Of a DNA stretch of 64,000 bases, positions 1 to 64,000 are shown in pieces (the stretch's first letter is position 1; the number at the start of each line of letters is the position of its first letter). The translations under genes and the position numbers were made by a program. Source of the stretch: Candidatus Gastranaerophilaceae bacterium (GTDB lineage Bacteria; Cyanobacteriota; Vampirovibrionia; Gastranaerophilales; Gastranaerophilaceae); contig JAZRSL010000038.1 of NCBI GenBank assembly GCA_045651505.1, positions 1,072 to 65,071 of the forward strand. Direction: 5' to 3'. Under the pieces are notes generated by a model. The model had not been told where the DNA came from. It was given only the letters and a program-made list of their open reading frames with translations, and did not search any database.

Positions 1-273
1 ACATTATTACCGTTACTTCAACCGGACGGCACAAAGAGCGGTCGTGTTATGGCTCAAGAATGCATGTTAGTAATTCCTGCAATTGCGAACTTAATTAGAG
101 AAGCTAAAGCTGCACAAATATATTCAACTATGCAAACAAACTCAGGTTTCGGCATGCAAACATTAGAAATGGCATTAAGAGATTTATATATGAAAAAGAA
201 AATTACTCTTGAAGATGCACTTTCTCGCTCAAGTCGACCAGAAGAATTTAAAAGAGGCTTGCAAAATTCATAA
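1..273 (+). CDS. pilT: PilT-family type IV pilus retraction ATPase, C-terminal fragment (5' end outside window)
   Basis: Frame +1 is open from base 1 to TAA 271-273. The residues ...CMLVIPAIANLIREAKAAQIYSTMQTNSGFGMQTLEMALRDLYMKKKITLEDAL... match the conserved C-terminal region of PilT/PilU ATPases. An intrinsic terminator follows. Confidence 0.6.
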   Translation, partial: TLLPLLQPDGTKSGRVMAQECMLVIPAIANLIREAKAAQIYSTMQTNSGFGMQTLEMALRDLYMKKKITLEDALSRSSRPEEFKRGLQNS

Positions 274-299
274 AAAAGAGCCAAACGGCTCTTTTTTTA
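274..299 (+). terminator. Rho-independent terminator after pilT
   Basis: AGAGCC-aaac-GGCTCT hairpin followed by a T7 run and preceded by an A-run. Confidence 0.7.
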
Positions 300-322
300 T
301 GTTTTCTTAAAATAAAAAGATA

Positions 323-351
323 TTGCAAAAAACAAGTGTTTATTATACAAT
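323..351 (+). promoter_or_regulatory. Sigma-70-type promoter for pckA
   Basis: TTGCAA (323-328), 17-nt spacer, TACAAT (346-351), about 45 nt upstream of the pckA start. Confidence 0.5.
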
Positions 352-396
352 TAACCTTGTATAGGAAACTTTTCAAATAAAGGAGGAAAGCTATAA

Positions 397-1995
397 ATGG
401 AAACTTACGGAATTGAAAAATTTGGTATTATTGGACCAAAAGCTGTTTACCGTAACCTATCAGTTGCTCAATTAACAGAAGCAGCTCTACGTTTAGGTGA
501 AGGTACTTTAAGCAACACTGGTGCTTTAGTTGTAACAACAGGTAAATATACTGGACGTTCACCTAAAGACAAATTCATCGTTGATACTGAAACTATCCAC
601 AACGACATCGCTTGGGGCAAAGTAAACAGACCTATCAGCAAAGAAAAATTCAATGCTATTAAAGAAAAAATCGCTGCATACTTACAAAACAGAGAAATCT
701 TTATTTTTGATGGTTTTGCAGGTGCAGATAAAAAATATCAACAAAAATTTAGAGTTATTAATGAATTAGCAAGTCAAAACTTGTTTATTCACCAATTATT
801 AATCAGACCAACAGCAGAAGAATTAGCTAGCTACGGTGAGGCTGATTACACAATTCTTTGTGCTCCTGGTTTCAAATGTGATCCAGAAATCGATGGTACA
901 AACTCTGAAGCTTGTATCGCTATCGACTACGAAGCTAAAACAATCATTATTTGTGGTTCTCAATACGCTGGCGAAATCAAAAAATCTGTATTCGCTACTA
1001 TGAACTACATTATGACAAAAATGAACGTTTTACCTATGCACTGTTCAGCTAATATGGATCCAGCAACTGGTGAAACAGCAGTATTCTTTGGTCTTTCAGG
1101 AACTGGTAAAACAACTTTATCAGCTGATCCAAACAGAAAACTTATCGGTGACGACGAACACGGTTGGTCTCCAGACGGTATCTTCAACTTTGAAGGTGGA
1201 TGCTATGCTAAATGTATTAACCTATCTGCTGAAAACGAACCAGATATTTACAACGCTATTAAATTCGGTTCATTAATCGAAAACGTTGTTATGGATCCAG
1301 AAACTCGTGAATTCGATTTCAACGACGATTCATTAACAGAAAACACTCGCGTAGGTTACCCAATTGAATACATTAACAATGCACAAGTTCCATCTATGGG
1401 TGGCATTCCAAAAGTTGTTGTATTCTTAACAGCTGACGCATTTGGTGTATTACCTCCAATCTCAAGATTAGACAAAAACGCTGCTATGTATCACTTCGTA
1501 ACTGGCTTTACTTCTAAATTAGCTGGTACTGAAAGAGGTATTACAGAGCCACAACCTACATTCTCAACATTATTCGGCGAACCATTCATGCCAATGGATG
1601 CTTCTGTTTACGCAAAAATGTTAGGTGACAAACTTGATCAATATGGTACTCAAGTTTACTTAGTTAATACTGGTTGGGCTGGCGGAAGCGCTTCTATGGG
1701 TGCTAAACGTATGAAATTATCTTACACAAGGGCTATGGTTACAGCAGCATTGAACGGTTCATTTGATTCTGTAGAATTCAAACACCACGATGTATTCAAT
1801 GTTGACTACCCAACAAGCTGTCCAAATGTTCCAAGTGAAATGCTTGATGCTAGAGGAATGTGGGAAGATAAAGCTGCATACGATGCTCAAGCTAACAAGC
1901 TTGCTCAAATGTTTGCTGATAACTTCTCTGAAAAATATCCAAACATGCCTGCTGAAATTGTTAACGCTGGCCCTAGAGCTGTCGCTAACGTATAA
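397..1995 (+). CDS. pckA: Phosphoenolpyruvate carboxykinase (ATP)
   Basis: 532-aa ORF with an AAAGGAGGAAAG RBS. ATP-PEPCK hallmarks are present: GRSPKDKF, P-loop GLSGTGKTTLS, IGDDEHGW, and full-length colinear similarity to bacterial PckA. Confidence 0.95.
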   Translation: METYGIEKFGIIGPKAVYRNLSVAQLTEAALRLGEGTLSNTGALVVTTGKYTGRSPKDKFIVDTETIHNDIAWGKVNRPISKEKFNAIKEKIAAYLQNREIFIFDGFAGADKKYQQKFRVINELASQNLFIHQLLIRPTAEELASYGEADYTILCAPGFKCDPEIDGTNSEACIAIDYEAKTIIICGSQYAGEIKKSVFATMNYIMTKMNVLPMHCSANMDPATGETAVFFGLSGTGKTTLSADPNRKLIGDDEHGWSPDGIFNFEGGCYAKCINLSAENEPDIYNAIKFGSLIENVVMDPETREFDFNDDSLTENTRVGYPIEYINNAQVPSMGGIPKVVVFLTADAFGVLPPISRLDKNAAMYHFVTGFTSKLAGTERGITEPQPTFSTLFGEPFMPMDASVYAKMLGDKLDQYGTQVYLVNTGWAGGSASMGAKRMKLSYTRAMVTAALNGSFDSVEFKHHDVFNVDYPTSCPNVPSEMLDARGMWEDKAAYDAQANKLAQMFADNFSEKYPNMPAEIVNAGPRAVANV

Positions 1996-2010
1996 GCATA
2001 TATGAATTTG

Positions 2011-2047
2011 AAAGAGCCTTTGCAAATATCAGCAAAGGCTCTTTTTT
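2011..2047. terminator. Bidirectional intrinsic terminator between convergent pckA and the 1139-aa gene
   Basis: AAAGAGCCTTTGC-aaatatca-GCAAAGGCTCTTT 13-bp stem flanked by A and T runs. Confidence 0.8.
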
Positions 2048-5000
2048 AATCATTTTCGTTTTTTACTTCTATTCTATGAGAAACATTATCCTCTTCATTC
2101 TCATTCTCAATAACAGATAGAGTTTCAACCTTACCCTCAGGGTTAGTGTATGTAATATTATGAACCGTTTCACCATCACCATTTACAAATCTTACTTTTG
2201 CATCAAAAGTTGTAGGTACAAGTTTTGCACCCCCATTGACAAGCTTTGACTTAGCCAGCCAATTCATAAAAGCAACACCACCACCTGCTGCAACTAAATT
2301 TTCTACATTACCTGCCTGTTGTGAAACAACAGCTTCAAGTTCACTATCTGTCATTCTCTGCAACTTAGACGCAGCTTCAACACCTTGAGTTACATTATCA
2401 AAGTTTTTGCTAGCATCACTTAAAGTAGAAGTAACTTCAGCCACTTGATTCGTTGCCTTTACACTTCTATATGCTTGAACAGCAGTTTTTGTTCCAAAGA
2501 AAGCTGCTACACCTGCAAAAGTACTAGTACTAAGCATTTCTAAAGGAATAATTTCTCCATTATTAAAAACAAAAAATTGGCCAGTGGACTGTAACGCGCT
2601 CTCTGTAATATAAAGGCCTGCTCTTGTGAAAAAGTTTCCACAATATGTATTACCCAATGCGACCTCATTAAAGCTCATTCCTGATACAACATGTCTAGGG
2701 AAAAGATTCATCATTATCCCACTTCCTAACATATTACATGTAGAAACTGTTGCTCCAAAAAACATCCCACCTGCTGCACTTTCTACAGAATCTTCTAGTG
2801 ACATATTTCCATTACTTAAAATACCATCTGCGGCTAATGAAGCAGTACCTGCCGCTAAAGAAACCCAAGCAACATTACCTAATAATGCTAAACTTGTACC
2901 TCCAGAGAATGGTGCACCAATAATTGCAATAGCAGTAGTAACCCCCATTACTAGGGCTTTAAATGCTGTATTATAAGAGTCATAATTACCAGCAACAGCT
3001 TCTAATTCTCTTATTGAATCCAATTTAAATTCACCTTTAAGTAAATGAATTATATTTTCATATGAAAGCTTAGAACCTACTAAACTTCTAAAATTAGATG
3101 CAGGATTCGAATCAATACCATTCACTTGTCCTTGTTCTCGGCTTAATGCTTGTGTAACATCTTTTTTATTATCAGTATTACCACCACAAGCCTCTATTCT
3201 TTCAGCAAACCAATTAAATACATTTTGAACAACATTTTCATCAGCTTCTAAATCATCCAAAGCTTCTCTTACTTTATCTAAGAGGAGATTAAATACATAT
3301 TGTAAGTAATCACCTACAACTTGAGGCAAGTCTGTCCTTTCTTTTTTATAATTAGCCTCATAGGCTGCTTTATCGAAAGTGCCGTCTTCATTGAATCTTA
3401 TTGAAGCAGTAAAAAGAGTCATTTCTTCAACTAAGCTTTCAACTTCACTACAAGTAGGATTTGAACTTAATTCGCTTTTCAACAATCCAAAAGGTATTTT
3501 TCTTAAGCTTTCATCTGGTGTCATTAAAAGCTTTCTATATAGTTTTTGCCCTTCTTCAGAGTCAAGCTCTAAGCCTACTATATCAGTAACAATTTCTTCA
3601 ATTCCATATTTAACATTTCCAAGCTCATTTATCTGAGAGTCAGATAAAACAGTTTTCAAGAAAAATTCATCAGAACCTGTACTTAATTGAACTGTTCTTC
3701 CAGAATCAAAAAGATTTATATTAAATTCATTTAATATAAGATGTTTTATTTCTGCATCAGTTTTTCCATTTTCTCTATATTTCGCAATAGCATTTATAGC
3801 TATTTCTTGTTGTTCTAGAGTTAAATTAGCTACTCTTGTATAAAATAAATTGTTTTCAGGTACAGCCTCAAAAGACAATTCTTCTAATCTTTCTCTAGTA
3901 TCATTACTTACTCTCATAGCTGTCGGATACTTTATAATTTGTCCGCTTTGTAGCTTTTCCTCAGTAAAATTGTCATTTAATACTATTAATTCAAACATTA
4001 ATTGATTAATTTCATTATTACTTGGATTAGAATTTTGATATTCAGCTATTAGAATATCTTTAGCTAAATCCCACAGTCTACTATAATTTTTTGTTAATGA
4101 AAAATCTAAAATTTCACTCGTTATTGCTGTTTTATATGATTGCTCTGCATAAAATTTCGTATATTGTTCTCTAGCTTCTTCTGAAGAAACCCTTGTTGTT
4201 ATTTGCTCACTGTCAGGAGAAAATTCGCCCACAACAAGCGCACTACTTCCGACATCCCTTGAATGATTAGGGTTTAATTTTTGCCACTCTTCTTCGAAAT
4301 TTTGCCAGCTCTGTCCTTCTTGCCCAAAACTCTTATACAAATCCCAAATTCCTTCACCATTTTGGAAATAAATTTGAGTATTGCCGTTACCGTCATACAT
4401 AACAGAATAAACTTTTTCACCGTCTTCAATCGTATGCGATAGCTTATTTACGCCACCAGAACCTATTTCACAAAATGTTTCTGTATTATAGACAATCTCT
4501 TCCTTATGAGTACCATCATTACTCATATAAGACTCTAAATAATAATAATTGTCTGTTGGCATTCCATCGTCTGTTAAAAATGGCAATTTATTATAAGCTC
4601 TTATACCGTCTTCGTCTTCTAGAACAACAGACCTTATATTTTCATCATTAAATTGTCCATTTTCATCTACTTCATTAACTGATATATAACGCACTGAACC
4701 ATCAGCAGCCGTTATTTGCATAACAACTATATTTTCTCCAGTATCAATCTCTTCACCATTTTGGTCTAATTCTTTTCGAGTATCTTCTCTATAAATTACA
4801 GTAAAAGAATCAATACCATTTATTTTATTCAATGCATAAAGAGGTTTGTTATCTTTATATTGGATCAAATACTCCATTACAAAACCTTCTTGATGCGACA
4901 TAATTCTAGCATAATCCAGATTACCATCTTTGTAATAAGATGTTTTTTCCATTGGAGGATTACTATGAATGATTTCTTCTTTCCTTACTAGAACACCACG

Positions 5001-5465
5001 CTCTTTGATTTCAGTAACTGAAACATAATATCCATCATTATTTGTATACCCTGTAAAACTTGCTTTTGGTAAACTATTACGTAAAATTTCATCTGTTTTA
5101 GTAGTATCCAAATACCCAATCTGAGAAACCTCTACAAATTTTTTAATATCCTCGACAGTAACGCCCATTAATTCTGAATTATTATTTATAAAAGTATTCA
5201 GTTCACTATCAGAAATTATACCGTCTTCGCCTGCACAACTTTTTAAAGTCTCAAAAACTGATTTCCATTCATTTTTTCTTTTATTATTAGTAACAGAAAG
5301 AGTGTTATCTCCATCTTGATCAAAAAATTCAATTAATTTCTGAAAATTTGGATTTTTTTCTAAACTTTCTCTATCCACATGTGAAAAGTTCTCAAGTAGA
5401 AATTTTTTATTTTTATTAAATTCAAAAGAAAAGTTATCTACCATAGTACCCTTTATCTTTAACAA
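2046..5465 (-). CDS. Giant orphan protein (1139 aa) with an EF-hand/dockerin-like Ca-binding pair, a beta-rich DG/Y repeat region, a helical region and a Gly/Ala-rich multi-pass hydrophobic core
   Basis: Long uninterrupted ORF. The N-terminus has FDQDGDNTLS and GEDGIISDSEL loops. The middle has repeated DG..Y beta motifs. Residues ~815-960 (MGVTTAIAIIGAPFSGGTSLALLGNVAWVSLAAGTASLAADG...GGMFFGATVSTCNMLGSGIMMNLF...) look like membrane segments. No signal peptide and no family I can name. Confidence 0.75.
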   Translation of the reverse strand: MLKIKGTMVDNFSFEFNKNKKFLLENFSHVDRESLEKNPNFQKLIEFFDQDGDNTLSVTNNKRKNEWKSVFETLKSCAGEDGIISDSELNTFINNNSELMGVTVEDIKKFVEVSQIGYLDTTKTDEILRNSLPKASFTGYTNNDGYYVSVTEIKERGVLVRKEEIIHSNPPMEKTSYYKDGNLDYARIMSHQEGFVMEYLIQYKDNKPLYALNKINGIDSFTVIYREDTRKELDQNGEEIDTGENIVVMQITAADGSVRYISVNEVDENGQFNDENIRSVVLEDEDGIRAYNKLPFLTDDGMPTDNYYYLESYMSNDGTHKEEIVYNTETFCEIGSGGVNKLSHTIEDGEKVYSVMYDGNGNTQIYFQNGEGIWDLYKSFGQEGQSWQNFEEEWQKLNPNHSRDVGSSALVVGEFSPDSEQITTRVSSEEAREQYTKFYAEQSYKTAITSEILDFSLTKNYSRLWDLAKDILIAEYQNSNPSNNEINQLMFELIVLNDNFTEEKLQSGQIIKYPTAMRVSNDTRERLEELSFEAVPENNLFYTRVANLTLEQQEIAINAIAKYRENGKTDAEIKHLILNEFNINLFDSGRTVQLSTGSDEFFLKTVLSDSQINELGNVKYGIEEIVTDIVGLELDSEEGQKLYRKLLMTPDESLRKIPFGLLKSELSSNPTCSEVESLVEEMTLFTASIRFNEDGTFDKAAYEANYKKERTDLPQVVGDYLQYVFNLLLDKVREALDDLEADENVVQNVFNWFAERIEACGGNTDNKKDVTQALSREQGQVNGIDSNPASNFRSLVGSKLSYENIIHLLKGEFKLDSIRELEAVAGNYDSYNTAFKALVMGVTTAIAIIGAPFSGGTSLALLGNVAWVSLAAGTASLAADGILSNGNMSLEDSVESAAGGMFFGATVSTCNMLGSGIMMNLFPRHVVSGMSFNEVALGNTYCGNFFTRAGLYITESALQSTGQFFVFNNGEIIPLEMLSTSTFAGVAAFFGTKTAVQAYRSVKATNQVAEVTSTLSDASKNFDNVTQGVEAASKLQRMTDSELEAVVSQQAGNVENLVAAGGGVAFMNWLAKSKLVNGGAKLVPTTFDAKVRFVNGDGETVHNITYTNPEGKVETLSVIENENEEDNVSHRIEVKNEND

Positions 5466-5540
5466 ACTTACGATATATACTACGGCTTTTTTTTTATAAA
5501 CTTTAATATTTATATTAAATTATTTACAAATTTTAATATT

Positions 5541-6269
5541 TTATTTTGTTAAAAAATCCAAAACACCATTAATAAATGTAAGAGGGTGAACAGGACATCC
5601 TGGAATATACAAATCTATAGGATATTTTTCTAAAAACTTACGATTTAGGTTTGTTGATTCTTGAAAAACTCCGCCTGAAATTGCACAAGCGCCAGCAAGA
5701 ATCACAACTTTAGGATCAGGTGTTGATTTATAGCAATCCTCAAGAGCATACGCCATGTTTTCAGAAATGGGGCCAGTAATTACTAAACCATCAGCGTGTC
5801 GTGGTGAAGCAACAAAATCAATACCAAATCTTCCCATATCAAAGTTACAGTTAGAACAAGCATTTAGCTCCATTTCGCAACCGTTACAACCTGCGGCAGA
5901 TACTTGTCTAAGCTTTAAAGACCTGCCAAATATTTTTTTAATCTCCTCTCTAGATTTAATTGCTATTTTTTCAAAATCTTCTGGAGTCATTCCTTCAGTA
6001 ATAACAAGAGTTTCTCTATTTGATGCAGATAACTTATAATAATTACTAAACTGAACAGCATCAGACTTACAAGCACCGCAAAGCGTACATTTGCCCATAT
6101 CAATTGATATTGGATTAGCTTTTAGAGCTCCTGTAGGACAAACTGATTCGTCAATTTTTCCATTTTTTAGTAATGGAAAGCCTCTAAACTGCTCTCTCAT
6201 AGGAGCATTTTGTATATCTGGTATGTATTGTTTTCCTTGAAAATATTTTAGTTTAAGTGTATCTAACAT
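5541..6269 (-). CDS. hyfI: NuoB/HycG/HyfI-like small subunit of a group-4-hydrogenase-related membrane complex, with an N-terminal single-[4Fe-4S] ferredoxin-like extension
   Basis: The C-terminal half carries the NuoB-family cluster ligands (AAGCNGCEME, AGACAISGG, IPGCPVHP). The N-terminus has VCPTGAL plus CTLCGAC, which is enough Cys for one extra cluster. Confidence 0.85.
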   Translation of the reverse strand: MLDTLKLKYFQGKQYIPDIQNAPMREQFRGFPLLKNGKIDESVCPTGALKANPISIDMGKCTLCGACKSDAVQFSNYYKLSASNRETLVITEGMTPEDFEKIAIKSREEIKKIFGRSLKLRQVSAAGCNGCEMELNACSNCNFDMGRFGIDFVASPRHADGLVITGPISENMAYALEDCYKSTPDPKVVILAGACAISGGVFQESTNLNRKFLEKYPIDLYIPGCPVHPLTFINGVLDFLTK

Positions 6270-6280
6270 CTTTATTTCCT

Positions 6281-7741
6281 TTATAAATCATTTCCGCAAT
6301 AAGATAAATTAAAGCTTTTATTACAAAGCGGAAAATCCGAGATTCCATTATTTCTTACTGCCATTGCAAGCATATACCAATTATTAAAAGAAGGATCTTT
6401 TATTTTATAACGTAAAAGTTCGCTATTAGAGCCTGTTACTGCAAAGTGAACAACTTCTCCTCTCCAGCCCTCAACTATAGATATTACAAAAGAATTTGGC
6501 TGTAAGTTATAATTTACATTAGTCTTTATTTCACTTTTTTCATCAATAAGTTGTTTCAAAAGTGCTTTTACAATCTTCATTGATTGCTTTATTTCTTTAT
6601 ATCTTAATTTAAATCGCGAATGCACATCACCATGAGCCTTGAATGGTTTAACAACATCAAGAGCTGTATAATACTTATCATTCATATCAAATCTTGAATC
6701 TAAATCAACCCCAGAAGCTCTCGCAGCCATGCCAACTGCACCTAACGCCTTTGCTGTTTCTGTGCTAACAGTTCCCGTTCTTTCAAGTCTTGATATAACT
6801 GTAGGTGACTTAAGCATCACTTTTGTTGTTCTATCAACAGTTTCAGCTACATCCTTTAATACATTAGTAATTTTTTCTGATAATTTTCTATCAATATCAA
6901 AATTAACACCGCCAATTTCAATTAAACCTCTGCCAAAACGGCTTCCTGAAATTTCAAGCATTGTATTAATTACCAAAGTTCTTGTAACTCCAAAAATTGA
7001 AGCACCCATTTGATAAGCTATATCTCCTGCAATTGCCCCCATATCACCAATATGTATAGCAATTCGTTCCATTTCTAATGCTATTCTTCTAATGAGTTCT
7101 GCTCTTTCTGTAATTTTTACATCTGCTAAAGTTTCCATAACTTGTGAGTATGCCATATTATAAGCTATTACAGAATCACCACAAACTGATTCCGCAAGAC
7201 GATTATTAAATTTATTTCCTTTTAAGAAGATATCCTCAACACCACGGTTTTGGTATCCAAGCATAATTTCAAGATCATAAACTTTTTCTCCGTGACACAT
7301 AAATCTAAAGTGTCCTGGCTCAATTACCCCAGCATGAATTGGTCCAACTGCCACTTGGTGAACTTCATCCCCACGCATTTCAAAAAATGGGTACTTATCC
7401 TGATTTTTTCGAAGTGGTTTTAACCAAGGGTGGTTTAATGGTTCGATTCCAAACTCTTCATAGAATTCTCTCTCGAAAACATGAAACTGAGGGTAAATTT
7501 GAGTAAAAGATTCATAGCTTTTAGCTTCCTTGTCAAAAAGAGTTGATGTTACATATAGCTTTCCAACTTTATCATCAGCTAAAACCACAAAAAGTCTTAC
7601 ATTCTCAAACTCTTGTTTACCAAAGAAACCCAAAAGACGCATATTAAATTTACTAAAATCCTCTTTAATTTCTTCTATCGATATTGTAGGAATATTGAAA
7701 GTATTTATTCTTTTATTATTTTCAGTAATTACCCAATTCAT
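6281..7741 (-). CDS. hyfG: NuoC/NuoD-like (HycE/HyfG-like) large subunit; canonical NiFe CxxC ligands appear degenerate
   Basis: Contains GPIHAGVIEPGHFRF, which is typical of HycE/HyfG-type large subunits. The L1 position reads SVCGDSVIAYN where RxCGxCxxxH is expected. The C-terminus reads DFPLCNKSFNLSYCGNDL where DPCxxCxxR is expected. Confidence 0.85.
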   Translation of the reverse strand: MNWVITENNKRINTFNIPTISIEEIKEDFSKFNMRLLGFFGKQEFENVRLFVVLADDKVGKLYVTSTLFDKEAKSYESFTQIYPQFHVFEREFYEEFGIEPLNHPWLKPLRKNQDKYPFFEMRGDEVHQVAVGPIHAGVIEPGHFRFMCHGEKVYDLEIMLGYQNRGVEDIFLKGNKFNNRLAESVCGDSVIAYNMAYSQVMETLADVKITERAELIRRIALEMERIAIHIGDMGAIAGDIAYQMGASIFGVTRTLVINTMLEISGSRFGRGLIEIGGVNFDIDRKLSEKITNVLKDVAETVDRTTKVMLKSPTVISRLERTGTVSTETAKALGAVGMAARASGVDLDSRFDMNDKYYTALDVVKPFKAHGDVHSRFKLRYKEIKQSMKIVKALLKQLIDEKSEIKTNVNYNLQPNSFVISIVEGWRGEVVHFAVTGSNSELLRYKIKDPSFNNWYMLAMAVRNNGISDFPLCNKSFNLSYCGNDL

Positions 7742-7752
7742 TTTCTACCTCT

Positions 7753-9186
7753 TTAAGCAACAGTCATTGCTATTAAATTACTAATGTATATTGGCATATA
7801 AAGACCTAGCGCAAAAGCTAAAGTTAATAAAATTATTTGTGGAAAATACATTGTCCAATCTAGCTTTTTAACTGCTTCTTTAGTTTCTTCAAGCTTTTCT
7901 AAATTTACTGGCGTATAGCACATTTTAATAACAGCTTTTGCTAAGCCATATAAAATAATAGTTAGCAATAGTAAGAAAACTGCGCATATTCCAAATTTGG
8001 ATTGGGCAAACATCTCTTTTACCATCATAAACTCACTAATAAATAATAATGATGGAGGAAAAGCAACTATACCAATTAAAGATACAAACCATAACCAGCT
8101 TGTTTTTTTATCAATTTCATTCAAGCCAGTAACTGATTTTATTTTTTTTGTACCATAAATTTCTAAAACATTTCCTGCAGTTAAGAAAAAAGAAGCTTTA
8201 ATTAAAGAATGTCCTACTAAATGAATTATCGATGCAAAAGCTGCAACCCCACCTAGAGCAATTCCTATAATTAAAATCCCCATATTTTCGATAGAAGAAT
8301 AAGCTAGCATTCTCTTATAATTATTAATATGATACACAAAAACTGCTGTTATAAATAAAGAAATAAATCCCATTGCAAGCATCATTAATCTAGCAAAGCT
8401 ATCGCAATTTGCAAGAATCATCACTCCAAATACATTTAGAATCATTAAAAACGCTGAATTAAGAAGTGTTGCTGACAATAGCGCACTAATCGGCGAAGGT
8501 GCTTGTGCGTGAGCATCAGGTAGCCAGAAATGCACAGGAGCTAAACCCATTTTTGTACCAATACCAAACAATATAAAAACAAAAGATAACTTAAGCCAAA
8601 ATGGATTAAACATAGTTGCATTTTTGTATAAATCTTCATAATATAACGAATTCAAGTTCCCAGTAGCAAAAGCTAGTAAAATAATTCCCACAAAAGCTAA
8701 AGCGATACCAATTGAGCAAATAAATACATACTTCCAAGCTGCTTCAATTGAGTGTTTAGTTTTATGGTAATAAATCAAGTAAGCACTCGCTAATGTTGTA
8801 CCCTCAATAAATACCCAACTTACACCGAGATTTGTACTCAATACTGCTCCTGACATTGCAAGAACAAAAAGAAGTACCATATAAGTATAATGTCTAACTT
8901 TTGACTTGTCTTCACGGTCGTTTTTAATATAACCGTTGTTATAAATCGCTACAGCCATAAAAACTACAGACATTATAGCTAAGAAAACAACATTTCTACT
9001 ATTTATTGCAAAAAATGAACAAGTTTTCCAAGCAGGTATTAAATCGATTTCTGCACAAGCAAATACCGAACAAATTAAATGAATTAATGCATACAAATTA
9101 ATCATTAAATTATTTAATCTATCTTTTTTTGTGAAATATAGTATTAAACACGCTAATAGCGGAAATAATAAAATCAAATTAATCAT
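7753..9186 (-). CDS. hyfF: NuoN/NuoM-type antiporter-like membrane subunit (HyfF-like)
   Basis: 477-aa polytopic protein with Mrp/NuoM-family motifs (GLAPVHFWLPDAHAQAPSPISALLSA, MLAYSSIENMG). Overlaps the upstream gene by 8 nt, which suggests translational coupling. Confidence 0.85.
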   Translation of the reverse strand: MINLILLFPLLACLILYFTKKDRLNNLMINLYALIHLICSVFACAEIDLIPAWKTCSFFAINSRNVVFLAIMSVVFMAVAIYNNGYIKNDREDKSKVRHYTYMVLLFVLAMSGAVLSTNLGVSWVFIEGTTLASAYLIYYHKTKHSIEAAWKYVFICSIGIALAFVGIILLAFATGNLNSLYYEDLYKNATMFNPFWLKLSFVFILFGIGTKMGLAPVHFWLPDAHAQAPSPISALLSATLLNSAFLMILNVFGVMILANCDSFARLMMLAMGFISLFITAVFVYHINNYKRMLAYSSIENMGILIIGIALGGVAAFASIIHLVGHSLIKASFFLTAGNVLEIYGTKKIKSVTGLNEIDKKTSWLWFVSLIGIVAFPPSLLFISEFMMVKEMFAQSKFGICAVFLLLLTIILYGLAKAVIKMCYTPVNLEKLEETKEAVKKLDWTMYFPQIILLTLAFALGLYMPIYISNLIAMTVA

Positions 9187-9889
9187 TATAATCGTAATCC
9201 TTTAAATCTGATAAGTGTGACACTTCCATATCGTGATGAAACTCACTGTCAATTTCTCGAATAAGTATTCCCAAAATAAATACAGCAATAAATAAGTCTA
9301 AAAGCACGCCTAAATTAACAATAATAGGCATTTCTTTTGCTAATGAAAGAGAAAGCAAAAAGATACCATTTTCCATTGTAATAAACCCTATTACATTAGA
9401 AAGTACTTTATGCTTAATAGTAATCAGCCATAAGCTAATAATAATTATTGCTAGAGAGATTCCAAAATACATTGGGTGAATCATTTTTAACTCAGGTGAT
9501 GCAATATTTGCGGTTAAAAATCCTGCAAAAAGAATTAAGCTTGAAATTACCATACAATAGAAATGCGGTATATTCGCATCTGTATCTCTATGTGCGTGAG
9601 TTTTTTTGATAACTTTATCCAAAAACCAAGGTATTACAAAAGCTTTAATTACAAGGGTTTCAAAAATAACAAATAATAAACTCCAAAAATGTGGTAGATT
9701 TGCAATAAAAGCTTCCTTATTTGTAAACATTGCTAAATCAAACCAAGGCTCTTTTGTAAAACCAGTTAAACAAACCAAGAACAATAGCATACCTTGAGCA
9801 ACTAGCATATGAACGTGAGCTGCTAGTCTACTCGTAGAAGCTATGTATACCATTGATAAACCTAATAAAATTATAAAAATATTTTCCAT
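9179..9889 (-). CDS. hyfE: HyfE-like small membrane subunit (NuoK-related)
   Basis: 236-aa hydrophobic protein in the position of hyfE between the hyfC-like and hyfF-like genes, with about 7 predicted TM helices. Confidence 0.7.
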   Translation of the reverse strand: MENIFIILLGLSMVYIASTSRLAAHVHMLVAQGMLLFLVCLTGFTKEPWFDLAMFTNKEAFIANLPHFWSLLFVIFETLVIKAFVIPWFLDKVIKKTHAHRDTDANIPHFYCMVISSLILFAGFLTANIASPELKMIHPMYFGISLAIIIISLWLITIKHKVLSNVIGFITMENGIFLLSLSLAKEMPIIVNLGVLLDLFIAVFILGILIREIDSEFHHDMEVSHLSDLKDYDYND

Positions 9890-9891
9890 AA

Positions 9892-10815
9892 TTAATTCCC
9901 GTATAACCTATATGTTACAAGCGCTAAAATTAAAAGCGCTGTTATTGTCATTATAAAAATAAATTCAAAAACGTGAGTCATTCTAAACCTTGCAATCGCT
10001 GATTCTACAGTTCCAACAATTATAGAAATTAAAGCCACTATCACTAAAAATATTAAAATTGTGCATAAATCATTTACACCGTGTAGATTTCCAAGAAGCA
10101 AATTTGCAATCAAAGCTTCAAAAAGAAACATCTTAATTGCAGCTCCCCAAGTAATAAACCCTAAATCCACACCTGAGTTGTCAAGAATCATTACTTCATG
10201 AATCATAGTTAATTCCAAGTGAGTTGTTGGATCATCCACAGGAACTCTACAGCTTTCCACAAGTAACATTATAAACAATGTCATTACTGCAAGAGCAATT
10301 ATAAGATATCCATAAATACCTGCATTATCAAGAATTAGCCTTAAAGATTCAAATGAGTAATTTTGGCTCAATGCAATAGCCGATGCCATCATGATAAAAA
10401 ACGCAGGTTCTACAATTGTAGAAAAACATGCTTCACGAGAAGCCCCCATTCCTTCAAAACTGCTACCTGTATCAAGTGCTGAAATTATTGAGAAGAATTT
10501 TCCAAAACCTAATACGTAAGCAAAGATTATGAATGCAAATGGAATATCAATAATAGCATTTCCGCTTGCTAATGGAACAAATAATGATGCAAAAATAATT
10601 GATGCAAAATTAGCTATAGGCGCAAATCTAAACACCCAAGACGTTGTTTTACTATATACAGCATCTTTTTTCATTAATCTTAAAAAGTCCCATAATGGCT
10701 GTAAAATACTTACACCCTTTCTTCCTGACCAAAAAGCTTTTGTCTTCTTTAATAATCCAAGAAGTATAAATGGTGCTATAAATAAAATTAATATATTTAA
10801 AATCGTAATTATCAT
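9892..10815 (-). CDS. hyfC: NuoH/HycD/HyfC-like membrane subunit
   Basis: 307-aa polytopic protein with NuoH-family features (GSSFEGMGASREA, EAPRVPVDDP-like CRVPVDDPTTHLELTM). Confidence 0.85.
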   Translation of the reverse strand: MIITILNILILFIAPFILLGLLKKTKAFWSGRKGVSILQPLWDFLRLMKKDAVYSKTTSWVFRFAPIANFASIIFASLFVPLASGNAIIDIPFAFIIFAYVLGFGKFFSIISALDTGSSFEGMGASREACFSTIVEPAFFIMMASAIALSQNYSFESLRLILDNAGIYGYLIIALAVMTLFIMLLVESCRVPVDDPTTHLELTMIHEVMILDNSGVDLGFITWGAAIKMFLFEALIANLLLGNLHGVNDLCTILIFLVIVALISIIVGTVESAIARFRMTHVFEFIFIMTITALLILALVTYRLYGN

Positions 10816-10824
10816 TATTTTTCC

Positions 10825-12807
10825 TTATCCAAATATCATTAAACTTGCAATTGCTAACACCAAGAATATTAGGCCAAATAAAATATACTGCTGCATATTT
10901 CCGTTCTGAATCCTTTCAAACTTAGCTAAAATTTTCTCATCTAACTTAATTATTGGCTCAACAATGTAAGCCTCTTCTATATCTTCAATTTCTAATTCAA
11001 AATAAGCATCTTTAGGAAATAAATCCTTTGGTTTTTTAATATGAGAAACGCTTTTGAATAGAGGTTTTAAAGTTGATACAAATAAGTTATCAAATGATGA
11101 TGGTGTATATTGCATATGAGTATTTGGTCTATCATATCCGCAACCCCAAGTTGTATGTTCAGTATATTTCTTATTAATTCTTCTTCTTACAAACATAACA
11201 ACAGCAACAACTACTATAAATACTAAGAAAATTATGCTTAATACTTGCATAAAGTTAGTCAATGAATTTAAAATACTTGGCAACTCATTCGTACCAACAA
11301 AAACTGCAACTGGTGAAAGTACTAAGTTAATAAAGAGTTGTGGGAATAATCCTATTGATATGGCAAGAAAAGCTAAAACAGACATCGGTAAAATCATAAC
11401 TTTGCTAACGTCTGAATCAACTGCTCTGGCGTGTTCACTTCTAGCTTCGCCTAAGAAAGTAATACCTGTAGCTTTTGAAAAACATACAATAGCCATTGTA
11501 CCTACCATAGCTAAAGAAGCTATTGATAATACGAGCATAATAAACAAGCTTATTTCACTTGCAGGAATACCCAATAACATGCCAGCATAAATAAGAATTT
11601 CACTTATAAAACCATTAAATGGTGGTAAGCCACAAATAGCAATTGAACCTAAAATAAATAAAAGCGAAGTCTTTGGCATTGTCTTTATTAACCCGCCAAG
11701 AGTTTCAATATTTCTTGTATGAGTTTTTATATAAGTATTACCCGCTGAGAAAAATAATAATTCTTTAAATATAGAATGGTTAAGTATATGTAAGATTCCA
11801 CCTGCAAATCCAAATGTTGCAACTACAGGATTCGAATACGCTAAACCTATCATACCAACCGCAATACCTAATCCTATAATACCAATATTTTCAATTGATG
11901 AGTAGGCTAGCAATCTTTTTAAATCGTGCTGAGTAATCGCATATAAAACACCATATAAAAGAGTTAAAAGTGCTATTACAAGCACTAAATAAGCGATTCC
12001 TTTTTCAGGAATTCCAATCATATAAAGAGTTCTTAGAATACCATATATACCAGTCTTAATCATAACTCCAGACATTATCCCTGAAACGTGGCTTGGCGCA
12101 GCTGGGTGCGCATCAGGTAACCAATTATGGAAAGGCACGAAACCAGCTTTTATTCCAAAACCAATAAAACCAAGAATAAATGCAAGACTCGCAAAATGTT
12201 GATTTTGTTTTAAAGCTTCTGCATATGTAGCAAAATCAAATGAATTTGAAATATTTGTTAAAAGGGCAAACATTGATATTATAAATAAAACTGATAAATG
12301 CATATAAACTAAATATTTGATACCAGCTTTTCTAACTTCTTTTTTTTCACCTTCAAATATTACAAGGAAGAATGATGAAAGTGACATCAATTCCCAAATT
12401 ACTAAGAAAAATAATCCATTTTGAACAGTTACAACCCCTAGCATTGAAGTAATTAAAAGCATCAAAAACAACGAATGGCTTGAAATGCTTTTGCCTTTTT
12501 CAATATAAGGTTTTAAATATCCATTTGCATAGATTAATCCTAAAAAGCTCATTATAGAAATAATTACTATAAATATTGCACTTAACGGATCAATCACAAA
12601 ATTAACAGTTCCATATAACGGTGAAAAAGTGAAAGCTTGTTGTAAAACCTCACCTTTAAATAATGCTTTAAATGCAGGAATTAACAAAAAAATTGAAGAA
12701 ATTCCAGTAAATATAGAACATATTTTTAATTTAAAATTATTTTTTACAAAAAGCGAAACAAACCCGCCCAATAGTAATATAAAAATTGCCAGCATAAAAT
12801 GTATCAT
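10825..12807 (-). CDS. hyfB: NuoL/HyfB-like antiporter-like membrane subunit
   Basis: 660-aa polytopic protein with GFVPFHNWLPDAHPAAPSHVSGIMSGVMIK and LLAYSSIENIG motifs. First gene of the operon. Confidence 0.9.
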   Translation of the reverse strand: MIHFMLAIFILLLGGFVSLFVKNNFKLKICSIFTGISSIFLLIPAFKALFKGEVLQQAFTFSPLYGTVNFVIDPLSAIFIVIISIMSFLGLIYANGYLKPYIEKGKSISSHSLFLMLLITSMLGVVTVQNGLFFLVIWELMSLSSFFLVIFEGEKKEVRKAGIKYLVYMHLSVLFIISMFALLTNISNSFDFATYAEALKQNQHFASLAFILGFIGFGIKAGFVPFHNWLPDAHPAAPSHVSGIMSGVMIKTGIYGILRTLYMIGIPEKGIAYLVLVIALLTLLYGVLYAITQHDLKRLLAYSSIENIGIIGLGIAVGMIGLAYSNPVVATFGFAGGILHILNHSIFKELLFFSAGNTYIKTHTRNIETLGGLIKTMPKTSLLFILGSIAICGLPPFNGFISEILIYAGMLLGIPASEISLFIMLVLSIASLAMVGTMAIVCFSKATGITFLGEARSEHARAVDSDVSKVMILPMSVLAFLAISIGLFPQLFINLVLSPVAVFVGTNELPSILNSLTNFMQVLSIIFLVFIVVVAVVMFVRRRINKKYTEHTTWGCGYDRPNTHMQYTPSSFDNLFVSTLKPLFKSVSHIKKPKDLFPKDAYFELEIEDIEEAYIVEPIIKLDEKILAKFERIQNGNMQQYILFGLIFLVLAIASLMIFG

Positions 12808-12854
12808 TTTAAAGTTGTCCCCAAGTTATATAAAGTCTAACTTCTTACACTTCT

Positions 12855-12883
12855 GTTATATTGCTAACAAGGTTTAAAATCAA
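12855..12883 (-). promoter_or_regulatory. Candidate promoter of the hyf-like operon
   Basis: On the minus strand: TTGATT (12883-12878), 17-nt spacer, TATAAC (12860-12855), about 50 nt upstream of the hyfB-like start. Confidence 0.45.
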
Positions 12884-13019
12884 GAGTTTCTATAAGTTTA
12901 TAAAAACCATTTTTAACTGTTAAGATTTATTTCAAAAATAATAAAACACCCCCCAAAAAAGGCAATAAATATACAGTAATTGTTTTTATATAACTAGTGA
13001 TACTAGTGTAGAAGTTTTT

Positions 13020-14633
13020 ATGCAGATTAATAAAACAAATAGTACTATTTTTAATATTAATTTTGGTAGCAAACATTTGCAAAATATTAACAAAAAATTT
13101 GTAATGAGCAACCAAATTAATCGTGATATTTTTCAATCCGCAATTATAAAATATGATTCAATATTAAAACAAATTTCTGAAAAAGGTTTAAAACTCCCAA
13201 AAGAAATTTCTTCTATTGTTATTGGAAAACTTGGTAAAATACGTTCCTCAAAAGAATTAACAGTAGATGATATTATTAAGCTTATTAAGCATGAAACAAA
13301 ACCTTTTGAAGAAGCTGAAATAAAAAAAATATTATCAGCTTATTCATCTGAAGAACAAGCATTAGCTAAAAAACTTCTCATAAGGTGCAGCCAATTTGCA
13401 AAACTCGATTCTCTAAAAAAAATAGCGGAAAATATTGATACCACACTTTACCAAGATACATTACCTTCTTGTGGCACTACAATACGATATTTGCAAAAAT
13501 ACGGACATCTAAAAGGGCGATTTGATGATTCATCAGAAACAGGAACTATAATTATTGATAAATTAGTTTTAGAACGTTTAGAAAATAATCCTGATTTTCT
13601 TAAAAAAATCTTAGCTAATCCTGATTTTAAATTTTTACTACCAGAAGGATATATTACTGGGGTAAATCCTTTCTCGCAAACCCAAGATTTATCAAAATTA
13701 CTAAAAGATAAAATTAAACTATTTAATTCCTTAAGAAAACAATATCCCGAAAAAACTGAAGATGAAATCTTTTCAATAATTTTGAATCAACCTATACTTG
13801 AAAGATTAAATAAACTTGGAATAAGTTCTGATAGAATAAGAATCCTGCAAAATATACCTAGAAACACAAGTTATGAAATAAAAGATATACTTAATCAATT
13901 CAATTCTAAAAATGTTACGAGAACTGATATTGAAAATATTTTAACTAAATATAATAGAGAAGAATGGCCTTATATATTAGAAATTTTGGCACAAACACTT
14001 AAAATTAAATCTACAAGAACTTGTAGCGAAAGTTATAAACAAATTTATAAAGATATTATACAAGCTAACGGCGGAACAGATGAAGGTATTTATTATTTAC
14101 TTCCAGTTCAAGCGATTAAAAGCTACTCAACGGTTATAATGCAGTTTTTTGAAGCAAATAATCTTGACGCAAGCAAGATTATACAAAAAGATGATTTGGG
14201 AAAAGAAGCTATAAAAAAAGCACGAGCAATAGTAATATTAGATGACATGGCATGCTCTGGCGAAAGCCTAAAAATAGCTTTTAAAGATTTAGCAGAACAA
14301 CTTTGCATCCATAAAAGTGAAGTAAGCGATATAATTATATCACCGGTTATGTGTTCAAGAACAGCGTTTCCATTACTAAACAATACAACTTATTTAGGCA
14401 GAAACGTTACCTGTATTCCAGGGGAAATTGTTGAAAATTTTTCAACTAATGCGCACGTAAGAAGTTTGAATCCTGCTCAACAAAAAATCTACAAAGAACT
14501 ATTACAAGGTGGTGGCTATGAAGGAGGAGACTACAGCCTTGCTTTTCCTTATATGGCACCTGATAACAACAATCGACTTTTTGCAACAGAATTCGCAAAA
14601 TTATTCACTCTTGATGGATTGGGTGTAAAATAA
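13020..14633 (+). CDS. Hypothetical protein with a C-terminal phosphoribosyltransferase-like (PRPP-loop) domain
   Basis: 537-aa ORF. ARAIVILDDMACSGESL resembles the PRTase PRPP-binding loop (hydrophobic run-DD-xxx-SG-x-S). The N-terminal ~400 aa are helical and unassigned. The start is uncertain, with an alternative ATG at 13104. Confidence 0.6.
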   Translation: MQINKTNSTIFNINFGSKHLQNINKKFVMSNQINRDIFQSAIIKYDSILKQISEKGLKLPKEISSIVIGKLGKIRSSKELTVDDIIKLIKHETKPFEEAEIKKILSAYSSEEQALAKKLLIRCSQFAKLDSLKKIAENIDTTLYQDTLPSCGTTIRYLQKYGHLKGRFDDSSETGTIIIDKLVLERLENNPDFLKKILANPDFKFLLPEGYITGVNPFSQTQDLSKLLKDKIKLFNSLRKQYPEKTEDEIFSIILNQPILERLNKLGISSDRIRILQNIPRNTSYEIKDILNQFNSKNVTRTDIENILTKYNREEWPYILEILAQTLKIKSTRTCSESYKQIYKDIIQANGGTDEGIYYLLPVQAIKSYSTVIMQFFEANNLDASKIIQKDDLGKEAIKKARAIVILDDMACSGESLKIAFKDLAEQLCIHKSEVSDIIISPVMCSRTAFPLLNNTTYLGRNVTCIPGEIVENFSTNAHVRSLNPAQQKIYKELLQGGGYEGGDYSLAFPYMAPDNNNRLFATEFAKLFTLDGLGVK

Positions 14634-14788
14634 ATCTTTTTATTTTTAAAAAATTACTATCCACTTGGACTCTCTTTTTTGGCAATGTTTTTAATTTCTT
14701 AAAACACCATAATTTAGTGTAACTGAAAAACAAAGCTCTAAAGCTCATTTAGTTAGAGCTTAAAGACATTACCTATAAGGAGGTTAAA

Positions 14789-16738
14789 ATGACGATTAGA
14801 AAACTTACTGTGGCAGCTGCAATTGCCGTTGGTATAGCAACGTGTTCGTTTAATACGGTAATGGCAGCTTGCCCATGCGACCAGCACCCGATTGTTTCTC
14901 AATCTAATTGTGGTTGCAACGAATTACCAACTGTAACTGGTGCGGCTTGTCCTTGTGATCCAAAACCAACACCGTGTTGCGATATGCCAAAATGTGAACC
15001 AGATCCAGTTCCATCTTGTGCATTATGTCCTAATACCAGTGGCTTTGACAGAGAAAACATGAAGCAAGTTTACGCTTACCCTAATGGTATCTACGGTTAT
15101 AACAACTACGTAGGTACTCGTGCTGATTCTGTATACTCATCAGAAGGTTTTGGTGTTTGCCGTGACAACAAGCAAATGTTAACTCAACAAGTTATGGGTA
15201 CTACAATTGCTCAAGATGGCCAAATTACTGGCGCTGCTTCAAACATTCCTTGTCTTAACGACAAGAGAAGCCATAACGGTATTCCTATTATGAGAGATGA
15301 AAGCAGAATGGACGGTATGGGATGTCCTATCCAAATGAGCACAGCTAACTCAATTCAGGCTGTTAAGAAAACCCTTACACCTTTCGATTTATCACCGTTT
15401 GCGAATTTAACTGGTGCTGCTGCTCCAGCTCAATTACAAATGTTCCCTGACGTTCCAAATAGCTATTGGGCATCTTGTCCTATCGATAAATTAGCAACAA
15501 ATGATGTTGTAGTAGGCTATCCAGATAGAATGTTTAAACCATCTAAAAATATCTCTAGAGCAGAATTCGCAACTATGATAGTAAAAGGCTTCGATAAAGA
15601 TATGTATTCTTGTGCACCTGAAAAATTATTCTCAGACGTTCCTACTAACCACTGGGCCAATTCAGCTATTACAGTTGCTGTTCACCAAAACTTACTCAAA
15701 GGCTATCCAAATGGAACATTTATGCCTAATCATAACGTAACAAGAGTAGAAGCTCTTTGTGCATTATCAAAAGGTATCAATTGCCCTCAAGTTGACAAAT
15801 GTAAAGCTCAAGAAATTTTATCAAAATACTCAGACGGTAATTCTGTACCTGAATGGGCACAAATACCAATCGCAACTGCATTAGATAAAGGGGCTTTAAA
15901 TGATTCACCAAACCCAAGAATGATTGCGCCGTTTAAAGATGCAACTCGTGCCGAAATAGCATCAATGTTACAAAATATTCGTGTAAACGCTGGTATTGAC
16001 AAAAATCCAGTGACTGCAAATAATGATTGTCCAATTTGTCCGGTTGATAAAAAGGCATTTATCGAAAATGAAGAGTTAGTTAAAATCCCAACACTTCAAT
16101 TAGAATTCAAAGACCAAGTAACTGCTAAATCTTCACACGTAGGCCAAAAATTTGCAGCAAAAACACTTGAAGATGTAACAATTGATGGTAAATTATTCCC
16201 TTGTGGTTCAAATGTACACGGTAAAGTTGTTGAAGTTATTCGTCCATCAGGATGTCAAAAAGGTGCTTTAAAACTTGCATTTACAGATATTGAAAACTGC
16301 GGTTGCAAAGCAAAATTACCAAGACAAATTTTAACAGCTCAAATTGATAAATCTAATACGCCAAATATTGTTTCAAGACTAGTAACTGCTCCATTTACTT
16401 GGGCTGGCTCTCTTGTAGGTATTGTAGGTAGAACAACAGGTGGTATGTTAACTACTCTTGGTAACGCTGTTGAAGACGTATCAACTGGTACTGGTATCGC
16501 ATTGGGTGAAGTATTCCAAGGTCAATTACCAGCTGCGGGTAGAAGTGCTTACGACGTTGTTAAGGATACAATCAAAGCTCCAATTGACTTAACTAGAACG
16601 GCTCTATCAGGTACAATGGGCTTATTCCAAACAACAGGCGACGAAGTTGCTTACTTAGTTGATGCTAAAGGCTTCAAAATCTCAGCTATTAATCCGAAAG
16701 AACACGTAACAATTGCTTTCGGCTGTAACGGTCAGTAG
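14789..16738 (+). CDS. Secreted SLH-domain envelope protein with a Cys/Pro-rich N-terminal segment
   Basis: Strong RBS (TAAGGAGG) and signal peptide MTIRKLTVAAAIAVGIATCSFNTVMA. Three SLH-type repeats are present: FPDVPNSYWASCPIDKL...RAEFATMIVK; FSDVPTNHWANSAITVAV...RVEALCAL; VPEWAQIPIATAL...RAEIASML. Confidence 0.85.
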   Translation: MTIRKLTVAAAIAVGIATCSFNTVMAACPCDQHPIVSQSNCGCNELPTVTGAACPCDPKPTPCCDMPKCEPDPVPSCALCPNTSGFDRENMKQVYAYPNGIYGYNNYVGTRADSVYSSEGFGVCRDNKQMLTQQVMGTTIAQDGQITGAASNIPCLNDKRSHNGIPIMRDESRMDGMGCPIQMSTANSIQAVKKTLTPFDLSPFANLTGAAAPAQLQMFPDVPNSYWASCPIDKLATNDVVVGYPDRMFKPSKNISRAEFATMIVKGFDKDMYSCAPEKLFSDVPTNHWANSAITVAVHQNLLKGYPNGTFMPNHNVTRVEALCALSKGINCPQVDKCKAQEILSKYSDGNSVPEWAQIPIATALDKGALNDSPNPRMIAPFKDATRAEIASMLQNIRVNAGIDKNPVTANNDCPICPVDKKAFIENEELVKIPTLQLEFKDQVTAKSSHVGQKFAAKTLEDVTIDGKLFPCGSNVHGKVVEVIRPSGCQKGALKLAFTDIENCGCKAKLPRQILTAQIDKSNTPNIVSRLVTAPFTWAGSLVGIVGRTTGGMLTTLGNAVEDVSTGTGIALGEVFQGQLPAAGRSAYDVVKDTIKAPIDLTRTALSGTMGLFQTTGDEVAYLVDAKGFKISAINPKEHVTIAFGCNGQ

Positions 16739-16760
16739 TTTAGAATCGTTTACAGTAAGA

Positions 16761-16800
16761 ACAAGCCCTAGCAGTAGTTTTTGCGGGGCTTGTTTTTTTG
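16761..16800 (+). terminator. Intrinsic terminator after the SLH gene
   Basis: ACAAGCCC...GGGCTTGT stem followed by T7. Confidence 0.65.
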
Positions 16801-16877
16801 TTAAAAAAACAAAAAAACAAAACCCCTATTTACATTTTATTTATTTTGTTAAGAGGTTTTCTTTTATGGATATTTAC

Positions 16878-17147
16878 CGTTTCTTTTCTTTCTTTAGTTG
16901 CGAGGTAAAGAAAGAAAAGAAACGGCGAAAGAAAAGAAAGAAAACACGCTTTATAAGCTAGCTCCGGTGGTGTTAACCACCTACGCACGTTATCTATGAT
17001 AACGTAAACCACAACATCTCAAGCTCAAAAGAGCTTGAGCATCGGCAATTAATATCGCCGATGCCAACAATTTAAAGTGTGCTTTCTCTTTCTTTTTCGT
17101 AGTTTTTCTTTCTCTTTACCTCACAAATAAAGAGAAAGAAAAAGTAC
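16878..17147. repeat. ~270-nt nested inverted-repeat element (structured ncRNA or MITE-like) in the SLH-clpB intergenic region
   Basis: A perfect 19-bp hairpin (16878-16896 / 16906-16924) and a perfect 16-bp hairpin (17103-17118 / 17128-17143) are built from polypyrimidine/polypurine arms. The two arms are also ~70-nt imperfect inverted repeats of each other. Four central hairpins lie at 16966-16981, 16987-17005, 17018-17039 and 17040-17063. Confidence 0.7.
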
Positions 17148-17261
17148 AATAAAAATATAAAAAACAATTTTTAACAAAATAAATAAAAAGTTAAATAATA
17201 ATTAATTTTTCGTTGACTTTCAAAAAATATCATTAAAATGATAATATACGGAGTTCTGACT

Positions 17262-19859
17262 ATGATAAATTTTGATAAGTTTACTAACTATTCACAAGAA
17301 ATCATTTTTGCAGCGAATGCAAAAAAAGATTTTTACAAAAATACTGAGGTTCAGCCAGAGCATATTATGATTGCGATGATTGAAGATAATGGTATTGCAA
17401 AAGATTATTTAGAAGAGTTAAAACTTTTAAACCAACATTTTATTAATGAAATTGTTGCTAAAATAAAAACTTTTCCAACTATTTCAGGCCCAAGCAGTTC
17501 ACAACAAGTCTTCTTATCAAAAGATACAAACACTCTTTTTGAAATAGCTTTTCAAGAAGCAGAAGCTTTAAAAGATGAATTTGTAGGAATAGAATGCATC
17601 CTTCTTGGAATGACAAAGCTAGAAAACTCATTTATCCAAGAGCTTTTAAAAAGACAAGGGGTAAATCCTAATTCAATTCTTAACGTTATGAAAAAAATAA
17701 GAGGTAATAAAAAAGTGGATAATAAAAATGCAGAAGAAAATTTAAAGGCACTTCAAAAATATTCAACTGACTTAACCGAACGCGCTCGCAAAGGCAAATT
17801 AGACCCTGTTATTGGCCGTGATGAAGAAGTGCGTAGAATAATTCAAGTATTAAATCGTAGAACAAAAAACAACCCTGTACTTATTGGAGAACCAGGTGTA
17901 GGTAAAACTGCTATTGTAGAAGGTTTAGCTCAAAGAATTATTCGTGGCGATGTTCCAGAAAGTTTAAAAGATGTGACCTTAATCTCTCTTGATTTAGGAG
18001 CGTTAGTTGCAGGTGCAAAATTTAGAGGAGAATTTGAAGAAAGATTAAAAGCTGTACTTAAAGAAGTTCAAGATTCAAACGGTGAAATAGTTATGTTTAT
18101 TGATGAACTTCATACAGTTGTTGGCGCAGGCTCTACAGAAGGTTCTATGGATGCTGGTAATTTACTAAAACCAATGCTTGCAAGAGGTGAACTACGTACA
18201 ATTGGCGCTACAACAATTAATGAATACCGTAAATACATTGAAAAAGATCCAGCCCTAGAAAGAAGATTTCAACCAGTTTTAGTTGATGAGCCAAGCGTTG
18301 AAGATACTATTTCAATCTTACGTGGATTAAAAGAAAAATATGAAGTTCACCACGGAATTCGTATCCTAGATAGCGCTCTAATCCAAGCTGCAAAACTTTC
18401 TGATAGATACATTACAGATAGATTTTTGCCAGACAAAGCTATCGATTTAATCGATGAAGCATCTTCTGCTTTGCGTATCGAAATCGATTCCATGCCAGAA
18501 GAAATCGATACAATGTTTCGTCAAAAAATTCAATTAGAAGTTGAACGTGAAGCCCTAAGAAAAGAAACTTCACCCGAATGTCTTGCAAAGATAGAAAAAT
18601 TAACTTCTGAAATTGATTCTTTAGATGAAAAAATTACAACATTGAAAACTCAATGGGAATTAGAAAAAAATACTATTTCAGGTGAAGCTGGAATTAAAGA
18701 ACAAATTGATAAAGTAAAAGTTCAAATTGCTGAAGCTGAACGTAACACAGACTTACAGCGAGCAGCTGAGCTTAAATATGGGAAGTTAATGGAGCTTGAG
18801 AAAAAGCTCCAAGCGGTTCAAGGTAAGGAAAAATCAGAGAACCAGCTTCTTAAAGAAGAAATTGACGGCGATGATATTGCAGAAATTGTGAGCAAATGGA
18901 CTGGAATTCCTGTTACTAAGCTTGTAGAATCTGAAATGCAAAAACTTTTAAGAATGGAAGATGTTCTTCACAAACGCTTAATTGGACAAGAAGAAGCTGT
19001 AGATACTGTATCAGATGCAATACGTCGTGCTCGTTCTGGCTTAAAAGACCCAAAACGTCCTATTGGAACATTCATTTTCTTAGGCCCAACGGGGGTTGGT
19101 AAAACTGAGCTAGCAAAAACTTTAGCAGAATTCTTGTTCAATGACGAAGATGCAATTGTGAGAATTGACATGTCAGAATATATGGAAAAACATAATGTCT
19201 CTCGTTTAGTAGGAGCTCCTCCGGGATATGTCGGCTATGAAGAAGGTGGACAATTAACAGAAGCTGTTCGTCGCAAGCCTTATTCTGTAGTACTTTTTGA
19301 TGAAATCGAAAAGGCTCATCCAGATGTTTTCAATATAATGTTACAAATATTCGATGATGGTAGATTAACAGATTCAAAAGGTCGTGTTGTTGATTTCAAA
19401 AACACTGTAATCATTATGACAAGTAATATCGGTTCAGATATTATCCTTGAGGATTCTTTAAATGCATCCCTTAATGGTGGTAATTTTGAAGAAACAAAAG
19501 AAAAAGTAAACGCAGTTATGCGAGAACGCTTTAAGCCAGAATTCTTAAATAGAGTTGATGAAACGATTTTCTTTAAAGCGCTTACTTTAGGTCAATTATC
19601 TGCAATTGTTGATATTCAGATGGAACATTTGCGTAACTTATTAAAAGAACATAATATGACTCTTGAAATAAGCGAAGATGCAAAAGAACTACTTGCTACA
19701 CGAGGATTTAATCCAATTTATGGTGCAAGACCATTAAAAAGAGTCATTCGACAATTAGTCGAAAACCCTCTTTCAAAGCAGATTCTTGCTCAAAAATTTA
19801 TTGACGGCGATTGTATAAAAATAAGCGTGGCAAATGACGAAATCTGCTTTGAAAAATAG
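17262..19859 (+). CDS. clpB: ATP-dependent chaperone/disaggregase ClpB
   Basis: Two AAA+ modules ([18 protein letters not shown]), a long coiled-coil middle domain and Clp_N repeats. The start is placed at ATG 17262 (GGAG 8 nt upstream; MINFDKFT is a typical ClpB N-terminus) rather than ORF-track 17238. Confidence 0.95.
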
Positions 19860-19861
19860 TA

Positions 19862-20416
19862 TTACATACTTAATGAAATCAAAACAAAAGAGGTCAAAAC
19901 TAACACTGTAATAGTAAACGCTATTAATAGCCTTACTGCGGGGTGAAACCCCAAAACCGCCTCTTCTTCAAGTTCAAGTTGACGTAAAATAGATTTAGAA
20001 AAATCTTTTTTTGCGTCATCTTTTGTTTTCTTAAAAGAATCACTCATAATCCTTCTTATATTGTAATTATCTTCTAATTCTTTTCGTGCTTTTTTATTAT
20101 TTATAGCAAATTTTTTAATTTTCAAATTTTCTTCATCAGACAATTCGTTATCTAAATAAGCCGATAAATTATTTTTAAAAACTCTATAATGTAGCGAAGT
20201 AGCTTCCTCCAAATTTTGCTTAGACGTCAAACACTTTTCTTCTAATTCCAAAGATCCATGCATATCTTTTAACATAGTACTAATTATTTCGAACTTCGCC
20301 TTGCAAGTCGCACAATCTTTAATATGCTCCTCAACCTGCTTCTTTAAATTACTACTTAAATCTCCATCAATGTAAAACGATATTAAAACATCCATTTGTG
20401 CACAAGTTAACTTCAT
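19862..20416 (-). CDS. Anti-sigma factor (zf-HC2 type) with a C-terminal TM anchor
   Basis: N-terminal H-x3-C-x2-C motif (EEHIKDCATCKAKF), a C-terminal hydrophobic helix, and a position immediately downstream of the ECF sigma gene. Confidence 0.75.
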   Translation of the reverse strand: MKLTCAQMDVLISFYIDGDLSSNLKKQVEEHIKDCATCKAKFEIISTMLKDMHGSLELEEKCLTSKQNLEEATSLHYRVFKNNLSAYLDNELSDEENLKIKKFAINNKKARKELEDNYNIRRIMSDSFKKTKDDAKKDFSKSILRQLELEEEAVLGFHPAVRLLIAFTITVLVLTSFVLISLSM

Positions 20417-20426
20417 TTTAATCTCC

Positions 20427-21011
20427 TTATATAAAATCTTTTAATTCTTGTTGTAATCTTAATCTTGCTCTTGAAATCCTTGATTTAACAGTTCCAATAG
20501 CAGTATTAGTAATTTTTGCTATGTCCTCATAACTAAGTCCTTCATATTCCCTTAATACAATCGTTAACCTTAAATCTTTAGGCAAAGTCATTAAAGCTAC
20601 CTTCACTAATTTTTCAAACTCTGCAAATAAACATTTTTCACCAGGCTCACACCCCATTTTATCTTTTATTAATTTTATTTTTTCTTCGTCATAATCGAAA
20701 ATTTCACTAGGTTTTTTACGCAAATAATCATTATAGATATTAACAACAATCTGATTCAGCCAAGGTTTAAACCTTGTTGAATCTTTTAACATATGCAACG
20801 ATTTCGCCATTTTTAACAATGCATCTTGTGTCAAATCAGAAACATCTTCTTTTTTGTCACATAGATGAGCAAAAATCGCATAAACTTCTTTTTGTGTCTT
20901 CTTTATTAATTCTTCCATTGCCCTAATATCGCCTTTTTGAGCAAAAAGAATAATAGATGCAATGTCAGCTTTTTTATAATTAGCTTTGGACATAACGTAT
21001 TGTAGATGCAA
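20427..21011 (-). CDS. ECF-type RNA polymerase sigma-70 family factor
   Basis: Region 2 (DLTQDALLKMAKSL...FKPWLNQIVVNIYNDYLRK) and region 4 HTH (LSYEDIAKITNTAIGTVKSRISRARLRLQ). The true start may be the internal MSKANYKK. Confidence 0.85.
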   Translation of the reverse strand: MHLQYVMSKANYKKADIASIILFAQKGDIRAMEELIKKTQKEVYAIFAHLCDKKEDVSDLTQDALLKMAKSLHMLKDSTRFKPWLNQIVVNIYNDYLRKKPSEIFDYDEEKIKLIKDKMGCEPGEKCLFAEFEKLVKVALMTLPKDLRLTIVLREYEGLSYEDIAKITNTAIGTVKSRISRARLRLQQELKDFI

Positions 21012-21058
21012 AACTAAATAAAAAAAAATTCAACATCAGGGTAATTAATAATACAATT

Positions 21059-21796
21059 TTATTGCCATAGACATTCTATCAAACATAAATCTTCATCAGC
21101 CATATTCTTTAATCTATGAATAGTTGTATTTTCATTTTTAAACTCAACTTGAGAAACCAATTTTTCTCCAAATTTAGCCTCTTTTTTATAAACCATATCA
21201 AGAGTTTTTATCTTATGGCTATTCTTGAACTCAAAACTTAATGGCTCAAATGCCCAGACAATATAATTACCATTATTTGCATGACCGTTAACATCCAAGT
21301 CATTATATCGAACTTCAAATTCTTTCTCCAAATCAGGATTTGAAATAAAAGTAATTTTTGCAAAAGCTAAATCATCTTCTCTTTTCTCAAATGCTTTCAT
21401 ATATGGACTATCTGGGATAGCAGTTGGAACAGGAACCATTGAACGTGAATCAATATCAACCATTGACCACATGCTGTGCATTCTTCCAAGAAGTTTTTCG
21501 CCTCGATATAATTCAAAATCACGAAAAGCAAAGAGCTTGTTATATCCCCGAGGCTCTGTTTTTAGAGTTAATTCTTGAATGTCAAAAGGATATTCATTGA
21601 ACTCCATACGATATTTAAGAAGAAACCAAGCATAATTCTTTGGATAAATAAATGAATATCCAAAACCTAAATCTTCAGCATTTTTGCTTGCAATATCTTG
21701 TAGAAAGTTTAACAACGCAAAAGGCTTCATTGCCAAATTTTGATCAATTTCAGAATACTTTAAACTTATTTTCTCTTCATATCCATTTAATATCAT
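21059..21796 (-). CDS. Acyl-[acyl-carrier-protein] thioesterase
   Basis: 245-aa double hot-dog pattern typical of FatA/B-like acyl-ACP thioesterases (YSEIDQNLAMKPFALLNFLQDIA..., second half YNDLDVNGHANNGNYIVWAFE). Confidence 0.8.
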   Translation of the reverse strand: MILNGYEEKISLKYSEIDQNLAMKPFALLNFLQDIASKNAEDLGFGYSFIYPKNYAWFLLKYRMEFNEYPFDIQELTLKTEPRGYNKLFAFRDFELYRGEKLLGRMHSMWSMVDIDSRSMVPVPTAIPDSPYMKAFEKREDDLAFAKITFISNPDLEKEFEVRYNDLDVNGHANNGNYIVWAFEPLSFEFKNSHKIKTLDMVYKKEAKFGEKLVSQVEFKNENTTIHRLKNMADEDLCLIECLWQ

Positions 21797-22131
21797 ATAC
21801 TGATTATAACATAAAAGGCTAAAAATGGGGAAAAAGAAAACAGGTCGGTTAATCCTTCCTGTTAAGATTTTACACTAGCCGAAATATAAATAGCAATTTA
21901 ATTATACTATAGAAAAATTAAAAACACAAATAATACAAACAATATTTTACGAAAATAACTTGATTTTACTAGTTATAAAAAACTTGAAATCTAATATATG
22001 AGAAAGTTCTAGTACGAGCATGGCAAAATCTATATTTTTGTAAATTTATGTAACAAATATATATTAATTATATACCTATTTGTCAATTTTCTTTACATTT
22101 TGGTTTTTATATAAGTAAAAGAGGAGCTTTC

Positions 22132-22614
22132 ATGACAAGAGCACTAGGTTCATTAGTATCTAATAAAGAAGCAGAAGCACTAAAAGAAATGATTTTCAAA
22201 CGTGCTACTGAACGTGCGCAAAGCATTGAGGCTGATATAAACCAAAGTTATACAACATCAGCTCAAAATGATATTATGGACCTTGCAAGAAATTCTTTTA
22301 TTGCAACAAAAAACCCGTTTTCAATTATAGAAAGCCCAGAAAAAAAAGAAGAAGCAAAAAAACAAGCGGAAAAAGAGGAAGAGGGAATTGGCTTTCCACA
22401 AAGAAGAGAAAATCAGGTTAAAAACAGAATTGAAGAGAAGAGCAAAGAAGAAAATGAAAAATATTCAGAACGTTTAGTTCTTGATGCTATGATTGATGCA
22501 CGAGTAGATTTAAGTAAAAAAACATCTTTTATGGGCGCTTTGAACTTCTTAAATTCACAAGCATCAATCGCGCTAATCAACCAAAGATACAGGAGGTTTG
22601 AAGCAACTGCATAA
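22132..22614 (+). CDS. Hypothetical Lys/Glu-rich protein
   Basis: 160-aa ORF with an AAAGAGGAG RBS. No recognisable family. Confidence 0.55.
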   Translation: MTRALGSLVSNKEAEALKEMIFKRATERAQSIEADINQSYTTSAQNDIMDLARNSFIATKNPFSIIESPEKKEEAKKQAEKEEEGIGFPQRRENQVKNRIEEKSKEENEKYSERLVLDAMIDARVDLSKKTSFMGALNFLNSQASIALINQRYRRFEATA

Positions 22615-22639
22615 AATCAAATAAAATCATTTTTATCCA

Positions 22640-22668
22640 TTGACTCACCCCTATTCATCTGCTATAAT
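22640..22668 (+). promoter_or_regulatory. Near-consensus sigma-70 promoter of the pilin-like gene
   Basis: TTGACT (22640-22645), exactly 17 nt, TATAAT (22663-22668). The ORF-track TTG start at 22640 is the -35 box. Confidence 0.75.
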
Positions 22669-22711
22669 AGATATATGGTCCGTAATTTATTATAGAGAAG
22701 AAAGGAATATT

Positions 22712-23443
22712 ATGATGAAAAAGAATGGTTTTACTCTTGCTGAGGTTTTAATTACCCTTGCAATCATCGGTGTTGTAGCTACTATGACATTACCAACATT
22801 AATGACAAATACTGGCGAACAACAAGCTAAAACAGGCTTAAAAAAAGGTATTAACATTTTAACAGAAGCTGCTCAAATGCATGAAACTCTTGAAGGTTAC
22901 AACTTCGCATCTTTAACTGGTACAAATAGTATGGATGATATTTCAACTACAACTATAACAGGAACAGATGGCTCAACTGCTAATGTAAACGGAGTAAACT
23001 CTTTAGTAGGTTTATTAAAAGAAAGAACAAAAATAGACTATAGCAAAACTAAGAGTGATGATATTCAAATAGGTGGTGCTGAAGACGCAAATGCTAAAAC
23101 TATCGTTTTTGCAGATGGTACCGCTTTGATATTTGACCCATCTGCACCTCTTGCAACAGACGTGTCTCAAATTAACGCTGGAGATAACTTGCCTAATGGA
23201 TTTAAAGCTATATTTGACACAAATGGAGCTAAAGGTCCAAACCTACTATCAAACTGCGTAGGCTTATTAGCTGGTGGCGATGATGAAGGACAAGTAAATA
23301 GCGAAGGTGAAGCTGTAGTAGTTGATGTTTCTCAATGTAATGATAAAGCTAAGCGTGTAATTAAGGACCAATTCCAAATTCAATTAAGAGGAAATGTTGT
23401 TCAACCTGTTGGTGCAGCAGCTACTTGGGCATTTGCTAACTAA
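22712..23443 (+). CDS. Prepilin-type N-terminal cleavage/methylation domain protein (type IV pilin / pseudopilin-like)
   Basis: MMKKNG|FTLAEVLITLAIIGVVATMTL is a class-III signal peptide with the invariant Glu at +5. RBS AAAGGA lies upstream of ATG 22712. Confidence 0.85.
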   Translation: MMKKNGFTLAEVLITLAIIGVVATMTLPTLMTNTGEQQAKTGLKKGINILTEAAQMHETLEGYNFASLTGTNSMDDISTTTITGTDGSTANVNGVNSLVGLLKERTKIDYSKTKSDDIQIGGAEDANAKTIVFADGTALIFDPSAPLATDVSQINAGDNLPNGFKAIFDTNGAKGPNLLSNCVGLLAGGDDEGQVNSEGEAVVVDVSQCNDKAKRVIKDQFQIQLRGNVVQPVGAAATWAFAN

Positions 23444-23462
23444 TCATTCTTTATAAAAATAA

Positions 23463-23499
23463 TAAAAAAACTCCTAAAACAAAAAGTTTTAGGAGTTTT
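23463..23499. terminator. Bidirectional terminator between the pilin-like gene and the PHP gene
   Basis: AACTCCTAAAAC-aaaaa-GTTTTAGGAGTT 12-bp stem flanked by A7 and T5. Confidence 0.8.
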
Positions 23500-23510
23500 T
23501 ATTAGCTTCT

Positions 23511-23592
23511 ATCTCTCCTAGGAGAGATGTTACGAAGTGGCAGAGAGGGTTCTATGGAAAATAAGCAAATTTCCTTCCCTGGAAGGGGAAGG
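23511..23592. repeat. Intergenic palindromic GGAGAG/GGGAAGG-type repeat unit
   Basis: Perfect 16-nt palindrome TCTCTCCTAGGAGAGA (23511-23526) and hairpin TTCCTTCCC-tggaa-GGGGAAGGGA (23570-23592). A related GAAGTGG...GGAGAGGGAAGG unit occurs at 27932-28005. Confidence 0.5.
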
Positions 23593-23654
23593 GAGTTTTC
23601 ACATCATCCCAACCTTCATAACCATTCACTCAAATAAAATCAACTTTTTCAACT

Positions 23655-24500
23655 CTAGACAATTAATTTCTTCAATATCGTCAAATCACTACTTTCAAAA
23701 GAAAACTCTTCACTACAGAGCTTGCCCAATGGAATATCTTTATTAGTACCGTGATAATCACTTCCACCAGAAATAAGCAGTCCATTTTCTTTTGCATATC
23801 GAGTTAGTAGTTCAATTTCTTTTTTAGAATATCTAGAATAATAGCATTCCAAGCCTTTTATACCATAATTAATCATTTTTTCTAATCTTGGTAAAAATAC
23901 TTCTTCAGAATCATGAGTTTCACCTTCTCCGCCTAAAGGATGTGCCCATACAGGGATTCCACCAGCATCTACAATTGCACTAATTGATTCTGCAATAGTA
24001 AACCTTGTATCACCAGCTTTACACCCATCAAGATATTTCTTCATAGCGCTCACGTTATCTGTAGCTAAACCTCGATTAACTAAAATATTCGCAATATGAG
24101 TTTTCACAACACTTTTTCTAGAATATAACCAATCTAATTCTTCATCATTTAATACAATATTCCAAGTATCTTTCAAATAATTGATTCGAGTTTCTAATTT
24201 TTGCCTGCGTAATACCTTACCTTTTTCAACCAAACTCAAAAGAGCTTTGTTTTTATAATCACAGCCATAGCCCAAAATATGACACTTAATATCTTCACTA
24301 TGACAAGTAAGTTCAATCGATGGGATAAATTTTACATCAGAATTTATAACAGAAGCCATTTCTTCACAGCCATTTACACTATCGTGATCAGTTAGAGCAA
24401 AAATCTTTACCCCTGATTTTTGTATTTTTTCAGCTAATTCCTTAATCGAATCACTTCCATCTGAATTATTACTATGTATATGCAAATCAGCTTTTTCCAT
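23655..24500 (-). CDS. PHP-domain metal-dependent phosphoesterase (TrpH/YciV-like)
   Basis: N-terminal ADLHIHSNNSDGSDS, TDHDSV, WAHP and GGSDYHG motifs characteristic of the PHP family. Confidence 0.85.
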   Translation of the reverse strand: MEKADLHIHSNNSDGSDSIKELAEKIQKSGVKIFALTDHDSVNGCEEMASVINSDVKFIPSIELTCHSEDIKCHILGYGCDYKNKALLSLVEKGKVLRRQKLETRINYLKDTWNIVLNDEELDWLYSRKSVVKTHIANILVNRGLATDNVSAMKKYLDGCKAGDTRFTIAESISAIVDAGGIPVWAHPLGGEGETHDSEEVFLPRLEKMINYGIKGLECYYSRYSKKEIELLTRYAKENGLLISGGSDYHGTNKDIPLGKLCSEEFSFESSDLTILKKLIV

Positions 24501-24730
24501 ATTTAAATAATAGTATAAAAATTCCTAAAAGCATAAAACTTGCTTTGATTTTTAATATTAAAAATTGTAACAATACACAACAAAAAGCTAAAGTTTTATA
24601 AAAAAATGCCGTCATGTTTCATGAAATAAACACGAATATTGAAAGGTTAAAAAAGAGGGCTATCTACATTAAATGTATGATTTTTCTTAATCCAACTACT
24701 AAAAAAGTATGATTTATATTCAAAAAAGAA

Positions 24731-24758
24731 TTGAACTTTTGTTACAAATTGTTACAAT
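24731..24758 (+). promoter_or_regulatory. Extended -10 promoter of the chaperone/usher-like operon
   Basis: TTGAAC (24731-24736), 16-nt spacer ending in TGT, TACAAT (24753-24758), 30 nt upstream of the first gene. Confidence 0.55.
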
Positions 24759-24788
24759 TACAGTGGATATCCCAATTGGAAAAATTTC

Positions 24789-25652
24789 ATGAAAAGATTA
24801 TTACTCACAACATTTACTGCAATTACGTTTGCGTGTATACCATCAGAGGCTTCTATGGTAGTTTTTGACTACATTGGAGAAACTTATGTTACACCTAATA
24901 ATATTGAGCGTACATTACTTGTAAATAGCGATGATGGGAAAAGCTATAACGTAGCTATAAGGCCTTTGGAAGAAGCTATCACCAGCCACGACGGTAAATT
25001 CTCTATCCCGCTTGAGTATTTATTTATTAATAACACTAGGGAAGATGTGTATTTCAAATACAATGAATTTTCAAATGTATTATGGCATCAAGACAACAAC
25101 GGTGCGCCTAAGAATATGACAGCTAAAATTAAAAACTTCGGTATCGTGCCTGCTGGAACATACAGTATAATGCTTGAGCTCCAAGCTACAGATATTCAAA
25201 CTGGCGAAATAGCTTCAGCATCTAGTTTTAATCTACAATTTATAGTACCAATCGTACACGAACTAAACACTTATTCTGAAACACCTAAAATAGTTGTATC
25301 AGCAAAAGATGTATTTAAAAAATCACAAAAAATAACCAATGAGGTTTCTCCTATGGTTTATATCCGTTCTAATACCGATTGGGTACTTACTCTAGATACA
25401 ACTGATTTTGGTGATGCGATAGGTGATTATTACGTTCGTACAACCGCTGGTTCAGCTAAGGTTACTTCAAGATTACAAGAAAGAGCTAAAATTACTCCAG
25501 ATAGAGAAATTATTTTAGCCAGAGGAAAAGCACCAGCAGAAAACGATTTTGTTACTGTTGAATTTTCTGTAGAAAGTCCTGCTAATGACGTTTTAAGGGC
25601 TGGTGATTATGTAAATAGAATTAAATATGTACTTAGAGAGGGTCAAGAATAG
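24789..25652 (+). CDS. Secreted beta-rich protein, putative fibre subunit/adhesin (operon gene 1)
   Basis: Signal peptide MKRLLLTTFTAITFACIPSEA. 287 aa and beta-rich, ending in AGDYVNRIKYVLRE. The stop overlaps the next start (TAGTG). Confidence 0.7.
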   Translation: MKRLLLTTFTAITFACIPSEASMVVFDYIGETYVTPNNIERTLLVNSDDGKSYNVAIRPLEEAITSHDGKFSIPLEYLFINNTREDVYFKYNEFSNVLWHQDNNGAPKNMTAKIKNFGIVPAGTYSIMLELQATDIQTGEIASASSFNLQFIVPIVHELNTYSETPKIVVSAKDVFKKSQKITNEVSPMVYIRSNTDWVLTLDTTDFGDAIGDYYVRTTAGSAKVTSRLQERAKITPDREIILARGKAPAENDFVTVEFSVESPANDVLRAGDYVNRIKYVLREGQE

Positions 25653-26473
25653 TGAAGAAGAAATTTTTAGGATTATTAATAGCGCTATCAGTTACAGTAT
25701 CGGCATACGCCTCAATTACTGTAACACCTACTAAAGTTGAAATAAATGCAAATAAAATTAGAAATAATTACGCAACAAGAGCTATTGAAGTAAAAGGATC
25801 TCCAGATAAACCTATGCGTTATAGAGCTTATACAGGCTATTTCAAGGTAAAAGAAAACTCAGAAGTAGTTTTTGCTGATGGAGAAAAAGATGAACATAAC
25901 ATTCAATCAAAAATCCGTTTTGTACCATCAGAATTTACAATTCCAGCTGGACAAGCTCAAAAAGTTAGAATCAACGTTGCAAACCTAAAAACATTGCCAG
26001 AAGGTGAATCTAGAGCAATCGTTTATATCGAAGACGTTGATGCAAAAGAATACAACGTACCTGTTTCCGCTGGAATCGGCGCACAACTAGTTCTAAAAAC
26101 TCGTATAGCTATTCCTGTTTACGTTGATAAAGGTAATTTTACAAAAAAAGCTGATGTTGAATCATTCGATATTGTTCGCAAAAATGACGGACTATATACA
26201 AAAATGAAGGTCGTTTCAACTGGCAACAGCAGAATAAAATATCACGGTATGATACAAATCATCGAAGGTAAAAAACTTATTGACGAATACACACTTGAAT
26301 CAAAAACTGTTTCTGGCGGTAGCTATTTAATAGCAGAACAAAAAGTAGAAACAGAAAAAATCTCTAAATCCGGTGATTATACTCTAAGAATGATTTTCTA
26401 TTACCTTGATGAAAAAGATACAAGAAAAAATATAAAGAAAGATGCAATATTAAGAATTACGGGTGAAATTTAA
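25652..26473 (+). CDS. Putative periplasmic PapD/CsuC-like pilus chaperone (operon gene 2)
   Basis: GTG start overlaps the upstream stop, with a GAGAGGG RBS. Signal peptide MKKKFLGLLIALSVTVSAYA. Two Ig-like halves show a chaperone-like strand pattern (ITVTPTKVEINA; FVPSEFTIPAGQAQKVRINV; ESRAIVYIEDV; LVLKTRIAIPVYV). Confidence 0.6.
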   Translation: MKKKFLGLLIALSVTVSAYASITVTPTKVEINANKIRNNYATRAIEVKGSPDKPMRYRAYTGYFKVKENSEVVFADGEKDEHNIQSKIRFVPSEFTIPAGQAQKVRINVANLKTLPEGESRAIVYIEDVDAKEYNVPVSAGIGAQLVLKTRIAIPVYVDKGNFTKKADVESFDIVRKNDGLYTKMKVVSTGNSRIKYHGMIQIIEGKKLIDEYTLESKTVSGGSYLIAEQKVETEKISKSGDYTLRMIFYYLDEKDTRKNIKKDAILRITGEI

Positions 26474-26496
26474 AAAACGAAAGGAAGGTACCCCAG

Positions 26497-27183
26497 ATGA
26501 AAATCTCAAAAATCACAAAGATTTTGCCTTTAGCGCTCGCATTATCTATGACTGGCGTTTTTGCGACAGAATCGACAACAGCGACTGTTAACTATCAGTT
26601 ATCATTAGAAGACTACATTAAAATTACAACTTCTACTGAAGAGCTAAGCTCTACAACAACATTTGGCGCAAACTACGGTTCTATCACTATCGATTCAGAT
26701 ATGACTGGTAAGTTTAACATTATTTCAAATGCAAAAACAAGAACTATGGAATTAAAAGCAACTAATGTTGATGGTGAAAACCCATTATATGCTGTAACTT
26801 TTGATAACGCAGCAGGTACTGGTACAGCAAAATTAGTTTTTGCTCACACAACAGAAATTCCTGATGGTACATCAATATCTAACATTACTGGTGAATCACC
26901 AGCTGCAGATAGCAACCCAAATGCTATCGCTTTTAACGTTACTTTAGGTCAAACTTATGCTCACGGCCCTGGAAGTATTGAAGGCGCTTGGGATGGCACT
27001 AACAAAAAAATCGTTTATACAATGAACAATGGTGTAAGTGATTTAACAATTAAAGTTGGTGGTAAAAACTTAGAAGACACATTCAATACACAAGACCAAA
27101 GCGGTACTTATAAAGCTGTATTGACACTAACTGACGTTGGCCCTGTAACAGCAGGCGGAGCTGATCCAGATCCACAAGGTTAA
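26497..27183 (+). CDS. Secreted Thr/Ser-rich putative fibre subunit (operon gene 3)
   Basis: RBS AAAGGAAGG and signal peptide MKISKITKILPLALALSMTGVFA. 228 aa, with a C-terminal SGTYKAVLTLTDV strand followed by a Gly/Pro/Asp tail. Confidence 0.7.
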   Translation: MKISKITKILPLALALSMTGVFATESTTATVNYQLSLEDYIKITTSTEELSSTTTFGANYGSITIDSDMTGKFNIISNAKTRTMELKATNVDGENPLYAVTFDNAAGTGTAKLVFAHTTEIPDGTSISNITGESPAADSNPNAIAFNVTLGQTYAHGPGSIEGAWDGTNKKIVYTMNNGVSDLTIKVGGKNLEDTFNTQDQSGTYKAVLTLTDVGPVTAGGADPDPQG

Positions 27184-27192
27184 TGCTAATAG

Positions 27193-27837
27193 GTGATTAA
27201 TTTGAAAAAGCTAATTTTACTAAACAGTTTAATATTAGTAATGAGTGTATTATTTAATACACCAAAAGCTTTTGCTGAAGCTACAGCGGTACAGACATTA
27301 TATTCGTCTGTACCGTCAGCTGTAGCTATTAATAAAACAGAAACAAATACTCAAGGAAACATCGACCCCGTATCCGGTAATATTCTTAATGACTTAAAAA
27401 CATCTTTCAATTTAAGTATAAACAGTTCAGAAGGTGAAACTAAAACCTACGATTTTTATTTTTACGCAAGAGTAAAAACTATTGATGGCGAAGAATCAGC
27501 TTTTGGGCCAAATGACATAATTTTATTTGGAAATACTTCTTCTTTTCCATCACAAACTGCGGTTAATAACGCAAAAAATGGTATCAGCGAAAATATGGAC
27601 GTAATTGGATACAAAGTCAAAATGATACCATCTTCAAATAATGATATGGTTGTTGAATACACTTCTACAAGTGAATACCAAGAATGCTATAAAGTTAGTT
27701 TCCAAAACGGAGCTACTAATGGAACTGTTGAGCAAATAATTAATGGTAGCCCTGTTACTGGAACTTATCTAATAGGTGAAGATTCTTCCGGCCCATATTC
27801 AACAACAGTTTATATAACAGCAATGCAAAAATTATAA
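27193..27837 (+). CDS. Secreted putative fibre subunit (operon gene 4)
   Basis: Signal peptide ...LILLNSLILVMSVLFNTPKAFA. 214 aa and beta-rich, with a C-terminal SGPYSTTVYITAMQKL. GTG start 27193, or alternatively TTG 27202. Confidence 0.65.
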   Translation: MINLKKLILLNSLILVMSVLFNTPKAFAEATAVQTLYSSVPSAVAINKTETNTQGNIDPVSGNILNDLKTSFNLSINSSEGETKTYDFYFYARVKTIDGEESAFGPNDIILFGNTSSFPSQTAVNNAKNGISENMDVIGYKVKMIPSSNNDMVVEYTSTSEYQECYKVSFQNGATNGTVEQIINGSPVTGTYLIGEDSSGPYSTTVYITAMQKL

Positions 27838-27931
27838 TAAATATCCCATTGAGCGGATGCTCAAAATAAGTGAATGAAAGTTAAATAGAGAAAAAGCAAG
27901 GATTTGCTAAAAACCAAGCGACGGATGGCTT

Positions 27932-28005
27932 GAAGTGGAACTTTAAAAGATTAGAGTGAGTTAATTAATCCCTCACACTAACCCTCACCTCAAGGAGAGG
28001 GAAGG
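27932..28005 (+). repeat. Structured intercistronic spacer (hairpin repeats) before operon gene 5
   Basis: Imperfect hairpins TAGAGTGAG-ttaattaatc-CCTCACACTA (27952-27980) and CCCTCACCT..AGGAGAGGG (27982-28001). The second overlaps the RBS of the 1014-aa gene. Related to the 23511-23592 unit. Confidence 0.5.
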
Positions 28006-28013
28006 TTCAAAAA

Positions 28014-31000
28014 ATGTTAAATAGAATCAAATACAGTTTAATAGTAGCTTTGATAAGCGCATGTTTGGTAAAACCTGCGTTAGCTGCTAATGATTCTACA
28101 ATTTCATATGTTGCAATTAACGATAAAGTTTATGAAGATATCGAACTTGTCGTATCAGATGGTGCTGAAATTCTAGTACCATTTAAACAACTTGCAGACA
28201 TTTTCGAAATCCACTATTCTGCTAACCGTGTCGATAAACTAATTAACTTCACCACTTATGACGGAATAAATGGGGTTATAAACAATCGTGGCGTCTTTAT
28301 TAACGACCAATTATACCAAAACAGAATCCCAGTATTCATTCAACAAGGGATTATGGACAACATAATAAATGAAGCTTATATTAAGGCTTCTGTTGCAGAA
28401 CGTATTTTTGGCATAAAATTAACAACAGATTATTCAAACATAACAATTAGCGCCCACGTTGATAGAGATTTAAGAATTCTACGTACTGCAAAATCTCTTA
28501 TTGAAGATGAAAATGCACCTAAAGCACATCAAGATGTTATAGCCCCTAAGAAAAACGGTGTTATTTCTTTAAATAAAATAGGCCTGCATAACAATTTAAT
28601 CAACGACAATATGTCGTCTTCCGGCGTTAATTATCGTTCTACAAACTCAACAGTATCTGGCAACACAAGAGCAACTATATCTGGTAACGCTTTTTCTGGT
28701 AAATATAGATTAGAATCAAATATGTACCATTATGATAATAATGCATTTATGTTTGGTGGTTTCACTGGTACGTACATGAATAGTTTTATGTATCCAAAAG
28801 ACGGTAAAAAATATTTTTACGAATTAGGTCGTGTGAAAGGTAGACGTGACGTTGATGCCGCAATAGGTACAAATATTTTTGGCGCTCAAGTTTGGAACTA
28901 CGATTATGATAAGACTCCAGCTAGACAGTTAAACGGCTACGTTAAACCAAGCAGTTTGGTACGAGTAACAATAAATGATAATGAACCAGTTACCCTAAGT
29001 ACATATGCTGGATATTACACTCTTTCTGATATGAATATTAGCGGAAAGGTAGAAAAAGTTAAAATCGAAGAAATAAACGAAGACGGAACAATTGATATCC
29101 TTAAAGAAGAAAGATATTCTTTATATGGAGATAGACCTTTTGCCAATGAATCAAGAGGTTCTGCATATGCCGGTGTTTGGGGTTATCAAAACCGCTTATT
29201 CAGAGAAGGTAATAGTATCTATTATGGCAACAACAAAAAAGCTACTGCTGGTGGTTATTATCAATATGGTATCAAAGATAATGTAACTTTTGAGTCAAAG
29301 CTAACTGCAGATAAAATTTATGAAAAAACTAACTCTAAAGTATTTTATCAAATGCCTACTAATGATACATTACTTGTAATCGGTACACAAAAGAACGTTA
29401 ACTATCAAGAAGGTGCAACAACTCTAAACAGTATTGATTACGTTAGCAAAAAAGATCCTAACTTAAAATTAAGAGGAACTGCAGGTGGAAGTATCGCAAA
29501 AGACATTAGAACAGAAGATACTCATGCCGGTTATATAGTTAAAGGTACTGCTGAATATTCTAAAAACCTTAAAAATTATGCTTGGAAAATTTTCCAGCCT
29601 AAAACTGCTCAAGCAAAATTAGAGGCTTATCATACTTCACCAGATTTCTACATTGCTAGTTCAGATTCGACATCTAGAAACGACAGAACTGGTGGTAAAG
29701 CTACTGGTGCGGTTAGCTTTAATTCAACTAATGTTAGCGGTAGCTATAATAAATATTACTCAAACACAAATCATCGTTACCAAGGCGGAACTCTTAAATT
29801 TGATGAATACAGTATCAATGCTTCATCAAGAATACCAAAAGTTGCAACTGCAAGATTTAGTATGTTCCATAGAAGAGGCTCAAACGATTTAGGCAGAAAT
29901 AGAAACTACAATTATGACGCAAATCTAACTAGAAATATTGGTAGAGGTGCTATTTTCCAAGCAGGACACAGGCAAAGTTTATATGATACTAACTATGATA
30001 TAGAATCTGCTTTAAATAGAGATTATTACTCAAAATACTTAGATACTTATATGGACTTATCTACACCTTTACCTAAAAATATCGGTAGGTTCCGCTTAGG
30101 ACATAATTTTATTGACTACAAAACAAGCTCATATACAAACAACTACAACATGTTCCGCTTTGGATACACATTCCCAACTTGGAAAAGAATAACACTAGGA
30201 CTAGGCTGGGGATTCCGTTATCACGGACAAGGTGGACAGGATTTCAATGTTAATATGGGTTACAGGGCTAAATCAGGCCAAATGGTCAATGTTGGCTATC
30301 AATACTCTAAAAACGGTGGTTACTTTATCGATAATATGTTTACGCCAACAACAAACCGTCATTCTGTAAACTTCATTTTTAATGACGCTTATCAATTATT
30401 CCATAATGGCTTCAAGTCAATTGGCGACGAAAACGAAGATAAAGGTATTTTTGAAGCTATTGTATTTATTGATGCAAATAAAAATGGTAAATATGATAAG
30501 AAAATTGATATCCCAGTGAAAGATGTTCCAATAATTACAAGCTGGTCAAGTGATATTGAATATACAAATCGTTCTGGTAAATTATCGTCAGCAGCTCTTC
30601 CTAGTGGTGTATATAAAATTTCACTTGATATGAACTCTTTACCAATTACTGTAGCTCCTGTTTCAAATGATTTAGCTACAAGAATGGTTAAAATTGATAA
30701 CGGATTAACTACAAAACTTGAACTCCCTCTTACAAGTACCGTTGGTAGTGTCTCTGGCGTATTAAAAATTACCGATGATTTTAAACGTGATTTAAAAATA
30801 ACTGATTTTGTTGTAATCATAACCGACCAAGACGGAAAAGAAGTTAACTACTCAACTGTAACTTCTTCTGGAGAATTCTATATCTCTGGTCTTGCTCCAG
30901 GTAAATATACACTAAAACTTGATGATAGATATATTGATGCTTATGGTCTAGAAAAATTGCAAAACTTGAGCGAAAGAACAATATTTATACCATATGATTA

Positions 31001-31058
31001 CGAAAATCCTACAGATGTTATGAATCAAAACTTAGAGTACAGGACATTGTCTCTATAA
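28014..31058 (+). CDS. Large secreted outer-membrane protein, putative usher-like pore (operon gene 5)
   Basis: Signal peptide MLNRIKYSLIVALISACLVKPALA. N-terminal copper-amine-oxidase-N-like domain (ISYVAINDKVYEDIELVVSDGAEILVPFKQLADIF). About 600 aa of Tyr/Gly/Asn/Arg-rich alternating sequence typical of a beta-barrel. Two C-terminal CarboxypepD_reg/Cna-B-like domains (SGVYKISLD; SGEFYISGLAPGKYTLKLDD). Confidence 0.6.
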   Translation: MLNRIKYSLIVALISACLVKPALAANDSTISYVAINDKVYEDIELVVSDGAEILVPFKQLADIFEIHYSANRVDKLINFTTYDGINGVINNRGVFINDQLYQNRIPVFIQQGIMDNIINEAYIKASVAERIFGIKLTTDYSNITISAHVDRDLRILRTAKSLIEDENAPKAHQDVIAPKKNGVISLNKIGLHNNLINDNMSSSGVNYRSTNSTVSGNTRATISGNAFSGKYRLESNMYHYDNNAFMFGGFTGTYMNSFMYPKDGKKYFYELGRVKGRRDVDAAIGTNIFGAQVWNYDYDKTPARQLNGYVKPSSLVRVTINDNEPVTLSTYAGYYTLSDMNISGKVEKVKIEEINEDGTIDILKEERYSLYGDRPFANESRGSAYAGVWGYQNRLFREGNSIYYGNNKKATAGGYYQYGIKDNVTFESKLTADKIYEKTNSKVFYQMPTNDTLLVIGTQKNVNYQEGATTLNSIDYVSKKDPNLKLRGTAGGSIAKDIRTEDTHAGYIVKGTAEYSKNLKNYAWKIFQPKTAQAKLEAYHTSPDFYIASSDSTSRNDRTGGKATGAVSFNSTNVSGSYNKYYSNTNHRYQGGTLKFDEYSINASSRIPKVATARFSMFHRRGSNDLGRNRNYNYDANLTRNIGRGAIFQAGHRQSLYDTNYDIESALNRDYYSKYLDTYMDLSTPLPKNIGRFRLGHNFIDYKTSSYTNNYNMFRFGYTFPTWKRITLGLGWGFRYHGQGGQDFNVNMGYRAKSGQMVNVGYQYSKNGGYFIDNMFTPTTNRHSVNFIFNDAYQLFHNGFKSIGDENEDKGIFEAIVFIDANKNGKYDKKIDIPVKDVPIITSWSSDIEYTNRSGKLSSAALPSGVYKISLDMNSLPITVAPVSNDLATRMVKIDNGLTTKLELPLTSTVGSVSGVLKITDDFKRDLKITDFVVIITDQDGKEVNYSTVTSSGEFYISGLAPGKYTLKLDDRYIDAYGLEKLQNLSERTIFIPYDYENPTDVMNQNLEYRTLSL

Positions 31059-31094
31059 AACAAATTCTATTTAACAAAACGACACATATGTGTT

Positions 31095-31124
31095 AGCCGC
31101 TTCCCAAAAGGCGGCTTTTTTTTT
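31095..31124. terminator. Bidirectional terminator
   Basis: AGCCGC-ttcccaaaag-GCGGCT followed by T9, between convergent genes. Confidence 0.7.
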
Positions 31125-31134
31125 AGAAATCAAA

Positions 31135-31869
31135 CTATACACTTCTTACTAATGCTGTATAAACTTCTTGAGAAATATTACCATTATTAACTTCTTTAGC
31201 AATTATTTCTAAAGCTTCATATTTAGCAAGAGGACTCTTATAACTTCTCTTTTCTCTTAATGCCGAATACTTGTCTGCTATAGAAAGAATTTGAGCATCT
31301 ACATCAAATTCAAAATTTGAAGTTACTTTAGGATAACCATTATTATTTTTATCTTGATGGTGATATTTTATAAGCTCTAATGTACGTTTTTTAAGTCCCT
31401 TTTCTTTCAAAAGTTCATAACCTAGTTCACCATGAAGTTCCATAATTTTACGCTCATCTGGTTCTAAACGACCTTTTTTATTTAAAATTTTGTCTGGTAT
31501 TAAGGTTTTCCCCCAATCATGCAATAATGCGGCTTCTTGAAGAGCTGACAAATCTATTTTTTGCTTCATATTTTCAGGTAAAGAATGGTATACTTTTGTA
31601 ACCACAATGTATGTCTGCTGCATATGACCTTGCATAAGCTTTTCAAGCTCATTAAAATTAACTTCTAAAGAAATATTATTTTCTGATAAAATTGTTTTAA
31701 TTTTGGGGTTCATTTGAGCTGCTAATTCAATTTCAGCCTTTGTTGCAATACTATTGTAAATAGGATTACTAACATATGCTGGTTGAACTTTGTTTTTACC
31801 ATTATTTTTCTTTAATGGTAACAACCCTGTATTTAATTTTAAAGGAAAATTAATTACAAAATTAATCAA
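31135..31869 (-). CDS. HD-GYP-type HD-domain phosphohydrolase (putative cyclic-di-GMP phosphodiesterase)
   Basis: Contains LHDWGKTLIP (the HD motif), HGELGYELL and KYHHQDKNNNGYP (HHE..GYP-like). The N-terminal ~60 aa are unassigned and the start is uncertain. Confidence 0.75.
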   Translation of the reverse strand: MINFVINFPLKLNTGLLPLKKNNGKNKVQPAYVSNPIYNSIATKAEIELAAQMNPKIKTILSENNISLEVNFNELEKLMQGHMQQTYIVVTKVYHSLPENMKQKIDLSALQEAALLHDWGKTLIPDKILNKKGRLEPDERKIMELHGELGYELLKEKGLKKRTLELIKYHHQDKNNNGYPKVTSNFEFDVDAQILSIADKYSALREKRSYKSPLAKYEALEIIAKEVNNGNISQEVYTALVRSV

Positions 31870-32051
31870 TTCACTACACCTTATCTAACACACTATAGTT
31901 ATATAAAGTATTTTTTTAATAAAAATTTGACTAAAAACAAAAAACATGTTAAGCAAATGTTACAATTAAATTTTTCTTCCTAGATAAATGTCTAAATCTC
32001 GTTTTTGTGCTAAAATTGAGCATATATCATTTTTAAAATTAGGAGTATTAA

Positions 32052-32846
32052 ATGCAAGAAGTTTTAGAGAGAAAATCAATAAAAAATATAGATTTTAACT
32101 GCGATTTAGCACAAGCTTACGGAATTTATAAAAATAATAATGAATTTGAACTTTTAGATTATGTAAGTTCAGTTAACGTATCTTGTGGCTTTCACGCAGG
32201 CGATCCATCTACAATCAAAGAAGCTCTTTTAAAGGCTAAAGAGAAAAATTTAGTAATTGGGGCACATATTGGATTTAATGACATCCAAGGTTTTGGCTAC
32301 CGTCCAGTTGAGCTTAAAGAAGATGAATTAGAAGCTCTTGTTATATATCAAATTGGAGCTTTAATGTCTTTTGCAAAAGCTTATGGTGTAAGCGTAGAAC
32401 ACGTTAGACCTCATGGAGCTATGTACAAAATGGCTGGAGAGGATTTCACATTCTCTTGTGCAATTGCTAGAGCTATCAAAAAATGTTCTGAATGGCTTGT
32501 ATACTATGCACCTGTTAGCGATATTACAGCAAAAGTTGCTGATTATACAGGTATTCAAGTTGCTCAAGAGTTGTTTTTAGAAAAATCTTATAATGCTGAT
32601 TTAACAATTGATTATTCAAAAGATGATAATACAAATAATTATGATTTAATCAAGCGTTTTCAACATTTACTGCATACTTCTCAAATTCGTAATAACATGG
32701 GTGGTATGAGCTTTGCAGATGTGGATACAATTCACTTCTCAAATAAATATAAAAATTCTATTGAATTGATTCAACAGGCGTACCATACTTTAATGCCAAC
32801 ACCTGTAAATTACAATAATGCTAAGATTTCGGGCTGGGTAGACTAA
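32052..32846 (+). CDS. pxpA: 5-oxoprolinase subunit A (LamB/YcsF family)
   Basis: IDFNCDLAQAYG...VNVSCGFHAGDPSTI...IGAHIGFNDIQGFGYR matches LamB/YcsF signatures. RBS AGGAG. Confidence 0.85.
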   Translation: MQEVLERKSIKNIDFNCDLAQAYGIYKNNNEFELLDYVSSVNVSCGFHAGDPSTIKEALLKAKEKNLVIGAHIGFNDIQGFGYRPVELKEDELEALVIYQIGALMSFAKAYGVSVEHVRPHGAMYKMAGEDFTFSCAIARAIKKCSEWLVYYAPVSDITAKVADYTGIQVAQELFLEKSYNADLTIDYSKDDNTNNYDLIKRFQHLLHTSQIRNNMGGMSFADVDTIHFSNKYKNSIELIQQAYHTLMPTPVNYNNAKISGWVD

Positions 32847-32848
32847 TT

Positions 32849-34159
32849 ATGATAAAAAAATTTAGAAAAAATGTTAGAATGTCAAAAGATGTAGGCTGGC
32901 TTATTCCAGGACTAAATGTTAAAAGATGGCTATTTTTAATCTTTTTAGGCTCTATTTTAATGGTTCTAGGGTTTTTAATTATATTTGATATTCGCCCGAT
33001 TTATCAAACAATGGAATTAATTAGAAAAGCTGCCTTAATTTTACCTACTGAGATTTTGGCAGTAGCTGTAATTTTAATTGGAGCTTTTGTATTCTTTAGT
33101 GGTTGGAAAAAAACAACTTTATCAATTATGGACATTGATTCTGCTAGTAGAAGTAATTCTTTATTAGAAAAACTATATAGAAGAAGCAAGCTTAATAAGG
33201 GTGCTAAAATTGTTGCAATTGGTGGTGGTACAGGCTTATCAATGCTTCTTAGAGGAATAAAAAAATACACAAATAATATCACTGCAGTCGTAACTGTTGG
33301 CGATGATGGCGGAAGTTCTGGAAGATTGCGTGAAGATATGGGCATTCTTCCTCCAGGAGATATTCGTAACTGTATTGCAGCGCTTGCTGATGACGATGAT
33401 TTGATTACTGAATTATTCCAGTATAGATTTAAAAAAGGCGAAGGGCTTGAAGGACATAGCTTTGGCAATCTTTTCTTGACTGCTCTTTGTGCAATTACTG
33501 GTAATATGGTAAAAGCTGTTAAAGAGTCTTCAAATGTATTAAATATTCGTGGCGTTGTACTTCCTGCAACTTTAGATGATATGAAGCTTGGCGCTGAGTT
33601 TGAAGACGGATCAATTGTTAAAGGGGAATCAAATATTCCTGAAGAACATAAACAAATTAAGAAATTATTTACTGAGCCTGCTAATTGCCAAGCTTTGCCA
33701 GAAGTTATAGATGCAATTATGCATGCTGATTTAATTATTCTTGGCCCAGGTAGTTTGTACACAAGTGTTATTCCAAACTTGCTTGTCGATGGAATTGTAG
33801 AAGCTATAGTTACATCAAAAGCTAAGAAAATTTATGTATGTAATATTATGACACAGCCTGGCGAAACTGATGCCTATTCTGTAGCAAGCCACGTTAATGC
33901 TTTATTAAACCATGCAAAAGGTCAAAAAATTATTGATGCTGTTTTAGTAAACAATTCTTTGCCAGCTAATATTTCAGAAGGTTATGCTAAGACTGGCTCT
34001 ACTCCTGTAAGACTAGACATGGAAAATATAGCACCAATAGGTATTGAAGTTGTGTCTCAAAAGCTTATTGAAGAAAATAAACAAGGACTTGTAAGACATT
34101 CTTCAAACCGCGTAGCTAGAGCTGTGTATTATTGGTATAAAAAGGTAATAAGGAAATAG
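32849..34159 (+). CDS. yvcK: YvcK/CofD-family gluconeogenesis factor with an N-terminal TM extension
   Basis: KIVAIGGGTGLSMLLRGIKKYTNNITAVVTVGDDGGSSGRLR and GPGSLYTSVIPNLLV motifs. Two N-terminal hydrophobic helices. Confidence 0.85.
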   Translation: MIKKFRKNVRMSKDVGWLIPGLNVKRWLFLIFLGSILMVLGFLIIFDIRPIYQTMELIRKAALILPTEILAVAVILIGAFVFFSGWKKTTLSIMDIDSASRSNSLLEKLYRRSKLNKGAKIVAIGGGTGLSMLLRGIKKYTNNITAVVTVGDDGGSSGRLREDMGILPPGDIRNCIAALADDDDLITELFQYRFKKGEGLEGHSFGNLFLTALCAITGNMVKAVKESSNVLNIRGVVLPATLDDMKLGAEFEDGSIVKGESNIPEEHKQIKKLFTEPANCQALPEVIDAIMHADLIILGPGSLYTSVIPNLLVDGIVEAIVTSKAKKIYVCNIMTQPGETDAYSVASHVNALLNHAKGQKIIDAVLVNNSLPANISEGYAKTGSTPVRLDMENIAPIGIEVVSQKLIEENKQGLVRHSSNRVARAVYYWYKKVIRK

Positions 34160-34173
34160 GGCAATAAGGTGTT

Positions 34174-35025
34174 ATGGCAAAAAGGACAGTTGCGATATTC
34201 CAAAATTTAAAAAATTCTGATGAGAAAATTGCTATGCTTACAGCTTATGATTATTCTACAGCTAAGGTTTTAGACGAAGCTAAAATTGATGGAATTCTTG
34301 TTGGTGATTCTCTTGCAATGGTCGCTTTAGGATATGAAAATACTTATAATATTACAATTGATGAAATGTTAATTTTTGTTCGAGCAGTAGCTTGTGGTGC
34401 TAAAAATTCTTTTATTGTCGGTGATATGCCTTTTATGAGCTACAATTTATCAGTTGAACAAGGTCTAGAAAATGCAAGTAAAATGATTAAAGCAGGTGCT
34501 AATGCGGTTAAGATAGAAGGTTGTAATGAGTACATTTTAGCTCTTACTAAACGTTTAGTAGAATCAGGAATTCCTGTACTTGCACATTTGGGTTTAACTC
34601 CACAGTTGTTAAATACTTTAGGTGGGTACAAAATCCAAGGTAGAACTGCAGAACAAGCTGAATTTATTTTAGAATGTGCTAAAAAACTCCAAATTGCTGG
34701 CGCTTTTGCTGTTGTATTAGAGCTTTTACCAGCTGAAAGTGCTGAATATATTACTAAAAATTTAGAAATACCTACAATCGGAATTGGTGCTGGTGTTGGA
34801 TGTTCTGGGCAAATTGTTGTTACGGATGATATACTAGGTAAATTTACTGATTTTGCACCAAAATTTGTTAAAAAGTTTGCAAATCTTCATGAAATTATGC
34901 TAGATGGGGTAAGAAAGTATTCTCAAGAAGTAAAAGATTTAGAATTCCCTTCAGAAAAGGAATCTTTTGAATTAAATAAAGATGAAAGAGAAAAGCTAGG
35001 AATAAAGGAGCTAAATTATGATTAA
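34174..35025 (+). CDS. panB: 3-methyl-2-oxobutanoate hydroxymethyltransferase
   Basis: KIAMLTAYDYSTAKVLDEAKIDGILVGDSLAMVALGYENT and VKIEG motifs. Full-length PanB colinearity. Confidence 0.92.
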   Translation: MAKRTVAIFQNLKNSDEKIAMLTAYDYSTAKVLDEAKIDGILVGDSLAMVALGYENTYNITIDEMLIFVRAVACGAKNSFIVGDMPFMSYNLSVEQGLENASKMIKAGANAVKIEGCNEYILALTKRLVESGIPVLAHLGLTPQLLNTLGGYKIQGRTAEQAEFILECAKKLQIAGAFAVVLELLPAESAEYITKNLEIPTIGIGAGVGCSGQIVVTDDILGKFTDFAPKFVKKFANLHEIMLDGVRKYSQEVKDLEFPSEKESFELNKDEREKLGIKELNYD

Positions 35026-35503
35026 TGCAATAAATAATGTAAATTTTAAAGCGATATATTATGGTGGGAATTTAGATTTTTCAGAATCACAAAAAAAAGT
35101 AGTTGATGATATTAAAATAAAACTTGGAAAAACTGTTGACGATAATAATTTTTTAATAAAAGCATTAGATCATGATGTTGTTGAGTTATCAGAAATTAAA
35201 GATGTTAAAACAGTTGGAACAGGAATAGACAAAAAAATAGAATTTTCTAAAGGTGTGTTTATAGGTAAGTATGATGAAAAACATCCTTTTGAACGAGAAG
35301 ATTATAGTTCTGCATTGAAAGAAAGAGCTAGAGGCTTTAGCGCGCTTGTGGTGTTAGCACTTATATATTTTGCAGCGATTTTTGCTCTTATGCCTTGGAA
35401 GAAAAACAACAGTGAGGCTGTAGCTCAACAAGCTGAGAAAGTGGTAACTACTGCAAAAGATAGTCTTCAAACAGCGAAAGATAGTATAAAATTGTTTAAA
35501 TAA
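35018..35503 (+). CDS. Hypothetical tail-region TM protein inserted between panB and panC
   Basis: 161-aa ORF overlapping the panB stop by 8 nt, with an AAGGAG RBS. One TM helix (ALVVLALIYFAAIFALMPW). N-terminal NVNFKAIYYGG motif. Confidence 0.6.
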   Translation: MINAINNVNFKAIYYGGNLDFSESQKKVVDDIKIKLGKTVDDNNFLIKALDHDVVELSEIKDVKTVGTGIDKKIEFSKGVFIGKYDEKHPFEREDYSSALKERARGFSALVVLALIYFAAIFALMPWKKNNSEAVAQQAEKVVTTAKDSLQTAKDSIKLFK

Positions 35504-35523
35504 AATAAAATAAGAGGAAAATA

Positions 35524-36420
35524 ATGTTATTAAATACAATAAACGAAGTAAGAGCAGAGGTTAAAAAATGGAGAGCTGAAGGGCTTAAAGTTGGGCTTGT
35601 TCCGACAATGGGAGCATTGCACGAAGGTCATTTAAGTCTCATTAAAAAAGCAAAAGCTGAATGTGATAAAGTTGTTGTATCAGTTTTTGTAAATCCAATT
35701 CAATTTGGACCTAGTGAAGATTTTGATAAATATCCTCGAACTTTGGAAGAAGATATGAATCTTTGTGATAGCGAAGGGGTAGACATAGTTTTTGCACCAA
35801 CTCCAAAAGAAATGTACGGAGGGGGTAAATGTTTTTCAACTGATAGTGATAACTCCAAATTAGAAAGATTGTCAAATGATACATTAACTTATGTTTGTCC
35901 TCCATATTTCTTTGTTGATAAACTTTGTGGCAAATCTCGTGTTGGTCATTTTGATGGTGTTTGTACTGTTGTAATGAAATTGTTTAATATTGTTCAGCCT
36001 GATTGTGCTTTCTTTGGTCAAAAAGATGCTCAACAAGTTATTATTATTAAGAAAATGGTTGATGATTTGAATGTTCCTATTGAAATAGTTCAATGTCCTA
36101 TTGTTCGTGAAGAATCGGGGCTTGCATTGAGCTCAAGAAATAAATATCTTTCTGAACAGGGAAAAAAAGATGCGCTTGTTTTAAGCCAGATTTTGAATAA
36201 TATTAAAGCATGTTATAATCGTGGAATTACTGATATTGAAGCTTTAAAAGAAACTGCCTATTCTTATTTAACTGACAAACACGATTTAGAATATCTTGAA
36301 ATTTATAATAAAAATACTCTTGAAGAAGATGAAAAAGCTTCTAAAAATTCAATAGCTCTTATTGCTTGTAGAGTAGAGGGTGTAAGATTAATAGATAATA
36401 TTTATTTAGATGAGGTATAA
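35524..36420 (+). CDS. panC: Pantoate--beta-alanine ligase
   Basis: VGLVPTMGALHEGHLSLI, FVNPIQFGPSEDF and GQKDAQQ motifs. Confidence 0.92.
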   Translation: MLLNTINEVRAEVKKWRAEGLKVGLVPTMGALHEGHLSLIKKAKAECDKVVVSVFVNPIQFGPSEDFDKYPRTLEEDMNLCDSEGVDIVFAPTPKEMYGGGKCFSTDSDNSKLERLSNDTLTYVCPPYFFVDKLCGKSRVGHFDGVCTVVMKLFNIVQPDCAFFGQKDAQQVIIIKKMVDDLNVPIEIVQCPIVREESGLALSSRNKYLSEQGKKDALVLSQILNNIKACYNRGITDIEALKETAYSYLTDKHDLEYLEIYNKNTLEEDEKASKNSIALIACRVEGVRLIDNIYLDEV

Positions 36421-37288
36421 AATGCTTAAATTTCTACCAAAAATATTTAATTTCTTTAGAAATTCTTTTCAATTTTTACAAATAGTTTTAATGTTCTTTT
36501 TACTTCTATTAGTTTTATATTGGACAGAAAACATTTCAGAAATAGACATAATATGGCTAGACAGATTTCAAAGTTATTTAAATTTCTTTGTTTATTTAGG
36601 TTCACTTATTTCAGATGGTGTTACAAAGTTTTCTGGAACTGTTTTTGAACATAAGTATATTTGCTCATTTTTTGTGGTGATTATTTTTTATTTTTCAATG
36701 ACTTTATTATCTAAAGCTATTGATTATATTGAAAATCTTTGTAACAAATGCATAAATTATTTAAGAGAAGAAGAAGAAAAATTCTTAAATTTACAATTAA
36801 ATAGACAACAAATTTCTGAACAAAATAAAATAAAAAACTATGTTGTATTTTTCTCAATAAAAGAAAAAACAAATAAAACACACTCTAATGAAAAACTTGA
36901 TATTAATGAACATTATAAAAAAATTAACAAATTTTTAATTGAAAAAACGGGAACAACACCTGAACCTTTTGAAAATGGTTTCTTATATCATTTTGCAAAT
37001 TTTGAAAAAATCGATAACATTTTAGATATCTATTTTAAACTTTTAAATTTATCACCTTTAATTGATTATCAAATTTGCGTTCAAGCTCACTATGATAAAG
37101 AATTCGATGAAAAATCTTTAAAACATCTTATAAGCTTTGAACTATACAATAAAATTACTCTTTTGTCAGAGACAGCATATCGCTATAATTTTAATGCAAA
37201 ACATAAGTATAAACTCTGCCAAATGGGTATTTATCAACGTGACAATGGCTCTATTGAAGCTTTATGCTTTGAAGAAGCTGAAAGTTAA
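36410..37288 (+). CDS. Hypothetical membrane protein
   Basis: 292-aa ORF overlapping the panC end. Three N-terminal TM helices, then a Lys/Asn-rich soluble domain. No family recognised. Confidence 0.55.
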   Translation: MRYKMLKFLPKIFNFFRNSFQFLQIVLMFFLLLLVLYWTENISEIDIIWLDRFQSYLNFFVYLGSLISDGVTKFSGTVFEHKYICSFFVVIIFYFSMTLLSKAIDYIENLCNKCINYLREEEEKFLNLQLNRQQISEQNKIKNYVVFFSIKEKTNKTHSNEKLDINEHYKKINKFLIEKTGTTPEPFENGFLYHFANFEKIDNILDIYFKLLNLSPLIDYQICVQAHYDKEFDEKSLKHLISFELYNKITLLSETAYRYNFNAKHKYKLCQMGIYQRDNGSIEALCFEEAES

Positions 37289-37326
37289 AGACAGTATACA
37301 ATGGTACAACTTGAGAGGAGTAAAAT

Positions 37327-38205
37327 ATGAGATACGATGCCGGTGAAGTTATAACAGCAATGGTAACTCCGTTTAATGAAAAACGTGATGTTGATTATGA
37401 AAGAGTAGAAGCTCTTGCTCATCAACTTGCAAATACAGGTTCAGATGCTGTCTTGGTTGCTGGCACAACGGGAGAAGCCCCTACTTTAACTTATGAAGAA
37501 GAAGCTGAAATTCTTTCAAGTGTTCGCCGTGCTGTTAATAAACAAGCGAAAGTTATAATGGGTACTGGTTCAAATTCAACAGAAACTGCAGTTAAAACTG
37601 CAAAGATGGCTGAAAAAGAAGGTGTAGACGCAATTCTGTCAGTAGTTCCTTACTATAATAAACCATCACAAACTGGCATGATAGAACATTTTTCAGCAGT
37701 AGCTGAAGCCGTTGATTTGCCTATTATTTTATACAATATTCCGTCTAGAACCGGAGTTAATATGCTACCTGAAACCGTTAAGACTTTAGCAAGAAAATAT
37801 GAAAATATTGTTGCGATTAAACAAAGTTATGGTGATATGGATGCAGTAACTGAAATTAAGTCTATATGCCCTCATGATTTTGCGGTTTATTCTGGTGATG
37901 ACAGCTTAACACTTCCAATGTTAGCATTAGGTGCACATGGTGTAATTTCTGTAGCATCTCATCTTTTTGGTAAAGAAATTAAATCAATGATAAGAAACTT
38001 TAAAACCGGTGATGCTATGACCGCAAAAAATATGCACATGAAGTTATTCCCTATTTTTAAAAAATTATTTATGGCACCAAACCCTGTACCAGTTAAAGCT
38101 GCTTTAGCTTATAGAGATCTTATAGAAGATTACGTAAGACGTCCGCTTATAGAATTAACATCTGCAGAAAAAGCAGAATTGTTTTTTACATTGGATGCTA
38201 TTTAG
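37327..38205 (+). CDS. dapA: 4-hydroxy-tetrahydrodipicolinate synthase
   Basis: ITAMVTPF...VAGTTGEAPTL...YNKP...YNIPSRTG...AIKQS (catalytic Lys context). RBS GAGAGGAG. Confidence 0.92.
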   Translation: MRYDAGEVITAMVTPFNEKRDVDYERVEALAHQLANTGSDAVLVAGTTGEAPTLTYEEEAEILSSVRRAVNKQAKVIMGTGSNSTETAVKTAKMAEKEGVDAILSVVPYYNKPSQTGMIEHFSAVAEAVDLPIILYNIPSRTGVNMLPETVKTLARKYENIVAIKQSYGDMDAVTEIKSICPHDFAVYSGDDSLTLPMLALGAHGVISVASHLFGKEIKSMIRNFKTGDAMTAKNMHMKLFPIFKKLFMAPNPVPVKAALAYRDLIEDYVRRPLIELTSAEKAELFFTLDAI

Positions 38206-38213
38206 AAAACTGA

Positions 38214-38259
38214 TTAAGTGACTTAGTGACTGACTGACTAAGTCACTTAAAGTTTTTTT
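38214..38259 (+). terminator. Intrinsic terminator after dapA
   Basis: Perfect 14-bp stem TTAAGTGACTTAGT / ACTAAGTCACTTAA with a 9-nt loop, followed by a T7 run. Confidence 0.85.
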
Positions 38260-38296
38260 GATTATAATATAGATTATAATAAGGAGTGTAAAATAA

Positions 38297-39607
38297 ATGA
38301 AAAACAAATTGATTATGTTTTGGGCTATAGTGCTTATTGTCATTGCATCAGTTGTGACAATAATAGTTAAGCCAACAAAACTAGGACTTGATTTAGTCGG
38401 TGGTTCAAGGCTTGTGCTAGAAGCGCAAACAACTGATACAATTTCTCAAATTACACCTGATATGATGGCAAGTTTACATTTTGCTATCGAAAACAGAGTT
38501 AATAAATTAGGTGTTTCAGAAACGCTTGTTCAACGTTCTGGAGATAAGAGACTTGTTGTTGAAATTCCAGATGTTTCCGATTTAAATCAAGCAAAAGCTT
38601 ATTTAGGTGAAACTGCTGAATTAGATTTTAGAAAACCTGTTATGATGCCAAATGGTATGGAGGCTTGGGAAGCAACAGGTTTAACTGGTAAAGATTTAAC
38701 AAGAGCAAATTTGAGTACAAATTCTCAAAATGGTCAATGGGTTGTTGATTTAGAATTCAATACAGCTGGTACTAAAAAATTTGCAGAATTAACTAAAAAA
38801 ATGGTTGGACAACAAATGGCTATTTTCTTTAATGGAGAGCTTCAATCTGCCCCTGTAATTAGAGAAGCTATTACTGGTGGTAGAGCGCAGATTTCTGGTG
38901 GAGAAAATGGGTTTGTATACCAGGAAGCAAAAACGATGGTTGACTTATTAAATGCTGGCGCACTACCAGTTCCTGCTAAAATTATTGAAGAGAACACAGT
39001 TGGACCAACTCTTGGAGCTGATAGTATCGCTAAATCAAAATTAGCTGGTGCGTTAGGACTAGCTTTTGTAATGATATTTATGGTGGCATATTATAGAGCC
39101 CCTGGTATGATTGCCAATGTTGCTCTTGTAATTTACGGTTTAATCCTATTTGCTCTATTCAAAGCTATTCCAGTAACTTTAACTCTTGCTGGTATTGCAG
39201 GCTTTATTCTTTCAGTTGGTATGGCAGTTGATGCCAATATTTTAATTTTTGAAAGAACAAAAGAAGAATTAAGAGCTGGTAGAACTTTATTTACGGCGAT
39301 TAATTCTGGTTTTGATAGAGCTTGGACAAGTATTTTTGATTCAAATATGACAACAATTATTACTTGCGCAATTCTTTATTTCTGTGGAACAAGTATTGTT
39401 AAAGGTTTTGCTTTAACTCTTGCCCTTGGTGTTATGGTATCAATGTTTAGTGCAATTACAATTACTAAAAACTTTATGCACTTAGCTTTTGGTACTGGTA
39501 ATCTTAAAAATCCTGCTTTATTTGGCTTAAGACCAGAGGAAATTGGTGAAGGTTTCCAAGTAGTTGAAACAAAACGTGAAAAAGCTAAATTTGGTATATT
39601 GGATTAG
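38297..39607 (+). CDS. secD: Protein translocase subunit SecD
   Basis: N-terminal TM, LGLDLVGGSRLVLEA, and a C-terminal 5-TM SecD/F domain (AGIAGFILSVGMAVDANILIFER). Confidence 0.92.
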   Translation: MKNKLIMFWAIVLIVIASVVTIIVKPTKLGLDLVGGSRLVLEAQTTDTISQITPDMMASLHFAIENRVNKLGVSETLVQRSGDKRLVVEIPDVSDLNQAKAYLGETAELDFRKPVMMPNGMEAWEATGLTGKDLTRANLSTNSQNGQWVVDLEFNTAGTKKFAELTKKMVGQQMAIFFNGELQSAPVIREAITGGRAQISGGENGFVYQEAKTMVDLLNAGALPVPAKIIEENTVGPTLGADSIAKSKLAGALGLAFVMIFMVAYYRAPGMIANVALVIYGLILFALFKAIPVTLTLAGIAGFILSVGMAVDANILIFERTKEELRAGRTLFTAINSGFDRAWTSIFDSNMTTIITCAILYFCGTSIVKGFALTLALGVMVSMFSAITITKNFMHLAFGTGNLKNPALFGLRPEEIGEGFQVVETKREKAKFGILD

Positions 39608-39621
39608 AAAGAAGGTAAAAC

Positions 39622-40551
39622 ATGAAATTAGATATAGTAAAACATAAATTTATATACCTAGCGATTTCAGCAATACTTCTTATTCCTGGCATTATCGCTA
39701 TGATTTACTCAATGATTACATACGATACTCATACTCCTGTAAAGGTTGGTATTGATTATACTGGCGGTACAACCCTACAGTATGGTGTAAAACAAGAAAT
39801 TTCTAACAATAAATTATCAGAAGTTCGTACAACTTTAGAAAATAATGGAATTGAAAAACCTGTACTTCAAATAATTAATGTTAATTCAAAAGAAAATACA
39901 GATTTAAAAGCTGTTTTATCTATCAGAACTCAATTTATTGATGAAAAATCTAAAGACTTAGAAAATATTACAAAAGTTGTAAATAGCGAATTTCAACAAC
40001 CAGAACTTGTTCAAGTATCTTCTGTTGGCCCTACTTTGGGTAAAGAATTGTTCAAAAACTCAATGATTGCATTAACTTTGGCTCTTTTAGGAATTATTGC
40101 TTATTTAACATTTAGGTTCCAATTTGACTATGCTCTTGCAGCTATTTTGGGGTTAGTCCACGATACCATTTTTGTAGTTGGTGCTTTTTCGATTTTAGGT
40201 TTATTATACGGTGTTCAAATTGACGCTTTATTCGTGACAGCACTTCTTACCGTAATTGGTTTTTCTGTTCACGATACAATCGTTGTATTTGACCGTGTAA
40301 GAGAAAATCTAAAATATTATTCTAAGAAAATGACTTTCGGAGAAATAATGAATGCAAGTATTAATCAAACTCTTACTAGAAGTATTAATACTTCTTTAAC
40401 AACTTTGTTAACTCTTGCAGCTTTATATTTCTTCGGTGGAGTAACAACAAAAGATTTCGTACTTGCAATGATTCTTGGTATTGCAATTGGAACATATTCA
40501 AGTATTTTCTTCTGTTCATCATTAATTGAAATTTGGGAAGATAAAAAATAA
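39622..40551 (+). CDS. secF: Protein translocase subunit SecF
   Basis: GIDYTGGT motif and the SecF membrane domain (LVHDTIFVVGAFS..., GFSVHDTIVVFDRVREN). Immediately follows secD. Confidence 0.92.
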   Translation: MKLDIVKHKFIYLAISAILLIPGIIAMIYSMITYDTHTPVKVGIDYTGGTTLQYGVKQEISNNKLSEVRTTLENNGIEKPVLQIINVNSKENTDLKAVLSIRTQFIDEKSKDLENITKVVNSEFQQPELVQVSSVGPTLGKELFKNSMIALTLALLGIIAYLTFRFQFDYALAAILGLVHDTIFVVGAFSILGLLYGVQIDALFVTALLTVIGFSVHDTIVVFDRVRENLKYYSKKMTFGEIMNASINQTLTRSINTSLTTLLTLAALYFFGGVTTKDFVLAMILGIAIGTYSSIFFCSSLIEIWEDKK

Positions 40552-40580
40552 AACAATTGTTATTAAACTAAATACATACT

Positions 40581-40607
40581 AAAAAAGGGCAGGAATACTG
40601 CCCTTTT
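40581..40607. terminator. Bidirectional terminator between secF and hsp20
   Basis: A6-GGGCAG-gaata-CTGCCC-T4. Confidence 0.7.
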
Positions 40608-40681
40608 ACCATCTACAGAGGTAAATTTATTATATACTAACCCGTTAATAAATTTTACTTTTTTAAGTCCCTCTGTAACGG

Positions 40682-41164
40682 CTATTTTTCTTTAATTTCA
40701 AGTTTTCTAGTTTTAGCCTCTTCAACCTTTTGCTTTGGTAGATTTATAGTAAGAATTCCATTCTTATAATTAGCTTCTGCTTCATCTATTTTTATTGGCT
40801 GATCAAAAGAAATAGTTCTTCTATATTTTCCATACCTAAATTCACAAGTATGATATTTCATATTTTTTTCTTTTTGTTCCTTTTCTTCTTTCTCTTCCTC
40901 TATTTCTGCAGATATTGTCATAAAATCATTATCCAATTCAACTTCAATATCATCTTTTTTTACTCCTGGTAACTGAATTTTTACCATATAATTTTTTTCA
41001 TATTGTTTAATTTCTACTGCTGGACGCCAAGTTGAAGTTTTCTTCATCGATAGTTGGTGAGAAAAAGCTGGATTTATTATTGTATCCCTTAAAAAATTAT
41101 TAAGCTCGTTATGTATACTATCAAAATACAATTCAGGCTCACGAAGAATTAATTCTCTTTTCAT
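40682..41164 (-). CDS. Small heat-shock protein (Hsp20/alpha-crystallin family)
   Basis: Alpha-crystallin domain WRPAVEIKQYEKNYMVKIQLPGVKKDDIEVELDNDFMTISAE...NGILTINLPK. The start is set at ATG 41164 (AAAGGAG RBS) instead of ORF-track 41245. Confidence 0.88.
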   Translation of the reverse strand: MKRELILREPELYFDSIHNELNNFLRDTIINPAFSHQLSMKKTSTWRPAVEIKQYEKNYMVKIQLPGVKKDDIEVELDNDFMTISAEIEEEKEEKEQKEKNMKYHTCEFRYGKYRRTISFDQPIKIDEAEANYKNGILTINLPKQKVEEAKTRKLEIKEK

Positions 41165-41226
41165 TATAAGAACTCCTTTCAAATACATTTTTAATATAGA
41201 AGTAAAAAACAATTTTTTCATTAGAC

Positions 41227-41264
41227 AAAAGAGGCGATTTTTCATATGAAAAATCGCCTCTTTT
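41227..41264. terminator. Perfect 38-nt palindrome/terminator between the TPR-protein gene and hsp20
   Basis: AAAAGAGGCGATTTTTCA|TATG-centred palindrome (AAAAGAGGCGATTTTTCATATGAAAAATCGCCTCTTTT), followed by T/A runs on both strands. Confidence 0.75.
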
Positions 41265-41280
41265 TACTAAGTACTTTTTA

Positions 41281-42498
41281 TTATTCAACAGAACCTGCAG
41301 TTTTACCATATCTTCTAATTGTTGAATTTAATAAATTTTCATGGTGCTTATCTCTATAAATTTGACAAAGTAACTTATACGCATGTTTATTATAAGGATT
41401 TTCTTTTAAGATTTCTTCTAATTGCTTAACAGCTGAGTCAGAACGTTTTGTATAATAATTGATTAAAGCTGGAAGTGTTATAGTCAAATCGTTTTCATCT
41501 GTTGCCCAAGCAATATCAGCACAACTTTTAGCATTATCATATTCTTCAGCATCTAAGAACATTACAGCGACTTCATAATAAACTTCTGATTTACTTCTTC
41601 TATCTGTTTTCATTTGAGCTACTGTTTGATACTCTTGAGCTGCCTTTAAGTATTCTGCTCTTTTTCTATATTGTTCTGCTAACGCCAAATGCGTTGCAAT
41701 ATCCCCTCTTTCAACTTCTTCTAAATTTGTATCATCATTTACCGGAACATTTAAAGTTGATAAAATTTCAGAAGTTGTAAATAAAACAGACTTTTCTTCT
41801 GTAGAAAGAGGTTTATTTGTAACATCCGGAATCACTGAATATAACAAAGCTAACGTTTTTAAGTCTCTTGGTGTAATTTCAGTATTGAATTTAGTACCAA
41901 TAGGATACATTACATCATAAATACTTTGGCTTCTTCCTGTAAGACCTAAAGAGCGCCCTATCTCTTGTAGAGCCGAAGAAAATAATTGTTTTGAATCGTG
42001 GCTAAAACCTTTATTATCAACCTTATTGAAAACAATTACAGATTCTTTAATAGTATTACCATTTAGGGAAAAAGCTTGCATCCCGATAGAATCTTTATTA
42101 TCTGTATTTCTAAAGAAACATTTCATTTCTGCTTCTTCTGGAGTTTCTACGAATTCGAATCTTACCAAACCTTCACTTGCTCTTTGCCAAGCTTGATATG
42201 CATTCATTACAATTTCTCTATAATACACTGGAACGGTATTTGAATCTTCAATATAAACTTTTAAAGGAAAAGATGATTTATTCCATCTTACAATTTTCCC
42301 ATTTTTGCAAATATTTCTAAAATAACTGTCAATAACAGCTGCTTTTATTGTTTTTTCACTCATTGATTTATCATAGCCAAGTGTCATAGCTAAAACTTTT
42401 TTATAAGAAAAATCTGTATCTTGCACTACAGGACTAACTGTAGTAAAAGCTAAAAAGCCTGCTGTAATTAGGATAGTTGAAATTAATAATCTTTTCAT
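41281..42498 (-). CDS. Secreted matrixin-like pseudo-metalloprotease domain fused to TPR repeats
   Basis: Signal peptide MKRLLISTILITAGFLAFT. ALQEIGRSLGLTGRSQSIYDVMYP aligns to the metzincin HEIGHSLGLxHSxxxxxxMxP with all three His replaced. The C-terminal third is TPR-like (AEQYRKRAEYLKAAQEYQ..., YYEVAVMFLDAEEYDNA...). Confidence 0.65.
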   Translation of the reverse strand: MKRLLISTILITAGFLAFTTVSPVVQDTDFSYKKVLAMTLGYDKSMSEKTIKAAVIDSYFRNICKNGKIVRWNKSSFPLKVYIEDSNTVPVYYREIVMNAYQAWQRASEGLVRFEFVETPEEAEMKCFFRNTDNKDSIGMQAFSLNGNTIKESVIVFNKVDNKGFSHDSKQLFSSALQEIGRSLGLTGRSQSIYDVMYPIGTKFNTEITPRDLKTLALLYSVIPDVTNKPLSTEEKSVLFTTSEILSTLNVPVNDDTNLEEVERGDIATHLALAEQYRKRAEYLKAAQEYQTVAQMKTDRRSKSEVYYEVAVMFLDAEEYDNAKSCADIAWATDENDLTITLPALINYYTKRSDSAVKQLEEILKENPYNKHAYKLLCQIYRDKHHENLLNSTIRRYGKTAGSVE

Positions 42499-42616
42499 TT
42501 TTTGTTGACCTCATTTTATAAATATATATTTGATTAATATTCTTAAAACCTGTAAAATTATTTTTTGCGCTTTTATTATACATTATTTATCATAAATTTA
42601 CAATTAAAGGTTTTAC

Positions 42617-42646
42617 TTGAAAGTTTAGAAGCATTTATGGTAAACT
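42617..42646 (+). promoter_or_regulatory. Candidate extended -10 promoter
   Basis: TTGAAA (42617-42622), 18-nt spacer ending in TGG, TAAACT (42641-42646), upstream of the small ORF at 42667. Confidence 0.45.
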
Positions 42647-42666
42647 CAAAGTATTAAGGAGGGTAT

Positions 42667-42789
42667 ATGCACGAATACGTTTTTAAAATGAAAAAAGGCG
42701 ATATTGAGATTGAATTAAAATCTGACGACCTAGAATTTGTAGAAGAACAACTAAACAAATGGAGAGAAGAACTTCTTCAACAGGATTAA
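42667..42789 (+). CDS. Small ORF (40 aa), paralogous to the N-terminus of the downstream protein
   Basis: Not in the ORF track because it is under 60 aa. Strong RBS TAAGGAGGG 6 nt upstream. MHEYVFKMKKGDIEIELKSDDLEFVEEQLNKWREELLQQD parallels MAIYSFKITKGKYQLDLSTTDKELLVEQFELWVRQAGE of the next gene. Confidence 0.5.
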   Translation: MHEYVFKMKKGDIEIELKSDDLEFVEEQLNKWREELLQQD

Positions 42790-42797
42790 TATAAAAA

Positions 42798-43553
42798 ATG
42801 GCGATATATTCTTTTAAAATTACAAAAGGCAAATATCAATTAGACTTATCGACTACAGACAAAGAATTACTAGTCGAGCAATTTGAGTTGTGGGTTAGAC
42901 AAGCTGGAGAATATAATCGTAAACGCAAAGCAAAAGAATGCAAAGAACTTGTAAACAACCAAATTAAGGCTGAAGAAGAAATTACTAAAAAAAATATTGA
43001 AAATCATTTGGCTAAAAGACCAAAAACTGAACTGCCCAAATTAGATGAAAATAAGGAAAATAAAAAAGAAGATTCAACTGCTACAGTAGAAAGGGATGAA
43101 AAACAAAAAAATCTTGATATATTCTATTCACCACAACAACAAGAAGCTGTATCAAAGACAATAAATAACTCCTCTTCTACAGGTTTCTTTGATAGTATCT
43201 TAGAAAATTCTATAAACAACCCTAAAACTGAATTAACATTTAAATCTAGTCCTTCTATTCAAAAGGACAGTGCTTTTTTAAATTACATTAATAATAGAAA
43301 AATTGAACGAAAAATTGACTATCTGCTTTTAACAGCATATTACTTTACTCAATATGAGCAAAAACCTCGATTTACATTAAAACAATTGAATGCCAAACTA
43401 ATGCAAAATATCGCAGTTATTATAGACCATAGTGTTTTACAAGAAGCTATTAATAGAGATTATATTGAATGCTTACCAGACTTAACCGGTCTTGTAGGAG
43501 CTAGCGAATACAGATTAACTGCATATGGTGAAAAGGTTTTATTAGATGAATAA
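42798..43553 (+). CDS. Hypothetical protein
   Basis: 251-aa ORF with a Lys/Glu-rich linker and a C-terminal globular part. Overlaps the mnmA start by 8 nt. Confidence 0.6.
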   Translation: MAIYSFKITKGKYQLDLSTTDKELLVEQFELWVRQAGEYNRKRKAKECKELVNNQIKAEEEITKKNIENHLAKRPKTELPKLDENKENKKEDSTATVERDEKQKNLDIFYSPQQQEAVSKTINNSSSTGFFDSILENSINNPKTELTFKSSPSIQKDSAFLNYINNRKIERKIDYLLLTAYYFTQYEQKPRFTLKQLNAKLMQNIAVIIDHSVLQEAINRDYIECLPDLTGLVGASEYRLTAYGEKVLLDE

Positions 43554-44589
43554 TAATCCCCTAGTTGCAGTAGCTTTATCAGGAGGAGTAGACAGCGCCG
43601 TTACGGCTGCTCTTTTACTTGAAGAAGGCTATAATGTCGTTGGAATAACAGGAAAAATGACTTGCGATAAGGATGCGGAACAAATTGTATTAAACGCACA
43701 AAAAGTTGCTGAAAAGTTAAATATAAGACATTATTCTTTTGATGTTTCAGATATTTTTAGAGAAAAGATAATAAATTACTTTGAAGATTCTTACAAACTC
43801 GGTTTAACGCCAAATCCTTGCATTATGTGTAATAAATATATCAAATGGGGTATTTTATTCGATTATGCATTAAATGATATTGGGGCTAACTATATAGCGA
43901 CAGGACACTACGCAAATATTTGCAAAGAAGACGGGTTATATAAATTATACCCAGCTTCAGATGAGCATAAAGATCAGTTGTATTTTCTATTTACTCTTTC
44001 TCAAGAAAATTTAGCTAAAACACTTTTTCCATTATGTAAGTATAAAAAATCTGAAGTAAAAGAAATTGCAATAAAATATGACTTACCACCAAAGTCAGCA
44101 AAAGAAAGTCAAGATATTTGTTTTATAAAACATCCAATGACAACCAAAAAATATTTAAACAATATTTTCTACCCACAAAATGGAACTTTTGTTGAGAAAA
44201 AATCTGGTAAAATATTGGGACATCACAATGGCTATTGGCAATACACAATAGGTCAAAGAAAAGGTATAGGTCTTGCCGCTCCAGAAGCACTATATGTTAC
44301 TGAAATTGATTCAAAAACAAATACTGTTTATGTAGGGTATAAGGAAGAACTTCATACAAACAAACTTTTATTAAAAAATATTAATTGGAGTTATCCTAAT
44401 AATAAAAATAATTTTGATGCACTTATAAAAATAAGATACAACATGAAGGCTGTTTTAGCCAAAGTCAACCAAGTAGATACTAGCTGGGAAATAACTTTTG
44501 AGGAACCAATATCTGGAATTGCCCCTGGACAAGCTTGTGTTTTATACGATAAAAATGACGGACATTTACTAGGCGGAAGCTTTATCTAA
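43546..44589 (+). CDS. mnmA: tRNA-specific 2-thiouridylase MnmA
   Basis: PP-loop VAVALSGGVDSAV, NPCIMCNKYIKWG, ATGHYA, and catalytic Cys context QDICF. Confidence 0.92.
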   Translation: MNNNPLVAVALSGGVDSAVTAALLLEEGYNVVGITGKMTCDKDAEQIVLNAQKVAEKLNIRHYSFDVSDIFREKIINYFEDSYKLGLTPNPCIMCNKYIKWGILFDYALNDIGANYIATGHYANICKEDGLYKLYPASDEHKDQLYFLFTLSQENLAKTLFPLCKYKKSEVKEIAIKYDLPPKSAKESQDICFIKHPMTTKKYLNNIFYPQNGTFVEKKSGKILGHHNGYWQYTIGQRKGIGLAAPEALYVTEIDSKTNTVYVGYKEELHTNKLLLKNINWSYPNNKNNFDALIKIRYNMKAVLAKVNQVDTSWEITFEEPISGIAPGQACVLYDKNDGHLLGGSFI

Positions 44590-44698
44590 TTTTAGTTATT
44601 ATAATTTGTTTTGTAACAAAATTTAATATATTTCAAAAAATAAGCAATTTTTTTAGCCTTTTATACTTAATATCAATATAATGTGTGAAAGGTGAACT

Positions 44699-46009
44699 AT
44701 GACTATGCCAGTTAATTATCCAAAAGGATACATTCCTAATTATTCAGGAGTAACAATCAATATTACTAATCCAATGGTAAATCCAACAATTGGATATCAT
44801 AATCCAAATTGTTGCAATCATTGCTATACTAATCCTCAACAATATGTAGACGTTATTAATAATGATACCAAAACTTCTATTACTGGTATTCCTGTTAATA
44901 ATACTCAAGAAACCAAACAAGCAATAAACCCTATAACAAGAGAATATTATCCTACAGAAACAAGTTATCCTGCAAATTACTATACAAATAATTATAATAT
45001 GCATCCAGTAAACCCTAACCCTGGGCAAATCGGATATGAACAGCAAAAACCTTACACATATCCTCAAAACCCACAAGAAGCAGTAAATTCACAATATGGC
45101 TATTATAATCCAATCCCTAATCAATTCCCTGCTAAACAATGGCAAAATACTCAAGCGCCTGTAGCTCCGTATGGCGCATATGGTCCAATCCCTAATCAAT
45201 TCCCTGTTGAACAATGGCAAAATAATAACCCTACCTCTCAAATGAGTCATGAAAATCCTGAAATAAATAAAACAGCAAGCGAACAGATTAATACCCCAAA
45301 TAATTATACAAACCATTCTATAAACGCTCCTGTTTACAATACCCCTAACTCTTCAGCAAAAGCTACAACTACAGGTCCAAAAACATATACCACAGAAGTA
45401 GCTGAACCTGAACCAGATTTATCAGTATCTAATGAAATTATTGAACATATTGATGCAATAAAAACTGAAGATGCAGAATTAGAAAAAAATTCTAAAAAAA
45501 CTAGAATAGTTTCTCTTACAAACGAATATATTATGTCATTAGAAAACTATTTAAATAATCCGAATAAAGAAATTCGCCTAATGGCATCAAAAGAAATTCT
45601 AACAAGACTAGATGAAGACAGGGATCGTTATGATGATGCTGCATTAAATGCTTTACTAAATAAAATGCTACAAGATCCAGAAAAACTAGTAAGAATATCT
45701 GCTCTAAGCGCTTTTTCCTCTGGACTAGCAAGCGGTAACGATTATACTGTTGAACTATTAAATAATATTCAAAACAATCCAAATGCTAATAAAGAAGATG
45801 TTGTTCAGGCTGCAAAAATTCTATTAAAAATGTCTGCAGGAACAGAAATAAAATATGTTCCTATAAAAAACAAGAAAACTGAAAACACTAACTCTGAGCA
45901 GTTAGAAAAAAATAAGCAACAAATAGAACAGCTTCAAGCAGTATTACAAAAATATAAAGAACGTGAGATTGAAGCTATGATTCAACAACAAACTCAAAAC
46001 AATAAATAG
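44699..46009 (+). CDS. Hypothetical protein with a Pro/Asn/Tyr/Gln-rich low-complexity N-half and a HEAT/ARM-like helical C-half
   Basis: 436-aa ORF with a GAAAGGTGA RBS. Internal 25-aa tandem repeat (NPIPNQFPAKQWQN / GPIPNQFPVEQWQN). C-terminal EIRLMASKEILTRL...LVRISALSAF resembles HEAT repeats. Confidence 0.6.
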   Translation: MTMPVNYPKGYIPNYSGVTINITNPMVNPTIGYHNPNCCNHCYTNPQQYVDVINNDTKTSITGIPVNNTQETKQAINPITREYYPTETSYPANYYTNNYNMHPVNPNPGQIGYEQQKPYTYPQNPQEAVNSQYGYYNPIPNQFPAKQWQNTQAPVAPYGAYGPIPNQFPVEQWQNNNPTSQMSHENPEINKTASEQINTPNNYTNHSINAPVYNTPNSSAKATTTGPKTYTTEVAEPEPDLSVSNEIIEHIDAIKTEDAELEKNSKKTRIVSLTNEYIMSLENYLNNPNKEIRLMASKEILTRLDEDRDRYDDAALNALLNKMLQDPEKLVRISALSAFSSGLASGNDYTVELLNNIQNNPNANKEDVVQAAKILLKMSAGTEIKYVPIKNKKTENTNSEQLEKNKQQIEQLQAVLQKYKEREIEAMIQQQTQNNK

Positions 46010-46018
46010 GTTTAATCA

Positions 46019-46456
46019 ATGAGAACAATAACAAAAATAGCTTGTAGAGTGGTTGGTGCAGTGGGCATGGGAATGTCACTGTACGATGCTACACGTGTTG
46101 GCGGACTTTTTTCAAAAAATGAATCACAAGTACAACAACAAAAATACCTCGAAAAAACTTATTTTAACTCAAGAACCCTTGATTCAACAAGCTATACAAA
46201 AAATGCAATACGTAAAAAAGTCTACGATCTAGAGACAAGGAACCCTCTTCCAACTCTTTGGGGAAAAATAAAAGGTGGATTAAAAGGCTTTGCTTACGGC
46301 CTAGGTGAAAATTTGCCATTAATACTTTTTAGTAGTCTAGCATTAATAGGCAAAAATACTATGGCAAAAATTGGCGCAATAGGAGCCGTAGTAGACTTTT
46401 GCTACACTACATTAAGAGAAGGTTTTGGGTTTGGTAAACACCATCCAATGAATTAA
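46019..46456 (+). CDS. Hypothetical small membrane-associated protein
   Basis: 145-aa ORF 9 nt after the upstream gene, with hydrophobic segments at the N-terminus and around LPLILFSSLALIG. Confidence 0.5.
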   Translation: MRTITKIACRVVGAVGMGMSLYDATRVGGLFSKNESQVQQQKYLEKTYFNSRTLDSTSYTKNAIRKKVYDLETRNPLPTLWGKIKGGLKGFAYGLGENLPLILFSSLALIGKNTMAKIGAIGAVVDFCYTTLREGFGFGKHHPMN

Positions 46457-46845
46457 GATTGTTGTCTAAACGGAACAAGCTTTTTTACATTTGCTGGCTT
46501 TATGTGCTTTACCACTTCCACCGCCTTAGCAGTTTCACCTTTTAAAGCACCACCTTCTGCCATTGCTACTGCTGACTTTCTGATACCAAATTTTTCAATC
46601 AATTGAGGAGTCATGAAAAACATAGTCAAAAACATACCACAAAGCCCAAGCATAGATGCCTGAGCCCACGATTTTGTGTATATTCTTGCAAGAGCAGCGG
46701 TTAATCCACCAGAAGCCAAGGATAATCCGACAGCATTGACGATAGCTGGCGCACTATTTGCCGTTTGAATGGACATCTTACCGTATGAATTTTTTGACCC
46801 TCTAAACCCTACCTGAGGGGTTAAATAACTGATAGGTTGAATCAT
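46453..46845 (-). CDS. Hypothetical membrane protein
   Basis: The ORF track extends to 46956. I prefer the internal ATG 46845 (MIQPISYLTPQVGFRGSK...) because the upstream extension looks non-coding. Two TM helices. Confidence 0.45.
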   Translation of the reverse strand: MIQPISYLTPQVGFRGSKNSYGKMSIQTANSAPAIVNAVGLSLASGGLTAALARIYTKSWAQASMLGLCGMFLTMFFMTPQLIEKFGIRKSAVAMAEGGALKGETAKAVEVVKHIKPANVKKLVPFRQQS

Positions 46846-47050
46846 ATTCACACACTTTCTTCTTTTTATACAAGTATATTTTAGCGCAAAAACAATAACC
46901 TGTAAACCCCCTAAATATAATACTTTAGGACTATTTTTAAAGTGTAATTTCAGCACTTATTTTTTTTGTTTTTTGACTTTTTCTTAAATCAAATTAATCA
47001 TACAAATAGATGTAGATATTTAAATTTAAAATTGTAATAATATTGATATC

Positions 47051-47542
47051 ATGCCCTTCGTATACAGATTACAAAAAATTCTAGATTTTAGAATAAGAAA
47101 GAAAGAAGAACAGCTTTTAGTCGTACAAAAAGCTCAACAAGAAGTCTTTCTCGCAGAACAAAGGATTCGTGAAAACGAAGCAGAAATTCAACAGACAATT
47201 CAAAATCGAAAAACTGCAGACTACATGATGATGGAATATTATGACAAGTATTTGCATCATTTATGGGACAAAGCAGACGCTCTTGAACTTGAACGGCAAC
47301 GCGTACAAGCGATTTTAGACGAAGAAAAAATGAAACTAGTAAAACTAGAACAAGCAGTAAAAGTTTTAGAAAAGCATAAAGAAAAACAAAGAGAAGCTTA
47401 TTTAGAAGAAGAAAAAGCTATTGAATTAAGACAATTTTCTGAAATCGGTGTACAACGTTTCTTCATTCAATCAAGAGAAAAAGAAGAAGAGGCTGAACTC
47501 CAAAAAATCATTGAAGAATTTGAATTAGAATATATGGAATAA
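47051..47542 (+). CDS. fliJ: Flagellar export chaperone FliJ-like coiled-coil protein
   Basis: 163 aa. MPFVYRLQKILDFRIRKKEEQLLVVQKAQQEV is the typical FliJ N-terminal pattern. All-helical and charged. Directly precedes a FliK-like gene. Confidence 0.7.
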   Translation: MPFVYRLQKILDFRIRKKEEQLLVVQKAQQEVFLAEQRIRENEAEIQQTIQNRKTADYMMMEYYDKYLHHLWDKADALELERQRVQAILDEEKMKLVKLEQAVKVLEKHKEKQREAYLEEEKAIELRQFSEIGVQRFFIQSREKEEEAELQKIIEEFELEYME

Positions 47543-47546
47543 TTAT

Positions 47547-48605
47547 ATGAATATTGAAACAACTAAAATTTCACAACCTCAATTTGAATCACAAAAAAAC
47601 ATTAAAGCTACTGAAAAAAATAGCGAAATCAATTTTTCTGATGAATTAAAAGAGCTCGAAAAAAATCAACAAAAACTAGATAATAATCTTGATCCAGAAA
47701 AAGAACAAGAAAATAGTTCAAAAGAAGAACTGATAAAAAATAACAAATCTGAAGACAAAAAAATCAATAACGCAATCGATGACCTTAAAAATGTTGTTGA
47801 AAAGCTCAGCCAATCAGATGATAAAGAAGGAAAAAACTTAAAGAATGAGATAGATTTAGCCGATAAACAAAATATGATTAATAACGATTTTAATATTCAA
47901 GATAAAGATTTGTTGCCTCAAATGAATCCAAATATGAATTTTAGTGGAGATGGGCAACCTTTTTCATCTTTTTTAAATGAAAATCAAAATAAGAAACAAA
48001 ATAAAACTTCTATACTTGGCGCTTCTAAAAAAGATTTAGCAGAAGAAGCTGCAATTATGTCAACTATGGCTGAAAACATTGCAATTGCAAACAAAAATAA
48101 ACTAACTCAACCTCAAAAAGATGAAATCGAGGTTCTCAATAACAATGAAATCAAAAAAATTGACATAAAAACTCAAATAGTAACTGAAACTATTGTTAAA
48201 TTTGATTCTATCATCATGAATCAAGCCGATGTAGAAGTCTTTGCCGATTTAGTACAAAAAAGTGAAGCAAATCTCAACAATTTAGCGCCAGAAGCTGCTG
48301 CAAAATCCATACAAGTATCCAAAACTTTAGCAGATTTACTCGCCAAATCTATGGAAAAAAATCAACCGTTAAGAATAGATTTTGACAATAACATTTCCGT
48401 CATTATAAGAATAAGTAGAGATGGAAAAATCTCAGCAGATTTTTTACCATCAACACAAATTGCAGAAGCATACCTAAAAGAAAATCTACCTCTTTTGAGA
48501 CAAAAATTCGATGATAATAACATAGATTATGAATCATTAAACCAAAGAGAACGTAGAGAAAATCCAAAAGAAAATAATCGTAAGAAAGGTAGAAATAATG
48601 AATGA
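47547..48605 (+). CDS. fliK: Flagellar hook-length control protein FliK-like
   Basis: Low-complexity N-terminal region and a C-terminal Flg_hook-type domain (LRIDFDNNISVIIRISRDGKISADFLPSTQIAEAYLKENLPLLRQKF). Confidence 0.7.
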   Translation: MNIETTKISQPQFESQKNIKATEKNSEINFSDELKELEKNQQKLDNNLDPEKEQENSSKEELIKNNKSEDKKINNAIDDLKNVVEKLSQSDDKEGKNLKNEIDLADKQNMINNDFNIQDKDLLPQMNPNMNFSGDGQPFSSFLNENQNKKQNKTSILGASKKDLAEEAAIMSTMAENIAIANKNKLTQPQKDEIEVLNNNEIKKIDIKTQIVTETIVKFDSIIMNQADVEVFADLVQKSEANLNNLAPEAAAKSIQVSKTLADLLAKSMEKNQPLRIDFDNNISVIIRISRDGKISADFLPSTQIAEAYLKENLPLLRQKFDDNNIDYESLNQRERRENPKENNRKKGRNNE

Positions 48606-49434
48606 TATCTACACTACAGCGGTAAACACCCAAAAAGCCACATTACAGTGGATGGATGTACTTGCTGATAACTTAACTAATGTATATTCTCCAGGTTTTA
48701 GAGAAAATAAAGTTAACTTTAAAACTTTTCTTGGTGGAGCAATGATAGACCACAACGTTAAAAACTTTGGTCAAGGTAAATCTACCCCAGGAACATCTAA
48801 TGAAAACTTATTTTTTGAAGGCACAGGTTTCTTTGTACTAAGAAACCCAGAAGGTGGCGTTTCCTACACAAGATTGGGTGAATTTACTTTTGACTCAGAA
48901 GGAGTCTATAAAGCTAAAAATGGAGATACCGTTCAAGGCTATATACTTAATGACAAAGGCGAAATAATGTCTGGCACAAAATCTATAAGTGCAGATTTAT
49001 TTGAAGAAACCGCTCTTAAGGGGGGTGCAATGAGCATTCCAACTACAAACATTAAGCTTTGGATAGACCCAAACAATGGTAAATTCTTAGGAAAGTACGA
49101 CGAATACGAAATTAAAAATGATGGTACAATTTATGGTAAAGCTGACGGCGGAAACCGCAAAGTACCTTTATATAAAATTGCTACAGCAAACTTCCATAAT
49201 CCAAGCGGTTTATACGAAGTAAAAGATGGTCTTTTTATTGAGACAGAAGACTCTGGAAAACCTGTCGTTGGACGTGGTGAAATCCGCTCTGGACTATTAG
49301 AACAATCCAACATTTCATTCAAAGATAACTCTGCAGCTTATCAACAAGCAAAAGTACAAATGGAACTTGTTAAGGCATTGATTGAAACAAATAAAAAATT
49401 ACTACAGTCAGCTATCGAAATGGCTACTCAGTAA
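48598..49434 (+). CDS. Flagellar hook/basal-body rod family protein (FlgE/FlgF/FlgG family)
   Basis: N-terminal rod motif (LADNLTNVYSPGFRENKVNF) and C-terminal motif (GLLEQSNISFKDNSAAYQQAKVQMEL). 278 aa. Overlaps the fliK end by 8 nt. Confidence 0.75.
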   Translation: MNDIYTTAVNTQKATLQWMDVLADNLTNVYSPGFRENKVNFKTFLGGAMIDHNVKNFGQGKSTPGTSNENLFFEGTGFFVLRNPEGGVSYTRLGEFTFDSEGVYKAKNGDTVQGYILNDKGEIMSGTKSISADLFEETALKGGAMSIPTTNIKLWIDPNNGKFLGKYDEYEIKNDGTIYGKADGGNRKVPLYKIATANFHNPSGLYEVKDGLFIETEDSGKPVVGRGEIRSGLLEQSNISFKDNSAAYQQAKVQMELVKALIETNKKLLQSAIEMATQ

Positions 49435-49465
49435 TAATATAAATTTTAGTTAAACTCCGTTTTAT

Positions 49466-49506
49466 AAAGGAATTAGAGGTTTCACCTTGATTCCTTTTAT
49501 TTTTTT
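49466..49506 (+). terminator. Probable intrinsic terminator after the flagellar genes
   Basis: Imperfect hairpin AAAGGAATTAGAGGT-ttc-ACCTTGATTCCTTT followed by a T-rich run. Confidence 0.55.
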
Positions 49507-49574
49507 ATACAACAGAGCACTTGCCCATATTAACATTGTATGAGATAATTATTGAGTAAATTTAAGGAGCTTAT

Positions 49575-49919
49575 ATGAAAAAAATTTTTGGAGTTTTTTT
49601 ACTACTTTTCAGTATCTGTATAACTTGTTCTGCAAAAGAATATAGACAAGTTTGTGCAAACCATATATTAGTTCCTTCAGAACTAGATGCTATCAAAATA
49701 AAAAGCCAAATAAATTCTTTTAATGATTTTAAATATTATGCAAGAATCTATTCTCGTTGCCCTTCTGGACAACAAGGTGGTGCTTTAGGTTGTTTTGGAA
49801 AGGGACAGATGGTTAAACCTTTTGAAGAAGCTGCTTTTAATGGAAACGTTGGGGAAGTTTCTGATCCAATAAAAACACAATTTGGTTATCACCTAATCTG
49901 GGTAACAGATAAATACTAA
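49575..49919 (+). CDS. Secreted parvulin-type peptidyl-prolyl cis-trans isomerase
   Basis: Signal peptide MKKIFGVFLLLFSICITCSA. Rotamase core HILV...GGALGCFGKGQMVKPFEEAAF...FGYHLIWV. Confidence 0.88.
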   Translation: MKKIFGVFLLLFSICITCSAKEYRQVCANHILVPSELDAIKIKSQINSFNDFKYYARIYSRCPSGQQGGALGCFGKGQMVKPFEEAAFNGNVGEVSDPIKTQFGYHLIWVTDKY

Positions 49920-50008
49920 TAAAAAACAACGTTGTATTATCTTTGTCTTTAGTGATTTACGATAAAAATATTTCCTCTAAAATATTTTCATTGTATAATG
50001 TTCCTACT

Positions 50009-50899
50009 ATGAAAAATAGATTAACTGGAAATATTGCATTGTTTTTAACCGCTCTTATTTGGGGGCTTGGTTTTGTAGCCCAAAGAGCTGGTATGGAGTT
50101 TATAGGTCCATTCACTTTTAACGCAGTAAGAAGCTTCTTGGGGGCTTTGAGTTTAATACCATTAATTTTATGGTTTAAGTATTCAAAAGTAGACCGCAGA
50201 ACACCTGTTAGAAAATATATACAAAGAGTTAGCTTAGCTAAAGCTGGTATTTCTTGCGGTGTTGCATTATTTATAGCGATGTCGATTCAGCAATATTGTA
50301 TGCAATTTGTAGGTGCAGGAAAGGCTGGATTTATAACCGCATTGTACATAATTTTTGTTCCTATTTTTTCAATATTTATGGGATCAAAAATTGCAAAAAG
50401 AGTTATATTTAGCGTATTTTTGTCAGTAATCGGACTTTATTTACTATGCTTTAACTCTGACGGAGGATTTTCAATATACGATTTTTGGCTACTTATAGGT
50501 GCATTTTTCTACGGTATTCACATATTAGTTGTTGATAGATTTTCAAAAGTTCACCCAGTAAAAACTTCTTGCGTACAGTTTTTGGTAATGGGTTTGCTTT
50601 CACTTATACCAATGGCTATTCTTGAAACACCATCTTTAGCGAGCTTAATTGATTGTAAGATACCACTTTTATACTCAGGATTTTTGGCTTGTGGTATAGC
50701 TTATACATTGCAAATTTTTGGACAAAAACATACGTTCCCAGTTTTAGCATCACTCATTTTATGTTTGGAATCAGTTTTTGCAGTAGTTGGTGGAGCTTTA
50801 ATTTTAGGCGAAGTGTTAAATGCGAGAGAAATTGTTGGTTGTGTCTTAATGATTACAGCTTTCATTATCGCAAACACGAAAGTGGAGCAAAGATTCTAG
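50009..50899 (+). CDS. DMT-superfamily (EamA-type) transporter
   Basis: Ten hydrophobic helices with duplicated EamA halves. The start is placed at ATG 50009 (MKNRLTGNIALFLTALIWGLGFVAQR) rather than the TTG at 49943. Confidence 0.8.
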   Translation: MKNRLTGNIALFLTALIWGLGFVAQRAGMEFIGPFTFNAVRSFLGALSLIPLILWFKYSKVDRRTPVRKYIQRVSLAKAGISCGVALFIAMSIQQYCMQFVGAGKAGFITALYIIFVPIFSIFMGSKIAKRVIFSVFLSVIGLYLLCFNSDGGFSIYDFWLLIGAFFYGIHILVVDRFSKVHPVKTSCVQFLVMGLLSLIPMAILETPSLASLIDCKIPLLYSGFLACGIAYTLQIFGQKHTFPVLASLILCLESVFAVVGGALILGEVLNAREIVGCVLMITAFIIANTKVEQRF

Positions 50900-51241
50900 A
50901 TGCTAAGACAGCTCTTACCAGTATTATTATTAACTATATCAAATATTTTTATGACCTTTGCTTGGTATGGACATTTAAAATACAAAGGCTCTGCATTATG
51001 GATTGTTATACTGGTAAGCTGGGGAATTGCTTTTTTGGAATACTGTTTCCAGGTCCCAGCCAATCGCATTGGACATGAATTTTTCTCTGCTGCACAATTA
51101 AAGACTTTGCAAGAAGTAATTACTCTTATTGTATTTAGTATCTTTTCGATTTTTTACCTAAAAGAAGAGTTTCAATGGAATTATTTAGTAGGTTTTGCGT
51201 TCATTATCCTTGCTGTATTTTTTATCTTTAAAAAATGGTAG
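50900..51241 (+). CDS. Small DMT-family membrane protein (DUF486-like)
   Basis: 113 aa with 4 TM helices. NIFMTFAWYGHLKY...LEYCFQVPANRIG is the characteristic DUF486 pattern. The start abuts the upstream stop. Confidence 0.75.
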   Translation: MLRQLLPVLLLTISNIFMTFAWYGHLKYKGSALWIVILVSWGIAFLEYCFQVPANRIGHEFFSAAQLKTLQEVITLIVFSIFSIFYLKEEFQWNYLVGFAFIILAVFFIFKKW

Positions 51242-51336
51242 GGAGGAATAACTTTAGAAGATTCTATTCTAATCCTATAAATGATATTGTGTTGTAATAT
51301 TGCGCAAATTTTATTTTTATGAGTTTTTAAAAAGAT

Positions 51337-51918
51337 ATGAATAACATATCTTTCAAATCAACTATACGCCCAGTAGGCCACTGGGAATTCCACAGATTAA
51401 CCAGTGGAATCCAAAACACACAACATGTTAAATACCCTTGGACGATAAAAGAAAGTGTTTTGTCTAACAAAGCTTTAACTAAAGATGTTTATGATTGTAC
51501 AGTTTGCGGAATAACAGATGGATTAAAAGTATTAATGATGCATATCTGTCCTACTAGATCAGAAAATAATGATTTTTCAAAAATTATAGACTATATTAAG
51601 AAAAACATTAACTTGGCAAACGAAAATTTACAAGGTTTTTTATTTGGCTCTAGAAAAACTTCTCCAGGAAACCAAAGCAAAGAAATTTTTGAAAATTTTG
51701 AAACATTTTTACAAGAATGTAAAATACCTTATAGCAAAATAAAAGGTAGCAGTGACTACAGCGACATTGCCTATATTTCTGAAAGAGATGAATGGATAAT
51801 AAAACATGAAAAAATGGGCTGTGCTGGAGTAAGAGATGAATGCAGAACAGCTGAAAGATTTTTCAAAGAATATTTTGATGAAGTAAAAATTTCTGAATTA
51901 GATGAAACTATCTGGTAA
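51337..51918 (+). CDS. Hypothetical protein (weak CheD-like C...HxxP pattern)
   Basis: 193-aa ORF. VYDCTVCGITDGLKVLMMHICPT loosely resembles the CheD deamidase Cys/His core (GSCxxxxxxD...HxxLP). N-terminal NISFKST motif. Assignment is weak. Confidence 0.5.
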   Translation: MNNISFKSTIRPVGHWEFHRLTSGIQNTQHVKYPWTIKESVLSNKALTKDVYDCTVCGITDGLKVLMMHICPTRSENNDFSKIIDYIKKNINLANENLQGFLFGSRKTSPGNQSKEIFENFETFLQECKIPYSKIKGSSDYSDIAYISERDEWIIKHEKMGCAGVRDECRTAERFFKEYFDEVKISELDETIW

Positions 51919-51963
51919 AATTTTTCTTGTAATGAAAATTTCTTTTGTGCTAATATTGTTTTG

Positions 51964-52116
51964 TTGAAAATTAAATATATGGGTGCGTGGCACTCTGCCG
52001 AACAAAAGCTGACTAAATGTCAGGTTTTGAGAGAGGTAAGGTAGCGCTGGAGCGAAGCTCCTAGCTAACGACTGCTACACATCAAGAATTGAAAATTAAA
52101 TATATGGGTGCGTGGC
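51964..52116 (+). repeat. 28-nt direct repeat (17 nt upstream plus the first 11 nt of tRNA-Lys) bracketing a 97-nt structured insert
   Basis: TTGAAAATTAAATATATGGGTGCGTGGC occurs at 51964-51991 and 52089-52116. The insert contains hairpins CTGAC-taaat-GTCAG and GGAGC-gaa-GCTCC plus an 8-nt GGTAGCGC match to the tRNA D-arm. Confidence 0.85.
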
Positions 52117-52178
52117 GCAGTCGGTAGCGCAGTTGACTCTTAATCAATTGGTCGTGGGTTCGAGTCCCACCACACCCA
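52106..52178 (+). tRNA. tRNA-Lys (anticodon CUU)
   Basis: 73-nt cloverleaf folded by hand: acceptor GGGTGCG/CACACCC (one C6-A67 mismatch), D-arm GCGC-AGTCGGTA-GCGC, anticodon arm GTTGA-CTCTTAA-TCAAT, T-arm GTGGG-TTCGAGT-CCCAC. No encoded CCA. Confidence 0.9.
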
Positions 52179-52217
52179 AATTAAAGAAGGTCCTCTTTTG
52201 AGGACCTTCTTTAATTT
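52179..52217 (+). terminator. Intrinsic terminator after tRNA-Lys
   Basis: 15-bp stem TTAAAGAAGGTCCTC-tttt-GAGGACCTTCTTTAA followed by TTT. Confidence 0.8.
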
Positions 52218-52255
52218 ACTAGCAAAAAAAAATATTTTCACATATTATAAACAAT

Positions 52256-53155
52256 ATGAGACTCTCAAGTGTAGTTAATTATAGATATCCAAACTATTCA
52301 AAAACTAATACAGGAAAAAAATCGCCTCAAAGTATTAGCTTTCAAGGTATTGTAACAGAAACCAAAATGAAAAAATTTGTCCCACAACTTGGTTCTTTTT
52401 TGTTTAATACACCAGAAATAAACCTAAAAGAAATAGAAGCTTTTTTAAAAAAATTTAGGCCAAACTTAAAGGTAAATTTAGTCCCTATAAATTCAATTCT
52501 TGGCAAAGCCCAAGCAAAAAGCCTCATGGGATTAGATTTAATGTTAAATCCTTATATTATAGACGAAGAAATTGGCTTAACAGACTTCAAAGCTGATAAT
52601 TTTGAAAACAAAATAGAATTATTTGAACAATTAGTACATGAGATGACACATATATTTCAAGCGGATTTAGATAATGAGGAAGAAGCCGTAAACCTTGTAA
52701 ATATCAAATATGCAAAAGAGAAAATAATCCAAAACCCTTCAAACGAAACAATAGAATTTATAAAAGAAAATAGTGATAAGCTACAAAAAATCTTTCATGA
52801 ACTTGAGTTTGCAATGGTAAACGCACTTCAATCCCAAGGGTATAGAGGAGAGGTTATTTATAAACCAGCTAATGACATCGACATGCTCGATGTCGAAAGC
52901 GCTTATTACAAAGCTTTTGGAAAAACATCAAGAGCTTTTATGCGAGATTTTGTTAAAGAAAAGATAAAAGAATACAAAGTAACAGATCCTAAATTTGTAG
53001 AAAAAATCATAAAAACACAGGCTAATTGTGAATATGAAGCTTATTCGATATCCCAAGAAGCGGTTAAAGATATATTAGGTATAAAAGGTACATCTAGCAA
53101 TGATTACATGAAATATATTTTTAAAATAATTTCAAACATTGACTTAGAAGTCTAA
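52256..53155 (+). CDS. Hypothetical protein with an HExxH zinc-metallopeptidase-like motif
   Basis: 299-aa ORF containing LVHEMTHIFQ. No signal peptide. N-terminal SISFQGI motif. Confidence 0.55.
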   Translation: MRLSSVVNYRYPNYSKTNTGKKSPQSISFQGIVTETKMKKFVPQLGSFLFNTPEINLKEIEAFLKKFRPNLKVNLVPINSILGKAQAKSLMGLDLMLNPYIIDEEIGLTDFKADNFENKIELFEQLVHEMTHIFQADLDNEEEAVNLVNIKYAKEKIIQNPSNETIEFIKENSDKLQKIFHELEFAMVNALQSQGYRGEVIYKPANDIDMLDVESAYYKAFGKTSRAFMRDFVKEKIKEYKVTDPKFVEKIIKTQANCEYEAYSISQEAVKDILGIKGTSSNDYMKYIFKIISNIDLEV

Positions 53156-53272
53156 TTTCTAAACCAACTAATTTTAAAATTTAACTCTATAAAACTTTCT
53201 AGCCCAACTAGGGGATAGCCAAAAGGACTATATCTCTATTATTATCAAAAAAGTTAAGAAAGGAATTAAGAT

Positions 53273-53911
53273 ATGGACAAAAAAGTATCAATATACATTG
53301 TAGAAGATTATCTTTTAGCAAGAATAACATGCAGAAAAGCTTTAGAACAATTTAAAGATTTGGAAATAAAAAATGACTTTGAAACAGCAGAAGAATGTAT
53401 CGATGCCTTAGAAAAAAATCCTGTAGATGTTATTTTAATGGACATTGGTTTACCTTACATGACAGGCATTGAAGCTACAAAAATTATAAAAGATAAGTAT
53501 CCAAACACAAAAATTATCATGTTGACTTCTCATGATAATCAAGAAGAAATCATTTCTAGCCTTGCATCAGGTGCCAATGCTTATGCATTAAAAGATATTT
53601 CTGTAGAAGACTTACATGATGCAATACTTAACACAAATAAAGGTTGTATCTGGATTCATCCAAAAATCGCATCTATAATTAACCATACATTTGTTAATGC
53701 CAAATTAATACCAAAAAACGATTTCAATTTAACAAGTAGGGAAAAAGAAGTTTTAGTACTTCTTACTCAAGGTTTATCTAATACTGAAATTGCAGATAAG
53801 TTAATTATTAGTACACATACTGCAAAAGCTCACGTATGTAACATATTAACAAAACTTTCTGTAACTGATAGAGTTCAAGCTGCAGTTAAAGCAACAAAAT
53901 ATGATTTATAA
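53273..53911 (+). CDS. NarL/FixJ-family response regulator (REC + LuxR-type HTH)
   Basis: Receiver domain (VILMDIGLPYMTG phospho-Asp context, ...MLTSH...) and HTH (LTSREKEVLVLLTQGLSNTEIADKLIISTHTAKAHVCNILTKL). Confidence 0.9.
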   Translation: MDKKVSIYIVEDYLLARITCRKALEQFKDLEIKNDFETAEECIDALEKNPVDVILMDIGLPYMTGIEATKIIKDKYPNTKIIMLTSHDNQEEIISSLASGANAYALKDISVEDLHDAILNTNKGCIWIHPKIASIINHTFVNAKLIPKNDFNLTSREKEVLVLLTQGLSNTEIADKLIISTHTAKAHVCNILTKLSVTDRVQAAVKATKYDL

Positions 53912-53922
53912 AGGAAAATTTG

Positions 53923-55530
53923 ATGACTAAATTTGTTAAAAAACCTTTTGTATTCAAATATAAGAATTTTATACAAGCAATAATCGCGATGCTTATTGTA
54001 TTCATATCTTGGCATCCAAAAGTATATCTACACCCTATAACTGTTACGATTTTAATTTGCACTTGTTATACACTACACACTTATATTGAAAACCAAAAAA
54101 CATTAAAGAAATTACAACATAAATATTCTAAACAAGAAGAAATTATTTTTGCATTATACAAAAATGCAGAAGAACTGATTTCCTATCGTGACATAAACGG
54201 TAATTATATCTATTGTAACCCTCAATATCTCAAAACTTTTAATTTATCGATGGATAAAGTTAGAGGAAAGTATTCTTACGACTTTTTGCCCCCCAAAGAT
54301 GCTAAAGCTTTAAAAGAAATTAATAAAAAAGTTCTTAAAGGCAAATCTGTAAACAAAACTATCGTAATGGGTTATAACGAACAAAAATATGATTTATTAA
54401 TAACACCTATTATTGTAGATGATGAGATTGAAGGAACTTTGACAATTGCTAAAAATATTACTCAAACAGAATTTCTACAGAAAGAGCTTGAAAGAAAAGA
54501 GCAAATGTTAAGGTCAATTTTAGACGGAATGCCTGTTGCAACATATTTGAAAGATTTGAACGGTAATATTACTTATGAAAATTCAATGGCAAAAGATTTC
54601 TTAGGCTTATCTGATTCAGAATTTGCAAATAAATGGGATTATGAGGCTAATAGAGTTAATGAAATCGCAAAAGAAGATAATGAAATTTTAAGTAAAAGAA
54701 CTTGCATTAGTCGTGATAAGAGAATTACTCTAAATAATAATGATACAAGATGGTTTAATGTTACTAAATGTCCAATTTACGATAATAATAAAAATATTAC
54801 AGGGATTTTATGTGTTGCAAGAGATATAGAACTTGAGAAAAAGGCTCAAGACCAAAGAGAAACTTATGTAGCAACTTTAACACATGATTTAAAAACCCCG
54901 ACAATTGCTCAAATAAAAGCTTTAGATTTATTGCTAGCAAATACAATGGGAGAACTTAATAAAGACCAAAGGGATATGATGGTTTTGGTTAAAGAATCTT
55001 GTACTTATATGCATGAAATGCTTTCAAATTTATTAAGTACTTATAGATATGAAAATGGGGATTACACCTTAAATTTAGAAAATTCTAATATTTTAGAATT
55101 AATTGAGGATGTTGGACAAGAATTAGAATCTTTATTAAAAGAAAAGAATATAAAAGTTCGTATCCAAGCTCCAGAAAATGTTGAGAATTTAAGATTTGAT
55201 AGAATACAAATAAAAAGGGTTTTAGTAAATCTCGTAGGCAATGCTATTACTTATGCTTATAATGATACAGATATAGAAGTTTCTGTTTTGAAGGAAAAAG
55301 AATTTGTAAAAGTACAAATAGCGAGTGCTAGCCCATATATTAATCCTTCTATTTTGAAAAATCTTTTTGAAAAATATGTAACCCACGCAGCTAAATACAA
55401 TAAAATTGGCGTTGGATTGGGACTATATCTATCAAAACAAATAATAAATGCTCATAATGGCGAAATCGGAGCAATAAGCTTCGAAGAAAATAGAAATATT
55501 TTTGAATTTACTATACCGTATGATTTATAA
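53923..55530 (+). CDS. Sensor histidine kinase with two TM helices and PAS domains
   Basis: H-box THDLKTPT and HATPase_c motifs (GNAITYA, GVGLGLYLSKQIINAHNG). ATG 53923 is preferred (AAGGA 7 nt upstream); the ORF track starts at TTG 53920. Confidence 0.88.
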   Translation: MTKFVKKPFVFKYKNFIQAIIAMLIVFISWHPKVYLHPITVTILICTCYTLHTYIENQKTLKKLQHKYSKQEEIIFALYKNAEELISYRDINGNYIYCNPQYLKTFNLSMDKVRGKYSYDFLPPKDAKALKEINKKVLKGKSVNKTIVMGYNEQKYDLLITPIIVDDEIEGTLTIAKNITQTEFLQKELERKEQMLRSILDGMPVATYLKDLNGNITYENSMAKDFLGLSDSEFANKWDYEANRVNEIAKEDNEILSKRTCISRDKRITLNNNDTRWFNVTKCPIYDNNKNITGILCVARDIELEKKAQDQRETYVATLTHDLKTPTIAQIKALDLLLANTMGELNKDQRDMMVLVKESCTYMHEMLSNLLSTYRYENGDYTLNLENSNILELIEDVGQELESLLKEKNIKVRIQAPENVENLRFDRIQIKRVLVNLVGNAITYAYNDTDIEVSVLKEKEFVKVQIASASPYINPSILKNLFEKYVTHAAKYNKIGVGLGLYLSKQIINAHNGEIGAISFEENRNIFEFTIPYDL

Positions 55531-55554
55531 AAAGGGGAATGTTGTTTATATAAC

Positions 55555-55587
55555 AAAAGAAGCTTGTTTAAAAACAAGCTTCTTTTT
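55555..55587. terminator. Bidirectional terminator between the kinase gene and rubrerythrin
   Basis: AAAAGAAGCTTGTTT / AAACAAGCTTCTTTT 15-bp stem. Confidence 0.8.
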
Positions 55588-55600
55588 AATTATTGCAAAA

Positions 55601-56140
55601 TTAATAATTTTTTGGTTTTTCAAAGAAAAAGCTTTTTGGATGTGCACAGACTGGACATACTTCAACTGCATTTTTACCTTCATAAGCAAAACCACAGTTA
55701 CCACATTCCCAAACAATTGCATTATCTTTTTCAAAAACAATACCATCTTTGATATTAGCGAATAATTTTCTATATCTTTCTTCGTGGTCTTTTTCTATTT
55801 TAGCAACGTTTTCAAATAATAAAGCGATGTCATTAAAACCTTCTTCACGAGCTTCTTTTGCAAAAGTTGCATACATATCAGTCCATTCGTAGTTTTCACC
55901 GTTAGCAGCATCTTCAAGGTTTGTTAAAGTATCTGCGATTTTGCCACCGTGTAATAATTTAAACCAAATTTTAGCGTGTTCTTTTTCGTTGTTAGCAGTT
56001 TCTTCAAAAATTCTGCTAATTTGAACATAACCATCTTTTTTTGCTTGAGCTGCATAATAAGTGTATTTATTGCGAGCTTGAGACTCACCAGCAAATGCTT
56101 CCATTAAATTTTTCTCAGTTTTACTACCTTTTAATTCCAT
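55601..56140 (-). CDS. rbr: Rubrerythrin
   Basis: Di-iron four-helix-bundle motifs ([29 protein letters not shown]) and a C-terminal rubredoxin-like CGNCG...CPVCAHPK. Confidence 0.92.
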
Positions 56141-56216
56141 AATATAAAACTCCTTTCTTTTTATTAATAATAGACTTTTATTATTTTTTTGTAAACCAAT
56201 TTATTGAAATTTCATA

Positions 56217-56366
56217 TCAATCTATATGAACATTTTTTATAAATAAAACTCTCCTTTGCGTAAATTTATATTTTGCATGCATTTTTTCAATTGGTCCACT
56301 GCGAAAGGCATATTGTGTAATCCCTTTAGAAAGCATATCAATTGTTTTTAAATCTAATTTTGTCAT
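56217..56366 (-). CDS. Small ORF (49 aa) divergent from the giant deaminase gene
   Basis: Not in the ORF track. Strong RBS AAAAGGAGCAAATT-ATG. Sequence MTKLDLKTIDMLSKGITQYAFRSGPIEKMHAKYKFTQRRVLFIKNVHID. A minus-strand TGTTACATT extended -10 lies at 56430-56438. Function unknown. Confidence 0.4.
   Translation of the reverse strand: MTKLDLKTIDMLSKGITQYAFRSGPIEKMHAKYKFTQRRVLFIKNVHID

Positions 56367-64000: not shown

Follow-up and report, generated by a model that had tools for sequence, protein, structure and literature searches.

What do five adjacent genes for secreted proteins assemble at the surface of a nonproteobacterial diderm, and with which machinery? The cassette in question, whose existence as a run of five co-directional genes is confirmed here, occupies positions 24789-31058 (+ strand) of the window, by which we mean the whole stretch of 64,000 nucleotides that was analyzed. 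The host, for which metagenomes are the only source, is a gut-dwelling, nonphotosynthetic relative of the cyanobacteria (Gastranaerophilales, Melainabacteria); it is a diderm and encodes an SLH outer-membrane protein. A sequence-only reading had proposed a chaperone/usher-like secretion and assembly system with a pore unlike the known ushers. Overall, this interpretation is partly supported: a system of this kind in a member of the Melainabacteria is borne out, and the description of the pore has to be revised. We consider it likely that the operon is a highly diverged, sequence-cryptic variant of the chaperone-usher (CU) pathway, with assembly by donor-strand exchange between subunits as a presumed feature. 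Thus read, it most likely builds surface fibers with the machinery known from the pili of Escherichia coli. Counted in favor of this reading are the chaperone and usher matches, the synteny of the cassette, and a terminator right after the last gene.

Organization and conservation of the cassette

All five open reading frames are present on the + strand where the sequence-only reading had placed them. Gene 1 (24789-25652, +), encoding a secreted protein of 287 aa, overlaps gene 2 (25652-26473, +; 273 aa, GTG start) by one base in the string TAGTG; gene 3 (26497-27183, +; 228 aa) follows after 23 nt, and a 176-nt spacer separates gene 4 (27193-27837, +) from gene 5 (28014-31058, +; 1,014 aa). 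The 9-nt gap given between genes 3 and 4 likely needs correction. Because the orthologs of gene 4 begin (MKK...) at the position of the TTG codon at 27202, this codon is probably the true start, giving a product of about 211 aa rather than 214 and, therefore, a gap of 18 nt. Every product carries a signal peptide with a positively charged n-region, a hydrophobic core, and a cleavage site of the A-x-A type (residues 1 to 20 in gene 2 and 1 to 24 in gene 5), and these features are retained in the orthologs.

The noncoding elements offer a more mixed picture. A TG-extended promoter-like site, TTGAAC-16 nt-TACAAT, does exist at 24731-24758 (+), 30 nt upstream of gene 1, and its position suggests a function. 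However, a scan of the region found 28 such sites against 31 +/- 5.7 expected in shuffled sequence; hence, there is no enrichment from which this site could draw statistical support. The spacer between genes 4 and 5, described as hairpin rich, folds better than shuffled sequence but by a modest margin (z = -2.27, equaled by 3 of 200 shuffles), and an Rfam search matched it to no family. Within it, the hairpin CAAGC-GACGGATG-GCTTGA (27915-27933, +), which occurs once in the window, keeps its position in 10 related loci, while the remaining spacer has diverged. Beyond gene 5, 37 nt past its stop codon, lies an intrinsic-terminator-like element (31095-31116, +) with a hairpin of 8 bp, 5 of them GC, and then a T9 run.

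A sign that these genes belong together is their conservation as a set. Among 40 species-level genome loci from Melainabacteria/Gastranaerophilales, 36 lie on contigs spanning the whole cassette, and every one of these has the five genes in the same order, which recurs in further metagenome contigs. Since the genes flanking the cassette differ between loci, this constancy indicates more than a chance association. Conservation is graded within the cassette, being highest in the usher-like gene 5, lower in gene 1 and the chaperone gene 2, and lowest in genes 3 and 4.

Gene 2 encodes a predicted PapD-superfamily chaperone

On the basis of both its structural model and its family profile, the product of gene 2 is predicted to be a true two-domain periplasmic chaperone of the PapD superfamily. 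The AF2 model consists of two beta-sandwich domains (pLDDT 86), and its Foldseek matches in the PDB comprise WxLIP, CsuC, CfaA, CupB2, FimC, PapD, and Caf1M (E = 2e-11 to 1e-8); below WxLIP, the list consists mostly of CU chaperones from all three classes (e.g., CsuC at 3e-10 and CfaA at 1e-9). The family profile aligns with six E. coli chaperones across both domains (hhalign, 96.7%, E = 3.1e-10; reversed control, E = 0.29). Together, these matches uphold the PapD/CsuC-like fold that had been read from the strand pattern. Further, position 28, which aligns with R8 of FimC, is K or R throughout the family, R151 is invariant, K149 is found in 33 of 34 sequences, and the strand bearing the latter residues shows the alternating hydrophobic residues of a G1-like strand. 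In some sources, close homologs are already annotated as "molecular chaperone" or "PapD."

Individual family searches are less emphatic. The Pfam PapD_N model matches the window protein weakly (E = 0.013), and among 94 distant family members, 16 match PapD_N and 8 match WxLIP_PGBD. In a search of PDB sequences with the family HMM, CfaA is the only CU chaperone with an E value below 1e-3 (3.2e-4). WxLIP, which belongs to the surface proteins of Gram-positive bacteria, ranks first in both comparisons, that by fold (1.7e-11) and that of the profile with PDB sequences (2e-6); its first place among the structural matches counts against the reading of gene 2 as a CU chaperone.

Gene 5 has the predicted architecture of an usher

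The pore protein had been held not to resemble FimD or PapC; its structural model contradicts this. When the model is compared with the PDB by Foldseek, the first 17 places go without exception to FimD and PapC (E = 4e-15 to 3e-8), the ushers of the type 1 (FimA-H/FimC/FimD) and P (PapD/PapC) pili of E. coli, with the next match at 2e-4, and the order of domains is the same as in these proteins. The model itself is of moderate quality (pLDDT 63.8, pTM 0.44), albeit with pLDDT values mostly of 70 to 90 across residues 470 to 750, and the structural alignments have low TM-scores (0.2 to 0.35) and a sequence identity of 10 to 13%.

As delineated by DSSP, the protein begins with a predicted periplasmic N-terminal domain (aa about 27-148; 28092-28457, +; pLDDT 68 to 85), followed by a beta-barrel region of ~24 long strands (aa about 184-765; 28563-30308, +), which would lie in the outer membrane. 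After barrel strands 5 and 6, short strands form a plug-like small beta domain (aa about 275-370; 28836-29123, +). Two C-terminal beta-sandwich domains of the prealbumin/CarboxypepD_reg-like type (aa about 813-1000; 30450-31013, +) complete the protein; these are recognized by Pfam, and model confidence is low here. Hence, the large beta-barrel with two C-terminal prealbumin-like domains that had been anticipated is recovered by the AF2/DSSP model and Pfam. The assignment of these domains to CarboxypepD_reg/SdrD_B falls short of the curated cutoff in the window protein (25.7 versus 32.3 bits) but exceeds it in a homolog (37.2 bits). For the "copper-amine-oxidase-N-like" stalk, the sole basis is a marginal Pfam Cu_amine_oxidN1 match in two homologs (E = 0.07 and 0.24).

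Homology of gene 5 to ushers could not be established from sequence comparison alone. No Pfam or NCBIfam usher model (Usher, PapC_N, PapC_C) matches it even at E <= 10, and HMM searches against PDB sequences provide no link to ushers either. Profile comparison with five E. coli ushers yields weak alignments that are collinear in both proteins (hhalign, best E = 5.2e-4, probability <=31%; reversed control, E = 0.11). With FimD, these segments cover the start of the barrel and the plug (residues 190-362 and 215-388 with 181-357 and 204-382 of the FimD precursor, E = 0.02 to 0.03), as well as the last strands and the C-terminal domains (725-969 with 646-847, E = 5.2e-4). Taken with the model, gene 5 is atypical in sequence and size and not in its predicted architecture.

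Genes 1, 3, and 4 as candidate subunits

Genes 3 and 4 encode paralogs (hhalign, 99.4%, E = 5.4e-21), to which gene 1 is unrelated by the same method. All three products start with a signal peptide, show alternating hydrophobic residues in an N-terminal stretch, and have a C-terminal G-x-Y-x-[AN]-x-hydrophobic strand; the G-x-Y motif, which had been singled out from the sequence, proved invariant in the orthologs (G272/Y274 in gene 1, G203/Y205 in gene 3, and G200/Y202 in gene 4). Genes 3 and 4 evolve fast, with identities to orthologs of 27 to 73% and 32 to 59%, respectively, as would be expected if these candidate subunits were exposed on the surface. Gene 1, the most conserved of the three (72% mean column identity), contains the motif (P)AG-x-Y twice (aa 121-125 and 271-274) and may serve as a tip or adhesin subunit or in an accessory role.

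What counts against a putative pilin fold of these proteins is that none of them matches Pfam families (Fimbrial PF00419, SCPU, DUF4402), any PDB sequence, or, beyond the signal peptide, an E. coli fimbrial profile. This lack of a pilin match would suit usher-like export without a fiber, in which the three proteins reach the surface as monomers or as a short cap complex (e.g., surface antigens or S-layer accessory proteins). Such export also fits the identities of the chaperone and usher and dispenses with donor-strand polymerization, which we infer. Moreover, gene 3 of the window has a tail of ~16 residues past the last conserved strand, a misfit with the classical mode, in which the carboxylate at the C terminus of the subunit is anchored in the chaperone cleft. 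Nevertheless, we regard export of this kind as unlikely: every characterized chaperone/usher pair assembles polymers (PMC4654587), and the duplication and fast evolution of genes 3 and 4, the N-terminal alternating strand, and the C-terminal G-x-Y strand are traits of fiber subunits.

Relationship to known systems

If the operon is a CU pathway, it could be an ordinary member of the archaic (sigma, Csu/CupE-type) family. Outside the Proteobacteria, no other CU class has been reported (PMC4654587), and archaic systems are on record in Cyanobacteria, the phylum concerned here, and Deinococcus-Thermus (PMC4654587, PMC10104325). Like the window, Csu of Acinetobacter baumannii and CupE of Pseudomonas aeruginosa combine several small secreted subunits with a two-domain chaperone and an usher, and, among the CU chaperones, CsuC (6fqa) comes closest to the gene 2 model in structure (TM 0.53 on the target). 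Yet, even at lenient thresholds, gene 5 has no Usher, PapC_N, or PapC_C match and the subunits have no SCPU domain; with Fimbrial matches absent too, the earlier view that this is not a standard Csu/sigma operon stands. The cysteine pair that is invariant in archaic pilin domains (PMC4654587) has no counterpart, gene 3 having no cysteine and gene 4 one. Gene 5 exceeds the archaic ushers and those of E. coli (841 to 878 aa) by about 150-200 aa and carries prealbumin-like domains in its C-terminal part; the chaperone, too, is larger, by about 40 aa, and the gene order, namely, gene 1, chaperone, two subunits, and usher, differs. Hence, we consider ordinary archaic membership very improbable. As to the alternative CU systems CFA/I (CfaA) and ECP (EcpB), CfaA structures rank high in the fold comparison of gene 2, but no similarity to the window subunits was detected.

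WxLIP (DUF916-DUF3324), from the WxL loci of Enterococcus and Lactobacillus, has two tandem Ig-like domains like gene 2, and strand insertion has been proposed as the way in which it binds its partners (PMC10599100). A related surface complex, with gene 2 as a scaffold that binds partners by beta-strand insertion and gene 5 as an unrelated porin, draws on the top rank of WxLIP and the WxLIP_PGBD matches noted above but is the least probable reading of all, since WxLIP is anchored in a monoderm membrane by a C-terminal transmembrane helix, lacks an usher, and acts together with WxL-domain proteins at the peptidoglycan of Gram-positive bacteria (PMC10599100), whereas gene 2 has no hydrophobic C-terminal helix, encodes a soluble secreted protein next to a gene whose product matches ushers specifically and not porins, is accompanied by no Pfam WxL domain in genes 1, 3, and 4, and belongs to a diderm host.

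Distant relatives place the CU variant in a larger context. One locus (L044) has a three-gene core of a chaperone, a subunit like genes 3 and 4, and a gene 5 homolog, with no gene 1. Other distant chaperone relatives have as neighbors gene 5-like proteins of 856 to 1,326 aa together with small secreted proteins, DUF4402 proteins among them; DUF4402 is not mentioned in the literature searched. Three such loci (L064, L065, and L067) share the three-part layout of the window, with DUF4402 proteins, a PapD_N chaperone that is matched by the gene 2 family profile, and a large protein (856 to 1,056 aa) without a Pfam usher domain. What the latter has in common with the gene 5 group are the C-terminal domains (97.9%, E = 3e-13) and, at E = 2.3e-4 by hhalign, the plug-like region; in contrast, BLAST could not align the barrel regions, and the DUF4402 subunits have no detectable relation to genes 3 and 4. 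These cassettes show what, by sequence comparison, appears to be a wider unannotated branch, combining a chaperone, a small subunit or DUF4402 protein, and a gene 5-like protein.

A proposed assembly pathway

Taking these findings together, we propose that Sec exports all five products and that the gene 2 chaperone captures the small beta-rich subunits (genes 3 and 4 and probably gene 1) in the periplasm, with its G1 strand as the most likely donor. Gene 5, as the usher, would take up the chaperone-subunit complexes by its periplasmic N- and C-terminal domains and pass the growing fiber through its plug-gated, ~24-strand barrel to the cell surface. The exposed shaft might consist of the variable paralogs encoded by genes 3 and 4, and the conserved two-module gene 1 protein might act as the tip/adhesin or a specialized subunit of what may be an adhesive fiber. 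The pore and the putative fiber proteins of this pathway are so diverged that routine annotation leaves them as hypothetical proteins.

A conserved operon of five secreted proteins

Five co-directional ORFs lie on the + strand between window positions 24789 and 31058, as the sequence-only reading had it: g1 (24789-25652, 287 aa), g2 (25652-26473, 273 aa, with a GTG start), g3 (26497-27183, 228 aa), g4 (27193-27837, 214 aa) and g5 (28014-31058, 1014 aa). Of these, g2 encodes a PapD-like chaperone, g5 a large usher-like protein, and g1, g3 and g4 small secreted proteins. All five products carry a Sec-type signal peptide with an A-x-A-like cleavage site, a feature maintained in their orthologs. 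The g1 stop and the g2 start overlap in TAGTG, and g2 and g3 are separated by the expected 23 nt. The 9-nt gap originally given for g3 and g4 requires correction. The mechanical start of g4 is GTG 27193, and all orthologs open with MKK or LKK, which corresponds to TTG 27202 (27193-27210); since this match is accompanied by a GGTGA ribosome-binding site ahead of TTG 27202, the true g4 product is probably 211 aa long and the gap 18 nt.

The proposed promoter, TTGAAC-16-TACAAT with a TG extension, is indeed present 30 nt upstream of g1, but it carries no statistical weight because promoter-like sites in this region are not enriched. The spacer between g4 and g5 does measure 176 nt, its folding being somewhat better than that of shuffled sequences (z = -2.27). 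Beyond g5 lies a strong hairpin that resembles a terminator and has a T9 run (31095-31116, + strand). The operon is neighbored by genes for a PHP-domain and an HD-domain protein on the opposite strand, and an Rfam scan across it returned no match.

The g4-g5 spacer contains one distinct hairpin, CAAGC-GACGGATG-GCTTGA (27915-27933, + strand), which occurs once in the 64-kb window. Ten related loci have it at the same position between g4 and g5, likewise on the + strand, although the surrounding spacer has diverged. It is not followed by a T-run on the + strand and matches no Rfam family. Upstream of the usher gene, it may serve mRNA processing or stability, or it may bind a protein; one speculative role would be to adjust how strongly the subunits are expressed relative to the usher.

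Several other genes of the window deserve mention. To judge from the sequence, the stretch 19862-21011 on the - strand, roughly 4 kb upstream of the operon, encodes an apparent ECF-type sigma factor (194 aa) and a zinc-finger anti-sigma factor (184 aa) whose C-terminal part has a membrane helix. A prepilin carrying a methylation motif at its N terminus (22640-23443, + strand) is encoded 1.3 kb upstream of the operon, outside the conserved cassette, and an SLH-domain protein (14789-16738, + strand) farther upstream; these two genes are what a diderm Melainabacteria host that makes type IV pili could be expected to carry. Two further ORFs are large and otherwise without annotation, namely, one of 1139 aa with no Pfam match (2046-5465, - strand) and one of 1305 aa in which only the C-terminal 200 residues match adenosine deaminase (56580-60497, + strand).

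Phyletic distribution and conservation of the cassette

Nearly all homologs of g2 and g5 derive from metagenome-assembled genomes labeled "bacterium" or assigned to Melainabacteria/Gastranaerophilales. A species-level scan with one genome for each species recovered 40 loci, whose titled records name Melainabacteria, Gastranaerophilales or "Cyanobacteria bacterium SIG," apart from one labeled uncultured Acinetobacter sp.; the closest is SIG31. By tblastn, the order g1-g2-g3-g4-g5 is present in all 36 loci in which the contig spans the whole cassette; in the remaining 4 of the 40, g4 falls under the tblastn threshold (locus L038) or the contig stops inside the cassette (three loci). The same order is repeated in additional metagenome contigs, and the genes flanking the operon in the window are almost never found at the other cassette loci. 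Identity to the window proteins (tblastn) is 57-91% for g5, 45-87% for g1, 45-84% for g2, 27-73% for g3 and 32-59% for g4. Given the maintained gene order, the varying flanks and these identity ranges, the cassette is a selected unit, of which the small paralogs g3 and g4 are the fastest-evolving members. A metagenome scan with the g5 alignment yielded mainly relatives with 55-70% identity; its other finds were one truncated remnant and, on short contigs, two fragments of the C-terminal part. A third homolog search, with the broad chaperone alignment, again retrieved only the close clade. Metagenome contig L059 carries a free-standing 364-aa ORF (5803-6897), with 44% identity to the last barrel strands and both C-terminal domains of g5; chaperone and subunit genes are absent nearby, and it looks like what is left of an usher-like gene.

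A PapD-superfamily chaperone

Sequence tools show the chaperone faintly and nothing else in the operon: Pfam and NCBIfam searches with all five proteins gave sub-threshold matches only, among them PapD_N on the window g2 protein alone (E 0.013). The two-domain PapD-like fold suggested for g2 is borne out by its AF2 model, built from a 34-sequence alignment, which has a pLDDT of 86 and two beta-sandwich domains. In a Foldseek search of this model against the PDB, the top match is an Enterococcus WxLIP (1.7e-11), followed by a long run of chaperone-usher (CU) chaperones of all classes, including CsuC (3e-10), CfaA, CupB2, FimC, PapD and Caf1M, with E-values of 1e-10 to 1e-8 for CsuC, CfaA, FimC, PapD and Caf1M. 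A g2 profile search of 1.8 billion representative proteins collected 712 relatives; among 94 diverse full-length ones, Pfam recognizes PapD_N in 16, fn3_5 in 25 and WxLIP_PGBD in 8. When g2, g5, g3 and g1 were run against PDB sequences with phmmer or HMM searches, the broad g2 profile alone was useful, the profile of those 94 relatives retrieving WxLIP (2e-6) and CfaA (3e-4). Further, hhalign aligned the g2 family with six E. coli chaperones (FimC, YadV, SfmC, ElfD, EcpB and EcpE) at 96.7% and E 3.1e-10, over 194 columns covering both domains, the reversed control giving E 0.29.

Position 28 of g2, aligned to FimC R8, is K or R in 34/34 sequences; R151 is invariant and K149 is found in 33/34, within an alternating-hydrophobic strand (L146-L148-I152-I154-V156-V158), a putative G1 donor strand in provisional register with the reference residues. 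In classical CU chaperones the reference cleft residue is K112. For non-classical ones, Arg89 and Tyr196 have been described (PMC4654587). Close homologs of g2 in two public sources are named "molecular chaperone" or "P pilus assembly chaperone PapD." We conclude that g2 is a PapD-superfamily periplasmic chaperone with two Ig-like domains, positioned between the CU chaperones and WxLIP.

A predicted usher-like fold beneath a divergent sequence

The sequence of g5 gives little indication of its affinities. Neither g5 nor its distant homologs match Pfam Usher (PF00577), PapC_N, PapC_C or the NCBIfam usher models even at E <= 10, and HMM and phmmer searches with g5 against PDB sequences found no usher. 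The AF2 model (33 sequences, pLDDT 63.8, pTM 0.44) is more informative, with DSSP delineating an N-terminal domain (aa 27-148), a barrel of approximately 24 long antiparallel strands (aa 184-765), into which a small plug-like beta domain is inserted after strand 5 or 6 (at approximately aa 275-370), and, at low confidence, two C-terminal sandwich domains (aa ~813-1000). The beta-barrel proposed earlier is thus recovered in this moderate-quality model. The best 17 Foldseek matches in the PDB are all FimD/PapC (E 4e-15 to 3e-8), followed by SdrD (2e-4), via the C-terminal domains, and porins (~1e-3). TM-scores to ushers are low (0.2-0.35), which is no surprise with several domains and a model of moderate quality but does limit the strength of the usher claim.

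Profile comparisons point weakly in the same direction. Neither the g5 profile with FimD alone nor the narrow-clade profile with five E. coli ushers gave a significant hhalign result; on inclusion of homologs with 22-30% identity, the best match to the five ushers had E 5.2e-4 and a probability of 31%, with a reversed-sequence control of 0.11. The aligned positions are consistent: g5 725-969 with FimD precursor 646-847 (E 5.2e-4) and g5 215-388 with FimD 204-382 (E 0.03). In the FimD structure (3RFZ), the first of these FimD ranges comprises the final strands of the barrel and both C-terminal domains, and the second its early strands and the plug. Because hhalign reached only E 5e-4, no claim of usher homology is made on sequence grounds alone. 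At the level of the predicted fold, g5 is usher-like, with a plugged barrel of about 24 strands, an N-domain and two C-terminal domains. Hence, the contention that this pore does not resemble FimD/PapC holds for its sequence but fails for its fold and domain architecture.

Candidate fiber subunits

The small proteins fall into two groups: hhalign identifies g3 and g4 as paralogs of each other (99.4%, E 5.4e-21), and g1 shows no sequence relation to either. Mean column identity is 72% for g1, making it far more conserved than g4 (52%) and g3 (40%). The C-terminal G-x-Y strand recognized earlier in all three is invariant in each family, and in g3 and g4 it takes the form D-x-x-G-x-Y-x-A-x-[LV]-T-[LF]-T; these two also maintain an alternating-hydrophobic stretch shortly after the signal peptide, preceded in g3 by a variable linker. 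Known fimbrial families gave no counterpart: Fimbrial (PF00419), SCPU and DUF4402 are unmatched in Pfam by the 81 orthologs of g1, g3 and g4 (29 + 29 + 23; E <= 0.1 for SCPU), the g1 and g3 profiles retrieved nothing from PDB sequences, hhalign against 13 E. coli fimbrial subunits matched signal peptides and nothing else, and g1, its halves, g3 and g4 show no relation to E. coli fimbrial subunits or DUF4402. Cysteines are absent from g3, and g4 has one. The signal peptide of g1 contains a single cysteine, but orthologs do not conserve it, and g1 was rejected as a lipoprotein on that ground.

In the window, g3 also ends in an extra Gly/Pro/Asp-rich tail extending 12-16 residues past the last conserved strand (27136-27183), shared with its closest relative in locus L001 (9497-9547) and missing from other orthologs; such a tail would not fit the classical arrangement, where a subunit's C-terminal carboxylate is anchored within the chaperone cleft. 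From genomic context and motif pattern, we infer that g1, g3 and g4 are candidate pilins that would undergo donor-strand exchange.

Related cassettes in other uncultured bacteria

Contigs encoding distant g2 relatives reveal a broader set of cassettes. In L044, a chaperone with 30% identity accompanies a 211-aa g3/g4 homolog (hhalign 95%, E 3e-8) and a 1056-aa g5 homolog with 30% identity over its full length; g1 is absent. Homologs of g5 also adjoin the chaperone in L066 (1031 aa, 22% identity, E 1e-42) and L068 (1326 aa, 23% identity, E 3e-31). A second type combines DUF4402 proteins with a PapD_N chaperone and a 1056-aa protein (L064, 1711-6786) or with a weakly fn3_5-like chaperone and an 856-aa protein (L067, 3231-8991), both large proteins being without a Pfam usher domain; L065 (501-1821) carries a DUF4402 protein and a PapD_N chaperone, at which point the contig stops. 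Between the large proteins of L064 and L067 and the g5 group, relatedness covers the C-terminal domains (97.9%, E 3e-13) as well as the plug-like region (E 2.3e-4). The minimal unit thus comprises a chaperone, a small subunit and a long usher-like protein, and g1 and the g3/g4 duplication are Gastranaerophilales additions. DUF4402 may be the pilin family of an unannotated usher-type system. Our literature searches found no paper mentioning DUF4402 and none connecting CU systems with Melainabacteria, and genome papers on the latter report only flagella and type IV pili.

Comparison with known surface systems

Cyanobacteria are already known to have archaic CU systems (PMC4654587, PMC10104325), and therefore a CU pathway in this lineage is not new in kind. 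The cysteines of archaic pilin domains have been described as invariant (PMC4654587). In contrast to the archaic (sigma) Csu/CupE systems, the window cassette has no SCPU subunits and no counterpart of these cysteines; with the Usher domain absent as well, it is not a standard Csu/sigma operon, in line with the sequence-only reading. It differs from the classical Fim/Pap systems in that its subunits lack PF00419, and from E. coli ushers in that g5 is ~150-200 aa longer and has prealbumin-like C-terminal domains. Overall, the cassette lacks the sequence hallmarks of all three CU classes, archaic, classical and alternative.

Among systems outside the CU pathway, the WxL/WxLIP surface system includes the closest structural match of g2. 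WxLIP carries a transmembrane helix at its C terminus, and its partners contain WxL domains (PMC10599100). The C terminus of g2 (...AILRITGEI) lacks a hydrophobic helix, and the WxL family is unmatched in g1, g3 and g4, which speaks against this identity. Type V pili (FimA/Mfa of Bacteroidota) are built from lipoprotein pilins, with Cys at +1 after the lipobox, and employ no usher; the cassette instead has five A-x-A-type SPase I sites, pilins that are not lipoproteins and an usher-like gene. Sortase-dependent pili were rejected on account of the diderm host and the absence of an LPXTG motif. TasA fibers and type IV pili were dismissed, the matching families being absent and the nearby prepilin gene not syntenic.

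A proposed fiber assembly pathway and its implications

Direct support extends to the genes, their signal peptides, their synteny, the chaperone homology of g2 and the usher-like fold of g5. Taking these findings together, we consider it quite likely that the cassette is a CU-type fiber assembly system, which strengthens the CU interpretation of the sequence-only reading while discarding, at the fold level, its non-usher pore. In the proposed pathway, all five products would be exported by Sec, and periplasmic g2 would take up unfolded g3, g4 and probably g1 through strand complementation. The periplasmic domains of g5, presumably located in the outer membrane, would receive the chaperone-subunit complexes, and strand exchange at the plug-gated barrel would drive polymerization of the subunits, with their putative pilin fold, and extrusion of a fiber with a putative adhesive function. 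The variable paralogs g3 and g4 would form the exposed shaft, and the conserved g1 could be a tip adhesin or another specialized subunit.

CU pili are the best-understood adhesive fibers of Gram-negative bacteria, and surveys of them depend on recognizable usher and pilin sequences, as does the scheme of alpha, beta, gamma, kappa, pi and sigma clades, which was built on recognizable usher sequences. Usher homologs of the present kind that we looked up in public records are named only "hypothetical protein," and no source names were seen for the g1 and g3 clusters. Tentatively, g5 and its relatives might represent an unclassified, deep-branching CU clade outside that scheme, with long ushers (856-1326 aa) whose N-terminal domain is of another kind and whose C-terminal domains are prealbumin-like, PapD-like chaperones intermediate between CU chaperones and Gram-positive WxLIP, and at least two new pilin families (g3/g4 and the DUF4402 proteins adjoining related chaperones); such a clade would be widespread in uncultured diderms and supply a lineage-conserved surface fiber in gut Melainabacteria.

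If the assignment holds, the known reach of the CU pathway is widened. The assignment also points to related unannotated cassettes, with DUF4402, a chaperone and a large protein, in other uncultured bacteria, and the cassette offers an intermediate for studying the evolution of PapD-like chaperones, WxLIP and ushers. The fast-evolving g3 and g4 beside a conserved g1 provide a natural test case for antigenic variation versus conserved receptor binding. The gut Melainabacteria, which to our knowledge have no cultured gut representative, would, should the assignment hold, gain a candidate for a conserved adhesin system in addition to their flagella and type IV pili.
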